Origin: Macrostomum lignano
Lineage: Eukaryota
Assembly: GCA_002269645.1 (NCBI GenBank)
Contig: NIVC01003400.1
Location: forward strand, 1-64,000
Length of the DNA: 64,000 bases
Reading direction: 5' to 3'
Positions within the stretch are counted from its first letter, which is position 1. Every line of letters begins with the position of its first letter. The notes beneath the pieces are model-generated. The model had not been told where the DNA came from. It ran no database searches and was given only the letters and a program-made list of their open reading frames with translations. A program made the translations under genes and the position numbers. This document shows positions 1 through 64,000 of the stretch, one piece after another.

Positions 1-333
1 CCTTGTCTTTGATTTTCTGTCCAAGCGTTTTGGGAAACACCCGCTAATGTTGTACTGCTCCATGACCCGCTCGAGCACGGGACCCATCAGTCCGTAGAAG
101 ATGACTTCCTTTTGACAGGCATGGAAGCTAATAAACTGCTGCTGATCCAACTCCGGGCGCGTAACGTCGCTAGATTTAACGAATATGTGCATCGGCGGCT
201 CACGGTCCCTCCTGATAGTCACTGCGCGGCGGAAGCTGAGGTAGCCACCTTTACGGAACATCTCATCGCTCTGTTCGATCTCACTATCAGACTTCAGTTT
301 AAGCAGAAGCTTTAGCTCCTCAACAATGTCCAT
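1..333 (-). CDS. EcKL/CHK (choline-kinase-like) paralog, 5' part; runs off the window's left end; apparent 1-nt deletion near 45
   Basis: Manual translation from ATG at 333 gives MDIVEELKLLLKLKSDSEIEQSDEMFRKGGYLSFRRAVTIRRDREPPMHIFVKSSDVTRPELDQQQFISFHACQKEVIFYGLMGPVLERVMEQYNI, collinear with the 1104 ORF. AACATTAGCGG versus AACATTGAGCGG in the paralog shifts the frame; the restored frame reads VFPKTLGQKIKDK. Not in the ORF track. Confidence 0.8.
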   Translation of the reverse strand, partial: MDIVEELKLLLKLKSDSEIEQSDEMFRKGGYLSFRRAVTIRRDREPPMHIFVKSSDVTRPELDQQQFISFHACQKEVIFYGLMGPVLERVMEQYNISGCFPKRLDRKSKTR

Positions 334-1103
334 AGTATCTATAGTAGCGTTTGTGTCTAGCTAGAATGTATTTAATAACTCTATCAACTTCTCTCTAATT
401 TCTGAGTTTTCGTAAATAACCCTGGCTTGAGTCTGCACACTTTATAATTTAACATTTACCATTGATAAGAGCATCACGCGAGCAATTAACTCTAAAAAAG
501 TCCATTCGTCCACTTACGCGTCAGAGACCTCAAGTCTGATCTTCTTTAGAGTTAACTTCTTTGCACGTCTTTCCAAAGCAAGCGAATAGCTTCGGGTTGG
601 AATATTGGTACAGATAAGACTTGGATCCACTCTGTTCTGATTGGCATATCATGCAACCACTGGATGAATAGAGTGCAATTCTAATTAGCTTCTATTTGTC
701 GCAATGTGGGGTTTAGTACTACTGCAAGCTCTCATATGCTCTTATCGGGTATTCAATTAAATTTGAAATTTGAAAGTTTGGGAGCCCGAACATCCATTAA
801 TGTGTGCAGTAAAGTTAACTTATTTTAACATAGCAGGTTTGCTGAAACCTCTACACCCGAGTAAAATTGCCAGTCAGATAAGGCCAAGCAGAAATCCTTT
901 GCTTGCGTGACTGCAGAACTGCATGCTTTGTGTTCGCTAAACTCATCATGCGAGTAGCATACCACCTCAGCTCCAAGATAGCGCAATACAGGCAAACTTA
1001 ACTACGAGAAAATAGTGTTGCAAATTTGCTTTAGCTCTGTAGTAAACAACGTACAGTCGTGCAGCCTTTACAATCTCTTAATTAAGCTGGGCGATCGTAA
1101 ACA

Positions 1104-2242
1104 ATGAACATTGAAGCAGAGCTGGCTCGACTATTCAACTTTCAATCCTCCAACAAACTCTCCAAGGCAAGCGAGGTTGTGGGCCAAGGCGGCTACCTCA
1201 GCTTTCGAAGGGCGGTTACGATCACGAGAGAGGGTTCCGATCAGCCGCTGCACATCTTTATTAAATGGAGCGATGCAACTCGGACCGAATTAGAACAGCT
1301 CCAGCAGGTGAGCACGCACTTCTGTCGTACCGAGGTCGTGTTCTATGGTTTGACGGGCCCAGTGCTGGAGCGGGTCATGGAGCAGTACAACATTGAGCGG
1401 GTGTTCCCGAGAGCCTTCGGTCAGAAGATCAGCGACAAGGGCACGATTCTCGTTATGGAGGACATGACGAAGCAAGGCTTCAGCCTTGTCGATCGGAAAT
1501 CATTCGGCATCGAGCAGGTCTACTGCGTAGTAAGGACCCTTGCCCGACTGCAGGCCGCGTTCTGGATCGCTCGGGTGAACTTCAACTACTCACTGGACTC
1601 TGTGCTGTTCGGCCCAAAAACTTCATTTACCAACTCGATCCGACAGAGTCGCATTGATTTTCGTCCGATGATCGAGCGCAACGCTGAATACTTTCGCGCT
1701 AATCTGGGCAAGCGAGTCAAGTCAGTTGACGATCAGAAAATAATTTTGTCTCGCCTAGACGAATTCGTCGAGAAGACGGTACGGAACACAGCTAGCGCTA
1801 TGCCCAGTGGCAAGGATCGAGCAATGGGTCTCATTCATGGCGACCTCTGGTTCTCGAACTTCATGTTTAAGGGCGACGGAGACAGAATGATCTGCCGCTT
1901 GTTTGACTGGCAGTTCTGGGATGTTGGGCTTTTCGGCTTCGACCTCGGCTTGCTGATGATTTCCAGCTTGTCGACTGAAGCGATGCAGGGACACGTGGAC
2001 AAGATCCCAAGGAGTTCTACAGGACATTCAAGGAGATCTACGAGTCGAAGACGGGCAGCCCGGCACCGTTCTCTGAGGAGGCCGCACTTGTTAATATGAA
2101 GAATGCATTCTTTTGGGCTTTTTTCTGGGTAGTGACGTCCAGCAGTGTGCTGTGGGAGACTGACTACCTGGACGTGCCCAGTTTGCTGAACAATTTGGCC
2201 TTTGTTCTTCGTTCAAACCGTTTGGCTATGCCTGCCGACTGA
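1104..2242 (+). CDS. EcKL/CHK (ecdysteroid-kinase/choline-kinase-like) protein, intronless, apparent 1-nt deletion near 2007
   Basis: HGDLWFSNFMF and LFDWQ are APH/ChoK-type catalytic motifs. AAGATCCCAAGG versus AAGATTCCCAAGG in the 4060 copy; the restored frame continues KEFYRTFKEIYESKTG...RSNRLAMPAD to a stop at 2242. Confidence 0.8.
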
Positions 2243-2848
2243 CGGTGTTGCCGGAGAGCGGTGATATCAACCCTACTAACGAATCATTTCATTTACTAAA
2301 AGTCCCATCAGACATTTGAAAAATGCTTAGCTTAAAACCCGACGAAGAATTTGATGAAGCAATTGCAAAAATTTACGAAAAAATATACGTTTAAATCATT
2401 CTAAATTCTGATATTTGACCATTCTTTCCGCGCTCTAAAAGTCATGCCTCTTTTACTGTAGTTTCCCGTCCTTAGTACCAAGTTTGCCCATGGAAAACGT
2501 TTGGTCAACATTTTTGAGTCTATCTACATGAAGGCTAAAATTTCTAAAAGTTTAGAATTGTGAGGGCTGTCAGCCGTGTGTAGCGATAATAAGTTCTTTT
2601 ATTGCTTTCAGCTTTCTTTTTGGAAATGCAATCAATTTCACCCTTCAGTCCACTATACATGGAGATAAGAGTTGTTGGTTGCTAGGGTATTTTTCGAGCA
2701 CACAATAAGCAAAATGGTGCGGTACCTCTGTGTGAGCGATTAGAGGTGAATCTGATAAGACCAGAAAAACTGAAATATTCACCGTTAGCTTCATATCCGA
2801 ACCATACAATAGCAATCTCCGAGAGAGTGCCTCAGAGAAAATTCAGGC

Positions 2849-3418
2849 ATGAGCAACGACAAGAAGCGAATCTCCACAGTGTCGGCTCCGGCTCCAAGCC
2901 AGCTAAAGCCTTCTAACGTCGTCAAGGGATCACCTGACGGTCAGGAGGGAGCAGCAGCGACTCGGCCGAAACAGCCGAGTCTGGCGACCCTCATGATGCT
3001 CAAGAAGCGAATCGGCGACATCCGAGCGAGGCACCGACGCAACCGACCAGTGAAGAAAATGGAGAACACCTACCATCTGGAGCCAGATGTTGCCAAGAAG
3101 TTTCCGCCAGCCGAGGTGCAACAGATCGTCGACAACAGTCTGAATTTCTTTCTTGGAGAGTCCAAGTACGACCCAAAGGCGGCTCCCAAGCTGACAAAAA
3201 TGGTCTCCGAGGACGTGAAGCGTAGGATGAAGAACAACTTCAACTGTCCTCGTTACAAGATTATTGTTCACGTGACGATCGCGCAAAAGTTCGAGCAGGT
3301 TCTGCTACTAGCATCCCGGTCTGTGATCAACACAGCTACTGACGACTTTGTAACTGGCTTCCTAGATAGACCAACCTTTAAAGCTTGTGCGGCTGCATTC
3401 TGGATCTACTGCGAGTGA
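2849..3418 (+). CDS. Tctex1-domain dynein light chain (TCTEX1D/Tctex2-like), intronless
   Basis: The C-terminal ~120 aa (ENTYHLEP...PRYKIIVHVTI...ASRSVINTATDDF...AAAFWIYCE) fit the Tctex-1 family pattern; basic N-terminal extension. Confidence 0.88.
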   Translation: MSNDKKRISTVSAPAPSQLKPSNVVKGSPDGQEGAAATRPKQPSLATLMMLKKRIGDIRARHRRNRPVKKMENTYHLEPDVAKKFPPAEVQQIVDNSLNFFLGESKYDPKAAPKLTKMVSEDVKRRMKNNFNCPRYKIIVHVTIAQKFEQVLLLASRSVINTATDDFVTGFLDRPTFKACAAAFWIYCE

Positions 3419-3474
3419 CTTTGGTAATTGCGTAACCCTTTAGAACATAAAAATTAAATGTAAAAATTTAAAAT

Positions 3475-4055
3475 GTAAAAATTACGGAAATTCTATAATA
3501 AAACTATGGGCGTCATCATTGTAGATCGTGTTTAGTGCTTTATGATTTTACTCGTAAGTATTATTGTAACTGTAAATTAAACTTGTCTGTTTGGACCAAG
3601 ATATACTCGTATTGTTTTCGCGATTTATATTATTACTTTATTTAGGTCAACCTCATCAAAGACCTTGAAGTCTTTGAATGACGATGATAAAAGATATTCA
3701 GTTACTTAGTTAATTACAAGGCTAACTAAAGGGCAGAAACTCTCAGGAAAAATACACCAATTTACACGAAATGTATGTACATGGCAAAATATACGAGTTC
3801 ATTGCATGTTATTACGTTGTTGGTTCATTCTTATCGTCTTTATTCTCTTGATATCAGATGATTATTTTACATTAGGTTCCGCAATCATCGATTAAAGAGT
3901 TGTAAGAAGCACCAAATGTATTGTTGAATGATTGTTTAAAATAATTGTATTGGGCCAGTACCTACACGTAAATAAAAGTACGAGCGTTGAAAAGGTGATG
4001 ATGCAATTGCAAATGAGTCTTAATGAAACTGATGATACAAACTCAGATGCAAACT
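3475..4055 (+). repeat. Diverged AT-rich dispersed repeat, copy 1 (copy 2 at about 5458-5961)
   Basis: Collinear shared blocks such as TGTAAATTAAA.TTGTCTG.TTG.ACCAAGATATA, TTCTTATCGTCTT.ATTCTCTTGATATCAG and GATACAAA..C.GATGCAAACT. Confidence 0.75.
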
Positions 4056-4845
4056 CGTTATGGAGGACATGACGAAGCAAGGCTTCAGCCTTGTCGATCG
4101 GAAGTCATTCGGCATCGAGCAGGCTTACTGCGTAGTGAGGACCCTTGCCCGAATGCAGGCCGCGTTCTGGATCGCTCAGGTGAACTTCAACTACTCACTG
4201 GACTCCGTGCTGTTCGGCCGCGAGTCGCCATTTAGTGATGGAATTCGGAAGAGTGGTGTTGACCTCAAAGAAATTTTGGAACAAAACACGAAGTACTTCT
4301 TTGAGAACTTGCACAAGCATGTACCGTCACATTCGGATCGTGAGCTGATCCAAGAGCTTGTGAAGAAGCTTATCGCAACTTTAGTCGCAGATCCAATGAA
4401 AGGGGTTCCAGCGTTCACAGATGAGCCCGTCGGAATATCGCATGGCGACCTCTGGTTCTCGAACTTCATGTTCAAGGGTGATGGAGGCAGCATGATTTGT
4501 CGACTATTTGACTGGCAGTTCTGGGACGTCAGTGTTTTCGGCCTCGACCTCGGCTTGTTGATGATTTCTAGCTTGTCGACCGAGGCGATGCAGGAACACG
4601 TGGACAAGATTCCCAAGGAGTTCTACAGGACATTCAAGGAGATCTACGAGTCGAAGACGGGCAACCCTGTACCATTCTCGGAGGAGGCCGCACTGGACAA
4701 CATGGGCCACTCTCTGTTTTCTGCTCTATTCTGGGTTATCGTCACAAGCGGCACGCTGTGGGAAAGTGCCAACGTCGATGTGTCCAGCATGCTGGCTAAC
4801 GTTGCGTTCGCTATTCGCACCAAGCGAATGAAGGTTCATTTTTGA
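4054..4845 (+). pseudogene. 5'-truncated EcKL/CHK-like kinase copy (lacks roughly the first 110 aa)
   Basis: Homology to the 1104 gene starts abruptly at CTCGTTATGGAG (1449 in that gene). HGDLW and FDWQ motifs are intact and the ORF is open to 4845. Confidence 0.7.
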
Positions 4846-5457
4846 AACCTTAAGCAGGCAATTAGGTTTCAAGTTTCTTGTTTTCTCTTGCTACCAAATT
4901 TATACTAACAATTATGGTGTGGTATGAACCTGGTACCTTAAGCAAATGACTATTATTCTAGCAGGGTTGTCGAAATTTTTTGTAGCTGCGTTTTTTAAAG
5001 CAAAGAAATTAGTACTGTGTGTGCAGCAGTATTCTCATAGTGTTTAGATCAAAGGCTTGTTTACACCACGATCGAATTGAGCCATCAAGTTTAATCACTC
5101 GACTAAATAAGAAAAGTGATCGTGCATGCTCCATCCTATATTTAACAAAAAAACCACGCACTATCAGTGTGACATTCAGAACTGGCGTAGTGTGAACGAG
5201 TCTTATGTGTGCCGACCTACACACTCCGTGTACGCAACCCTCAAAGACCATCATAAAAAATTAAAGGTACTTCAGTGTACGTTGTTAGCATGGCAACCGA
5301 TCGAACTAATTATATATTGAGTTTAATCCTTAACACGATCTCTTTATGCACTGTGGTTAATTGTGCCTTTATTATTTTTGTTTTTTGTTTCAATTTTCAG
5401 CTTATGTATTCTTGTGACTTTGAGTGGCTTTGGTTTGTGTAACCGTGTAAACGAACG

Positions 5458-5961
5458 TGTGAAAATTAAGGAAATTTTTATAATAAAATTATGTGCTTTT
5501 TCATTGAACGAGTATTTAGTGCTTTAGAATTATTTTACTGTAAATTAAATTTGTCTGATTGAACCAAGATATATATTGCTTTCGTGATATTTTACTTTAT
5601 TGAGGTCACTCCCTTATCAAAGTCATTGGCATTGACAATGATAAAAGATTTACAAGGTTATAATTTACGAGCGTAATTAAGAGGTTGACTGGGGCAGCTC
5701 TCAGAAATGCGCAAAGCATATACGATCGTTCATTTTATTTCGCTGTTGGTTCGTTCTTATCGTCTTCATTCTCTTGATATCAGTTGAGTATTTTACGATA
5801 GATTTCGCCATCATAATTAAAAAGTTGTAAAACGTACCAAAATTGCAAAAATATTGTTGCATGATTGCAATTTAAATACTTAATTATATTGCATAACTAA
5901 AATATAATTAGAAAAGTGATAACGTAAAAAGAGACTAACGATACAAAATCTGATGCAAACT
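5458..5961 (+). repeat. Diverged AT-rich dispersed repeat, copy 2
   Basis: Collinear similarity to 3475-4055. Confidence 0.7.
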
Positions 5962-7260
5962 TCGTCTGGCGCAAACTACGGGCTAACAATCACCCGTAAA
6001 CTTTGAACTTTAATAGTGATAATATTTTTTGCAAAACAAATCAGTGAACTAGCAGCGTTAAACATAAAATTAGTGACACTACATTGCAAAAAATTAAGGT
6101 GTTGGATAAAAGAGGAAACGCTTTAGTCTGCTTTCATAGACCATATTTGTTTTTTGCACCGTAAAAAATCACAAATCGAAATTTTATATGCTTAATATGT
6201 ATATATTTTTTTATTCACCGCCTTAAAGCAGTATTAATTGTTATCAACTTAAACAAATACTTCAGTAAGATTTACAAAAGCATCATTAAGTGGCTTTCAA
6301 CTGTTGCAGCAAAAGTTTAAATGTGTAGCATGAATTCCTATTTTTATTAATCACAATGCCGTTCAATTTTATGCATACTGCGTAGCAACCGGATGACTTG
6401 TGATTTTCAGTTCATATGTAACTTTCTTTTTCCTGTTGCCTTACTACCCCGTATTAACCAATTTCGTTTGTGTAAACTTCAGATTTCTTTTTGAGAATAC
6501 TTTGGGTTTCTTTTCTGAAAAAACGTTCTTTTGCTTAGCAAATTGATTCAATGTGATTTAGACTATAGTAAATCTATATATTTCTAACAAGGCTTTACCC
6601 TCGTATGATCAGTGGTCATGCGATGCAGGTTACATCTGCCTTAATGATTTTTGCTAATAAAACTTTGGCTATATTTTATTTACATTGCCCCTGAAGAAAT
6701 TTTATAAAAATTAAATAGTAACTAGATCATCTGCACATTTCTAGCCAGCTATAATTGTAATTGATTTGACTGACAGAACCACTCACTGCCTTCACTCCTT
6801 ATCTATTTATCTGTGACACAGTTTTAAATTTAATTAAATGAACTATACAGAAACAATGACACAGTTTAGCTTTTACTATACATGTATTAATGGTATTTAT
6901 AAAAAAATAGAGTAAGCATAGGGAGCCTTTTTGGATTTAAGTATTTAAAACTAAATTAAACAACAAAGTACGAAAGTTAAGAATGATTATTTTATGAGTT
7001 TAAAAGTTTGTGATTTAATTAAAGTTATTTAGACTTGTGATTTTCAATAATTTCAATAATTGACGATTTTATTACAATATGAACAGGAACTAAAAATAAC
7101 TACGACAACTTATAATAATTAAATTTGTTGCTAAAGTATCAGGATCTGAAAATCATAAAACACTAAAATTCGCATTTATGAGCCGCTGTCGTTTTCTAGT
7201 CTCTCATTTTTGGCAGTAAGACAAGCCGGAATCGATAATAAAAATTAGAAACTCATCAGC

Positions 7261-8737
7261 ATGTCTAGCGGCGGCGGATTCAAATGCACGCTGGAGCTGA
7301 CGCTGGACGTGGTGTCCTCGCCGGGCACGCGGCTCCCCATCCGGGACGACCTCTTTCTGGTAGTTATCGTCTTTGGGCAGGCCAAGCGGACCCGCCTGCT
7401 GGAAGCCGCCTTTCCAGTGAACGTTCACGAGCGATTCCAGTTCGAGCGCCTGTTCTGGACAGCCGAGGACGCCTTCGTAGTGGCCGACCTGCTGGCTGAC
7501 GCTCCGGTGACGCTGGAGCTGCGACAGGTAACGTTTGGTTACTGTTTTAAACTACATGTACTTTAATTTTTTGTACTCAGTTTTATTCGACGTAAATTTG
7601 ACTGCAAGCACACCATGAACGACTCAAGTGGAAGGACGACGTCCAGAAGTTTGAGATGCATTTTTGAAAAAAAATTTTAGAAACGATCACTGGACGAATA
7701 ATACTACTACTAATACTACTGAAAACTACTCGTACTAACGAATCAACTTTTGACTGATCTTATTTCCCGCCCAGGTGACGGACATTTACCTGGGCGGCTG
7801 CCTGCTGGCCTACCACGAGACCAACTGCCGCGACTTCTTCGGCCCTCTGGCCGGCCGGACCAGCCACTCGGCCAGCCGCGACATCCTTATGACGCGAACC
7901 CTGGACTTTCCCGGCGTGCCGCCCAGGCTCGAATTCGCCACCTACGCCGCCATCGAGGAGCTGCTGCCGGGCGGCGGCCTCCTGGCAACCTCGAAAGCCA
8001 ACGGCAGCTCAGTCGGCGTCAACGGCGCCCGCCGGTCCCGGTCTCGATCCCGGTCCCGGCGACTGAGGCAGTCTGGTGGCGGTGGCGGTAGCGGCGGCGG
8101 CGCCAACAACTACGAGCGGCAGACGCTGGCCGCCGCTATGCGCTCCCGATCGCCGAGCCCCCGGCTGAAGGCCCTCTGCGACGATCTGGACGAACCGTCA
8201 ACTCGATCGAAGAAACCGCCGACAAAATCGGCTGCCGCGGCGGCCTGCGGGGCGTCGAACGGTCGACCACCGTTTGTTGTTCGGCGCGTGGAAAACTCGC
8301 TAGTCGGCAGGACGCCGAATATGCACGATAATTACGGCGAGGCAAAGGCGAGAAGCGGCGGCGTCGGCGAGGGCGGTGGCACCGGACGTCTGAAGCGCAG
8401 TCGATCCGCCGCCGATTTGCGCCGTTCGACGTCGTCTCTGGCGGAGGCGCAGGCGCCGTCGCGGGCCCGTCCAAGGTCGCCGTCGCCGTCGCCGTCCCGG
8501 CCGACGCTGAGCGAGCGCTACCCGGCCCTGACGTCCGCCGACCTTCACGAGCGAGTCGCCGACACCCTGCGGCGAAGCGGCTCGCCATACCGGCCCTACA
8601 GGCCCTACTACTATCCATACTACTACAGTCCCTATCATTCGTACTTTTATCCGTACTACTACGGTCGGTATTATGACGACGTACAGATGCTGGAGAGGGA
8701 GCTCCGGCTCGCTCGACTGCGCAGCGTTCGCGCCTGA
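7261..8737 (+). CDS. spata6: SPATA6-family protein; exons 7261-7527 and 7775-8737 (409 aa)
   Basis: CTLELTLDVVSSPG...LFLVVIVFGQAKRT...FP...FERLF...ELRQ|VTD...ETNCRDF...PRLEFAT matches the SPATA6 N-terminal domain as recalled. Phase-0 intron GTAACG...CCCAG (7528-7774). Confidence 0.82.
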
Positions 8738-8862
8738 GGACTTCATGGCTGGTGGCCCACGATTGAGTTCAATTAATAACAAAGACTGCTATTTTGGCGT
8801 TTCGATTTTTGTGCGAGAATTTTTGGGTTGTACGATTATACGAGTTTTTACCGTTTAAGTGC

Positions 8863-9240
8863 TGTGGGATTTGAAGATGTGGGATCTGAGGATGTGGGAT
8901 CTGAGGATGTGGGATCTGAGGATGTGGGATCTTAGGATGTGGGATCTTAGGATGTGGGATCTGAGGATCTGGGATCTGAGGATCTGGGATCTGAGGATCT
9001 GGGATCTGAGGATGTGGGATTTGAAGATGTGGGATCTGAGGATGTGGGATCTGAGGATGTGAGTTCTGAGGATGTGGGTTCTGAGGATCTGGGATCTGAG
9101 GATCTAAGGATCTGGAATCTAAGGATCTGAGGATCTGAAATTTGAGGATTTAAGGATCGGGGGATCTGTGAGCTGAGAATCTGGAATTTGAGGATCTGAG
9201 GATCGGGGGATCTGTGAGCTGAGGATCCGGGACATGGGAA
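8863..9240. repeat. 15-bp minisatellite (GATGTGGGATCTGAG)n, degrading at the 3' end
   Basis: Direct reading; produces the spurious MWDLR ORF. Confidence 0.95.
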
Positions 9241-10134
9241 ACTGGGAGTCTAAAGTATAAGAAACTAATTTTTTTATTTTAGCGCTATATCAAAAAAGTT
9301 ATCGCGCATTCAAACGTCACAATATTCATTGCATTGCATTCTGACGACTCAAAAATGCACTGTTTGACCTGATCTGAGAGCACTGTGTGCGCACCCCGCT
9401 TACATTTTCGCAACTGTTAGCCAAAATGTTTGCTTAACACTACTGCTGCGCGGTAGGTCAGTAGTATGAAAATTAGTCTTAAATCTGAAGTAAATCATCC
9501 ACACATCTCTGCTGCTTCATCAAATTAGGGCAATTCAATGCTTCAAAACTTCGTGCTGATCGCGAATTTTATGTGCTAAGCGTTTTTTTCACAATTTTTC
9601 TAACCAGCATTCATGTAATTTGCTGCTAGTACTACTAAGAGTATTTGATAAATGTATGCGTAGCGGCTTGTGATATTAATTTCGCTCTTGCTCTTTAAAT
9701 CTCTTACGCGATTTTGTATTTTTTTCTATGAACAGAAATCTTCGCAAATCTGCTTCTCTCTTCGCTTTCGAATTCTAATACAATATGTTAACCTCATCGT
9801 AGAGAAACTGGGCCTTTCAAATTTCATTATTCGCTCTACTTACTGAAGAATAGGCAAGTAGTATATACCGATATTAACGGCAGCAGTGCTTTTAAACAAT
9901 TGCTTTTCATGTTTAGCAAGGCAAAAAATATATCTGACTTAAGCATTGTTTTGTACATCCACAAGATGATGAAGTTGCTCCAGCCTCTGTCTGCGAAGGT
10001 TCTGAGTTTTTATGAAGCTTAAAATAAGTATATTTAAAGTCTTAACTTCACTTAACTTAACTTAACTTACCTGTCGGTTTTAATACGATCACTGCATCAT
10101 TATACATGACACTGCTTTTTGAATTCCAGTAGAC

Positions 10135-10362
10135 CCACTGAATCCCTATTCACCAAAATCTTATTCACCGAATCCCCGTTTACCGAATCCCATTCACCGA
10201 ATCCCCATTCACCGAATCCCTATTCACCGAATCCCCATTCACCGAATCCCCATTCACCGAATCCCTATTCATCGAATCCCCATTCACCGAATCCCCATTC
10301 ACCGTATCCCATTCACCGAATCCCTATTCACCGAATCCCTATTTACCGAATTCCTATTCAGT
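10135..10362. repeat. 15-bp minisatellite (CCCCATTCACCGAAT)n
   Basis: Direct reading. Confidence 0.95.
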
Positions 10363-11179
10363 GTTTATAAATAAATAAAACAGTCAAACACGAAACTAAC
10401 CACACGGGAGCCGGGGCACTTGACTATCATTGATATGGCCGGCAGCCATTAAGTCACCTGCTTACCAACCGACCTTGGTTCGATAAAGAGGCGACGCCGC
10501 GCTGAACTTCAAGTGCTTTGCGTAACGCATTGTATGAAGCCTGCGCTCGTATATTGACTAATTGTGTTGAGCACCGCAGCCATTGCTCAAGCAAGTCTTT
10601 ATCCAAACACACACTGGTGGAGTCAATCTCGCAACCGTGAACGCCCCCCTCCTCCTCTGTGACAGAGCAGGCAAACAAGAACGCAAAATAAGAACATCAA
10701 ATTGGAAACGGGATATCCTTCGCTCGCCAGACACTTGACAATCGTGCGCTTCCCCGCCCCCCATATCTTCCCCTATTATTCTAAGAAATACATTAATTAA
10801 TACAATGGGAAACAGGAGCCTGTTGACTCACCCGATCCAAGCTGAGGCTGTTGAGGGGATCGAATCATTAGATGGGGATAATTTTTTCTTCTGTGCAAGT
10901 CCAATCTTTGGGAAGATTTTCAGGCTTGGGGATTTGTGTTTGAATCCGAGCAAAGGACTCGAGGTGGGGAAATATGACACCATTGAGGATTGACAGGTGA
11001 TTGGGGAAACAAAGGCCTGGGGCTTGTGAGACTTTGTATCGATTTCCACCTTCAATTAATCTGTTCCTTCAGGATTATCATGTTTCAATTGCTGATTTCT
11101 TTATTTTAATCCTTAAATCTTTGAATCGTTTCTATTTATTCGCATTTATTATCCTATCGTTGAATCTCCCCATACTCAA

Positions 11180-11530
11180 AATTATCCCATCATCAAATCT
11201 CCCCCAAAATTAAAAATTATCCCATCCTTGAATTTTCCCACTCTCAAAGTTATCCCATCCTTGATTCTCCCCATTCTCAAAGTTATTCCATCCTCGAATC
11301 TCCCTATTCTCAAAGTCATCCCATCCTTGAATCTCCCTATTCTCAAAGTCATCCCATCCTTGAATCTCCCCATTCTCAAAGTCATCCCATCCTTGAATCT
11401 CCCCATTCTCAAAGTCATCCCATCCTTGAATCTCCCTATTCTCAAAGTCATCCCATCCTTGAATCTCCCTATTCTCAAAGTCATCCCATCCTTGAATCTC
11501 TCCATTCTCAAAGTTATCCCATCCTTAAAT
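11180..11530. repeat. 33-bp minisatellite (TTGAATCTCCCTATTCTCAAAGTCATCCCATCC)n
   Basis: Direct reading; 11-aa periodic ORFs on both strands. Confidence 0.95.
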
Positions 11531-12099
11531 AATCCCATTTGCAAGTTGCTCAGTGGTCGTAAAATTTTCATCTAAAAACTGCAAAGAGTAAAACATAAAA
11601 ATACCGACCTCCTGACCCAGAAGTGCGGCACTCAGTGAATTTTATTTTCGAGAATGAAATAGAATTCCCCTCCTGTTGCTAAAAAATTCAGGCCCTATAA
11701 ACACTGTGCCGAAAATGCCCACAGCGTTAAAACCAGATTTTATTGTCCAGATGTGGGGACCAGAAATTCGACCAACGCTTTAAAAAAATTTCTGCTAAAG
11801 AATGTAAGAACCACTCGAAACAGCGAGTGACGCAATTGACACAATCCCCTGCAGTTCTCCTGTGACAGCTTCTGACCCACCCACCCATCCATCCGCTAGA
11901 GAGAGAGGAATGGGAACCTGCAGATTGAGGTGATGTCATGCAGTTTCTCATAGAAAAATATTCTCATTTTTCCAAACCAATTAATGCTTGAATTGCTTTC
12001 TTAACTCGCGAGTCAGAGAGCGCATTTTGAAAATTTTTGAGCTTCCGAAATTCTTGTTGGCTCGACAAAGTTATATTTTAAGCTTGTGAAATATGCCCT

Positions 12100-12800
12100 C
12101 ACCACCATGACCCCTGTCCATGTCCTTCCATGGACCACTCTGACCCCTGTCCATGTCCTTCCATGGACCACCCTGACCCCTGTCTATGTCCTTCCATGGA
12201 CCACCCTGACCCCTGTCTATGTCCTTCCATGGACAACCCTGACCCCTGTCCATGTCCTTCCATGGATCACCCTGACCCCTGTCCATGTCCTTCCATGGAC
12301 CACCCTGACCCCTGTCCATGTCCTTCCATGGATCACCCTGACCCCTGTCCATGTCCTTCCATGGACCACCCTGACCCCTGTCCATGTCCTTCCATGGACC
12401 ACCCTGACCCCTGTCCATGTCCTTCCATGGACCACCCTGACCCCTGTCCATGTCCTTCCATGGACCACCCTGACCCCTGTCCATGTCCTTCCATGGACCA
12501 CCCTGACCCCTGTCCATGTCCTTCCATGGACCACCCTGACCCCTGTCCATGTCCTTCCATGGACCACCCTGACCCCTGTCCATGTCCTTCCATGGACCAC
12601 CCTGACCCCTGTCCATGTCCTTCCATGGACCACCCTGACCCCCTCCGTCTTTCCATGGACCGCCTTGACCCCGTCCATGTCCTTCCACAGACCACCCTGG
12701 CCCCCTCCCTGTCCTTCCATGGATCACCCTGACCCCCTACCTATCTTTTCATGGACCACCCTGACCCCCTTCCTGTTCTTCCATAGACCACCCTGACCCC
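12100..12800. repeat. 33-bp minisatellite (CCATGTCCTTCCATGGACCACCCTGACCCCTGT)n
   Basis: Direct reading; open in several frames with an 11-aa period. Confidence 0.97.
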
Positions 12801-13349
12801 CTCCTTGTCTTTCTGTTAGAAGACCACTATATATTTCCTGTACTAAGCAGCTAACTCAATTCTATCTTCCAGATGGAATCTGATATTTCCATTGCCCCAG
12901 CGCAGAGAGAGTGTGTGGGAGATAGAGAGCAACAACTGCTGTTTGGCCCAACCCAATCGAATGTTTATGAGTTTTGGGTAGGTGTGGGGTTCGCTTGGGT
13001 TCAAGTTCTATGTATATACAGAAGCGATTTGGGGAGCAGAAGGATGATGACAAGGGGGGGGGGGTTGTTTAGAGTCGGCCTGACAGGCTTGTATTCAGTT
13101 TACACAGAATCCATATGGGGGCTGTTTGCGGCTGTCTGAATGGCTGTCTGCGCGCGGCTGTGACAAAATGGGCCTAGGCTGGGATATGCCGTTTGCCCCA
13201 GAATCCCGACCAACCCAATGTGGCATAAATATTTTGATCAAGAGCATAATTTGCTGTTTAGCTTCTTCAAATCATGGTAAATAATGCGAAATGGACTGCA
13301 GGCAGGCTGGGCACAGCTAGCCTAAATGCTATTCATCAATGTGATTCAC

Positions 13350-14525
13350 ACTGTGCATGATTCACTGTCCCCCATTCACTGTGAATGACTCATTCTCCCC
13401 GATTCACTATCCCAGATTCACTATCCCCGGTTCACTATCCCAGATTCACTATCCCCGATTCACTGTCCCCGGTTCACTATCCCCAATTCACTATCCCAGA
13501 TTCACTGTCGCCGATTCACTGCCCCGATTCACTGTCCCCCATTCACGGTGCATGATTCACTGTCCTCCCATTCACTGTGCATGATTCACTATCCCCGATT
13601 CACTGTCCCGATTCACTATCCCCGATTCACTGTCCCGATTCACTGTCCCGATTCACTGTCCCCGATTCACTGTCCCCGATTCACTGCCCCGATTCACTGT
13701 CCCGATTCACTATCCCCGATTCACTGTCCCGATTCACTGCCCCGATTCACTGTCCCCGATTCACTGTCCAGATTCACTATCCCCGATTCACTGTCCCCGG
13801 TTCACTATCCCCAATTCACTATCCCAGATTCACTGTCGCCGATTCACTGCCCCCGATTCACTGTCCCCCATTCACGGTGCATGATTCACTGTCCTCCCAT
13901 TCACTGTGCATGATTCACTATCCCCGATTCACTGTCCCGATTCACTATCCCCGATTCACTGTCCCGATTCACTGTCCCGATTCACTGCCCCGATTCACTG
14001 TCCCCGATTCACTGTCCCGATTCACTGTCCCGATTCACTGTCCCCGATTCACTGTCCCGATTCACTATCCCGATTCACTGTCCCGATTCACTGTCCCCGA
14101 TTCACTGTCCCGATTCACTATCCCCGATTCACTGTCCCGATTCACTGTCCCGATTCACTGTCCCCGATTCACTGTCCCGATTCACTGTCCCGATTCACTG
14201 TCCTGATTCACTGTCCCCGATTCACTATCCCGATTCACTATCCCCGATTCACTGCCCCGATTCACTGTCCCGATTCACTATCCCCGATTCACTGTCCCGA
14301 TTCACTGCCCCGATTCACTGTCCCCGATTCACTGTCCAGATTCACTATCCCCGATTCACTGTCCCCGGTTCACTATCCCCAATTCACTATCCCAGATTCA
14401 CTGTCGCCGATTCACTGCCCCCCATTTACTGCCCCCGATTCACTGTCCCGATTCACTGTCCCCGATTCACTGCCCCCGATTCACTGTCCCCGATTCACTG
14501 CCCCCGATTCACTGCCCCCATTCGC
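13350..14525. repeat. 14/15-bp minisatellite (CCGATTCACTGTCC[C])n with higher-order block duplications
   Basis: Direct reading; a diagnostic variant block recurs near 13471, 13799 and 14367. Confidence 0.95.
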
Positions 14526-15199
14526 TACCCCAGATTACAATGCTTTCAGTTCTAACGTGGCAGTCGAGCGCATTTCTAGCAGTCAGCAGCCAGCAGGTAG
14601 CAACACAACAGTAGCTGCATCCCGCAGACTTTACCAAACAGGCACTCGCTCGTTGCTCTGATCGAATGCATCTGGCTGGCCTTGCATCTGTTCGCGCATT
14701 CGTTTAATTTCGATAAGCTGTTCCGCCTCTTCGGGCAGTTGAGGCCAAGAAAGAGAAACAGAGAGAGCGAGAATGTGTGTCTGTGTGTGTCAGGTGCCAC
14801 CCCCTGATCTGGTGTTACATGTCAGCCAGTCCGGCACCCACCAGCTGCGCGCAGATCGGAAACCGCGCTTGGCACAGGTGGGATTACACAGCACAACAGC
14901 ACACAATCTAGCTAAGGCTAAGACAGGCAATAAGAGCCAGGTGCTTCTCTCTCTCTCCTCCCCTCGCGCGGGAGTCAGTCCAGCCTCCGTCATCAGTCGC
15001 CCCCCTCCCTCTTAGCCAACCACAGCCGGCAGATCTGCCGGAGCCCCAGAGACTTGAGGGGAGGGATGCAAAATTTGAAAAGAGCCAGGAGGACAACTGA
15101 GCTCCCAAGAGGCCGCCTCTCTGACAGGTGTTAGGGGGGATGGGGGTCGCCCCCCTCCCTGGGTTCAAAACGATATGATGTGGTTAGACAAATCCCTCC

Positions 15200-15295
15200 C
15201 ATTGGTTGCTGCAGTCCTCCAATGAGGGAGGAGCAGAGTTTGGGGCCTTTGTCTCCATAAATAGAAGAGGCGGCTTCCCGGCAGGACAGTCAACT
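15200..15295 (+). promoter_or_regulatory. Putative core promoter of the Id/emc-like gene
   Basis: ATTGG (15201) and CCAAT (15219), TATA-like CATAAATA (15256-15263), Inr-like CAGT about 30 nt downstream (15287). Confidence 0.5.
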
Positions 15296-15337
15296 CACTC
15301 ACCGATCGATCACCTCAATTAGCATTCGATTCGCCAA

Positions 15338-15910
15338 ATGGAGAACTTTCCCATCTGCAACATCGCCAAGGAGGTGCTGATGCTTGAGCCGACCATCGAG
15401 AAGGCTGCATCAGCAGTTGGCGACGCCACCGACGAAGACATCGAAGTTGACGGCGTTGAAAATCTGGACTTCTGCTGTGGCGGCAGCGGCGGCGGCAGCG
15501 GCTGTCCACTACAGACTGAGGAGTTCTCTGGCGAGGAGGTTGTTGAGAACTTCGAGATGCTCCACCAGGCGATCCCGTGGCTGCAGAAGGCTGGCGTCAG
15601 CAGCGACTCGCACAGGGGCCAGCTGAAGATCCTGCAGGCAGCCATCGACTACATCGTCGACCTGGAGGAGCAGCTGACGGAGCACCTGAGCGAAGATCTG
15701 TACCGGGTGGCCATCCGGGAGAGCAAGGCGGCTCTGGAGCGGAGCCTTCGCGCCAGGCGGCCCTTCGCCGACCTCAACGCCACGGATGAAGAAGAGGACA
15801 ACGACTGCTTCGACATGGAAGACCTGCAGCAGCAGCAGCAGCAACAGCAACAGCAGCAGCAGAGCTTTGCGCAGCAACTCTCAGCAGTGAGTAGTTTTAC
15901 CTGTTTTTGA
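15338..15910 (+). CDS. Id/extramacrochaetae-like HLH protein with no basic region and a C-terminal polyQ; intronless
   Basis: ENFEMLHQAIPWL...QLKILQAAIDYIVDLEEQL resembles Id/emc helix1-loop-helix2, preceded by acidic rather than basic residues. AATAAA overlaps the stop (TGAATAAA). Confidence 0.8.
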   Translation: MENFPICNIAKEVLMLEPTIEKAASAVGDATDEDIEVDGVENLDFCCGGSGGGSGCPLQTEEFSGEEVVENFEMLHQAIPWLQKAGVSSDSHRGQLKILQAAIDYIVDLEEQLTEHLSEDLYRVAIRESKAALERSLRARRPFADLNATDEEEDNDCFDMEDLQQQQQQQQQQQQSFAQQLSAVSSFTCF

Positions 15911-15945
15911 ATAAATTTAGTATTAAACCACCTTAATCCTTACCA

Positions 15946-16155
15946 CTAAACCCTAAACCCTAAACCCTAAACCCTAAACCCTAAACCCTAAACCCTAAAC
16001 CCCAAACACTAAACCCTAAACACTAAACCCTAAACCCTAAACCTATACCCTAAACCCTAAACACTAAACCCTAAACCCTAAACACTAAACCCTAAACACT
16101 AAACCCTAAACCCTAAACCTATACCCTAAACACTAAACACTAAACCCTAAACCCT
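15946..16155. repeat. Interstitial telomere-like heptamer array (TAAACCC)n, i.e. (TTTAGGG)n on the minus strand
   Basis: About 30 units, with TAAACAC and TATACCC variants. Confidence 0.95.
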
Positions 16156-16860
16156 ATTCATTTGTTACCAAATCGAGTTAAACCGTCACTAAACTCCACC
16201 CGCAGGCAAAAATTCTGGGAGCCGAGTCAGCACTGAACAGGCCCTGGTAGACAGCGATAGGACGGTCTGCACTTCAATTCTCTCTGTCTCTCTCCCTGCA
16301 GCTTGACTTTGCTGTTTTGATTTACTGTACAAAGCTAGCTCGAATGATGTGAATAATAACGCTTATTTATCTGTCAATGTTGGCTCTGTTCAAGCCAAAG
16401 TCTGTGATATTAACTGGACTGCTCTTACACCTGCCCGCTTCTCCCTGCGTCCCCCTCGGCTCTGTCTTGTCAGCAAATTTTAATACTAAAGTTTTCTGCG
16501 TGTAACCCCACCTAGCTCCTTATCGCGTAGCCCTTACCCATCAGATGATTTGAGTCTCGCGCTGAGTTCACGCTCCGATGCTGTTTAAATTGCGCTTTAT
16601 TTCATTCACATCTACATTGGTCTCGCGTTCATTTTGGTTGCTTCTGGTCTGGCAGGCTTTGCATCACCCGCATTTTTGTTGCTTCAGCCAGCGATCATTG
16701 CGAGAATGTCAAGCATAAAAATGTTTCTTGTTTAGATTTTGAATTATAAATTATCTTAGTTACTCTGCATAACTTGGTCTGGTTGTATGCCCATCATTAA
16801 AATTGACATCACTGTCTTCTAAACTCTTTTTTTTACTGTGAAAGCAGTTCAGGATTCCTT

Positions 16861-16921
16861 TGATAGATAGATATATAGATAAAAATTTTTAGTATATAGG
16901 ATAGATAGATAGATAGATAGG

Positions 16922-16957
<36 letters not shown>

Positions 16958-17047
16958 CAGATAGACAGATAGACAGATAGATAGATAGACAGATAGATAT
17001 ATAGATAAATATTTTTAGTATATAGGATAGATAGATAGATAGATAGG

Positions 17048-17083
<36 letters not shown>

Positions 17084-17150
17084 CAGATAGACAGATAGAC
17101 AGATATATAGACAGATAGACAGACAGATAGATAGATAGATAGACAGACAG

Positions 17151-17181
<31 letters not shown>

Positions 17182-17200
17182 GATAGATAGATAGACAGAC

Positions 17201-17266
<66 letters not shown>

Positions 17267-17279
17267 GTAGATAGATAGG

Positions 17280-17378
<99 letters not shown>

Positions 17379-17380
17379 AC

Positions 17381-17422
<42 letters not shown>

Positions 17423-17448
17423 ACAGATAGATAGATAGATAGATAGAC

Positions 17449-17482
<34 letters not shown>

Positions 17483-17516
17483 ACAGATAGACAGATAGAT
17501 GGACAGACAGATAGAC

Positions 17517-17599
<83 letters not shown>

Positions 17600-17700
17600 C
17601 AGATAGACAGATAGATGGACAGACAGATAGACAGATAGATGGACAGACAGATAGACAGATAGACAGATAGATGGACAGACAGATAGACAGATAGATGGAC
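16861..17700. repeat. (GATA)n/(GACA)n microsatellite with an internal duplicated AT-rich interruption
   Basis: Direct reading. Confidence 0.97.
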
Positions 17701-18559
17701 AGGCACATCAGCAGTCTGACAGCAGCAGAGGAGCCGGTCGCTGCCAGAAAATGGAAAGCGAGAGCGAGTGACCCAGGCTGCGCGAGTGTCAGGCAAGAAA
17801 AAAGCGTGAGAAAGCGAGGATCGCGGAGCAGAAAGTGGCGCAGCTGCTCCCGCCTGAGTGAGTGAGAGAGAGACCCCAAGCAACCAAACTAGCCCACCTG
17901 TAGAGTTTTGGAAGCAAAATGAAAGCAGATGGATAAGGTTTGCCGGCAGATGGGGTCCACCCAATGCCCCCCTCTCTCACCATCACCTGTATTACCTGCT
18001 CCATTCCCAGCGCTCCTCCCACCTTCCCCAAACTCTGCCGGTCTGCTTGGGCAAAGTCTCTCAAAATCATCTGTCCAGCTGTGGCTGCGATGCGAAACGG
18101 GCGAAGGAAGAGAGAGAGGGTGGGAACGGCTCCGAGGACTCCGGGCCTGCGGCAGGTGGGATCCGTCGCCCCTCTCTCGCTCTGCTTATAGTTCTCCCAG
18201 ATGGCGCTGCCCCCCCCCCAGCAGCACCCGCCATGCCAACTGGTGACTTCTCATCGCGCCAGCTGCTTGGGCCCGCCTGGCCTGTGTAAACGGCCTCCAC
18301 CCCCCCCCCCCCTACGTCCTCAACCGCCCTCCGCTGCCCAAATCCCCAAACGCGTATGCTGCATTTTTTTATTGCAAGCCGACAGAGAGGGAGGCAATGA
18401 AAGTTTCAGTCTCTCATCTCACACATTCTTCTACCTCAGCAAAGAATCTTCCTTTTCTGTTTTTTATGTCTGTTCTGATTTCATCAATAGTTTTGTTTTA
18501 CACATATACATTGTATGCTATATCATTTTCTCCATTTTTATCTCGAACATAAACTCTAC

Positions 18560-18870
18560 AGTACTCTCTTTCTCTCCTTTTCTTTACTCTCTCTCCTTAT
18601 CTATTCTCTCTCATTATCTATTCTCTCTCATTGTCTCTACTCTCTTCTTATCTCTACTTCTTATCTCTACTCTCTTCTTATCTCTATTCTCTCCTTTTCT
18701 CATATCCATTTCCTTATCTCTACTCTCTCTCTCCTTTTCTCATCTCCCTCTCCTTATCTCTACTCTCTCCTCATCTCTACTCTCTTCTTATCTATACTCT
18801 CTCTCTCCAACTCTACTCTCAATTTTCTACTCTCCCTATCTATTTTTGCTTCCTCTCACTATTTATCCTC
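18560..18870. repeat. CT-rich low-complexity tract (TTATCTCTACTCTC-like)
   Basis: Direct reading. Confidence 0.8.
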
Positions 18871-19360
18871 CTGTTACTTTGCCGAGAGTCTATTCGGAGG
18901 CGAGTGGAGAAAAGAGAAGGGTGAAGGGGGCTGAGACTAAAGCAAACTGCTCCAGATGAGGCAGTGGGGTGGGAACGCAGCCGCTGGGTGACTGCTGCCC
19001 GAATTGATGGGGAGCCTCCCTAGGAACTGTTGGGCCGGGATTTTAGATGATGATGCTGTGCGGGAACGGCGCCGCCGGGAGTCTGCGCGTGGGAGAAATG
19101 ATTTCTGCATCTTGCATCTGCAAGTTCTCACCCGGGCGCGGCCGGCGGCTTCGACGGAGCGCGCCGAAGAAAGCTGAGGAAAAGGCCGGAATCGTGGCGG
19201 GGCACCGAGGCTCCCCTCACCCCACTTGCTCCCGCTCTCAACTCTGCAGAAAGGAAGCAGCTGGCATCTCCTTCACTGAGGCCAGCTTCTCTTTAGGGGC
19301 CAGCTGGCTCTGGGAGGGAAATGCGAAATTGCTTTTGTACCTTGTCTGTGGGTGTAGGGG

Positions 19361-19657
<297 letters not shown>

Positions 19658-20029
19658 ACAATTGAGTGATCAGTTTGTCAAGCCCCTGCAGGGTAAGCGG
19701 AACTCTGTCACAGTTTTGGCCGTCTTAACAAAAATGCGGCAGGCGGCAGGCGGCGGGCTATTCACAAAGAATTCGGCAGTGGTTTCGTGGGCGCGCGACC
19801 CAAAAGAATGTCGCAGTTGGTTTTGCGCGACCTGTGAGCGGCCGGGTCGGGGCAGCCAGTCGGTCGACGCCGCGCAGATGGCTGCGGGTACCGAAGAGAC
19901 ACGTGGCAAAGTGAGCGGGATGGCGGAATACGAGTCTGTTTTCCTATGACAGAATGCGAGAAAGGAAACAGTAGAAAATTTAATTATAGCGTCAGAACCT
20001 TTCTAGCTAACCGCAAACACACAGACGCT

Positions 20030-20103
20030 AAGACAGGCAGACAGACAGACAGATATACAGGCATGACAGACAGACAGACAGGCAGACAGACAGACAGACA
20101 GGC

Positions 20104-20148
<45 letters not shown>

Positions 20149-20150
20149 CA
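20030..20150. repeat. (GACA)n/(GGCA) microsatellite
   Basis: Direct reading. Confidence 0.9.
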
Positions 20151-20829
20151 GAAGATCGCACACAATGAACCCCAGTATCGTTAGAGAACGGACCGATCGC
20201 AGAGCTCTCATGCCGCGAGAGTCCTGTAGGGCACAGGAGGAGGCAGCGGTCGTCATAAACGCGACCTCAGCATCACATGGTGGCGGCAGTGGGCATGGGG
20301 GCTGAGAGCGGGGTGACTCAGAAACTCAGAAACGCGGGCAGTCCCCGAAGAATACAATGTTCCCACTTCTTAGTTGCCCCCAGATGCCTTCCCTCTCCCC
20401 GATCTGCGTCCCGCCCGCATCTACGCAGAATCCCCATTCCGGTTTTCCTCCCTCATCAGCAGCTGAGCAAGGCCATAAGTTATCTGCCTATTGTTGACGG
20501 GGGAAAAGTCGGCCAGATGCTGTGTTGATCGTGCGGGCGGATGGACGACTTCCCCTGTTCCGGGAATGAGAAATCCTAAAATATATGTTTGCGTACCTGC
20601 AGGGAGCGGGTGGCCCACATATCCCAGCAATACACTCAGCTGGGCAGCCATAGAAACTCTTTGTTCGTTTGCGTAAAATGCTTTTTAACACAAAGATCGG
20701 TCTGGTTGAGTCGGCGGGGAGTTTGATTGTAAATTGGAGAAATTAATGGGCCGATTCATTCGGATTTGAGACCTGATGTTGTGACACAATAGCAATGAAT
20801 TTTATAATTCCTTCATTTTTGGAATCTGT

Positions 20830-21165
20830 AGGATAATTCAGTTATATATATTCTGGGATAATTCAGTTTAGGAACTCGTCGATATTCTGGGATAATTCAG
20901 TTTAGAAACTCGTTGATATTGTGGGATAATTCAGTTTAGGAACTCGTCGATATTCTGGGATAATTTAGTTTATGAACTCGTCGATATTCTGGGATAATTC
21001 AGTTTAGGAACTCGTCGATATTCTGGGATAATTCAGTTTATGAACTCGTCGATATTCTGGGATAATTCAGTTTAGGAACTCGTCGATATTCTGGGATAAT
21101 TTAGTTTATGAACTCGTCGATATTATGGGATAATTCAGTTTAGGAACTCATCGATATTCTGGGAT
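20830..21165. repeat. 34-bp minisatellite (GATATTCTGGGATAATTCAGTTTAGGAACTCGTC)n
   Basis: GATATT recurs at 20881 and 20915, and so on. Confidence 0.95.
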
Positions 21166-22004
21166 TAAATCTATCTGGGTCTAAAAAAATTTACATTGAA
21201 AATAAACTTTAACAGATTTCCACTGACGTCAGTCATGGTTGACTAATAATAAATTCGCGACTCACTAATCCTGCCTTCAATTCCGCTATTTCAGTCGATT
21301 AGCTCACAACGAAGGGAACCTTAGAAAGAAATATAATTATGAGAATAGTCTCAAAAACTGCATGAGCAGGAAGCTGAGCTCGGCGTTATCCTGCTTCCCT
21401 CTAGTCCCAATTTTCCTCTGGCTTCCAGTTGTGAATTTCAGCTAACCCCACTCCCAGGTCCTCAGCCACTTCCGGGAGACAGAGTCAGCCAGAGCTGGCG
21501 CACCCTGCCCTCACCCGCCGACCCCTGTTGTTGAGTTTCTGCACGTGTCTGGTCCAGGAAGTGCGGCAGGGACCGAGAGAGCGCCAACGGGACAGCAGGA
21601 AGGAGGCCAGAATGAAATCGTCGGCTCTTTGTTCCGCAGCGTCTGTCCAATAGATGAAGGAGACAGGAGAGAGACAGAGAGACTCATCCAACTCAACCGA
21701 TGATTTCCCAGCCGCGAATCACAAATCCCAATCAATTGAATTCAGCCTCAGAGTTTGCAGAAGGAAGTGCAGCAGCGGTCTCAGCAGCCAAATGCTTCGT
21801 GTCTTCCTGGCACTCAGCAAACAATGGAATGGCTTTCCACCGCTGCGCATTCAGGAAGCGGCAAGTGCTCAATCTTGAATCCCGAAACCACGAAAATCCC
21901 CCAGTTCTCAAAAACCTTTCATTCCAATTTCCAATTTCCTGTGCGGAAGCGGTTTTTTCTGGGCAAGAGCGGATTAACGTCAAACTTCTCTCCAAATCTG
22001 AACC

Positions 22005-22535
22005 TCTCCCTCTCTGCCTCTCTCCCTCTCTACTTCTCTACTTCTCTCCCTCTTTACTTCTCCGATTCTCTCCCTCTCTCCCTCTCTCCCTCTCTACTTC
22101 TCTACTTCTCTCTCTCTTTACTTCTCCGATTCTCTCCCTCTCTCCCTCTCTCCCTCTCTACTTCTCTACTTCTCTCCCTCTTTACTTCTCTACTTCTCTC
22201 CCTCTCTACTTCTCTGATTCTCTGATTCTCTCCCTCTCTCCCTCTCTCCCTCTCTTTCTCTCTACCTCTCTCATTCTCTCCCTCTCTACTTCTCTCCCTC
22301 TCTACTTCTCTCCCTCTCTGCCTCTCTCGCCCTCTACTTCTCTCCTTCTCTGCCTCTCTCCCTCTCTACTTCTCTACCTCTCTGACTCTCTCCCTCTCTA
22401 CTTCTCTCCCTCTCTCATTCTCTCCCTCTCTCACCTCTCTCCCTCTCTCTCTCCCTCTCTCACCTCTCTCCCTGTGTCTCTCTCTGTCTCTCTCTCTCTC
22501 TCTCTATCTGTCTCTCTCTACCTCTCTACCTCTAT
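22005..22535. repeat. CT-rich pyrimidine minisatellite (CTCTCTACTTCTCTCC-like)
   Basis: Direct reading. Confidence 0.9.
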
Positions 22536-23642
22536 TTATTTTGATTATTTTTTCTCTGCTTTTTTATCCATTTTTCTGACACTGTGTACGGTGCACCTGC
22601 ATTTCTTGCTCCGAGCATTTAATAGTTTTTTATTTACCTTGTCTATTTATTTTGCCTTTTATTTCCAAAATTGTTATCCTGCCCTTAAAGGTCGTTTAGG
22701 CCCACTTGTACAGTTTTAGTCACCCCTCCGCTTTTCTCAGAGTCTCAGACTCGTTTTAATGTATACTGGCCATGCGTACTGTTTTGAGCGCTTGAGCACA
22801 CCCATTTATCGATTGTCTCTCCCTGGCGATATTTACCTGGTATCTAATTCGAAATATGGGCAATCCAACTAAATTGACTTTTGTCAGTCCTTTCTACCGT
22901 GTCAGGGCCTGAGATTGCAGGTGCCCTCCTCTCTCTCTCTCTGTCTCTCTCTCTCTCTACCTCTCTACCTCTCCCGCTCCCTCTCTCCCATCTCTTTCTC
23001 TCTTTGTTCGCCTCTCGCCTCTTTCAAGCAGCCGGCCCTGTAGTTCCATCAAGCTAACTGGTTATCTACTCGTAGCTTTCCGTTTCATTCTCTATCCCCT
23101 AATTATTTGAGTAGCCGGGAGTAAAGAGTCATCGAAAGCTCTTAGCCGACCGCATATTGTCGGGTCTCGGACTCAGCGACGAGGCCTTGCGCCTCTGTTT
23201 ACCAAACTGGCACCCAAACCTGCAGGGCTCCACTGTCTATAGCTGATTCATTTCAACCATATTGGTGTCACTCGAGAGCCACCTGCAGGCACTTCGGCAA
23301 TATTGGGCGCGCGGGGACAGCCAAACACGCACACGATGACCAGTGGCGTGCCGAATGTTTGACCAGTGCGAGCAAACAGCGACAAGTACTGGTAGATCCT
23401 TTGTGCTGGCAGCTTATAAGCTATTGTTTTGTCTCTCGGCTCACACCTCCTCACGTGCGATATCTCTTTATCCAGAAAAAAGCGAACTCAACGATAGAAT
23501 GAATGATTGAGCATGATAGAAGCCTGACACGCGTTCAGGAAGCTGGCGAATGATGGAGCATTAGATAGGATTAGATAGGACCACCTAGGATAGGTGGATG
23601 AGAAGGGTGTTAAGTCCTTGCTTGGTTAATTTTCTTGAAAAA

Positions 23643-24240
23643 AGGGCGGATCAAGGGGCGGATGAGGGTAGGGTGTGATCATAATAGGGCGGATCAAGGA
23701 GCGGATGAGGGTAGGGTGTGATCATAATAGGGCGGATCAAGGAGCCGATGAGGGTAGGGTGTGATCATAATGGGGCGGATCAAGGAGCCGATGAGGGTAG
23801 GGTGTGATCATAATGGGGCGGATCAAGGAGCGGATGAGGGTAGGGTGTAATCATAATAGGGCGGATCAAGGAGCGGATGAGGGTAGGGTGTGATCATAAT
23901 GGGGCTGATCAAGGAGCGGATGAGGGTAGGGTGTGATCATAATGGGGCTGATCAAGGAGCGGATGAGGGTAGGGTGTGATCATAATGGGGCTGATCAAGG
24001 AGCGGATGAAGGTAGGGTGTGATCATAATAGGGCGGATCAAAGAGCGGATGAGGGTAGGGTGTGATCATAATGGGGCTGATCAAGGAGCGGATGAAGGTA
24101 GGGTGTGATCATAATGGGGCGGAGCAAGGAGCGGATGAATGGGCGGATCAAGGGGCGGATGATGGGGCAGATGAAGGGGCGGATTAAGGGGCGGATCAAG
24201 GGGCGGATTAAGGGGCGGTCGAAGGGGCGGATGAGAGCTG
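23643..24240. repeat. 43-bp G-rich minisatellite (GGGCGGATCAAGGAGCGGATGAGGGTAGGGTGTGATCATAATA)n, ending in ~14-bp AAGGGGCGGAT units
   Basis: Direct reading. Confidence 0.95.
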
Positions 24241-25159
24241 GTTTGGATCACGAATGCTAGGTTAGAAAGCCAATTACTTTAAAAATACTTTAGCAAATTT
24301 ATTTTCGAGTGGGAACGACATTTTGAAAAAAGAAGAAGTTGGATTTGTCACAATAAAAAATCCAGACACAATTGCGCGGCTATTTTTAGACTTCTTTAAA
24401 TTTGCATATCCTGTTCCAGAGGAAGTAAATGTGTTTTTTGCAAGAATTTCGCATCTTTTTTACCTCTCGATCCAGGGCTCAAACGGCATTGCTCCAATTA
24501 AGATTCTGAAATGGCGCAAGGCTCTCAAATGACGCGAATAAATCTCTCTCAAGTTCTTAACTCCCAAGCCCTGGGGCCATTTTGACAAGAAGATAATTGG
24601 CGCAGTGGAGTGGCCTCATTGTCGCTTAAGCCCCCCCCCCCTGAGCTGACAAGTGTGAGCAGAGCGTTCTCAATTTCAAACACCTTTTAAACGATTTCTA
24701 AACAAGGCGAAGACAAGACAGAAGCAGAGTTGGGCAAGAAGAAAAAAACACAACAATTTTCTTCTGTTGGCACTTGGCCGACAATTCGACTGGAAACTTT
24801 TTTCGACAGTTGAAAAATTAAATTTGGGAGCTCAGTTTTTCAACCTTAATGAACCTAAGAGCTTAATTCGATAATTGGCCTTTATCAGCCTGTGAGCTCG
24901 GAAATTCTAATGCGAAAAGTAGGTGACAAACTTTTGAGAAATTTAGATAGCTCGTAGATAATCTTATAGCGAATATAGGGTGGGGTGGCTTTTCTGTTCT
25001 AGGAAAATTTCAACATGATAATCGGTTTTATGATGCCATACTCGATCAAGAAAGGTCAGTGAAAAGTCCCATGCGTGAGCTTGATATTTCCAAAATATCT
25101 CAAGTATGTCTATCATATTCACTTCCCATTCTATATCCTTAGAATGATATTTTATCCTC

Positions 25160-25527
25160 CGTCTATCCTCAGTCTATCCCCAGTCTATCCTCATTCTAAC
25201 CCCATATCTATCCCCAGTCTATCCTCAGTCTATCTTCAGTTTATCCTCAGTCTATCCTCAGTCTATCCTCAGTCTATCCTCAGTCTATCCTCAGTCTATC
25301 CTCAGTCTATCCCTAGTCTATCCTCAGTCTATCCTCTCAGTCTATCCTCAGTCTATCCTCAGTATATCCTCAGTCTATCCTCAGTCTATCCTCAGTCTAT
25401 CCTCAGTCTATCTTCAGTCTATCCTCAGTCTATCCTCAGTCTATCCTCAGTCTATCCTCAGTCTATCCTCAGTCTATCCCCAGTCTATCCTCAGTCTATC
25501 CCAGTCTATCCTCAGTCTATCCTCTAG
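25160..25527. repeat. 11-bp minisatellite (AGTCTATCCTC)n
   Basis: Direct reading. Confidence 0.95.
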
Positions 25528-26231
25528 TATATTCTTAAATGTGTCCTCAGCCCATTTCTCATTCTGCATCTTATTATATCAGCTTGACTTTGATTTCAGC
25601 GCCGTATGGCTGCAGTGCTCTGCCGTCTCCAATCTATTCTATCCTCTTAATCCCCTTCAGGGGACAGACAGTCAGACAGAGCAGGGTTGGGATAATTTTG
25701 ATGACAGTCTGTCCTATGCTCGCAAAGAGAAAAGCTTTCATCCTCAGAGATCTCAATTCTGCCATCCGCAATCTACCGCCAATCAGTGGATTAGGTTTGG
25801 CGCGTGGGTCTCTTGACCAACTGGTGACCTGTTTTTTCTCCCCCAACCTGGTCTGTCTTCCCGGGCCGACTCCCGCGCCAATTTTCTGCAGGAGGGCTTT
25901 GAGAAACCAAGCAAGCCACTGACTACTGTGGATGAGCAGCTGGGCCGGGCCTGGGCGCAAATGGGTGACGCAATCGGTGGTTGTGGACGGGATGGCGTGG
26001 GTGGGTGGGGTTTCCCTTAATATCCTGGGGCTAGACGGGTGTCGGTCCTCCTTGAACCTGCGTGAGCCTCGGGGATAGCTTTCACTATCTTACTATCGAA
26101 TTCGACCACCCATGGGAGCTATTATGATACTGTCAGCCAGCTGGCATCTGTTGCCATCTGTCCGGCTGTCATAGACAACTGGGATCTACAAACTGGACTG
26201 GAGTCTAATTGATTTCCTTGTGTGGAATAGG

Positions 26232-27775
26232 AGTGACTCTTGTGAGGGTTTAGGAGTGACTCTCTGGTGAGGGGTTAGGAGTGACTCTCTGGTGAGGGGT
26301 TAGGAGTGACTCTCTGGTGAAGGGTTAGGAGTGACTCTCTGGTGAAGGGTTAGGAGTGACTCTCTGGTGAGGGGTTAGGAGTGACTCTCTGGTGAAGGGT
26401 TAGGAGTGACTCTCTGGTGAAGGGTTAGGAGTGACTCTCTGGTGAGGGGTTAGGAGTGACTCTCTGGTGAAGGGTTAGGAGTGATTCTCTGATGAAGGGT
26501 TAGGAGTGACTCTCTGGTGAGGGTTAGGAGTGACTCTCTGGTGAAGGGTTAGGAGTGACTCTCTGATGAAGGGTTAGGAGTGACTCTCTGGTGAGGGGTT
26601 AGGAGTGACTCTCTATTGAAGGGTTAGGAGTGACTCTCTGATGAAGGGTTAGGAGTGACTCTCTGGTGAAGGGTTAGGAGTGACTCTCTGGTGAGGGGTT
26701 AGGAGTGACTCTCTGATGAGGGTTAGGAGTGAATCTTAGGTGAGGATTAGGAGTGAATCTCTGGTGAAGGGTTAGGAGTGACTCTCTGGTGAGGGGTTAG
26801 GAGTGACTCTCTGATGAGGGGTTAGGAGTGACTCTCTGGTGAAGGGTTAGGAGTGACTCTCTGATGAAGGGTTAGGAGTGACTCTCTGGTGAGGGGTTAG
26901 GAGTGACTCTCTGATGAGGGGTTAGGAGTGACTCTCTGATGAAGGGTTAGGAGTGACTCTCTGATGAAGGGTTAGGAGTGACTCTCTGGTGAGGGGTTAG
27001 GAGTGACTCTCTGGTGAAGGGTTAGGAGTGACTCTCTGGTGAAGGGTTAGGAGTGACTCTCTGGTGAGGGGTTAGGAGTGACTCTCTGGTGAGGGGTTAG
27101 GAGTGACTCTCTGGTGAGGGGTTAGGAGTGACTCTCTGATGAGGGTTAGGAGTGAATCTTAGGTGAGGATTAGGAGTGAATCTCTGGTGAGGAGTTAGAA
27201 GTGACTCTCTGGTGAGGGGTTAGGAGTGACTCTCTGATGAGGGTTAGGAGTGACTCTCTGGTGAGGGTTAGGAGTGACTCTTAGGTGAGGGGTTAGGAGT
27301 GACTCTTAGGTGAGGATTAGGAGTGAATCTCTGGTGAGGGGTTAGGAGTGACTCTTAGGTGAGGGTTAGGAGTGAATATCTGGTGAGGGGTTAGGAGTGA
27401 CTCTTGGTGAGGATTAGGAGTGAATCTCTGGTGAGGGGTTAGGAGTGACTCTCTGGTGAGGGTTAGGAGTGACTCTCTGATGAGGGTTAGGAGTGACTCT
27501 CTGATGAAGGGTTAGGAGTGACTCTCTGATGAAGGGTTAGGAGTGACTCTCTGATGAAGGGTTAGGAGTGACTCTCTGGTGAGGCTTAGGAGTGACTCTC
27601 TGATGAAGGGTTAGGAGTGACTCTCTGATGGAGGGTTAGGAGTGACTCTCTGATGAAGGGTTAGGAGTGACTCTCTGATGAAGGGTTAGGAGTGACTCTC
27701 TGATGAAGGGTTAGGAGTGACTCTCTGATGAGGGTTAGGAATGAATCTTAGGTGAGGATTAGGAGTGACTTGAAA
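26232..27775. repeat. ~25-bp minisatellite (GGGTTAGGAGTGACTCTCTGRTGAR)n, about 1.5 kb
   Basis: GTGACTCTCT recurs at 26281 and 26306, and so on. Confidence 0.97.
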
Positions 27776-28409
27776 GGCTTAGGAATGAAATTTCTTCGCA
27801 GTTCATTACTCTTTCCTTAATCATATCAAGTGTGAAATATACTCGCACGTCTAGTGGCTTTCATTCCAGGTGCCGATGATGGTTCAGTAGTCCATGGTTC
27901 AGCCAATTTTCACAGTCTACTGCGCCAGCTGGTCCACGGATCTCGGAAAAAACGCCAGAGTTGGATATTTGAACAGGCCTTAGGGTTGGGTTGGAGAAAA
28001 AACTACCCGAAGCCTACTGCGGATTCGAGCATAGCAACCCATTAGGACTTGCACTTGGGCAGGGGGAAGAAGGTTAGTCTATCAGTCGACTCGATAATAA
28101 AATCCAGGTGTTTTGAAATTTCAACAAAATAATAATTATTTATTCAGTTTTTTTATTCGTCTGACCAGCTGGTACTCGCGGTGCCAGAGTTGCGGTTGCT
28201 AAGCTGTTCCAGGCTCGAACCGATTTTATAGTGGCATGGTCCTCTCGCAATGCCATCATTAGTTGCAGCTGGGGCAGATGAGCATTTTTCATGTCCGGCG
28301 TTTTCTATAGGGCTCGCTGCAATCTGCTCTTGTGTGACTCATTTTGAAAGCCGATACACCTCTACTGTGGATTGATCCTTCCGTACGAACTGGTGGTAGG
28401 ATATTTGAT

Positions 28410-29532
28410 CTTAATTCTGTAGATCATTCTGTAGATTATTCGGTAGATTATTCTTTAGATTACAAGCTATTCTGTAGTTTATTCTGTAGATTATTCCGTA
28501 GATTATTCCGTAGATTATTCCGTAGATTATTCTGTAGATTATTCCGTAGATTATTCCGTAGATTATTCCGTAGATTATTCTGTGGATTATTCCGTAGATT
28601 ATTCCGTAGATTATTCCGTAGATTATTCTGTGGATTATTCCGTAGATTATTCCGTAGATTATTCCGTAGATTATTCCGTAGATTATTCTGTAGATTATTC
28701 CGTAGATTATTCCGTAGATTATTCTGTAGGTTATTCCGTAGATTATTCCGTAGATTATTCCGTAGATTATTCCGTAGATTATTCTGTGGATTATTCCGTA
28801 GATTATTCCGTAGATTATTCCGTAGATTATTCCGTAGATTATTCCGTAGATTATTCCGTAGATTATTCTGTAGATTATTCCGTAGATTATTCCGTAGATT
28901 ATTCCGTAGATTATTCTGTAGATTATTCCGTAGATTATTCCGTAGATTATTCTGTAGATTATTCCGTAGATTATTCCGTAGATTTTTCCGTAGATTATTC
29001 TGTAGGTTATTCCGTAGATTATTCCGTAGATTATTCTGTAGATTATTCTGTGGATTATTCCGTAGATTATTCCGTAGATTATTCCGTAGATTATTCCGTA
29101 GATTATTCCGTAGATTATTCCGTAGATTATTCTGTGGATTATTCCGTAGATTATTCTGTAGATTATTCCGTAGATTATTCCGTAGATTATTCCGTAGATT
29201 TTTCCGTAGATTATTCTGTAGGATATTCTGTAGGTTATTCTGTAGGTTATTCTGTAGGTTATTCTGTAGGTTATTCTGTAGGTTATTCTGTAGGTTATTC
29301 TGTAGGTTATTCTGTAGATCATTCCGTAGATTATTCCGTAGATTTTTCCGTAGATTATTCTGTAGGATATTCTGTAGGTTATTCTGTAGGTTATTCTGTA
29401 GGTTATTCTGTAGGTTATTCTGTAGGTTATTCTGTAGGTTATTCTGTAGGTTATTCTGTAGATCATTCCGTAGATCATTCTGTAGATTACTCCGTAGATT
29501 ATTCTGTAGATCATTCTGTAGATCATACTGTA
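28410..29532. repeat. 12-bp minisatellite (TAGATTATTCYG)n
   Basis: Direct reading; produces the YGII/RLFR/DYSV ORFs. Confidence 0.97.
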
Positions 29533-30430
29533 GAAAACAGACACTCCATCCCAGTCGGTTGTGTTGCCAACTGCATATAAAAATGATAGAAATGAAATGT
29601 CTTCATAATACCGAAGATTACTGGTTATTTTGAAGGCGCAATTCGGCATAGTTGAGTAATTTTGAGTAGTAAAATGAATTAGCATGCACTGGTGAACCCG
29701 CCATCGAATCAACATTGCGATGGGAAATTAAAATTCGACTACAAAGGAATTGTGCAAATTGCAATTGTTTTAAGGAGTCTGGCTTGAAGAAGCCAGTGGA
29801 TATTTAATTGCAAAGTCTGCATGCCTGCAGGGTGCCACTGTGTGGCCTATGTTAGCCAACCTACCGAACCGTGGAGCTCCCCAAGTGTGTTGGAGAGATT
29901 GAGAGGAAATTGGGTGGTGCTAAAGCAACACAATGAGGCCTTGATGACGCAATCCACAGGCAGGGCTAAACTAAACCCACCAAAAAGCAATATTTTAAAG
30001 GAAAAACTAAGGATCGTGATTGCTTCCCGTGTGACGCGACTGTGTAAATGCGAAGATTGCTCCCCAAGATGGTGCGTCCCGCGCAATCTGGGAGTGTCGT
30101 AGAGAAAAAAACCAACAACAAGCCGAGCCCTGGGAACGAGGCAGCAGGGCGAAGGAAGCGATTGGAACTCGCAGTCCCATTGTGCTCCCCTAAGCTGATT
30201 AACATCAACAAAACAATACAAAAAGGAGGCAGGGGAGGAAACCGATTGCTATAGCTAGTTGTTCCGATGAGGATCTTTGTTTTCGCTGGGGAGCCTCCCG
30301 ACCGAAATGCTGCCTCTAGCTCTCTGGTTTTCAACAAGTATTCTGTCTTTTTAGTGAAAACTTAATGGTGCGCCAGACCTGAGAGCCACTCTCCATATCT
30401 TCGCGTGATTCCTTGAAGGCCTTTCCATGA

Positions 30431-30716
<286 letters not shown>

Positions 30717-31554
30717 CAGACTAATCAATCAGAATTTCAATAGCAAAAAGCGACCTATTTATCATCTAAAGTGGTTATCAATCAGCCCATTGGAATCGTG
30801 TCAATTAGATAGCAACCAAAATCATTCGTCTCAAGTTTGGTGTCGAAATTATCATAGAAAAGGATAATGAAGCCCCTCCCCAAGGCCTAAAGCATCTACG
30901 AAGAGGCTGGGTCTTGATTCCCAGTCGCTGATCAAGTGTCACGAACAAGGCAGCTCATCAATCCGAGACTCAGTATGATTTCCCATATTCCCCTCCCTCA
31001 TCAGAGAGGCAGGAAAAGAGAATTTATTCAGCTCGTGCTCGCCCTCGGGGGCTGGGGAAGCGAGGGTTTTTTTAGCGAACTTGACTGCACCTGGGGATCG
31101 CGGCGGGTGGCGGCTGTGAGATGAGGCTGGCAGTTTTCTCCTTGGCAACCGTTTTTTGAGCAGAGACGCCACGCCAAAGCCCCCCCCCTCTGCGAGTTTC
31201 CCAGAACAGGCAGGGACAGACTAGCGGTGAAATGGCGAAGTGTGCCTTCTGAAAACTTCTTGAGAAGTTGCAAGCCTTCTTCCACGGCTTGCAATAGCTG
31301 AATGGCATTGGAAGCTCATTGGATTGGACAGGAGAGTTCTTATGAAAACAGTTTTAAAATACTGAAGAGCGCTGGAGGGAACTTGACAGACAGTTGCTTA
31401 AACTGGCTAGCACAGATGACGGAAACTCATGACGTGTTTGTTTAATTTTTGTTGTTGCTGGGTTTAGACTAAACACTTTAACTGGTTGTTATTTCTTTAA
31501 TATTTTCGCAATAAAAAAGCGAACTGAATTGATAGGGAATGTTCAATGCTTTCT

Positions 31555-32270
31555 TAAAGCTCCCTGAATCTGAGAAGGGGAGGCACAGAGAGGGAAGCAC
31601 AGATGGGGGAGGCACAGAGGGGAGGGAGGGGGAGGCACAGAGGGGGAGACACAGAGGGGAGGCACAGAGGGAGAGGCACAGAGGGGAGGCACAGAGGGGA
31701 GGCACAGAGGGAGAGGCACAGAGGGGAAGCACAGAGGGGAGGCACGGAGGGGAGGCACAGAGGGGAGGCACAGAGGGGAGGCACAGAGGGGAGGCACGGA
31801 GGGGAGGCACAGAGGGGAGGCACAGAGGGAGAGGCACAGAGGGGAAGCACAGAGGGGAGGCACAGAGGGGAGGCACAGAGGGAGAGGCACAGAGGGGAAG
31901 CACAGAGGGGAGGCACAGAGGGGAGGCACAGAGGGGAGGCACAGAGGGGAGGCACAGAGGGGAGGCACAGAGGGAGAGGCACAGAGGGGAGGCACAGAGG
32001 GGAGGCACAGAGGGAGAGGCACGAAGGGGAGGCACAGAGGGAGAGGCACGGAGGGGAGGCACAGAGGGGAGGCACGGAGGGGAGGCACAGAGGGGAGGCA
32101 CAGAGGGAGAGGCACGGAGGGGAGGCACAGAGGGGAGGCACAGAGGGAGAGGCACGGAGGGGAGGCACAGAGGGGAGGCACAGAGGTAGAGGCACGGAGG
32201 GGAGGCACAGAGGGGAGGCACAGAGGGAGAGGCACGGAGGGGAGGCACAGAGGGGAGGCACGGAGGGAGA
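31555..32270. repeat. 13/14-bp purine-rich minisatellite (GGCACAGAGGGGA)n
   Basis: Direct reading. Confidence 0.95.
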
Positions 32271-32672
32271 TGCTTGTAGAGGAAAACAGAAAAGGAGGAA
32301 AAAGGCACACAAAGGGAAATAAAAGGCAGTTATTTAGAGTTCAAAGCCATTTAGCTAAATTGATAACCAAAAATGTGTTGTTGTTCAGTAAAAGGCGACG
32401 TTTATTTTTGCTTCCAGAAGAGGCGGTTTTTTCTAGTCCAGAAAAAATTATCGGCATAAAAATCCAGTACAAATGAGAGGCGAGCACGAAAGTGTCTTTT
32501 TGGATTGCGAAAAATCGAGCTCCGCTTTGAGCGGCCCTTTGAGCAGGGGAAAAATTAAAAATAAACTGCTGAGCAAGTTTCGTACGGAATTTAAATTAAT
32601 AAAAAAACATAATACGACTGATTTGATTTCTGTTAGAGAAGAGGAGGCTGAGGGAGGAGGCAGCTGTCATCA

Positions 32673-32946
32673 TCAGGGCAGCCGCAGCCACACCTGCAGC
32701 TGCCGCCCGCCAAGACTCTGGCCATTCCAGTGGGCCACTGCGCTGGCCGCCGCCTGATATGACGCGAAACCCACCGCGGCAGAGGCGCCCGGCGGCTGAA
32801 GGTCGCCCTCGGCCGGTGCTGGCTGGCGGCCGGAGCTGGGCTCCAGGCGGACTTCGGCGAGGCCGCCAAACTGGCAGAACATTGACCAGAGCTGACGCTC
32901 GTCGGTGCCCGGTGGCAGGTTGCACACGCTGACGATGAAGGCTGGA

Positions 32947-32977
<31 letters not shown>

Positions 32978-33941
32978 CCAGAGCCGACTGAGGCGGCTGA
33001 GACTGCGGCTGTTGCGGAAGCTCCGAAGTCGGCACTGGAGGGTAGAACTGGGCCGGGGGGCAGCCTGGGAAGGCGGAGTAGAGGGTGGTCGGGTAGCCGT
33101 AGGTCGGGGGCAGGCCGTTCTGCTGCTGCATGGCGTAGAAGGTGGAAAAGTCGTAGGCCTGCGGCATCAGCGGAGGCGGCAGCGGTGGCGGCGGCAGCGG
33201 CATCTGAGGCGGCTGAGGCACCAGAGACAGCGGCAAGGAGGACAGATGTTGATGGACCTGATGATGCGGAAGCTGCGCCGGTAGAGATGACATCGATGTC
33301 GAAGGCGGCGGAGGTGGTGGCGGCAGCGGCAGTGACTGTGTCGAGGAGGCGGCAGCGCCTGACACCGCTGGCGGCCGGACTTTTTTCTCGTTCTCGTCGG
33401 CGAATCGAACCTGGACAAGCTGCTGCGGACTGTCGGCGGCTGCCTCGGCCGAGCCCGGCCACGGCTTCCCGTTTAGAGCGGCCAGCGCAGAGGCCGCCGC
33501 CGACCGGGTCTCGAACAGGCAGAATCCGACACCGCGGGCCCCGCCGCCGCCCCGATGGCCGCCAGGCAGAATCTTGCAGTTAATGATGCCACCGTGCGGT
33601 TCCAGAACGGCCCGAATGTCCTCAGCCGTGACAGTTGGCGGCAGGTTGGTGATGTGCAAATTGCAGTTCTTCGACTCCGAGCTCTGCAGTCTGGCGTGGG
33701 CAACTTTGATTGTCTTGCGGTGCAGCTGCAGGCCGTTCAGCATCCGCACGGCTCTGCTGGCATCCTCGGCCGTGTAAAACTCGCAGAAGCCGAAGCCGAA
33801 GCTGTAGCCGCTGCGCTTGTCCCGGCACACTTTGGCCCGTTTCACCGGCGCCACGCTGCCGAACAGGGCGCGAAACTCGTCATCTGAGAAGGCCTGAGGC
33901 AAGTAGTTGATGATGAGGTTGGTGCGCGAGTACTTAGCCAT
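32673..33941 (-). CDS. ELAV/Hu/Sex-lethal family RNA-binding protein (3 RRMs, Pro/Gln-rich hinge), intronless, 422 aa
   Basis: RRM1 TNLIINYLPQ...SGYSFGFGFCEF...LNG...KTIKVAHAR; RRM2 NLHITNLP...RGVGFCLF; RRM3 IVSVCNLPPGTDERQLWSMFCQFG...WNGQSLGGRQLQV. First ATG at 33941. Confidence 0.9.
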
Positions 33942-34399
33942 TTGATCAGCTGAACACTCTTGCACAAGTATGATTTACACCGCTCGGCCGCTTGCCTCTC
34001 CCTGTGTGTCTCCCCTGCCTTTCTAATCTTCTCTCCCCTTGAGTTGCGGCTGAGGGTTCGCTCCCCCGCTCATGTCTATGGCTGAAAGCTTGGTGGTAAA
34101 CGATAAGTACATAAGTAGCGATATATGGTGACTTTGATTCATTTATTGTTTTTTATTTGGGTAAAGAATTCTTTTGTTTACCAAGTCATACGCTATTTAG
34201 CTTACTAACAATAGTAGAACATGCTAGCTTGCTTCAAAGATTATTTCAACTTAGTTCCAAAATGGAAGCGATGTATGTATCAGAGCGGTTCTTTCGCTGC
34301 CGGGTCCCTATAATGGACCGGCAAATTAGTGAAACAGCATAGTCTCCACGAATCGGTGCTTTAATTCGGATAAGTCTTCTTGAAGCTTTCAGGAACACA

Positions 34400-34631
34400 C
34401 ATTACATGTATGCATACATGTAGTGGCCTAGAAAACAATTGTTGCATGTACTGCTTACATGGCAATCACAACCCGCAGTTTGGCTGTCGCCATTTTACAG
34501 CTGGGTGAACTGAAGCAATGCAGAAGTTAAGCGTCTTGCTCAAGGACACAAATTTTTCCGAGTGAGTCAAGAATCGAACCACCGACCTTTCAGTCGTCAG
34601 TCCGACGCTCTGACTACTGGGCTACAACCCC
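34400..34631 (-). mobile_element. tRNA-derived SINE with a CORE/Meta-like central domain
   Basis: Minus strand: A-box TAGCCCAGTAG, B-box GGTTCGATTC, then TGTGTCCTTGAGCAAGACGCTTAAC...CACCCAGCTGTAAAATGG (resembles the MIR/CORE consensus) and a TACATG-type tail. Confidence 0.75.
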
Positions 34632-35242
34632 CGTTGCCCAACCCTTAGTTGACATGCCCTTTACCAATATTGGCCAGTCATTTTTTGTGAACTTCATTAC
34701 AACAAAGAGAAATCAAACTTACATCAAAATTATAAAAATAGAAAACCATTCATTTATTTTTTCATTTACGATTTCCAATAGTGGCAACAGAGCAGTCTGC
34801 AGTCGGGTTTTATTACTGAATAAAACCGCAATGACAAGTAGTGCAATAAGAATGATGCCAGCAAAATGAAATGTTAAATTACGAATAGGAAAAAAGTACA
34901 AAAAAGCTGAAAATTGCGATTGGGTAACAGCAGCTATTCCTTCTAAGTTGCAATGCAATTCAAACATTCATAATGTATGCTTTTGTTGTAGTAGGACATG
35001 GCAGCTGGTCGCTCTCATGAGGAAGCTCACGTGAAGACTATAAATGAAACATCAATTCAATAGATCAAATCGAAAGACATGAAAAGCATTATTAAACTTC
35101 ATCATAAAAATTGAATAAAATAGAAAACGAACTTTGCGATCTGTTCCGATAAAGCAGTCAATAATTGCTCAATTTTCAACCGACTTTGGACTTTTTCGCT
35201 GCTAAATACGGAGAACGCTGTTGGAGGGAGCCTTCAGCCAGT

Positions 35243-38200
35243 TCAGATGTCGCCCTCGACTGAAGTAGAGTTATAAAACAGTCAAAACTGTGACATGTGC
35301 GCTATTTATCTAGGAAACAGGCTGAATAAACTTACACAGCAATCGGGGATTGCGAAAGCAGACTCTGCTGCCGGCCGTGGGACAGGAAACCTTCAGACAG
35401 AAGGGCCGGTAGGCCTCCGCCGCCCCTGATGCAGACTGGACGGCCGCGATCGGCAGGCTGAGCAGCTCGTACTTGGACAGCCCGGCCCGAGGACCGCTAG
35501 AATTAATATAAATGAGACTTTGCACTTGCTCTACAGACTACTATAAGTAAACAGGATTTTGTTAGAGATGGTTGGAAATTTTTAAGCAATAAAGATAAAC
35601 ACGAAAGAATTGGGGCGATAGAAAATTCGAGGTTAGGAAGGGAGGAGCGTCTGAAGACAGGAAGAGGGGGCAGAGGACAGGAAGAGGTGATAAAAGACAG
35701 GAAGAGAAGAGGGGACAGAGGACAGGAAGAGGTGATAAAAGACAGGAAGAGAAGAGGGGACAGAGGACAGGAAGAGGTGATAAAAGACAGGAAGAGGGGA
35801 CAGAGGACAGGAAGAGGTGATAAAAGACAGGAAGAGGGGACAGAGGACAGGAAGAGGTGATAAAAGACAGGAAGAGGGGACAGAGGACAGGAAGAGGTGA
35901 TAAAAGACAGGAAGAGGGGACAGAGGACAGGAAGAGGTGATAAAAGACAGGAAGAGGGGACAGAGGACAGGAAGAGGTGATAAAAGACAGGAAGAGGGGA
36001 CAGAGGACAGGAAGAGGTGATAAAAGACAGGAAGAGGGGACAGAGGACAGGAAGAGGTGATAAAAGACAGGAAGAGGGGACAGAGGACAGGAAGAGGTGA
36101 TAAAAGACAGGAAGAGGGGACAGAGGACAGGAAGAGGTGATAAAAGACAGGAAGAGGGGACAGAGGACAGGAAGAGGTGATAAAAGACAGGAAGAGGGGA
36201 CAGAGGACAGGAAGAGGTGATAAAAGACAGGAAGAGGGGACAGAGGACAGGAAGAGGTGATAAAAGACAGGAAGAGGGGACAGAGGACAGGAAGAGGTGA
36301 TAAAAGACAGGAAGAGGGGACAGAGGACAGGAAGAGGTGATAAAAGACAGCAATTAAGTAGAGAAAACTCAAAATCAACATTTTAGTTTCTTAGACTTTT
36401 GCCAATGCATTTCGACCACAATCGGTCATCTTCAGGGCAGACACGTCAATTAATCACGCAGAACCATGTTATAGATATTTATTTAGGAAATGAAAACTGT
36501 ACAATGCCAAGTGCAAATCAATTTCGGTCCAGTCCGGTTAACAAGAGAAAAAAAACCTGAATAAAGTTCGACGAGACTGCCAACCTAGCTAAAACACATT
36601 GAGCTGGCGGCTTGCACCCCCATGGTTAACTGGCTGTTCAAAATTGGTTTCTGAGCCTTAATGTACATAGCCTCGAGAATGTTAAATTTGTTTTCTTTGC
36701 TACAAGAATCGATCACTTTAAACATATCACAACAGCTCTTATTGCAGCAGGAGTTGCACGTGAGAAGGTGCTCATTGATGGCAGAATTTCTAATCCAATG
36801 TTCCTTAACCCTTGTGTACAAGTGTCGCTTGGTTTTACCAATGTAGGAGATGTTCTGATCCACAGAACAATGAAATTTATAGACGACACCTGCAACAAGT
36901 GGTCCAGGAACACGGGACTTCAACCTGCAGACAAACTGAGCAATCTTTTCCGTACGGAACAAAACCCGGAGCTGGAAATCAATGTGACTTCTAAATAAAT
37001 TTTCCACTTTCTTCCCAAACTCCATGGAGCAGAGGCCTAAATAAGGCACCACAATAACGGGACTACGATCATTACTGAGATCATTCTTCTTGAGTATGAT
37101 TTTGACCAGAAAACTTCTTGCAGAGAAACCTATTAATGATGCCGGAAATATGGCCACGAGGGTATCCATTCATCATGAACAGCCGAGTAAGCTGCTCCAG
37201 CTCATCATGAAAAAGCTTCCAGACAAAAGACAGGAAGAAGTGACAGAAGATAGGAAGAGGGGACAGAAGACAGGAAGGAGCGACAGAAGACGGAAGAGGT
37301 GACAGAAGACAGGAAGAGGTGACAGAAGACAGGAAGAGGCGACAGAAGACAGGAAGAGGTGACAGAAGACAGGAAGAGGGGACAGAAGACAGGAAGAGGG
37401 GACAGAAGACAGGAAGAGGTGACAGAAGACAGGAAGAGGTGACAAAAGACAGGAAGAGGTGACAGAAGACAGGAAGAGGTGACAAAAGACAGGAAAAGGT
37501 GACAGAAGACAGGAAGAGGTGACAGAAGACAGGAAGGAGCGACAAAAGACAGGAACTGAAGCGACAGAAGACAGTGATGGCAAACAAAGAAGGAATGGTT
37601 ATTGGGTCGGTTATCATAAAAGCACTCACTCTCCCAGGCACAGCTGGCACTGTCTCCATGTGAGCCACATCTGCCGATAATCTGTCTGGTTGAGCAGGCT
37701 GGGTGCATTGTTGTGCGCGACCACCTCAGGATCCAGAGTTGATCGCAGAATGCAGCGCGAGTTTCCGAAGGCACCAATAGTTGCCTCATAGTCAACCTAT
37801 TAGGGGTAATGGACAGCTCATTCATTAACAACTTGGAAAAGTAAACTTGCATTAGCATCTAAATTTAACAACTCTTAAAAAAATAAAATTATTCCCACTA
37901 AAAAATAAATACTTTTATACATATTTAGTGTTATATTTATATGTTGAATTAAGGCCCTACCATTTCCTGTGGTCCACAAAGAGAAATGACAGCATCTGAG
38001 AATCCTTTCACATCAAATAGCACACCAACACTATGCTTCACTTCGGTTGAGCGGCATAGATAGTCTGGCGATTTCGATGCAATCACCTCTGAAATAAAAA
38101 AATCAATTTAAACTGTCATGTATAGTTGCAACTGTAAATATAAAAGTAAAAAGTAAAATTACATCAAACAGTAAACTAAGAAGTCTTTGCCCCACTTCTA

Positions 38201-38373
38201 TTGATTTCTAATTAACAAACCTACCGATTTTTTAAATTTTGACTTTCTAAATTTGTATATTTTTACTGGCTAGCTAGGATGGGCTGTTTGCATTCTGGAA
38301 CTGATAATAGTTAGTAAAGAACATTGCACTTACCAATGTATTGAGAGACATTTCGAGAGGGTGAACAACCCAT
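35243..38373 (-). CDS. Spliced gene for a 170-aa FAMeT-like (Methyltransf_FA domain) protein; exons 38373-38334, 38088-37961, 37796-37630, 35496-35336, 35259-35243
   Basis: All four introns are GT-AG with compatible phases (1,0,2,1) and the total is 513 nt. Protein MGCSPSRNVSQYIEVIASK...VLFDVKGFSDAVISLCGPQEMVDYEATIGAFGNSRCILR...PSLLNQTDYRQMWLTWRQCQLCLGDG...FEGDI resembles the recalled domain pattern F.VK...DA.I.L...YE..IG..GN..S.IR...LL...YR.FW..W. Confidence 0.75.
35653..36349. repeat. 40-bp minisatellite (GACAGGAAGAGGGGACAGAGGACAGGAAGAGGTGATAAAA)n, a dimer of a 20-mer
   Basis: Direct reading. Confidence 0.97.
36352..37225 (-). mobile_element. 5'-truncated Penelope-like retroelement (RT C-terminal region plus GIY-YIG endonuclease), frameshifted
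   Basis: WKLFHDELEQLTRLFMMNGYP, then after a frameshift near 37100 VVPYLG...GVVYKFHC...YIGKTKRHLYTRVKEH...SAINEH...LEAMYIKAQKPILNSQ; hammerhead motif in the 3' UTR. Confidence 0.88.
36400..36439 (-). ncRNA. Minimal type I hammerhead ribozyme (Penelope-associated type)
   Basis: Minus strand UGCC-CUGAAGA-U-GACC-GAUUGU-GGUC-GAA-AUGCAU-U-GGCA: stem I UGCC/GGCA, stem II GACC/GGUC, palindromic stem III AUGCAU, NUH triplet AUU. Confidence 0.8.
37222..37580. repeat. 20-bp minisatellite (GACAGAAGACAGGAAGAGGT)n, related to the 40-mer at 35653
   Basis: Direct reading; shared GACAGGAAGAGG core. Confidence 0.95.
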
Positions 38374-40469
38374 TCTGGGGCTTTAATATAAGCAAATACT
38401 TAGCTTTCTTAGCTTAACTTCACAGTAAATTAAAAAAAATTTTTTACTATTACAAATATAAATTAGAACAAGTTACAGACAGACGTGAGACAGTCAGTCA
38501 ATGGACAACTAAGTTGTTCAGATCAACAACAGCTTGCTTGGTACTGTATTAATTTTCCGAAAGTTTGTAAAATATTTTATGAACAAGCTCTACTTTATGT
38601 CTGTTTCACTTGTGCCACGAATATTAGGGTTAAAGAAAAACAGAATAATTAACGACTAAATAGTACGAACAGGACTTCTAAATCACAACGGGAGCACAAA
38701 GGTAAAAAAGAACTTCGACCGTTACTAATATACACACAAAAAACTCACAACAACAGCTCTTATGCTGTCAAAACAGTTCTGCAGGCATTTATCATTAAAA
38801 CTTTACTTCAAAAAGATCAAAGATTTTTTTTATCTTAGCAAGATTTGATTTACTACGCTAACATATTCAAAGTTTGATAAGCATGTTGTTTTCTACGAAA
38901 CAGTATAGATTAATGAGTGACGTGACGTCGGTGACGACCATGCAATCTTACTCTTAATCTTTGTCTTATGTAAGGCAGTAAGGGTTATGTCCAGGGGCAG
39001 TACGTCTATGTATCAGTTTTAGTCCTTATACTCCTAAAAATCTATTTTAATCATTGACTTTGAAGCATAAGTTAAATTTGGATAAAATTGAAATGAACTT
39101 AGCTTTTTAGTCTATTTTAGACTAAACTTAGTCTATTTTAGTGAGTTTTAAATTTGGTAATAGTCAATTTTGATAACAAAATTTGGCAATAACTAGTTTC
39201 GCAGTAGAATAAGTTAATATAAATATATTATAATAACAATCCTTAATTATTTTAATCTTATTTCTTTTATTACATTGGCTATAGTCAAGTCCCAGGGTCA
39301 GGATTGTATACTGCTGTATGCCAGAACAAAAACTGCTTCCATAGCTCATGTATGCCAATGGTATGCCAACAAACTTTTTATTGCATACAGAAATATGCCA
39401 AAATAAAAATACAAATTATGACCAATATTAATTAATAGCTTGCAAAATTTTAATATTTAAAAAATTAATATGTTTAAACTAGTATTTTTTTACTAAACTG
39501 TATAGAAGTAGTTTATTTTTACTATTTTTGTTTTACTTTTAACTTCTTAGAAAAGTTAAATTGGGTTTTTAAATTTAGTTTGAATCTATTTTTTCATTAA
39601 GGGCTAGCTATTCCTTCTAATCAAAATTTAGCTATTGTAAATGTAACTATATGTACATGGAGACTACACCAAATGTAAACTTAAACATTTTGTATACTAA
39701 TTGTATAGATTGATGGGGACTCAGAACTTTTAGTCCCACTTACTGTCTTGACAATTTCTATATGCCAAGCTGTAGGCCTATGCCAAAAGGGCACACCAGG
39801 TCCCTCTATATATCAAGTTGTATGCAAATGGTGTACTATAAGTCCCTCTGTATGCTGGAATTTTCCGGCGTACATGTATACCATCCAGAGTCTGGCTATA
39901 GTCATAGATAGTAAAAGGCAATTATAAGTTAAAAGAATATTTGGCACTTGAATATAATAAAATTGTAGCATCAATATACAAATCAATGATAAACAAATAT
40001 TATAATATATTGTAAATTGAAATCTGCAAATGTTGCTGATTAGCATTTGTCTATTATATAACTAACTATACTTGTTAATACCATATACAAAAAGAAAGAT
40101 CTTTAAATATCTCTCCCCTCTATGGCTACTTGTGTCCAGTGCAAGGTGTATTTTGTTATTGTTATTTTATAATATATCAAAAAACATTGTTGATTGACTT
40201 TATACAAAGTATAGGTACAACATAAATTTCATAGATCCCATGCGTGTGACATACATTTACATCTGTTGCCTGGTTATAGTATTTTTAGTGCATTTAACTG
40301 CATTAAGATAGCCCTAAGTTTGTATATAGCATTTGGAAAAAATATTTAGATGGGTGGGAAGATGTCAGAGTGTCAGATGGGAGGACATATTGTCATCAAG
40401 TAATCTAAATTGTTAGCTTATCACAATCCTATCAGTTGTGAAACCAGTTGCAGAAAGACAGATGCTTGC

Positions 40470-40598
40470 TGATAAGGGCCAAAATCATATAAAAATTCTG
40501 TATGGCACAAGCCACTTCTGCAAAATTGATTGAACACCTGATCTGCATTCATTGCAACCTCTGGGTGGGTGTGCAACAGAGCCAGGATGATAAGCAGC
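40470..40598 (-). mobile_element. Probable hAT-type transposase C-terminal (dimerization region) remnant
   Basis: LALLHTHPEVAMNADQVFNQFCRSGLCHTEFL resembles the recalled ZMYM1-like hAT ending LALLHIH...D.D.VI..FA....RRLEF. Confidence 0.45.
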
Positions 40599-41075
40599 AA
40601 GGGTGCCAGCCAGAGCAGCAGGGGTGCCAGCCAGAGCAGCAGGGGTGCCAGCCAGGGCAGCAGGGGTGCCAGCCAGGGCAGCAGGGGTGCCAGCCAGAGC
40701 AGCAAGGGTGCCAGCCAGAGCAGCAGGGGTGCCAGCCAGAGCAGCAGGGGTGCCAGCCAGAGCAGCAGGGGTGCCAGCCAGGGCAGCAGGGGTGCCAGCC
40801 AGAGCAGCAAGGGTGCCAGCCAGAGCAGCAGGGGTGCCAGCCAGAGCAGCAGGGGTGCCAGCCAGAGCAGCAGGGGTGCCAGCCAGAGCAGCAGGGGTGC
40901 CAGCCAGAGCAGCAAGGGTGCCAGCCAGAGCAGCAAGGGTGCCAGCCAGAGCAGCAGGGGTGCCATTCAGAGCAGCAGGGTGCCAGCCAGAGCAGCAGGG
41001 ATGCCAGTCAGAGCAGCAAGGGTGCCAGCCAGAGCAGCAGGGGTGCCAGTTAGGACAGCAGCTCTGGCTGGCACC
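40596..41075. repeat. 21-bp minisatellite (GGGTGCCAGCCAGAGCAGCAG)n
   Basis: Direct reading; 7-aa periodic ORFs in all frames. Confidence 0.97.
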
Positions 41076-41084
41076 CTGAAAAAT

Positions 41085-41200
41085 TTCAAAAAGAAAAATT
41101 TCTGATCGAACAGTGCAAGTTCGAAGAAAATCGGTCCAGCCGTTCGGGAGAAAATCGATTGCGCACAAGCAAACATACAAATAACTCATTTTTAGTGTAT
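41085..41200 (+). mobile_element. Possible non-autonomous Helitron-related (Lep1/HINE-like) fragment
   Basis: GAAAATCGGTCCAGCCGTTC...CAAACATACAAA motif; a similar arrangement occurs at 51380-51570. Confidence 0.3.
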
Positions 41201-41939
41201 GGAAATGAAAAAAACTTGAAAAACTAATGCACATGTTTCGGTGTACAGAAGAAATGACTTGCAGTTTTGGGTCACTCCATGAGAAGGTATGCTCTACCAT
41301 ATCCCAGCCATAAAGTTTTTCGACAATTTCAGATAACTTCGACCGAGAGAATAGTAAAATTTATTTTGTGTGAAAGTTTTAGAAAATGTGTTTAACTCGA
41401 CACGAGGATTTTTCACAGTAAATTTCAATTTAAATGACCAATTTAACACATTCGTTCCCGTTCATTCGACGTGTCTATCTTTAGAATTTGAATGGAAGCA
41501 ATGAGCAACTGACGTGGTGATTGATCAATGATCAGCACAATGTTTTGCCTGATTTGCTAGTTGCTTGATTGCAGAGTTTCACTGTTAGGCCTTTGCTGTC
41601 AGGATTGGCACGCTGTATCAACTTCCGTTTTGTTAGTTAACGCGCCTCGGTATTATTATCCTTCTCCCGCAACTGGTCCCTAGGTTTGGCCTGGAACACC
41701 ACCCACGCACAAATGATGACTTTGAATTGCGCGTGATTTTAAATCGGTTTCTTTAATCCGCTTCACAATTGTGTCTTAGTTGGTTGCTGAAACAAAATCT
41801 AAATTTTTCTTATCCTCTCCGGACTTCATCCAATCAAGTGTTGTGTGGCGCATTCGTGTGTCTTCCGAGCACGAGCTCAGTCCGACAAAGTTATGATTTC
41901 GCAGCTATCCGGCCTATCCAATCAGCTTGCCGTTGAATT

Positions 41940-42118
41940 CTCTATAAAAATGGCAGCACGGTAGTCGCCGACACAGACGCCAGTCTGAAACTGTTGAGAA
42001 TTGTCCTATTATCTAACGTGTCTTCTGGTAAGTGACTCTGTCTGCTGGCTGTTCAACGTATTCTAATAAGTGTTTTCAACTAGCTCCAAGTTTACAAACT
42101 TGCTACTGACCATTTCAG
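41940..42118 (+). promoter_or_regulatory. TATA promoter, non-coding first exon and 5'-UTR intron of the secreted-peptide gene
   Basis: TATAAAA at 41943-41949; donor CTG|GTAAGT at 42028; branch-like CTGAC at 42106; acceptor TTTCAG at 42118. Confidence 0.6.
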
Positions 42119-42159
42119 ATTCTTCAATATCGAAAGCGCTCACAAAAAGAAGCCAAATC

Positions 42160-42555
42160 ATGCTGAAGATTCGCGCCGCTTTTGTTGTCCTCCTGCTGAC
42201 TGCCTGCGTGCTGGCCGGGTTAGTTTTAGTTTGATTTTGTTTATCTAGCATGTATTTTGTGTTGCAGACACCTGACTATGCAGTGCAATAAGTTGCATTT
42301 CTCAATTGCAGCAATTCCGTGTCCGGCAGCGAGGTCTCTAACAATCGGATCTGCCGTCTGGTTGAGGCCATGGCTCGGGTGAGTCTCGGTGCCAGTCGGT
42401 TACAAAAGATCCCATATTCGCGCATGAAACATGCAGATTTTCTTGAACTTTTCTTAAACTTGCAGGTTGCGGACTGCGACTCCGTGCCAGCTGGCATCGA
42501 CAATGTTTACCTGGGCAAGGCGCTGGAGAAACGCCGCGATCGATTCCGCGGCTGA
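42160..42555 (+). CDS. Small secreted peptide/neuropeptide-like precursor, 71 aa; exons 42160-42218, 42312-42378, 42466-42555
   Basis: MLKIRAAFVVLLLTACVLAGNSVSGSEVSNNRICRLVEAMARVADCDSVPAGIDNVYLGKALEKRRDRFRG*: hydrophobic signal peptide, Cys pair, KR site, terminal Gly. GT-AG introns of phase 2 and 0. Confidence 0.72.
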
Positions 42556-44611
42556 TGGAACGTCAACAGCTGATTTGACCACAAGACTTGTTTTGTTTCT
42601 TCAACATTCTGCCCAGGAACTGAACTGTTCTAAGAATCCCTTCTATCTCCCGACTAAGTCTGTGTATTTCGTTTTTTGAACTATCTATAACATCACACTT
42701 GAGTTTCTGGAGACTCGCTAGTGATTAGGAGAATGTTTTTTTGAACGATATCAACTTCGACGATAAAAGCACAGCTTGTGATAAACTGAAACTACAAATA
42801 TAATACACAATTATCGACTGGCTGAGTGAGTCTGTTGCTGACAGTTCTTCAACTGCCCGGTCGAAAGAGAGAGAGAGAGTTGTTAAATTGCAAACCATAT
42901 AATATCTTCCTGTTTGGTCTTGGTTTTTTTACTATGATTGTAAAATCCTTGGTTAGGATCTTGGTCTGATTGGACACTTGTCTTCTAGCTTGTTTGGCGT
43001 ATTCGATGCTTGTGGTCAAGCTCATTGAGCAATCTACAGTATAATAATTATTTTGACAATCTTAAAGCAATTATTTGTCTCCTGTCAAAAGCGCTCTCGC
43101 CTACACAAATAATCTACGAAGTAAGTTTAGTGTCTTTCAATCGCTATCGATGTGTAATCTTCTTAAGCAACACTTTCTTCAGTGCCTTTTAGCCAGTAGC
43201 ATTTCAAATCTTCGTCAGTTAAAACAAAAAATATGCTTGAGGTGTGTGAAAGAGGCTAATTTTAATGTTAACAGGAGCTTGCGATGGCACAGGCATTGAA
43301 CAACAGGGATTGACGTTAACTATTTCTGCTGAGAACTGCGTCTTGTTGGCGTTCTTGGCCGCATTCAATCCAGCGAAGGTTATCGCTTCAATTCTATCTA
43401 GGAGCGGCTGTAATCCCACAACTAAGCCCTGTGCCTTATCATGCAGCTGCGGCGGCAGCTGAACCCAAGCCTTGATCTCACTTCTATTGACTCAAAGCTT
43501 ATCTGCGTAAGCTAAGGAATTAATCGACTTATCATTCGAAAATTACTTTTTTCGAGTGAGAAAAAATGAGTTATTGCCTAGTTCAGTTGCATTTTTTACT
43601 AGACTCATTTCCATTTTTTTGCTGCACCAGTTCTTGTACAAGGATAGTGTTGCAACACCGCTACAGGATCTACAAGTTAGTACTTGAATGTGCCATGTAT
43701 CGTTGCGTCTGCACACGGCTCTTCTATGGATCCTGCACTGCGCTTATGGTTGTCATGCTTTACGACCTAGCAAAGATATAAGACAACCGTTTTTACGATT
43801 GTAAACTTAAAAAGAAATGAGTTTCTCTTCAAGTTAATGCAGGTCTATTGGTGTAAGGCACTGAAATGGAACGTCATCCTATCTTCAGTTTTTTAATTCA
43901 AAATTCGTGCGGCTATTTATGGAAGTTTTTCAACCTACCAGACCAGACCTTAAGCTGACGAAGCTTTTGCTTCGGAAATTGCCTTCTTAATTCATTTGCT
44001 TTTTTGCCGAACTGCTAAAACATGAGAATTTTTGGTCAAAGAAACTTGAGCCTTCGGGGAATCGCAACTAATTTCCGTGCTAATTAGCACTGTCGAGTAG
44101 GATCGGAGCTGTGTTGGAGCGAGTCTTAAAACCGCTTTGAGTTATTGTTGGCGCAGTATGGGGCGAGCAGAAATCCGTTTGATTCCGAGGTGGCTCCTTA
44201 ATTTCCTTCTTTTTTTACTGAGGCAAGTACTGGAATTTTAATCCTGGATTTCCACTGGTCCCTTGGGCATCGGCCTTATTATCCTCACATGATGAGATAT
44301 GCATCGAGACGCGTTGGATTTATGCCAATTTCCTCCATCTTTTGCGAAGCAGATTAACCTCAGATTAGATCGATTTGGTCCGAGTCTGAATCCTTAGACC
44401 ATCTACATTCGATTTTGTGCTAGAAAAGTGAATTTATTCTATTTTTGTTGTTTTCCCTGAAAAAACTCAACTTTTATATGCTTTACAATGATGTAGAATA
44501 AATGCTTATCACAATAGTGACCCTTCTAATTGGCAAAACTTCAAAACTCCACCAAATACAGATCAAATCACTGCAAGCAATTTCAGCCACCTGACCTATT
44601 CGCTCAGTAAA

Positions 44612-45783
44612 ATGTCGCTTGAAGCAATTCGCTACGCCAATGGCGAGCTGTCAATTATTGATCAATTGCTTTTGCCGCATCAGACAGTGTACATTCGTAT
44701 CGCCAGCTGTGAGGAAGCCTGGTCAGCTATTAAAAGGATGCAGGTGCGTAATTTTGTTACATTGCGTCTTGACATTGAGAGCATACAGCTGCATCTAATC
44801 TCTGGATTTCTCAGGTTCGTGGCGCCCCAGCCATTGGCATTGTTGGCAGCTTAGCCATGGCTGTAGAGCTGAAATCGCCGGACACCCTGTCTCAGGTGGA
44901 CAGTTCGGCAAAATTGTCCGCCTGGTTAGGCGCCAAATGGGACCGACTGGTGTCGGCCCGTCCAACTGCCGTCAATCTGCAGGACAGCCGCGAACGGATG
45001 TTTCGCCTTCTATCCACCGACTGGTCAGCAATGGACGTAGCCGGTCAGCGTCTGGCCGCTGTGGAATGGCTGGAGTCGCAGCTGGAACAAGATGTCCGCT
45101 CCTGCCGAGCCATTGGAGAGGCTGGCGCCAATGCCCTACTACAAAGTGTCGAAGAGCGCGGCCTCGTACCGCCTGGTGGCCAAGTGAACGTGCTGACTCA
45201 CTGCAACACGGGCTCTTTAGCCACCGGAGGCTACGGCACCGCACTAGGCGTTGTGCGCAGCCTGCACAATCGAGGGCGCTTAGGCCGGATATTCTGCACA
45301 GAGACTCGACCCTACAACCAGGGCGCCAGGCTCACAGCCTACGAAATCGTTGCTGACGGGCTGCCGGGCACTCTAATCTGCGACAGCATGGTTGCCGCGG
45401 CCATGGCAAGCGGCCGAGTGCACGCTGTTGTCCTGGGTGCCGATCGGATCGTGTCCAACGGCGACACCGCGAACAAGATTGGCACCTATCAGATTGCCGT
45501 ACTGGCTCGTCATCATTCCATACCGTTCTTCGTGGCGGCGCCTCTTACTAGCATTGATTTTAGCATGCGCACCGGTTCCGAGATCGTCATCGAGGAGCGG
45601 CCGTCCGACGAGTTGGCCTGCGTTGCCGGCCAACGAATTGCTTGTCGCGGCATTGACATCTGGAATCCGGCGTTCGACGTTACTCCGGCCGAGCTAATCA
45701 CGGCCATAGTGACGGACACGGGCGTGGTGCCCCCAAATAATGTTGCAGCTCTGGCTAAGAAGCTGGGGGCCGAACAGGGCTGA
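44612..45783 (+). CDS. mri1: Methylthioribose-1-phosphate isomerase; exons 44612-44743 and 44815-45783 (366 aa)
   Basis: [10 protein letters not shown]...MQ|VRGAPAIG...RPTAVNL...[19 protein letters not shown]...[12 protein letters not shown]...[16 protein letters not shown]...NPAFDVTP; phase-0 intron. Confidence 0.96.
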
Positions 45784-48431
45784 AGAACAGGCACTGAAAG
45801 GGAAGACAAATAATTGAAAATCTTGGTATTAATTTGCCGATTGCTAGTGCTGCATCCGATTCAAACCTCATGAAATTCTTGACTTAGTAGTTTGAGACGC
45901 ATTATTCCATCAGCGCTAATCCAGGAGAGATCATCAATCAATAGGATAACGTTAAAAATCTTTACAGAGCTTTGCACGAAAATGAAACGACTAAATTTTT
46001 GAACTAATCCTATATAAGTTAACACCAATTGATACCTCTAAATGGAATCAAGAGGGGAGTTAATTAAAAGTGTTACTCCTGCTCTTTCTGGTCTGAAATT
46101 CTATATAGTAAATGCTTTAGTCATTCATTTGCGTGCGGTTTTATTTTCTAATTGATCCTTTAAATCCGATTGTCTATGCAATGGTTTTAGTTTACATAAA
46201 TTATTATCTTGTGTCGCATTAAACTTCCATTAATTATAATTCATAAAATGTTCGCAGTTTATTTGACTAGTTATTACAATATTTCACGCATAATATTTCA
46301 GAATCATTTAAAGTTTTCTTACTTATTCGTCTTGCACAAATTTCGTCAAACTTCACAATTGTTAGTTACAGCAATGATATCAATGATATGGTATTTATTT
46401 CACACTTGAAAGTAGCGACATCCTAAATACTAGCTCGGATATACCAATCTACAATGTAAAAGCCCTCTCTCAAAGCAAACATGTACTTTGGTATGAGGTG
46501 GCCGTCCAAGAATGCTCTTGAGATGGTTGAAAAATATCGATCAAAACTTTGCAGTACGACATTGAACTCGGCTAAAGAGCTATATCGATGTAAAATAAAA
46601 TCTCATCTGCTGAGTGAGTTTTGTGTCTAATTGGCTCCCTCTTGGCAGAGCCTTTTGCGTCTCTAGCTCTTCAATAGCAAAAGTGTGTGACAAATATGAT
46701 AACACGTCGTTCGCTTAACGTCCAAAATTCTTACGATATGTCACAAGTTCAACTCTGTCGAGCCACAATGACGTACAAGGTTTCTTTTTCTTTTGGTTTT
46801 GTTGTGTATTGATGATTTGTCATTGTCCTTTGCCGTCTTTTTTGCAAAGTAATCCAATGGCTGTCGAAAGACTTTAGAATCTCACCGAGGACAAAGTTAA
46901 CGCGCTCGATTAACGGGCTCAATTCAAGCTTCATTTGTTCTCATTTTCAGCACCTGGTAATTATCTTACGTTCGAAGAAGAAAGAGGTGAAGACCGTCAT
47001 TATACATTTAGATAAGTGTTGAATATAGTAACATAATAGCATGGCATATCAGTTTCTGTCAATGGCCGCTCAAAAAAATTAATTACACTCGCCTCGTTCA
47101 GGATACACGTAGGCATGATTTTATTCGTACATGATTGTAACAAATATACAACATGCGCCAGCATGTCAGTCGATGTTGATCGCAATTCTTATGCTTTCTT
47201 TCAAACCGATTCAAGGACCACTGAAGTTACGGTAAAGTCGTACTTCATAGTTAATATCATGAAGAAGTAAACTTCGGTTGTCCATGACAATTTAGTTGTC
47301 TATGGTTAGGTTGTGCACTAGCCATGCGTTTGTTCACTTCGACAATTTACTTGTATTTTGAGCTTGGTAATAAAGAACGTCGGCATCCCGAGGAGCCCGT
47401 AGTAAATCGTTTTAGCGTTTCTAGTTCAATCAAACCTTGAGCTAGGCTTTTCCCCGCCCAGCATTTAAAGGGTTAAATCGATTATTTTTATGGCAAAACT
47501 ATAAAGTTTTTTCGAAAGTCTCGATTTTCCGGTACTAGTTAAAAGCCAATTAGCAGCTTTTAACAAAAAAACAACCTGGCAAATCCAATTTGCTTGAAGA
47601 TTAAGATTTTGAATGCATTTTGGATAATTTTTTAAATTTAGTTAGATACTGCAATAACCATATTCAAAATAAAAGATAAGAAATATTTTCACTTGTATCG
47701 CAACTTTCAGGATTCTTTGAAAACTTCCGTCTGAATTGGGACACTAGAAGCGGTCGGTCATCAAACGAACCCACAAATTCTAAACAAGCATCGAATATTA
47801 TATTATGCTACGAATTTTTTATTTGAAGATAAGTAAAGGCAACTCAAAAACTCAATTTTTGTGCATTTCAAGTTTTGCATGTCTCGTTTACCCGCGGCCT
47901 AACCCTAATTCCATCTGAATGACCGAATCTGATGAATGAATCTCCCTTTCATGGTCATAAGTAAAATGACACTTTACTTTTGAAAATTGGTCGAGTAATG
48001 AATGAAAAGGTTACAAAACTTCACAATAAATTTGCCAATTTGGTAGTATGATAATTTTGGCATAAAGTTAGGCCTAGTTTCTTATCAATATTGGTAGGCT
48101 AGTCCTTTACTTTTGTTCATTCAATTATTTTCTTTAAAGATTTGTAATTTATGTTTAGGCTAGTTTAATGATGAATGCTATAACATATTTATAGAAATAC
48201 CTATAAGTTTTAACATATAAATTGGCAACTGTCAACTAGTGAAACTGGTAAATGGGTAGTCCTATAGATAAAATAGCAACAATAAATAGTGGTTTTAGGT
48301 GCTGGTAAGAGGCCAGCCATGGCATAGTTTTGTTAGTGCACCATGTCCCATGATAATTGAGTTGCTTGAGTTGAGTCTACTGCATCTGCCTGCAATGATT
48401 GACCACTAAGTTTACCTATCCTACTAAACAT

Positions 48432-48607
48432 GCTTGGGCGCAACCTATGGATTTACCTGGCCATTTCTATTGGCAACACACACATGTAAGTCACTATTGG
48501 ATGGAATAGTAGTCACGTGACTGCTCTAGTGCTCTTGGCCAATAGCAACTTACATATGTATATTGCCAATAGAAATGGCCAAGTGATTCCCAAGGTTGCG
48601 CATAAGT
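48432..48607. mobile_element. Foldback MITE-like element with ~63-bp imperfect arms
   Basis: GCGCAACC...TGGCCATTTCTATTGGCAA...ATGTAAGT..CTATTGG is mirrored by CCAATAG..ACTTACAT...TTGCCAATAGAAATGGCCA...GGTTGCGC; centre AGTCACGTGACT. Confidence 0.7.
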
Positions 48608-49334
48608 GCTACTAAATAATTAGACTTTGTATATTTTTGTGCTATAGTCTAGACAAATATTTTAAGCTAGGCCTATATCATTCTATGTTGATTTGATTAG
48701 TAAATTTCTAAAAAAATAAAAAATAAAAAAGTTAAGATTGAAAATATAATATAAAATAATTATTGTCTCTAAATTAAGGTATACTTAATATGGCTCCTAG
48801 ACACTTTGTCATCTAACCACTTCGTCATCTTGATGACAAAGTGACCATGGTTTTTGGACGCTTCGTCATATCAAAAAATTGTTAGTAAATCTAGATGACA
48901 AAGTGACCAAATTTTGAAGACACTTCATCATCCCAAGATTTAATAAGGCTGTAAATTGTTATTCGATCGTTATTGTTATAAGTTGTTACTCAATTAATTT
49001 AGTCTGTAAAATATAGGATTGAATACACAACTTAGAGATTCAACTTGTTGCTATAATTGGCATCTAATGTACATAATGTATACACAGTTTGCATACATAC
49101 ACTTTAATGTATGAGTACGTACATATAGATACTAGTGCTCATTGTAATTATTGATTATTGATTCATTGTTCAAACTTACCAAGCTCTAATAATTATTTTT
49201 GATTCCTTGCTAAAGCCTAAAATTAATTGGCATTATCACTTCTATAATCCAGGGGAGGCAACAAAGTATGTGGCCATGGATTTCTCCTTGCTCCACCTGC
49301 AGGGACTTAACCAACCTTTGAATCACAACCCCAT

Positions 49335-50579
49335 CCCTATTGGAATAAGTGGTATTTTCGCGGACGGCGTCCGGCGCACTTTTTCTTTTTCCTCATAGTC
49401 ATGGCGCATGGCGCGCTACGCGCGCCATGCGCCATGACGCACAGCAGCTCACAGGTAAGATGCAAGGAGGACATCACGCGCTACATACAGCGCTGCTGAA
49501 CAAGGATGAGAAGCATGCACAGGAGAAAGTCAGCAGCACGGTGGAAATTCAGCAAACTGTAAGTAAAACTTGTTTTTCTAATTTCTATAACTTTGATAAT
49601 ATTGCTATGGGCTATAGTATAGCATATCTCCTATCATATGTATTGATTGCTGTGTCATCTAGAATATGCATGCAAGTTAATCGTAAAATTGGAAATTGTA
49701 GTTGAAAGATCGCAGCAGAAATGTTCTTTATTGCCTCATAAACATTATAACATAGTGCCAAATGCTAATTGCTCTTAATGTTCTCTTATAACGCAGTTGC
49801 AAGAAATAAAAAAGTAAACTAAATTCTATTAAAAGTCTCAACAAATTTTCTGCTTTGTTTAATTATCTTTTTGATTGGTTGCGCGTACATTTATTTATGC
49901 TGACATTTAAATGTGAAAATATTCTTCGAAACACCATGCTAAATAGTTATCAGATTTGATAACCCGACCCGAGCCAAAGTGCTACAACTACTACTGAAAA
50001 AGTGTGTGGATAAGGCAAAGACAATTTTGTTTGTTCGTGAACTCTGTGTTGTTCATCACGGAGTTTCTTCATTTTGTATTAACCGATTAGCCAAATTGAA
50101 GTAAAGGGTTTCAGTGTTCGTAATCATTTTAAGTACTCACTGATGCAATTGCCACACTATTTACATTATTTATTTTTCTTTGAATAGACCAACAATGTAA
50201 CTTTGTAAGTCAAAAGACGAGTAGACTAAGAATTAAGAAATAGATACAACTACAACAGAAGGGGGCAGAAGTACAGTACAGAACAGAGTGCAGTAAAACA
50301 CAAGTGCGGTAAAACACACAACTTTCTCTCAATCTCTTTAAATCTCTCAAAAACGAGTGATGCATCATCAGAATGAACATGATAGAGACTGGAGTCATGC
50401 ACAATATCACCTAAACCTAGAGTGCTATGGCACCCTAGGATTTGAAGATTTGAATGACACATCGTCCATACCACCTTAGGATTTGAAGATTGTCATGACG
50501 CACCGTCCAGGCCACTTTATGATTGCCATGGCGCACTAGATGCACTGTCCACAGTGTCTGAAAACTTATTCCAATAGGG
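49335..50579. mobile_element. Nested non-autonomous TIR element, 16-bp TIR CCCTATTGGAATAAGT, 8-bp TSD AACCCCAT
   Basis: Perfect TIR pair at 49335-49350 and 50564-50579; TSD at 49327-49334 and 50580-50587. Removing it restores a tandem ATGGATTTCTCC...CAGGGACTTAACCAACC dimer. Confidence 0.82.
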
Positions 50580-51124
50580 AACCCCATGCAATCTGAGCTA
50601 GAGTGATGTTTCATAATGGATTTCTCCTTGCTCTACCTGCAGGGACTTAACCAACCCTTCACATGCATAAGTCTAAGCTAGAGTGTTTTCACCCCCTAAA
50701 TAAATGTGCTGAGCTGTACATGCATTTGTGTCTATGAGTGCAACATGCCAATTCTCCAACCAACTAACCACTTGGCGGATCCAAGAGGGGTGCAGGTGCA
50801 GAGATGGTCACTTTACCCCTCAAAACTGAAGTGGCCAGCGTACTCCCACTCAGAATTTTATTACAAATATGATGCATGAAATCACACATGAGAAGCAAGT
50901 ACATGTAAGAAACAGCTAGTTTATAAGTGAAAATGGCAGACATCTGCATTTTTGCCAAGAGCCAGTTAGCACAAAACAGCAAGCGCTTCAATATGATGTT
51001 TGTCAGCAATGGCAGCACCATCGTCTGTTGTGGCACAGGAATTTCTAAGGAAGAATATTGAGAGCTGTCAAGCCAAGGGGTCAAGCCAAGGGAACTTTCC
51101 ATGGAGCTGCACATGTTGTCGAGG

Positions 51125-51357
51125 TGAGCTGCCAGCCATCTAGCCACTAGCCGCCCAGCTGCAGGTAGAGCTGCCAGCCATCCAGCCGCAGGTAGAGCCG
51201 CCAGCTGTCCAGCCGCCAGCTGCCCAGCCGCAGGTATAGAGCCGCCAGCCACCCAGCTGCAGGTATAGAGCTGCCAGCCGTCCAGCCGCAGGTAGAGCCA
51301 CCAGCCGTCTAGCCGCCAGCCATCCAGCAGCAGTAAAGCCACCAGCCGTCCAGCCAA
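51125..51357. repeat. Degenerate GCCAGCC-core minisatellite
   Basis: Direct reading (GCTGCCAGCCATCCAGCCGCAGGTAGA-like units). Confidence 0.8.
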
Positions 51358-51379
51358 TTCAGTTAATTTTCAGTTAACT

Positions 51380-51570
51380 TTAACCAATTCACCGGGCCAT
51401 GCTCGGCTTTGCCACTGGGTGAAAGCAGATTAAAAAGATTTTAACTGTCTTCTTTCCAGACAATTTTGAATCTTTTGGCAAAAACACGATCAAAATCGGT
51501 GAAGAATTGCAAGCTCTAGAGCGTTATGAACATACAAACAAACAAACAAATATTAGAGATTTAGATAGAT
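51380..51570 (+). mobile_element. Possible Lep1/HINE-like Helitron-related element
   Basis: GC-rich 5' motif CCGGGCCATGCTCGGCTTTGCC, internal CAAAATCGGTGAAG...CTAGAG, 3' (ACAA)n tract. Confidence 0.35.
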
Positions 51571-53833
51571 TTAGAAGGAAAGGATCAAATTAATTCTGCA
51601 GTAATTTAAATGTATAGGTCTTAATGCTATTCTCTTTGTGCTTTGATCTTTTTGATCTTTGTGCTTACATATAGCTACAAATTACAGTATTTAACGACTA
51701 TCTTTGTGGGTTGTGACTCCGCTATTGTCTGGTCCCAAGCCCAGAATGTGAAAGGAGGAGGGCGACTATATGTAGATACATATATATGTATAATGTTTAA
51801 TCTTAATCTTTATATAGTTATATAGTTATATAATTGCATGTACGAGTATATATGTTACATATAGCAAAGTTTTTCATACAAAAAGTGGATGACGAAGGGT
51901 CCAGGGAGTAGATGACGAAGTGTCCATATTAGTAATGTGGATGACAAAGTGGTAAGATGACGAAGTGTCCAACAATAAGAGTGGATGACGAAGTAATAAG
52001 ATGACGAAGTGTCCAGTAACCCTTAATATTAGCTTTATATCTTCAACAATATAATATTAATTATTACTGCTTTTGAGTTGACTTTGATAATAGACTTAAA
52101 AACCTATTAATTGACCTTTTTTGTTATAAATTAGATCTTAGGCTAATTTATTATAGGACTTGTCTTTTGTCTATCCAAAACAACATGTACAGAAAAACCT
52201 TAGTGTATAGCATTCATTTTTATATTTTGTCCTAAATTCTTTGCTGCTAATGGAGTAACCTATCTAAATCTTATAGATTCTTCTAATCTTCTATTTAAAG
52301 TCTTAATATTTTCTTAATGAAATTTGGCTCGTAGGTACCTTTACTACTTCTTTGTTACTTATAGAAATTGATAAAATATTTTTTGTTAATGACAAAAGGG
52401 AAACTATTCTAGATAAAAATAGAATAAACAGAACAATATAAGTCTCTTTTATGACAATTGTTAAAATTGGAATTGCCTTGAATGTTTTCATATCTCATTT
52501 TCTTAAAAATATTTAATGCTTAGTAACTAGTTGCATGACAATGACAATTTCTTAGTAACTAGTACTAAGTTAGTGTCAAACAAATAAGTAAAAAATTGTA
52601 TTCAATGGCTTGTCTCAAACCCTAAACCAATCTAGATTTGGAGTTCTTAAATCTTAAATCTTGAGTTCTTATCCTCTATGGTCTAAACTTTTATTGACCA
52701 TCACATAGTCTTAATGCATAGTAGTCTAGATAAAATCCTAAGTTGTATTAATCTTATAGAGCCTACAATCTTTGAACTTGCTCATTAGATATTTTACTAT
52801 AAAGCTTAGAGATTGAATAACTGGAACATATTATTTAGTCTATCAAGCAAGCTGTCATGGTAAACCCTAGCCAAAAGGACTTCCTTGCTACAAATGACCA
52901 GCACTATAAAATCAATACATAAACTGAAATTGAACCAGCCATGTTTAGAATGTCATTGAAATATGCTAAGGAATAGATAATTAAAATCCTATCTATGATG
53001 GCAACTTGAAATCTTCTAGGCTCATAGAGCTGATATTATCTTTGCCTTCAAATGTCTTTGACATGGCTTCCAAGTATTGAACTTCCTTTTCTAGGTGATT
53101 GGAAGCAGTTATTATAGAAGTGGATTGTCAAATAGTAGCTGGATTTGAGGATAGGTAAAAAGTGCATTAGCAAATATAGTTGGGAATGTATCTTTCTACT
53201 TGTACCTTTCTACTTGTTGGCTCCTTTGTGGTGAAGTTCTTCAAGCTATTGAAGTTTTCCTTGATAGTCATTAGATAAAACTTGCAAAGAGAGTAGCATA
53301 CTTAAGACCTTGAGTGCTTGAAAAAAACAAAGTATTTTCATGCCTTAAAAAATGGATTGGATTTTATTTACAAAGCTTTAAGAGCCTCATCTTTTTGAAA
53401 AGAATGAAATATCACCTTTGTCTTAGCTAAGCTTGTTATAGAAGATTTCATATAGCCAATTGTTTAATAATTGTAACTTATACTCTTTTTAGGGATACAA
53501 AATGACTGGTTAAGAGAAATTTAAATCAATTAAATAGATTGAGATTGCAAGAAAACTATATTTATAGAAAACTATATATTCCAACCAAATATATATATTT
53601 ATATTTATATATATATATAGTCAAATAAATTGTAGAAATAGGCACAGGACAACAGGATCTAAGGCACACATTCATGAATGTTTATTACTAATTATTTTTT
53701 ACCCTAGAGCAGATTAGTGGCATATGTCATTTAGGTCATATGAAATTCAGGTACTCATAAATTGCTTATAGGGCGTAGTTAAAATTGAAATTAGAATATT
53801 TTTGTAACTAGTTTTATTAAGAAGCAATTTCAA

Positions 53834-56800
53834 ATGTTGCAACTGCAGCAGGGAATCTGTGACTCGCCATTATCAATGGAGTCTCTAATTAAAAGTGGCT
53901 CATTGTCATCCAATGATAAGGAGTTTTTACAGCAGTTTTCTAATGATGCAAATATGAATGCAGTAGTGAAATTGTGCGACATTCTTGAAGGCTATCTGGC
54001 TAGACGAGTGGCTCCTGTCACGCCGAGCGCACTAGAGGATGTTGTCGAGGTGATTAATGCCATTTTTTCTATTTGTATCGTGTGTTTCTTGATAAAGTAG
54101 ACATTTTTATAAACATAGATTATTAACTCAATGGCATTATCAGATTAGCTCATGTTTGCTAATCATGTCTATCACTCAGGTATCTGTTCCCTTAATTAGG
54201 CTATCGCCCAGGTATCTGCTCCCTAATTAGAGGCTATCGTCCAGGTGTCTTCCATAATAAGCTTTCGCCCAGGTGTCTGCTCCCTAATAGGCTTTCGCAC
54301 AGGTGTCTGTTCCCTAATAGGCTTTCGCCCAGGTGTCTGCTCCCTAATAGGCTTTCGCACAGGTGTCTGTTCCCTAATAGGCTTTCGCCCAGGTGTCTGC
54401 TCCCTAATAGGCTTTCGCACAGGTGTCTGTTCCCTAATAGGCTTTCGCCCAGGTGTCTGCTCCCTAATAGGCTTTCGCCCAGGTGTCTGCTCCCTAATAC
54501 TGTTAGAGTCTTCCGCACAGGTGTCTGTTCTCTAATAGGCTTTTGCACAGGTTTCTAGCTTAGTAATTTTCACTAAGCTATTCGCAACTAGACAAAAGCA
54601 ACCCCTCCGCCAGAAATAAAATAATTTGATATTCATATTGCCTTGTGCATTGCCCAAATCGCAGGCCTACGACTATTTGCGCTGCCATCCGCACGCCGAA
54701 GGCTGTCACGAATTGGTACATCTATTGCGCAAGCCGCATATGAAAGCCTTGATCCAGTGTCACGATGACCTAGCTAATCGTACCTACGGCCCTAGACTAT
54801 CGCCTGTGCCTCACGAGGTCGATGAAGACGATGTTAGCGTGAAAATTGTCGAGTTGGTGAAGCAGGACGAGCCGCTAGGCGCCACTATTAAGATTAATGA
54901 GCGAACCGGGGCCATCCTCATTGCCCGGGTGATGCACGGAGGACTGGCTGATCGCAGCGACCTGCTGCAGGCCGGGGACGAAGTTCAAGCTGTCAATCAG
55001 GTTTGACTGATCGGCTTGTATCTTGGGGTCTGTCTGTACACGAGTCTAGCTAGCGAGCAGATCAGTGAGGCATCTAGCTAGCGGGCAGATCAGTCTGGAA
55101 TCTAGCTAGCGGGCAGATCAGTGAGGCATCTAGCTAGCGGGCAGATCAGTCTGGAATCTAGCTAGCGGGCAGATCAGTGAGGCATCTAGCTAGCGGGCAG
55201 ATCAGTGAGGCATCTAGCTAGCGGGCAGATCAGTCTGGAATCTAGCTAGCGGGCAGATCAGTGAGGCATCTAGCTAGCGTGCAGATCAGTGAGGCATCTA
55301 GCTAGCGGGCAGATCAGTGAGGCATCTAGCTAGCGGGCAGATCAGTGAGGCATCTAGCTAGCGGGCAGATCAGTGAGGCATCTAGCTAGCGGGCAGATCA
55401 GTGAGGCATCTAGCTAGCGTGCAGATCAGTGAGGCATCTAGCTAGCGTGCAGATCAGTGAGGCATCTAGCTAGCGGGCAGATCAGTGGGGCATCTAGCTA
55501 GCGGGCAGATCAGTGAGGCATCTAGCTAGCGTGCAGATCAGTGAGGCATCTAGCTAGCGTGCAGATCAGTGAGGCATCTAGCTAGCGGAGATCAGTGAGG
55601 CATCTAGCTAGGGTGCAGATCAGTGAGGCATCTAGCTAGCGGGCAGATCAGTGAGGCATCTAGCTAGCGTGCAGATCAGTGAGGCATCTAGCTAGCGGGC
55701 AGATCAGTGAGGCATCTAGCTAGCGGGCAGATCAGTGGTGGCCAAGTGTATTAAAATGTTTTTGTAATGAAAGGCTAATGCATTTGAAATTGGCATTTAC
55801 TCATTCGCAGGTGCTAGTGGCCGGCCAGGACCCCATGACGGCTATTCGAATGCTGACCACCGCCCGTGGCAACGTCCGACTCTCCGTACTGCCGTCTGAG
55901 CGCAGATCCTCGTCAACAGCTGGAGGCGTTGGGAGCGTCAGCAGCGGCGGACAGCAACAAGTCGGTGTCAGTCCGGCCACCGTGCGAGTGCTATTCAACT
56001 ACAACCCAGCGGATGACGGGCTCATACCGTGCCAAGAGGCTGGACTCTGCCTGCGGCTAGGCGACATCTTGCAGCTGGTTAATCGCGAGGACGGCGATTG
56101 GTGGCAGGCGGTCAAGGAGGGCGACGCCAGGCGGCGAGCCGGTCTGGTGCCCAGCACGGATCTGCTGCTTCGGCGGTATCAAAAGCAGCAGCAGCTTCAA
56201 CAACAGCAGCAGCAGCAGGGCCGAAGATCGAGTGTAAAGTCCACGGCGTCCTCGGCCACTTCGTCGCCTTCATCTCCGGCAACGGCGCATCGAGGTTAGT
56301 GGAAGTGTGGCGAAGCTTGATTTCATTTTGTTAGGTGAAGATTTTTATAGCGCTTCTCAACTTCATGTATTTGTGTACAGCGGCCATGTGTAAGTGTATG
56401 TGTACACAAAGCCAAATAGAGATTTATGTGGGGCGAAACTCCCATGCACCCAGCGCCAACTAGGGATTATAGGGCGCCAAAATCCCATGCACCCAACGCC
56501 AACTAGGGATTATAGGGTGCCAAAATCCCATGCACACAGCGCCAACTAGGGATTATAGGGCGCCAAAATCCCATGCACCCAGCGCCAACTAGGGATTATG
56601 TGGCGCCAAAATCCCATGCACCCAGCGCCAACTAGGGATTATAGGGCGCCAAAATCCCATGCACCCAGCGCCAACTAGGGATTATAGGGCGCCAAAATCC
56701 CATGCACCCGGCGCCAACTAGGGATTATGTGGCGCCAAAATCCCATGCAACCAGCGCCAACTAGGGATTATGTGGCGCCAAAATCCCATGCACTCATCGC

Positions 56801-57777
56801 CAACTAGGGATTATGTGGCGCCAAAATCCCATGCACCCATCGCCAACTAGGGATTATGTGGCGCCAAAATCCCATGCACCCAGCGCCAACTAGGGTTTAT
56901 GCGGCGCCAATTGGGCAAGTGTAGCGCCGATATGACACAGTCTAATTAACGAAAACTTCGCAGTTGATACTACTAGTCACCTCGCTGTTAAGTAGCATGC
57001 TAAGCTATTTTTTACTATTTGTACTTTCTAAAAAAAGCAGACAGCTCCGGCTCCGACCAGCAGCAGCCGCCGCCGCAGTTCTTCGAAGAGCTCGGCCGAT
57101 TTTATCCCGGCCAGCCGGACGGCCCAACTGGTTCGCCTGTGCCGCCCTACCGGCCGCTAGTGCTGATCGGACCGTCCGGTGTTGGTCGGCGAGAACTGGC
57201 CAGACAGCTGGTTGGCACGGATCGGGAACACTTTGCTCTGCCTGTGCTTGTCTCCACCCGATCTCAGCAGCGCCCGGAACCGTTCGTGTCTCTCACGGCT
57301 GCTCAAATCCGGGCCCTAGCCGAAGCCGGCCGCCTGGCCGAACAGTGGACAGAGGACGGCGGCAACGAGACCTGGGCTCTGCCAGTCGACTCGCTGACTA
57401 AACTGCTCCGCGATGGCCGCGTGCCAGTCTGCGTGCCGCACGGGCCGCCGCCTCACTGCCTACTGGGCCTGCGCACTCCGTCGCTTCGAGCTTTCGTTGT
57501 CTACGTTAAGCCGCCTCCGTTGGACGTGCTCAGAGAGACCAGGGCGCCGCATCTGCTGCAGCAGCAGGAGGACAGCCTGTACGATACTGGGCGCCAGCTG
57601 ACTCTGTCCGAACTCGAGGCCATGGTCATTGAGGGCCAGCGCATGGAATCGGCCTGCGCCCACCTGATCGACTTTACCTTGGTTAATGACGATTTGCCAG
57701 TAGCGCTGGAGACTCTGTCTGAGCTGGCTTATCGATTGGAAACTGACTTCTCCTATGTGCCCAAGCACTGGCTATGA
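53834..57777 (+). CDS. p55-family MAGUK, MPP7-like (L27-L27-PDZ-SH3-GK); exons 53834-54049, 54665-55000, 55811-56294, 57041-57777 (590 aa)
   Basis: ELVHLLRKPHMKALIQCHD (L27); SVKIVELVKQDEPLGATIK...GAILIARVMHGG.ADRS (MPP7-type PDZ); VRVLFNYNP.DD.LIPC.EAGL...GDILQ...WWQA (SH3); LVLIGPSGVGR (GK). GT-AG introns of phase 0, 0, 1. Confidence 0.9.
54175..54548. repeat. 30-bp intronic minisatellite (GGTGTCTGCTCCCTAATAGGCTTTCGCCCA)n
   Basis: Direct reading; MAGUK intron 1. Confidence 0.95.
55045..55737. repeat. 28-bp intronic minisatellite (ATCTAGCTAGCGGGCAGATCAGTGAGGC)n
   Basis: Direct reading; MAGUK intron 2. Confidence 0.96.
56420..56912. repeat. 43-bp intronic minisatellite (GCGCCAAAATCCCATGCACCCAGCGCCAACTAGGGATTATRKG)n
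   Basis: Direct reading; MAGUK intron 3. Confidence 0.96.
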
Positions 57778-57789
57778 GCTGGCTCTGAG

Positions 57790-58162
57790 GCAGTGAGCTG
57801 CCATCTGTTTATCTGCCCCACACTAATCCTGCAGTAAGCTGCCATCTGCTTATCTGCCCCCACACTGATCCTACAGTGAGCTGCCATCTGCTTATCTGCC
57901 CCACACTGATCCTGCAGTGAGCTGCCATCTGCTTATCTGCCCCACACTGATCCTGCATTGAGCTGCCATCTGCTTATCTGCCCCACACTGATCCTGCAGT
58001 GAGCTGCCATCTGCTTATCTGCCTTACACTGATCCTGCAGTGAGCTGCCATCTGCTTATCTGCCCCCACACTGATCCTGCAGTGAGCTGCCATCTGCTTA
58101 TCTGCCTTACACTGATCCTGCAGTGAGCTGCCGTGTGCTTATCTGCCCCCACACTAGTCCTG
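57790..58162. repeat. 41-bp minisatellite (CAGTGAGCTGCCATCTGCTTATCTGCCCCACACTGATCCTG)n just after the MAGUK stop
   Basis: Direct reading. Confidence 0.95.
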
Positions 58163-59332
58163 CAAGGACCACTTCTTGTTTAAAAATGCGTCTTATATTT
58201 GTTACTGCTGTTACTAGTCTGAATACTGACTTAAGCTTATCACTCATGCCTATACCAGAGCTGGCTTTTTTCGCTCAGTCTACAGCTTTAATTATTAATA
58301 ATTTGAATTTCTGTACCCCCCTCTGCATTGTCTAGTCACATTAGTCTGAGTTGTAGCTTTTCTAGTTAATCATCAGTGTATTAACAATACACTTGTTTTT
58401 ACTGCAGTTAAAGTTCTATTAAGCAATTATGAGTGTATACATGTGTGTATTATATATTGGCATTTGTTGTTACTTGCATATTGCTGAATTTGACTGTTCG
58501 AGAAATATATACTAAGTAACCGTATAAGCTGGCTTTGTATATATTGTTGACTACTATTGCGTTTTATTCTCTTTATTCTGTACGGCATGAATTATGAGCT
58601 AACTTAATTCATGCTTTTAGGTATTTATGTACTAGGTTAATAATCAATAGTCATTAGCTGTTAAGAACTTTACCGTGACAAAAATCGCTAAATATTGTCT
58701 GCAAACAACTCAGTAATGACTCTAGCGACTCTGGGGTGACTCCTTTGACTGTAATGCACACTGTTGAGTCACAAGCGCATCACTTGAGTTGTAGAATCGT
58801 AGAGTCGTCCAAGAGTCGTTGTGTTAGCGCTTAACTGTCTACTAACTCAAGTAGACTAAATAGAGTTGTAATAAGTGCGGAATGCGATTCTGATTCATGA
58901 AGTGAACTCGGTGATTCTACAGCGACTCTAGCACGTCTCAGATAAGACTCTACGGCCGCAGAGTCACTTGCGTCTCTTCAGAGTCGCAGATAATAAAACG
59001 TCCCGTCGTTTTAGAGTCGTCTAGAGTCACTTCTTGTCCTATTTTACCTGTGTTACCTTCAACGACACTGGGTCTCGACGCAATTGAATCTAGGAGGCTT
59101 CCTGGCCTAAGTACCAGAATATATCGATGAATCAAAGAATAGGGCTTAACTATATATTTTCTTAAATTCTATTGCCAATTGGAAATGGAAAATTCTGAGC
59201 TCATTTTTTGCGTACTTTTGCTCCCCGAAGGGGGGGCAGACTTGCTAGTCTAATATACTAAAAATGAAAATCTTGAATTCAATACAAAGCATTCATAATT
59301 TGTTGCTTTTTCATGCTGTAAAACTCCCAGCC

Positions 59333-59698
59333 ATGCCTAGCGAGGACAGCCCCGCCCCAGTGTCCTCTGTCGGGCCGGAAGTGGACGCTCTATCAATGAA
59401 AGCGGCCCTATCTAGCGCGCCTACAACCGGACACTATATGGCCGGCATGACAGCTGTGGCCTGGCTGTGCCGCAATGCTTATTTAAAAGCGCCCTGGTTC
59501 TACCAGCTGCCGCAGGGTCTGGTTGGCACAGCCGCTGTGTTTACCGCCGGCTATTTGCTAGACGTGTACTGGAATAATGAGCTCAAAATGCGAGCCGCCT
59601 ACGTGGCCGACTTCAAGCGAACTCACCCGGAGCTTTACCCGGAGACCAGGCGGCTGCGCTGGGGCGAGGTGCTCGATCCTTGGGTGCCGAAGCGTTAA
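59333..59698 (+). CDS. ndufc2: NADH dehydrogenase (complex I) subunit C2 (B14.5b), intronless
   Basis: Two hydrophobic segments and the C-terminus FKRTHPELYPETRRLRWGEVLDPWVPKR, matching the NDUFC2 ending HPEDFP...TYGE....HPIR. Likely start ATG at 59333. Confidence 0.85.
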   Translation: MPSEDSPAPVSSVGPEVDALSMKAALSSAPTTGHYMAGMTAVAWLCRNAYLKAPWFYQLPQGLVGTAAVFTAGYLLDVYWNNELKMRAAYVADFKRTHPELYPETRRLRWGEVLDPWVPKR

Positions 59699-60049
59699 TT
59701 AACCTAATGCTTGAGTAGGAGGGAGCAAGGCAGATTTTTGAATGCTCTCTGTTCTATTTTTAGAAAATGTCATCATCCTATTCAATACATCTTAGTATAT
59801 AGGTTTAAAAGTGTGTAGCGTCCCTTAGATTAGATGGGCTCTTTAGTTCCCGTAGTGACAGTGGAATAATAGGCCATGCCTAGTGTATATTCAAAACTGC
59901 TATTTAGCTAATATAAATCAACTTGTTATGCTCTTTTTCAAATGCCTGGACGAACTGGCTAAAAAGTTTGTTTTGGTTGACTTGTCCACTCTATTTTCTA
60001 TCTTACTTTTGTTTAGTATGTGCTTGAACCTAGCGTTGTCATGTTTGCA

Positions 60050-60605
60050 GGAATGTAGAGAGAATAGATGTCAGAGACAGGAATGTGGGAGAGAATAGAT
60101 GTCAGAGACAGGAATGTGGGAGAGAATAGATGTCAGAGACAGGAATGTGGGAGAGAATAGATGTCAGAGACAGGAATATGGGAGAGAATAGATGTCAGAG
60201 ACAGGAATATGGGAGAGAATAGATGTCAGGGACAGGAATGGGGGAGAGAATAGATGTCAGAGACAGGAATATGGGAGAGAATAGATGTCAGAGACAGGAA
60301 TATGGGAGTGAATAGATGTCAGAGACAGGAATAGGGGAGAGAATAGATGTCAGAGACAGGAATGTGGGAGAGAATAGATGTCAGAGACAGGAATGTGGGA
60401 GAGAATAGATGTCAGAGACAAAAATATGGGAGAGAATAGATGTCAGGGACAGGAATGGGGGAGAGAATAGATGTCAGAGACAGGAATATGGGAGAGAATA
60501 GATGTCAGAGACAGAAATATGGGAGTGAATAGATGTCAGAGACAGGAATAGGGGAGAGAATAGATGTCAGAGACAGGAATGTGGGAGAGAATAGATGTCA
60601 GAGAC
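60050..60605. repeat. 31-bp minisatellite (GAGAGAATAGATGTCAGAGACAGGAATGTGG)n
   Basis: Direct reading. Confidence 0.96.
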
Positions 60606-60689
60606 TAATAGTAGTGTATATGAGAAAAGTTTCACAACTCTCCCGTTTATTATATTTTCATGCTTGCAACTTGCTCTCACAAATCAGCC

Positions 60690-61088
60690 ATGCAGGTTAG
60701 CAACAAGCTCGGTGCACTGCTAACAGCTGTAACTGTCGCAGTGCTTGTTTCCAGCTGCCTAGCCAATGCCCACAACGCCATCCTCGGCGGCTGGAGCCAG
60801 ATGAAGCAGTCTGATATGGATAGCGACGTATTTCGCGAGTGCCTGGATGCAGCTGCCGCTGAGTACAACGCCCGGCTAGCTTCATCTGATGGAGATTCCA
60901 GTGTGAAAGCTACCGTAGGCCGAGTGAGCCAGGCCCAGCAGCAGGTGGTGTCTGGAATGAAGTACAAATTTAAGGCTAGTATGACTGTGCCCGGCTGCGA
61001 CTCCTGCGAGGACAAGAGCTGCGAATTTGTAGTCTGGTATCGCGCCTGGATGCCGGAGCGAGCCAAGGTGCTTAGCGTGAATTGTTAA
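60690..61088 (+). CDS. Secreted cystatin (cysteine protease inhibitor), intronless, 132 aa
   Basis: Signal peptide, N-terminal LGG, QVVSG (QxVxG), C-terminal VWYRAW, several Cys. Confidence 0.9.
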   Translation: MQVSNKLGALLTAVTVAVLVSSCLANAHNAILGGWSQMKQSDMDSDVFRECLDAAAAEYNARLASSDGDSSVKATVGRVSQAQQQVVSGMKYKFKASMTVPGCDSCEDKSCEFVVWYRAWMPERAKVLSVNC

Positions 61089-62899
61089 AGCCTTGGTTTT
61101 AACCACAGATACTAGAATAACTGGATGGGCCGCTCAGCACATTTGCGTGTGAGCTGCTTTCAGTTCAGTAGTAGCTTAAACTGAAGCATTTTAATGTATT
61201 TTTAAAGCCAAGGCCCATTTATTGGCTCTCACCCTCCCCCCCAGCTTAAACCTTGCAACCGCGCCTTTCCACACTACCCCCCGCCCCACCCCAATTTTTA
61301 TTGCCTTTCTCGGAATTCCAGCCTAAAGCTGCCATGTACATTTCAGTGGACTGGCTAATGTACATTACTGAACCAATTAGCAAGTTGTTTACGCCTGCAA
61401 GCTTGGGCTTCTAAACTTATCAAAGACATTTTAGCTGATTTTATTTATATAAAATAGCTTATATATTCTTCTTTGCTACTGAACTGAAAGTGGCTTGCAC
61501 GCGGGTGTGCTGAGTGGCCCATGCAGTTGTTCTGGTATCTGTTGGTTTCAACTTTGGGAAGCTGCAAGTTTGACAGTCGGTCAAATTGTTTAGTTTATGA
61601 TCGAATCTCAGGCTAGATAAGCCACTGATAGGTGATAAAGCACAGCTCTCGGCCATAAACAATAAAGCCATCAAACCGACCGCTCGCAATTTTAAGCTGC
61701 CACTCTCCCACAGGCCAAAGCCAACTGACTAAGGCTCTGCTCTCTGGTTAAAAAAACAAGCAAAGTAGAGAATTTCAAAACATATTTATGAAAGGCAGAC
61801 AATTTGATTTTACCTGTGTCTAAATAAAGACAAAAGTAAGTATATAATCGGATAAAATTTCGGTTTAAAGAGTCTGTTTATATGCACATAGACGTCAAAA
61901 TATTCTAGAATATTCTACACCTTTTCACGTTCAATTTTGATCAAAGTGCAGTTCTAAAAAAACTAGCGGAAATTCAATTCAGACGATTCAGACTGGGTAC
62001 AATTTTGTCTATGGCTAAACCTTGCCTTGGTGGCAGAATGTTTTGAACTGAGGTTTGTTTCTATTGATTTTCCGTAAGCGTTGCCCCAGTCTGAATTGTC
62101 TGAATTCGATGTTGTCTGCGAGATAGATAGTAAGTCTGGAAGTCTCTCAATTCAGTGGATAATTAGGCATGGGTTTCGACCATAGACTAAAGCTTCTCTC
62201 TGACTAGCTCTTAAGCTTGGCATCTATTTGAGCGCAAACTGCTCAAAGTCGCATTATTGAGCTCCTATTGTTAAGTGGTTATGGCTATTAAGCTTAATGT
62301 ATATTCCGCTCCACATGTAGTTTATTTTCTTCTTAGCAGCTAATCTTGTCTGCTAAGGACTTCTAAATTTGTATTTTTCGTTCTTTTATACTCCAGAATA
62401 CTACTTAGTAAGTAGTTTAAACTTCGCACTTGATAAAATATACTTAAGGCAGTGATGTTTGATACTGTTTTGGGTGTTGGGACTTTTCTGTTTTGATCCG
62501 TTTGTTGGATGAAAATTTCATGCATGTAAAAAATGGTGAAGGTCCATGGCCATCAGTCATTCGCCACAGGTTATTTTTGCATATATATTTGTATATTTTA
62601 CCTCATCTAAATTCGATATATTGTTTCATTGCTGGTTCGATAATTATTTTTGAAATACTTTAACTTTGCTATCACACGCGCGGCCATATTAAACAGTTAT
62701 TGCCGCGACCGAATTCTGTTTATTTTGTCATCCCTGTCTTAAAAATGCCCAGAAAGTTTGAATTTTCAGACTTCTCAATACACTTTGTTGAAGCTTCTGT
62801 GCGCTTAGATTTGCTCCTTCTTTACGGGCATGCAGACTACTCGCTTTTTTTAAATTGGTTAGAATATGATGTAATAAATAGATTGGTAGATTGGTAGAC

Positions 62900-62903
62900 A
62901 GAC

Positions 62904-62959
<56 letters not shown>

Positions 62960-62960
62960 T

Positions 62961-63011
<51 letters not shown>

Positions 63012-63012
63012 T

Positions 63013-63066
<54 letters not shown>

Positions 63067-63083
63067 AAAAAGATAGATAGATT

Positions 63084-63125
<42 letters not shown>

Positions 63126-63127
63126 AA

Positions 63128-63188
<61 letters not shown>

Positions 63189-63190
63189 AA

Positions 63191-63239
<49 letters not shown>

Positions 63240-63272
63240 AAAAAGATAGATAGATTGATAGATAGATAGATA

Positions 63273-63307
<35 letters not shown>

Positions 63308-63355
63308 AGACCGACAGACCGACAGATAGACAGGCAGGCAGGCAGGCAGGCAGGC

Positions 63356-63424
<69 letters not shown>

Positions 63425-63458
63425 GGCAGGCAGACAGACAGGCAGGCAGGCAGGCAGG

Positions 63459-63510
<52 letters not shown>

Positions 63511-63512
63511 TA
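62900..63512. repeat. Compound (GATA)/(GATT)/(GGCA)/(GACA) microsatellite
   Basis: Direct reading. Confidence 0.97.
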
Positions 63513-63563
63513 AGTAAGCCGCTTGTGCCCACCACCGCAGCCAATCGCTGAGCCCGGACAGAG

Positions 63564-63791
63564 ATGGCCCGCGGTCACCAGAAGATCCAGTCGCAGCAGA
63601 AAAACGCTGAGAAGAAAGCCGCAATGAAAAAGTCGCAAGGCTCTGACCAGAAGAAGGCAGCTCAGAAAGCTCTGGTGTACACCTGCACCGTGTGCAAGGC
63701 TCAGATCGGGGACATCAAGACCTACAAGATGCACTTCGAGGCCAAGCACCCCAAGATGGAGCTGCCAGCCGACCTCAAAGATGTGGAGTGA
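63564..63791 (+). CDS. znf706: Zinc finger protein 706 (4F5/SERF-like N-terminus plus C2H2), intronless
   Basis: MARGHQKIQSQQKNA...DQKKAAQKALVYTCTVCKAQ..D.KTYK.HFE.KHPK.ELP. Confidence 0.95.
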   Translation: MARGHQKIQSQQKNAEKKAAMKKSQGSDQKKAAQKALVYTCTVCKAQIGDIKTYKMHFEAKHPKMELPADLKDVE

Positions 63792-64000
63792 GAGGCTTGG
63801 AAATTTTGTCGGGCTATCGGGAGGTCCGAGTGACTGAGTCCGGTTATCCAGACATTGCCGTCTATATAGTGTACTTCTGTGATCCATTACTAGAGGCCGA
63901 TTATATTTTCCTATAAAAACTTTGAGCCCTAGGTATTGAAAAATTAAAGCAGCCAGAATTACCGCTTTGTGGGCCATTTATCCTATACTTTTAAACACAT

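What the first reader, a model, noticed from the sequence alone, without database searches (positions are those of the whole stretch)
36352..37225. Penelope-like element with a complete minimal hammerhead core lying sense inside a host intron
Seen: the PLE fragment and its hammerhead (36400-36439) are on the same strand as the FAMeT-like gene, within its 2.1-kb intron 3. All core nucleotides are present (CUGAAGA, extra U, GAAA, AUU), and stem III is the palindrome AUGCAU. Known: PLE hammerheads with a palindromic stem III cleave efficiently as dimers and poorly as monomers. Inference: a lone copy may be tolerated because it needs a partner. Host pre-mRNA cleavage could then be triggered in trans by transcripts of other PLE copies, which would couple TE activity to host gene output.
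Basis: partly seen in the sequence, partly recalled or inferred. Interest (0 to 1): 0.7.

Follow-up and report, generated by a model that had tools for sequence, protein, structure and literature searches.

The report
Retrotransposon hammerhead ribozyme inside flatworm intron
A broken copy of a Penelope-like retrotransposon, still carrying that family's intact miniature hammerhead ribozyme motif, sits in the sense direction in an intron of a small flatworm (Macrostomum lignano) gene; it is an ordinary example of a known kind, and nothing shows that it cuts the host RNA.

Summary
Everything lies on the window's minus strand. An 873-bp, 5'-truncated, frameshifted Penelope-like element (PLE; 37223-36351) carries a complete minimal type-I hammerhead (36439-36400), 146 nt after its GIY-YIG ORF. 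It is sense-oriented in the 2133-nt intron 3 of a 170-aa Methyltransf_FA-domain gene.

The window is Macrostomum lignano contig NIVC01003400.1. The spliced gene model reproduces annotated proteins Mlig010601g2/g3 exactly.

The motif is not chance:
- Shuffles give 0.01 such motifs per window.
- A covariance model built only from hammerheads of five related PLEs hits it at 40 bits, E about 1e-6.
- Relatives show compensatory changes in 7 of 8 stem pairs.

The paralogue g1 has an uninterrupted minisatellite at the same spot, so this is a lineage-specific insertion. A second, 99.5%-identical locus shares it.

The proposed trans-triggered cleavage of host pre-mRNA is unsupported:
- There is no second hammerhead in the gene.
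- The predicted intermolecular Kd is about 0.06-0.6 mM.
- Published PLE mini-hammerheads show no monomer cleavage and only low dimer cleavage.
- Intron cleavage by slow hammerheads does not block splicing.

Verdict: a new member of a known kind, of low interest.

The parts
36351..37223 (-). 5'-truncated, frameshifted Penelope-like element fragment (about 873 bp). It has no counterpart in the paralogous locus L001.
   Evidence: blastn of the window against L001 leaves 37221-36354 unmatched, while both flanks align. tblastn of PLE relatives P0001 and P0002 hits only here.
37117..37223 (-). Remnant of the RT C-terminal / HTH_animal linker of the PLE polyprotein (…FMMNGYPRGHISGIINRF…). It is in a different frame from the endonuclease ORF, so there is a frameshift.
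   Evidence: The ORF list shows the frame change. P0001 residues 50-82 align at 37215-37117. P0001 carries PF26215 HTH_animal.
36585..37169 (-). 194-aa ORF with the GIY-YIG endonuclease domain of the PLE (VVYKFHC…SYIGKTKRHLYTRVKEH…LEAMYI…LNSQ).
   Evidence: Pfam PF01541, E=2.6e-6, 28.1 bits against a cut-off of 22.6. 73 homologues were found. The closest, P0005, is 70% identical and has RVT_1 and GIY-YIG hits and carries PF26215 HTH_animal (precomputed).
36400..36439 (-). Minimal type-I hammerhead ribozyme motif of the PLE 3' tail. The predicted scissile bond lies between 36404 (U17) and 36403 (G1.1).
   Evidence: Sequence and fold. Descriptor scan and shuffles. Model R1, 40.2 bits, E=8e-7. 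Covariation among relatives.
36373..36381 (-). Short block AUGUUGAUU in the PLE tail, downstream of the hammerhead. It is conserved in the related element L002. It may belong to the PLE 'tail' used for priming (inference).
   Evidence: Alignment A1.
37222..37574 (.). 20-nt minisatellite on the gene-upstream side of the insertion (90% matches).
   Evidence: Tandem Repeats Finder. It aligns to the continuous array L001 10767-11650.
35654..36350 (.). The same minisatellite on the gene-downstream side of the insertion, here homogenised into a 40-nt higher-order unit (98% matches).
   Evidence: Tandem Repeats Finder. The variant CTTTTATC occurs 17 times here and 0 times in L001.
35497..37629 (-). 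Intron 3 of the host gene, 2133 nt, GTGAGT…TTCTAG. It is made of the minisatellite plus the PLE.
   Evidence: The paralogue's intron 3 is about 1.08 kb.
35243..38373 (-). Host gene CDS, Mlig010601 g2/g3 type, 170 aa, with a Methyltransf_FA domain. Exons: 38373-38334, 38088-37961, 37796-37630, 35496-35336 and 35259-35243.
   Evidence: tblastn with P0003. The spliced translation is intact. Pfam PF12248, 27 bits against a cut-off of 24.2. Exact identity to PAA48719.1/PAA51564.1.

Best explanation
This is a dead-on-arrival copy of a Penelope-like retrotransposon. It inserted into a 20-nt minisatellite inside intron 3 of the Macrostomum lignano gene Mlig010601, in the lineage leading to copies g2/g3. 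It is 5'-truncated and carries a later or inherited frameshift.

The copy retains the element's 3' tail. That tail carries the family's conserved minimal hammerhead, which is a piece of the transposon's own RNA-processing equipment. In intact or tandem elements two such motifs pair through the palindromic helix III (and swap stem I) to form a double hammerhead, possibly helped by the element's protein.

As a lone copy inside a spliced intron it is transcribed with the host pre-mRNA but is expected to be catalytically almost silent. Its 1-bp helix III is unstable and the minimum-energy fold masks core bases. It most likely has no effect on host gene output.

Shown: identity, orientation, intactness of the motif, family-wide conservation of the structure, the empty paralogous site, and an intact host CDS. 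Inferred: inactivity as a monomer and neutrality for the host.
For: - Identity and orientation.
- Host model and source. The window is 100% identical to M. lignano NIVC01003400.1.
- Empty site: paralogue g1 (L001) has a continuous minisatellite and no PLE.
- Shared insertion: L013, 99.5% identical, has the same PLE and an identical hammerhead.
- Position in relatives: related PLE loci carry the same kind of motif about 90-270 nt after the ORF stop. In the full-length element L011 it lies on both flanks, 2662 nt apart.
- Common features in the seven descriptor-scan copies (five loci): 4-5-bp stem I, one extra nucleotide after A9, G10.1, 5-6-bp stem II, a 6-8-nt palindrome and H17 = C or U.
- Model built without the window: 40.2 bits, E=8e-7.
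- Covariation: 97.4% of cells paired against 67.8% in shuffles, 7 of 8 pairs with double changes, and slid controls at or below 40%.
- Monomer energetics: the active fold is -2.7 kcal/mol, stems I+II alone -8.0, and the minimum-energy fold -9.9.
- No second hammerhead in the window or in L001.
- Literature: these exact features define PLE min-HHRs, most occur as single motifs in truncated PLEs, and a single motif showed no detectable cleavage (PMC4209133). The Anolis PLE hammerhead cleaves only with the PLE protein, and no RNA-seq ends were seen at its site (PMC11167929). Introns cut by a slow hammerhead still splice (PMC2995048).
Against: - No cleavage assay or RNA-end data exist for this sequence, so inactivity is inferred from thermodynamic models and from other species' elements.
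- The motif is perfectly intact while the coding part is broken. This is equally expected for a young insertion, but it does not exclude retained activity.
- Lunse et al. 2017, which may report better dimer activity, could not be read.
- Copy number and expression of this PLE family in M. lignano were not measurable with these tools.
- Alignment A4 was fitted to the model structure, which inflates the pairing counts somewhat.
Confidence: 0.8

Rival explanations
1. The lone intronic hammerhead is a conditional cleavage site. Transcripts of other PLE copies pair with it in trans through AUGCAU and the swapped stem I, cut the host pre-mRNA, and so couple transposon activity to host gene output.
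For: The motif is intact and sense-oriented. Cofold predicts that the domain-swapped double hammerhead is the preferred dimer geometry. A relative from another dataset (L002) keeps identical helix III and stem I 3' arms, so family members could in principle be compatible.
Against: - The predicted Kd is about 0.06-0.6 mM, so less than 2% would be dimer even at 1 uM RNA.
- Reported dimer activity of PLE min-HHRs is low (PMC4209133, PMC6765202).
- No other copy of this PLE lies in the 64-kb window or in L001.
- Cutting the host site in trans needs only the partner's core, so the intact core in the intron is irrelevant to this model.
- A slow hammerhead cut in an intron does not prevent splicing (PMC2995048).
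Confidence: 0.04
2. Protein-assisted cleavage. When an active PLE of this family is expressed, its RT/EN protein binds the tail in the intron. It chaperones the monomer (or bridges two RNAs) into an active fold and cuts the pre-mRNA.
For: The Anolis Poseidon hammerhead cleaved only when the PLE protein was added, independently of the GIY-YIG active site (PMC11167929). The fragment keeps the 3' tail downstream of the hammerhead, including a block conserved with L002.
Against: In that same study no RNA-seq reads began or ended at the hammerhead site in vivo. PLE proteins act mostly in cis on their own RNA (general knowledge of retrotransposons, not tested here). No intact PLE of this family was seen in the sequence available. 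The arguments from splicing tolerance also apply.
Confidence: 0.05
3. The insertion does matter to the host, but not through ribozyme activity. A sense-strand AAUAAA (36483-36478), cryptic splice sites, or the expanded minisatellite could cause premature termination or altered splicing of g2/g3.
For: There is an AATAAA in sense orientation inside the PLE tail. The intron is doubled in size and one flank of the minisatellite is re-homogenised. In frogs, related ribozyme-bearing repeats are depleted from introns (bioRxiv 10.64898/2026.07.22.740005).
Against: The annotation of both PLE-bearing loci gives the normal full-length 170-aa product. All splice sites are canonical and the CDS is intact. 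No transcript data were examined.
Confidence: 0.1
4. The hammerhead-like string is a chance match with no relation to ribozymes.
For: No Rfam family hits it. The fold z-score of the 51-mer is unremarkable at -0.93.
Against: 0.01 motifs are expected per window, and 0 of 300 shuffles have the palindrome. The independent covariance model gives E=8e-7. The motif sits at the same position relative to the PLE ORF as in at least five related elements, with covarying stems.
Confidence: 0.01

Closest known systems
Minimal hammerhead ribozymes (min-HHRs) of metazoan Penelope-like elements (Cervera & De la Pena 2014, PMC4209133), for example those of the Schistosoma mansoni Cercyon PLEs
   Same: Type-I topology, 4-bp helix I, an unpaired nucleotide between A9 and G10.1, a G10.1-C11.1 pair, a palindromic 15.x-16.x/loop 3, and a location in the PLE terminal repeat or tail. 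It occurs as a single motif in a truncated PLE, and the host is a flatworm.
   Different: Helix II is 4-5 bp rather than the 7-8 bp typical of the Schistosoma families. H17 is U. The host species (Macrostomum lignano) returned no paper linking it to PLE hammerheads in the searches I ran. Activity is untested.
Double-hammerhead (dimer) self-cleavage of newt satellite and ASBV RNAs (Forster et al. 1988, cited in PMC4209133 and PMC6765202)
   Same: An unstable helix III with a palindromic loop, so that two copies must pair to form an extended helix III.
   Different: Those RNAs are transcribed as tandem multimers, which supply the partner in cis. Here there is a single copy in an intron with no partner within the gene.
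Conserved intronic hammerheads of amniotes (HH9 in RECK, HH10 in CTCL, and DTNB; De la Pena & Garcia-Robles 2010, summarised in PMC6155905)
   Same: A type-I hammerhead lying sense in an intron of a protein-coding gene, and thought to derive from retroelement hammerheads.
   Different: Those are full hammerheads with loop-loop tertiary contacts, active as monomers, and conserved at orthologous positions over hundreds of millions of years. This one is a minimal motif, is absent even from the paralogue g1, and matches no Rfam hammerhead (including HH9/HH10) model.
CPEB3 intronic HDV-like ribozyme (PMC10919898)
   Same: A precedent that a self-cleaving ribozyme in an intron can tune host mRNA output by competing with splicing.
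   Different: It belongs to a different ribozyme class, is an efficient monomer, and is deeply conserved. It is not TE-borne in its present form.

Membership tests
Hammerhead ribozyme (type I) | Conserved catalytic core: C3 U4 G5 A6 N7 G8 A9, G12 A13 A14, the A15.1-U16.1 pair, and H17 (not G) before the cut | tested here: met
   CUGAAGA … GAA A … U U|G read directly from the minus strand of 36400-36439.
Hammerhead ribozyme (type I) | Three-way junction with helices I and II supported by compensatory changes in relatives | tested here: met
   7 of 8 pairs have changes on both sides. 97.4% of cells are paired against 67.8% in shuffles (0 of 500 reach the observed value). Slid controls are at or below 40%. 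Caveat: the alignment was fitted to the model.
Hammerhead ribozyme (type I) | Match to the curated Rfam hammerhead models (Hammerhead_1, _3, _II, HH9, HH10) | tested here: not met
   No hit at gathering thresholds or at E<=10 on 301 nt. This is probably because min-HHRs lack the helix III and loop contacts that typical hammerheads have (PMC6155905; Rfam's models themselves were not inspected).
Hammerhead ribozyme (type I) | Site-specific self-cleavage giving 2',3'-cyclic phosphate and 5'-OH ends | not testable with these tools
   This needs in vitro transcription assays or end-specific RNA sequencing.
PLE min-HHR (Cervera & De la Pena 2014) | [quoted passage not shown] | tested here: met
   U12, G13-C26, AUGCAU and UGCC/GGCA respectively. 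The same features occur in L005, L007, L009, L010 and L011. Criteria are quoted from PMC4209133.
PLE min-HHR (Cervera & De la Pena 2014) | Location in the terminal repeat or tail of a PLE, in the same orientation as the ORF | tested here: met
   The motif lies 146 nt downstream of the stop of the GIY-YIG ORF, on the same strand. Relatives have it about 90-270 nt downstream, and on both flanks in L011.
Penelope-like element | C-terminal GIY-YIG endonuclease domain | tested here: met
   PF01541, 28.1 bits against a cut-off of 22.6.
Penelope-like element | Telomerase-related reverse transcriptase domain upstream of the endonuclease | tested here: not met
   It is absent from this copy because of the 5' truncation at about 37223. 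Only about 35 codons of the RT-C/HTH linker remain, and they are out of frame. The closest relative, P0005 (70% identity), has RVT_1 at 27.1 bits, just under the cut-off of 29.6, and carries PF26215 HTH_animal (precomputed). L011 has RVT_1. The fragment is therefore a remnant of a PLE, not a complete one.
Penelope-like element | Mobile insertion: present or absent between homologous sites, with a target-site duplication | tested here: inconclusive
   Presence/absence is clear: the element is absent in L001 and present in the window (=L012) and L013. The duplication is ambiguous. CTGTCTTTTGTC on one side and CTGTCTTTTATC on the other cannot be told apart from the periodicity of the minisatellite.
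Domesticated intronic hammerhead (amniote HH9/HH10 type) | Conservation at the orthologous or paralogous intron position, and stable monomeric helix III with tertiary contacts | tested here: not met
   The motif is absent from paralogue g1. Helix III is 1 bp, and the active monomer fold is about 5 kcal/mol worse than stems I+II alone.
Farnesoic acid O-methyltransferase (host gene label 'FAMeT-like') | Methyltransf_FA domain (PF12248) | tested here: met
   27.0 bits against a cut-off of 24.2, covering profile positions 15-95 of 140. This is only one partial domain in a 170-aa protein that NCBI annotates as hypothetical. 'FAMeT-like' names a domain, not a demonstrated enzyme.

The most novel reading that the evidence does not exclude
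The intact sense-strand mini-hammerhead makes intron 3 of Mlig010601 g2/g3 a conditional cut site. The site would become active only when RNA and/or protein of the same PLE family is abundant, for example in the germline or during transposon bursts. Output of the PLE-bearing copies would then fall relative to the PLE-free paralogue g1. The three paralogues would be a ready-made natural experiment for transposon-coupled gene dosage control.
Probability: 0.04. Interest if true: 0.6.

Novelty: new member of a known kind. Interest (0 to 1): 0.2.

Why it matters
As it stands, this is one more truncated Penelope-like element with its signature mini-hammerhead. Such elements occur by the thousand in flatworm and other animal genomes.

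Its modest value:
1. It documents the motif in Macrostomum lignano, a regeneration and ageing model with transgenesis (the model status is from my own knowledge).
2. The locus comes in PLE-bearing (g2/g3) and PLE-free (g1) paralogues. That would allow a clean test of whether a lone sense intronic min-HHR ever cuts in vivo, which is an open question for PLE hammerheads generally.
3. It shows that Rfam's hammerhead models miss this class, while a small custom covariance model finds it cleanly.

If in vivo cleavage were found, it would bear on how intronic ribozymes became domesticated in amniotes.

Tried and rejected
- Rfam scans of the whole window at gathering thresholds and of 36300-36600 at E<=10 gave no hammerhead, only two chance bacterial sRNA matches.
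I used stop-to-stop ORFs and X-joined pseudo-proteins instead. Only one host exon was detectable that way.
- I briefly considered that the host exon 3 had a frameshift, which would make it a pseudogene, because a second frame resembled the end of the Methyltransf_FA domain. I rejected this once the M. lignano protein showed the real splice to exon 4 and an intact CDS.
- The first homologue search with the PLE ORF gave only 2 hits. A 3-sequence profile gave 73.
- The L002 relative has a degenerate hammerhead with broken stems I and II, so it is not useful for covariation. L004 has too little 3' flank.
- A second hammerhead-like descriptor hit at 27697-27784(+) lies at the end of a 25-nt satellite. 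It lacks the palindrome and is not found by model R1, so I judged it chance.
- A target-site duplication could not be established inside the tandem repeat.
- Lunse et al. 2017 (PMC5785218) is not held in the library.
- My first hand-written dimer structure strings were malformed and were corrected.
- No genome-wide census of this PLE family in M. lignano was possible. The contig look-ups were exhausted and the DNA collections on hand are microbial or viral.
Full report
WHAT IS THERE

Read on the minus strand, window 36439-36400 is UGCC CUGAAGA U GACC GAUUGU GGUC GAAA UGCA U U GGCA. Mapped onto standard hammerhead numbering:
- Helix I: the 5' strand UGCC (2.4-2.1) pairs with GGCA (1.1-1.4).
- Core: C3 U4 G5 A6 A7 G8 A9, then one unpaired U.
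- Helix II: G10.1-C11.1 and three or four further pairs, with loop GAUUGU or AUUG.
- G12 A13 A14.
- Helix III: a single A15.1-U16.1 pair closing UGCA, so that A-UGCA-U is the 6-nt palindrome AUGCAU.
- H17 = U.

The predicted scissile bond lies between window positions 36404 and 36403. The finding did not say that all of it is on the minus strand.

THE ELEMENT AROUND IT

The minus-strand ORF 37169-36585 (194 aa) carries a GIY-YIG endonuclease domain (PF01541, 28.1 bits, cut-off 22.6). Upstream of it, in another frame, about 35 codons align to the end of the HTH_animal/RT-C region of related proteins. The copy is therefore both 5'-truncated and frameshifted.

A profile search returned 73 relatives. 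The closest is P0005 (70% identity), with RVT_1 and GIY-YIG hits and PF26215 HTH_animal (precomputed). Locus L011 is a full-length element with an RVT_1 ORF followed by an HTH_animal/GIY-YIG ORF. This is the Penelope-like element (PLE) architecture.

The fragment runs from about 37223 to about 36351. The hammerhead lies 146 nt after the stop codon and about 50 nt before the element's 3' end.

IS THE HAMMERHEAD MORE THAN CHANCE?

- A descriptor scan (core, 0-1 extra nucleotide, helix II of at least 4 bp, GAAA, 4-6-nt loop, U-H, helix I of at least 4 bp) finds exactly one such motif in both strands of the window. 300 dinucleotide-preserving shuffles give a mean of 0.01 per window, and none has a palindromic helix III.
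- I fetched the DNA around nine further relatives of the PLE protein (plus 25, 26). In L005, L007, L009, L010 (two elements) and L011 (both flanks, 2662 nt apart) the same architecture sits about 90-270 nt downstream of the ORF stop.
- Those motifs share a 4-5-bp helix I, one extra nucleotide after A9, G10.1, a 5-6-bp helix II, a 6-8-nt palindrome and H17 = C or U.
- L007 and L011 carry the U3-A8 core covariation described for Schistosoma PLEs.
- Covariance model R1, built from five of these and excluding the window, finds window 36439-36400 at 40.2 bits, E=8e-7. It is the only significant hit in 128 kb searched; the next best has E=0.43.
- On the model-based alignment of ten distinct sequences, 97.4% of cells pair against 67.8% in shuffles (0 of 500 reach the observed value). 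7 of 8 pairs show changes on both sides, and sliding the partner drops pairing to 40% or less. The alignment is fitted to the model, which favours the structure somewhat.
- Rfam 15 finds nothing, either at gathering thresholds or at E<=10 locally. Its hammerhead models do not detect this minimal class.

These features are the ones Cervera & De la Pena (2014, PMC4209133) give as diagnostic of PLE 'min-HHRs': a nucleotide between 9 and 10.1, a conserved G10.1-C11.1 pair, palindromic 15.2-16.2/loop 3, and a 4-5-bp helix I. That paper also notes that most genomic copies are single motifs in truncated PLEs.

THE HOST GENE AND THE SOURCE

The exon at 37796-37630 (minus strand) hits Pfam Methyltransf_FA. 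Its best database relative is Macrostomum lignano BOX15_Mlig010601g1 (P0003).

tblastn and inspection of the splice sites give five exons:
- exon 1: 38373-38334
- exon 2: 38088-37961
- exon 3: 37796-37630
- exon 4: 35496-35336
- exon 5: 35259-35243

All introns are GT-AG. Intron 3 spans 37629-35497 and is 2133 nt long.

The spliced product (170 aa; PF12248, 27.0 bits, cut-off 24.2) is identical, residue for residue, to PAA48719.1/PAA51564.1, annotated as Mlig010601g2 and g3. The window is 100% identical over 15,131 nt to M. lignano contig NIVC01003400.1 (L012). 'FAMeT-like' means only one partial Methyltransf_FA domain in a protein annotated as hypothetical.

AN EMPTY SITE

The paralogous locus g1 (L001, NIVC01001481.1) is collinear with the window. 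It shares the same RRM gene downstream and the same eIF-2B-family gene upstream, with flanks 91-98% identical.

Its intron 3 is about 1.08 kb and consists of one uninterrupted 20-nt minisatellite. Window 37221-36354 has no counterpart there.

A third locus (L013, NIVC01004073.1) is 99.5% identical to the window. It has the same PLE and an identical hammerhead.

The PLE therefore inserted into the minisatellite after g1 diverged from the g2/g3 lineage and before g2 and g3 separated (these may be alleles or recent duplicates).

A target-site duplication (CTGTCTTTTGTC / CTGTCTTTTATC) is possible but cannot be separated from the repeat periodicity.

HOW IT MOST LIKELY WORKS

In PLEs the hammerhead belongs to the element's own life cycle. 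It probably processes transcripts of tandem or full-length copies, where two motifs are present on the same RNA (PMC4209133, PMC6765202).

For this sequence the hammerhead-competent monomer fold, with its 1-bp helix III, scores -2.7 kcal/mol. Stems I+II alone score -8.0. The minimum-energy fold scores -9.9 and pairs core bases with loop 3.

Cofolding two copies gives a domain-swapped double hammerhead. Helix III (AUGCAU/AUGCAU) and both helices I are intermolecular. This is topologically required, because strand 16.1-H17-1.1 must come from the partner.

The ensemble binding free energy is only -4.6 to -4.8 kcal/mol at 37 C (Kd about 0.4-0.6 mM) and -5.5 to -5.7 at 20 C (Kd about 60-85 uM). Less than 2% of strands would be dimeric even at 1 uM. 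These are nearest-neighbour estimates that ignore tertiary contacts, Mg2+ effects and proteins.

Published experiments agree:
- A single S. mansoni min-HHR showed no detectable cleavage, and dimers and trimers showed 'some, though low' activity, mostly at non-physiological Mg2+ (PMC4209133).
- A review calls the rates 'very low, even as dimers' (PMC6765202).
- The Anolis Poseidon hammerhead cleaved only when the PLE protein was present, and no RNA-seq ends were found at its site in vivo (PMC11167929).

There is no second hammerhead or PLE copy in the window or in L001, so the host pre-mRNA has no partner in cis.

Even real cleavage of an intron by a slow hammerhead leaves splicing intact in vivo, whereas a fast ribozyme blocks it (Dye et al. 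2006 and Fong et al. 2009, as summarised in PMC2995048).

My best explanation is therefore a lineage-specific (postdating the g1 split), dead PLE fragment whose intact min-HHR is transcribed within the intron but is functionally silent and neutral to the host.

The trans-trigger idea is physically conceivable but is not supported by anything measurable here.

It also has an internal weakness. In a domain-swapped dimer the host site is cut by the partner's core. Any RNA carrying AUGCAUU|GGCA would be an equally good target, so the 'complete core' in the intron is irrelevant to host cleavage.

A variant that I cannot exclude is protein-assisted activation. I give the two together roughly 0.1.

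COMPARISON AND NOVELTY

The closest known entity is the metazoan PLE min-HHR, to which this belongs on every sequence and structure criterion tested. Cleavage itself is untested.

It is not a member of the domesticated amniote intronic hammerheads. It lacks positional conservation, since it is absent from g1. It has no stable monomeric helix III, and it matches no Rfam hammerhead model.

The concept that an intronic ribozyme may tune host mRNA is already established for other cases (PMC6155905, PMC10919898).

This is a new member of a known kind. Interest is low. The only attractive angle is the natural three-paralogue contrast in a tractable flatworm.

Noticed in passing
window 29243-44373 region (matches L012 1-15131): The window is 100% identical to Macrostomum lignano contig NIVC01003400.1 (GCA_002269645.1). 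The assembly holds three copies of this locus: g1 without the PLE and g2/g3 with it. This fits the known partial genome duplication of the species (the duplication is from my own knowledge).
   Followed up: yes
window 35654-36350 versus 37222-37574: The minisatellite split by the PLE evolved differently on its two sides. The gene-downstream side is a 98%-homogeneous 40-nt higher-order repeat carrying the variant CTTTTATC 17 times. That variant is absent from the other side and from paralogue g1. The upstream side keeps the 20-nt unit at 90%. This suggests array expansion after the insertion, starting from the unit next to the PLE.
   Followed up: partly
window 27697-27784 (+), and L001 21435-21526 (-): A hammerhead-like string (CUGAUGA … GAAA) sits at the end of a 25-nt satellite (26228-27770). 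Helix I is only 3 bp, there is no palindromic helix III, and covariance model R1 does not find it. It is most likely chance.
   Followed up: partly
whole window: The density of micro- and minisatellites is extraordinary: about 25-30 separate arrays with score of at least 150 in 64 kb, with periods of 4 to over 100 nt. They include (GATA)n, (TATC)n and many 12-43-nt units.
   Followed up: no
P0024: A PLE-type protein with RVT_1 and HTH_animal domains is deposited as a protein of a 'Candidatus Omnitrophica bacterium' MAG. This is probably a eukaryotic retrotransposon contig binned into a bacterial genome. Many other relatives come from ENA, TARA or JGI 'metagenome' assemblies.
   Followed up: no
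L011 175-216 and 2837-2878; L007 2654-2695: L011 is a full-length PLE from a metagenome assembly flanked by two identical min-HHRs 2662 nt apart, the first ending right at the ORF start. This element and L007 use the rare U3-A8 core covariation (UUGAAAA) instead of C3-G8.
   Followed up: partly
window 36483-36478 (-): An AAUAAA hexamer lies in sense orientation inside the PLE tail, about 40 nt upstream of the hammerhead. It is a potential premature polyadenylation signal within host intron 3.
   Followed up: no
window 36381-36373 (-) ; L002 about 2170-2180: Apart from the hammerhead, the only well-conserved block in the 3' tails of the window PLE and the 53%-identical L002 element is AUGUUGAUU, about 20 nt downstream of the cut site. 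It may be part of the PLE 'tail' or reverse-transcription initiation signal described in PMC11167929.
   Followed up: no
window 38373-38356 (-): The host protein begins MGCSPS, an N-terminus of the type that is N-myristoylated and palmitoylated. This would make the small Methyltransf_FA-domain protein membrane-anchored rather than a soluble enzyme.
   Followed up: no
window 32673-33965 (-) and about 44586-45775 (+): The neighbouring genes are a two-RRM RNA-binding protein (430-aa single-exon ORF) downstream of the host gene and an eIF-2B-family gene (PF01008 in L001) upstream. Both are syntenic in all three M. lignano loci examined.
   Followed up: partly
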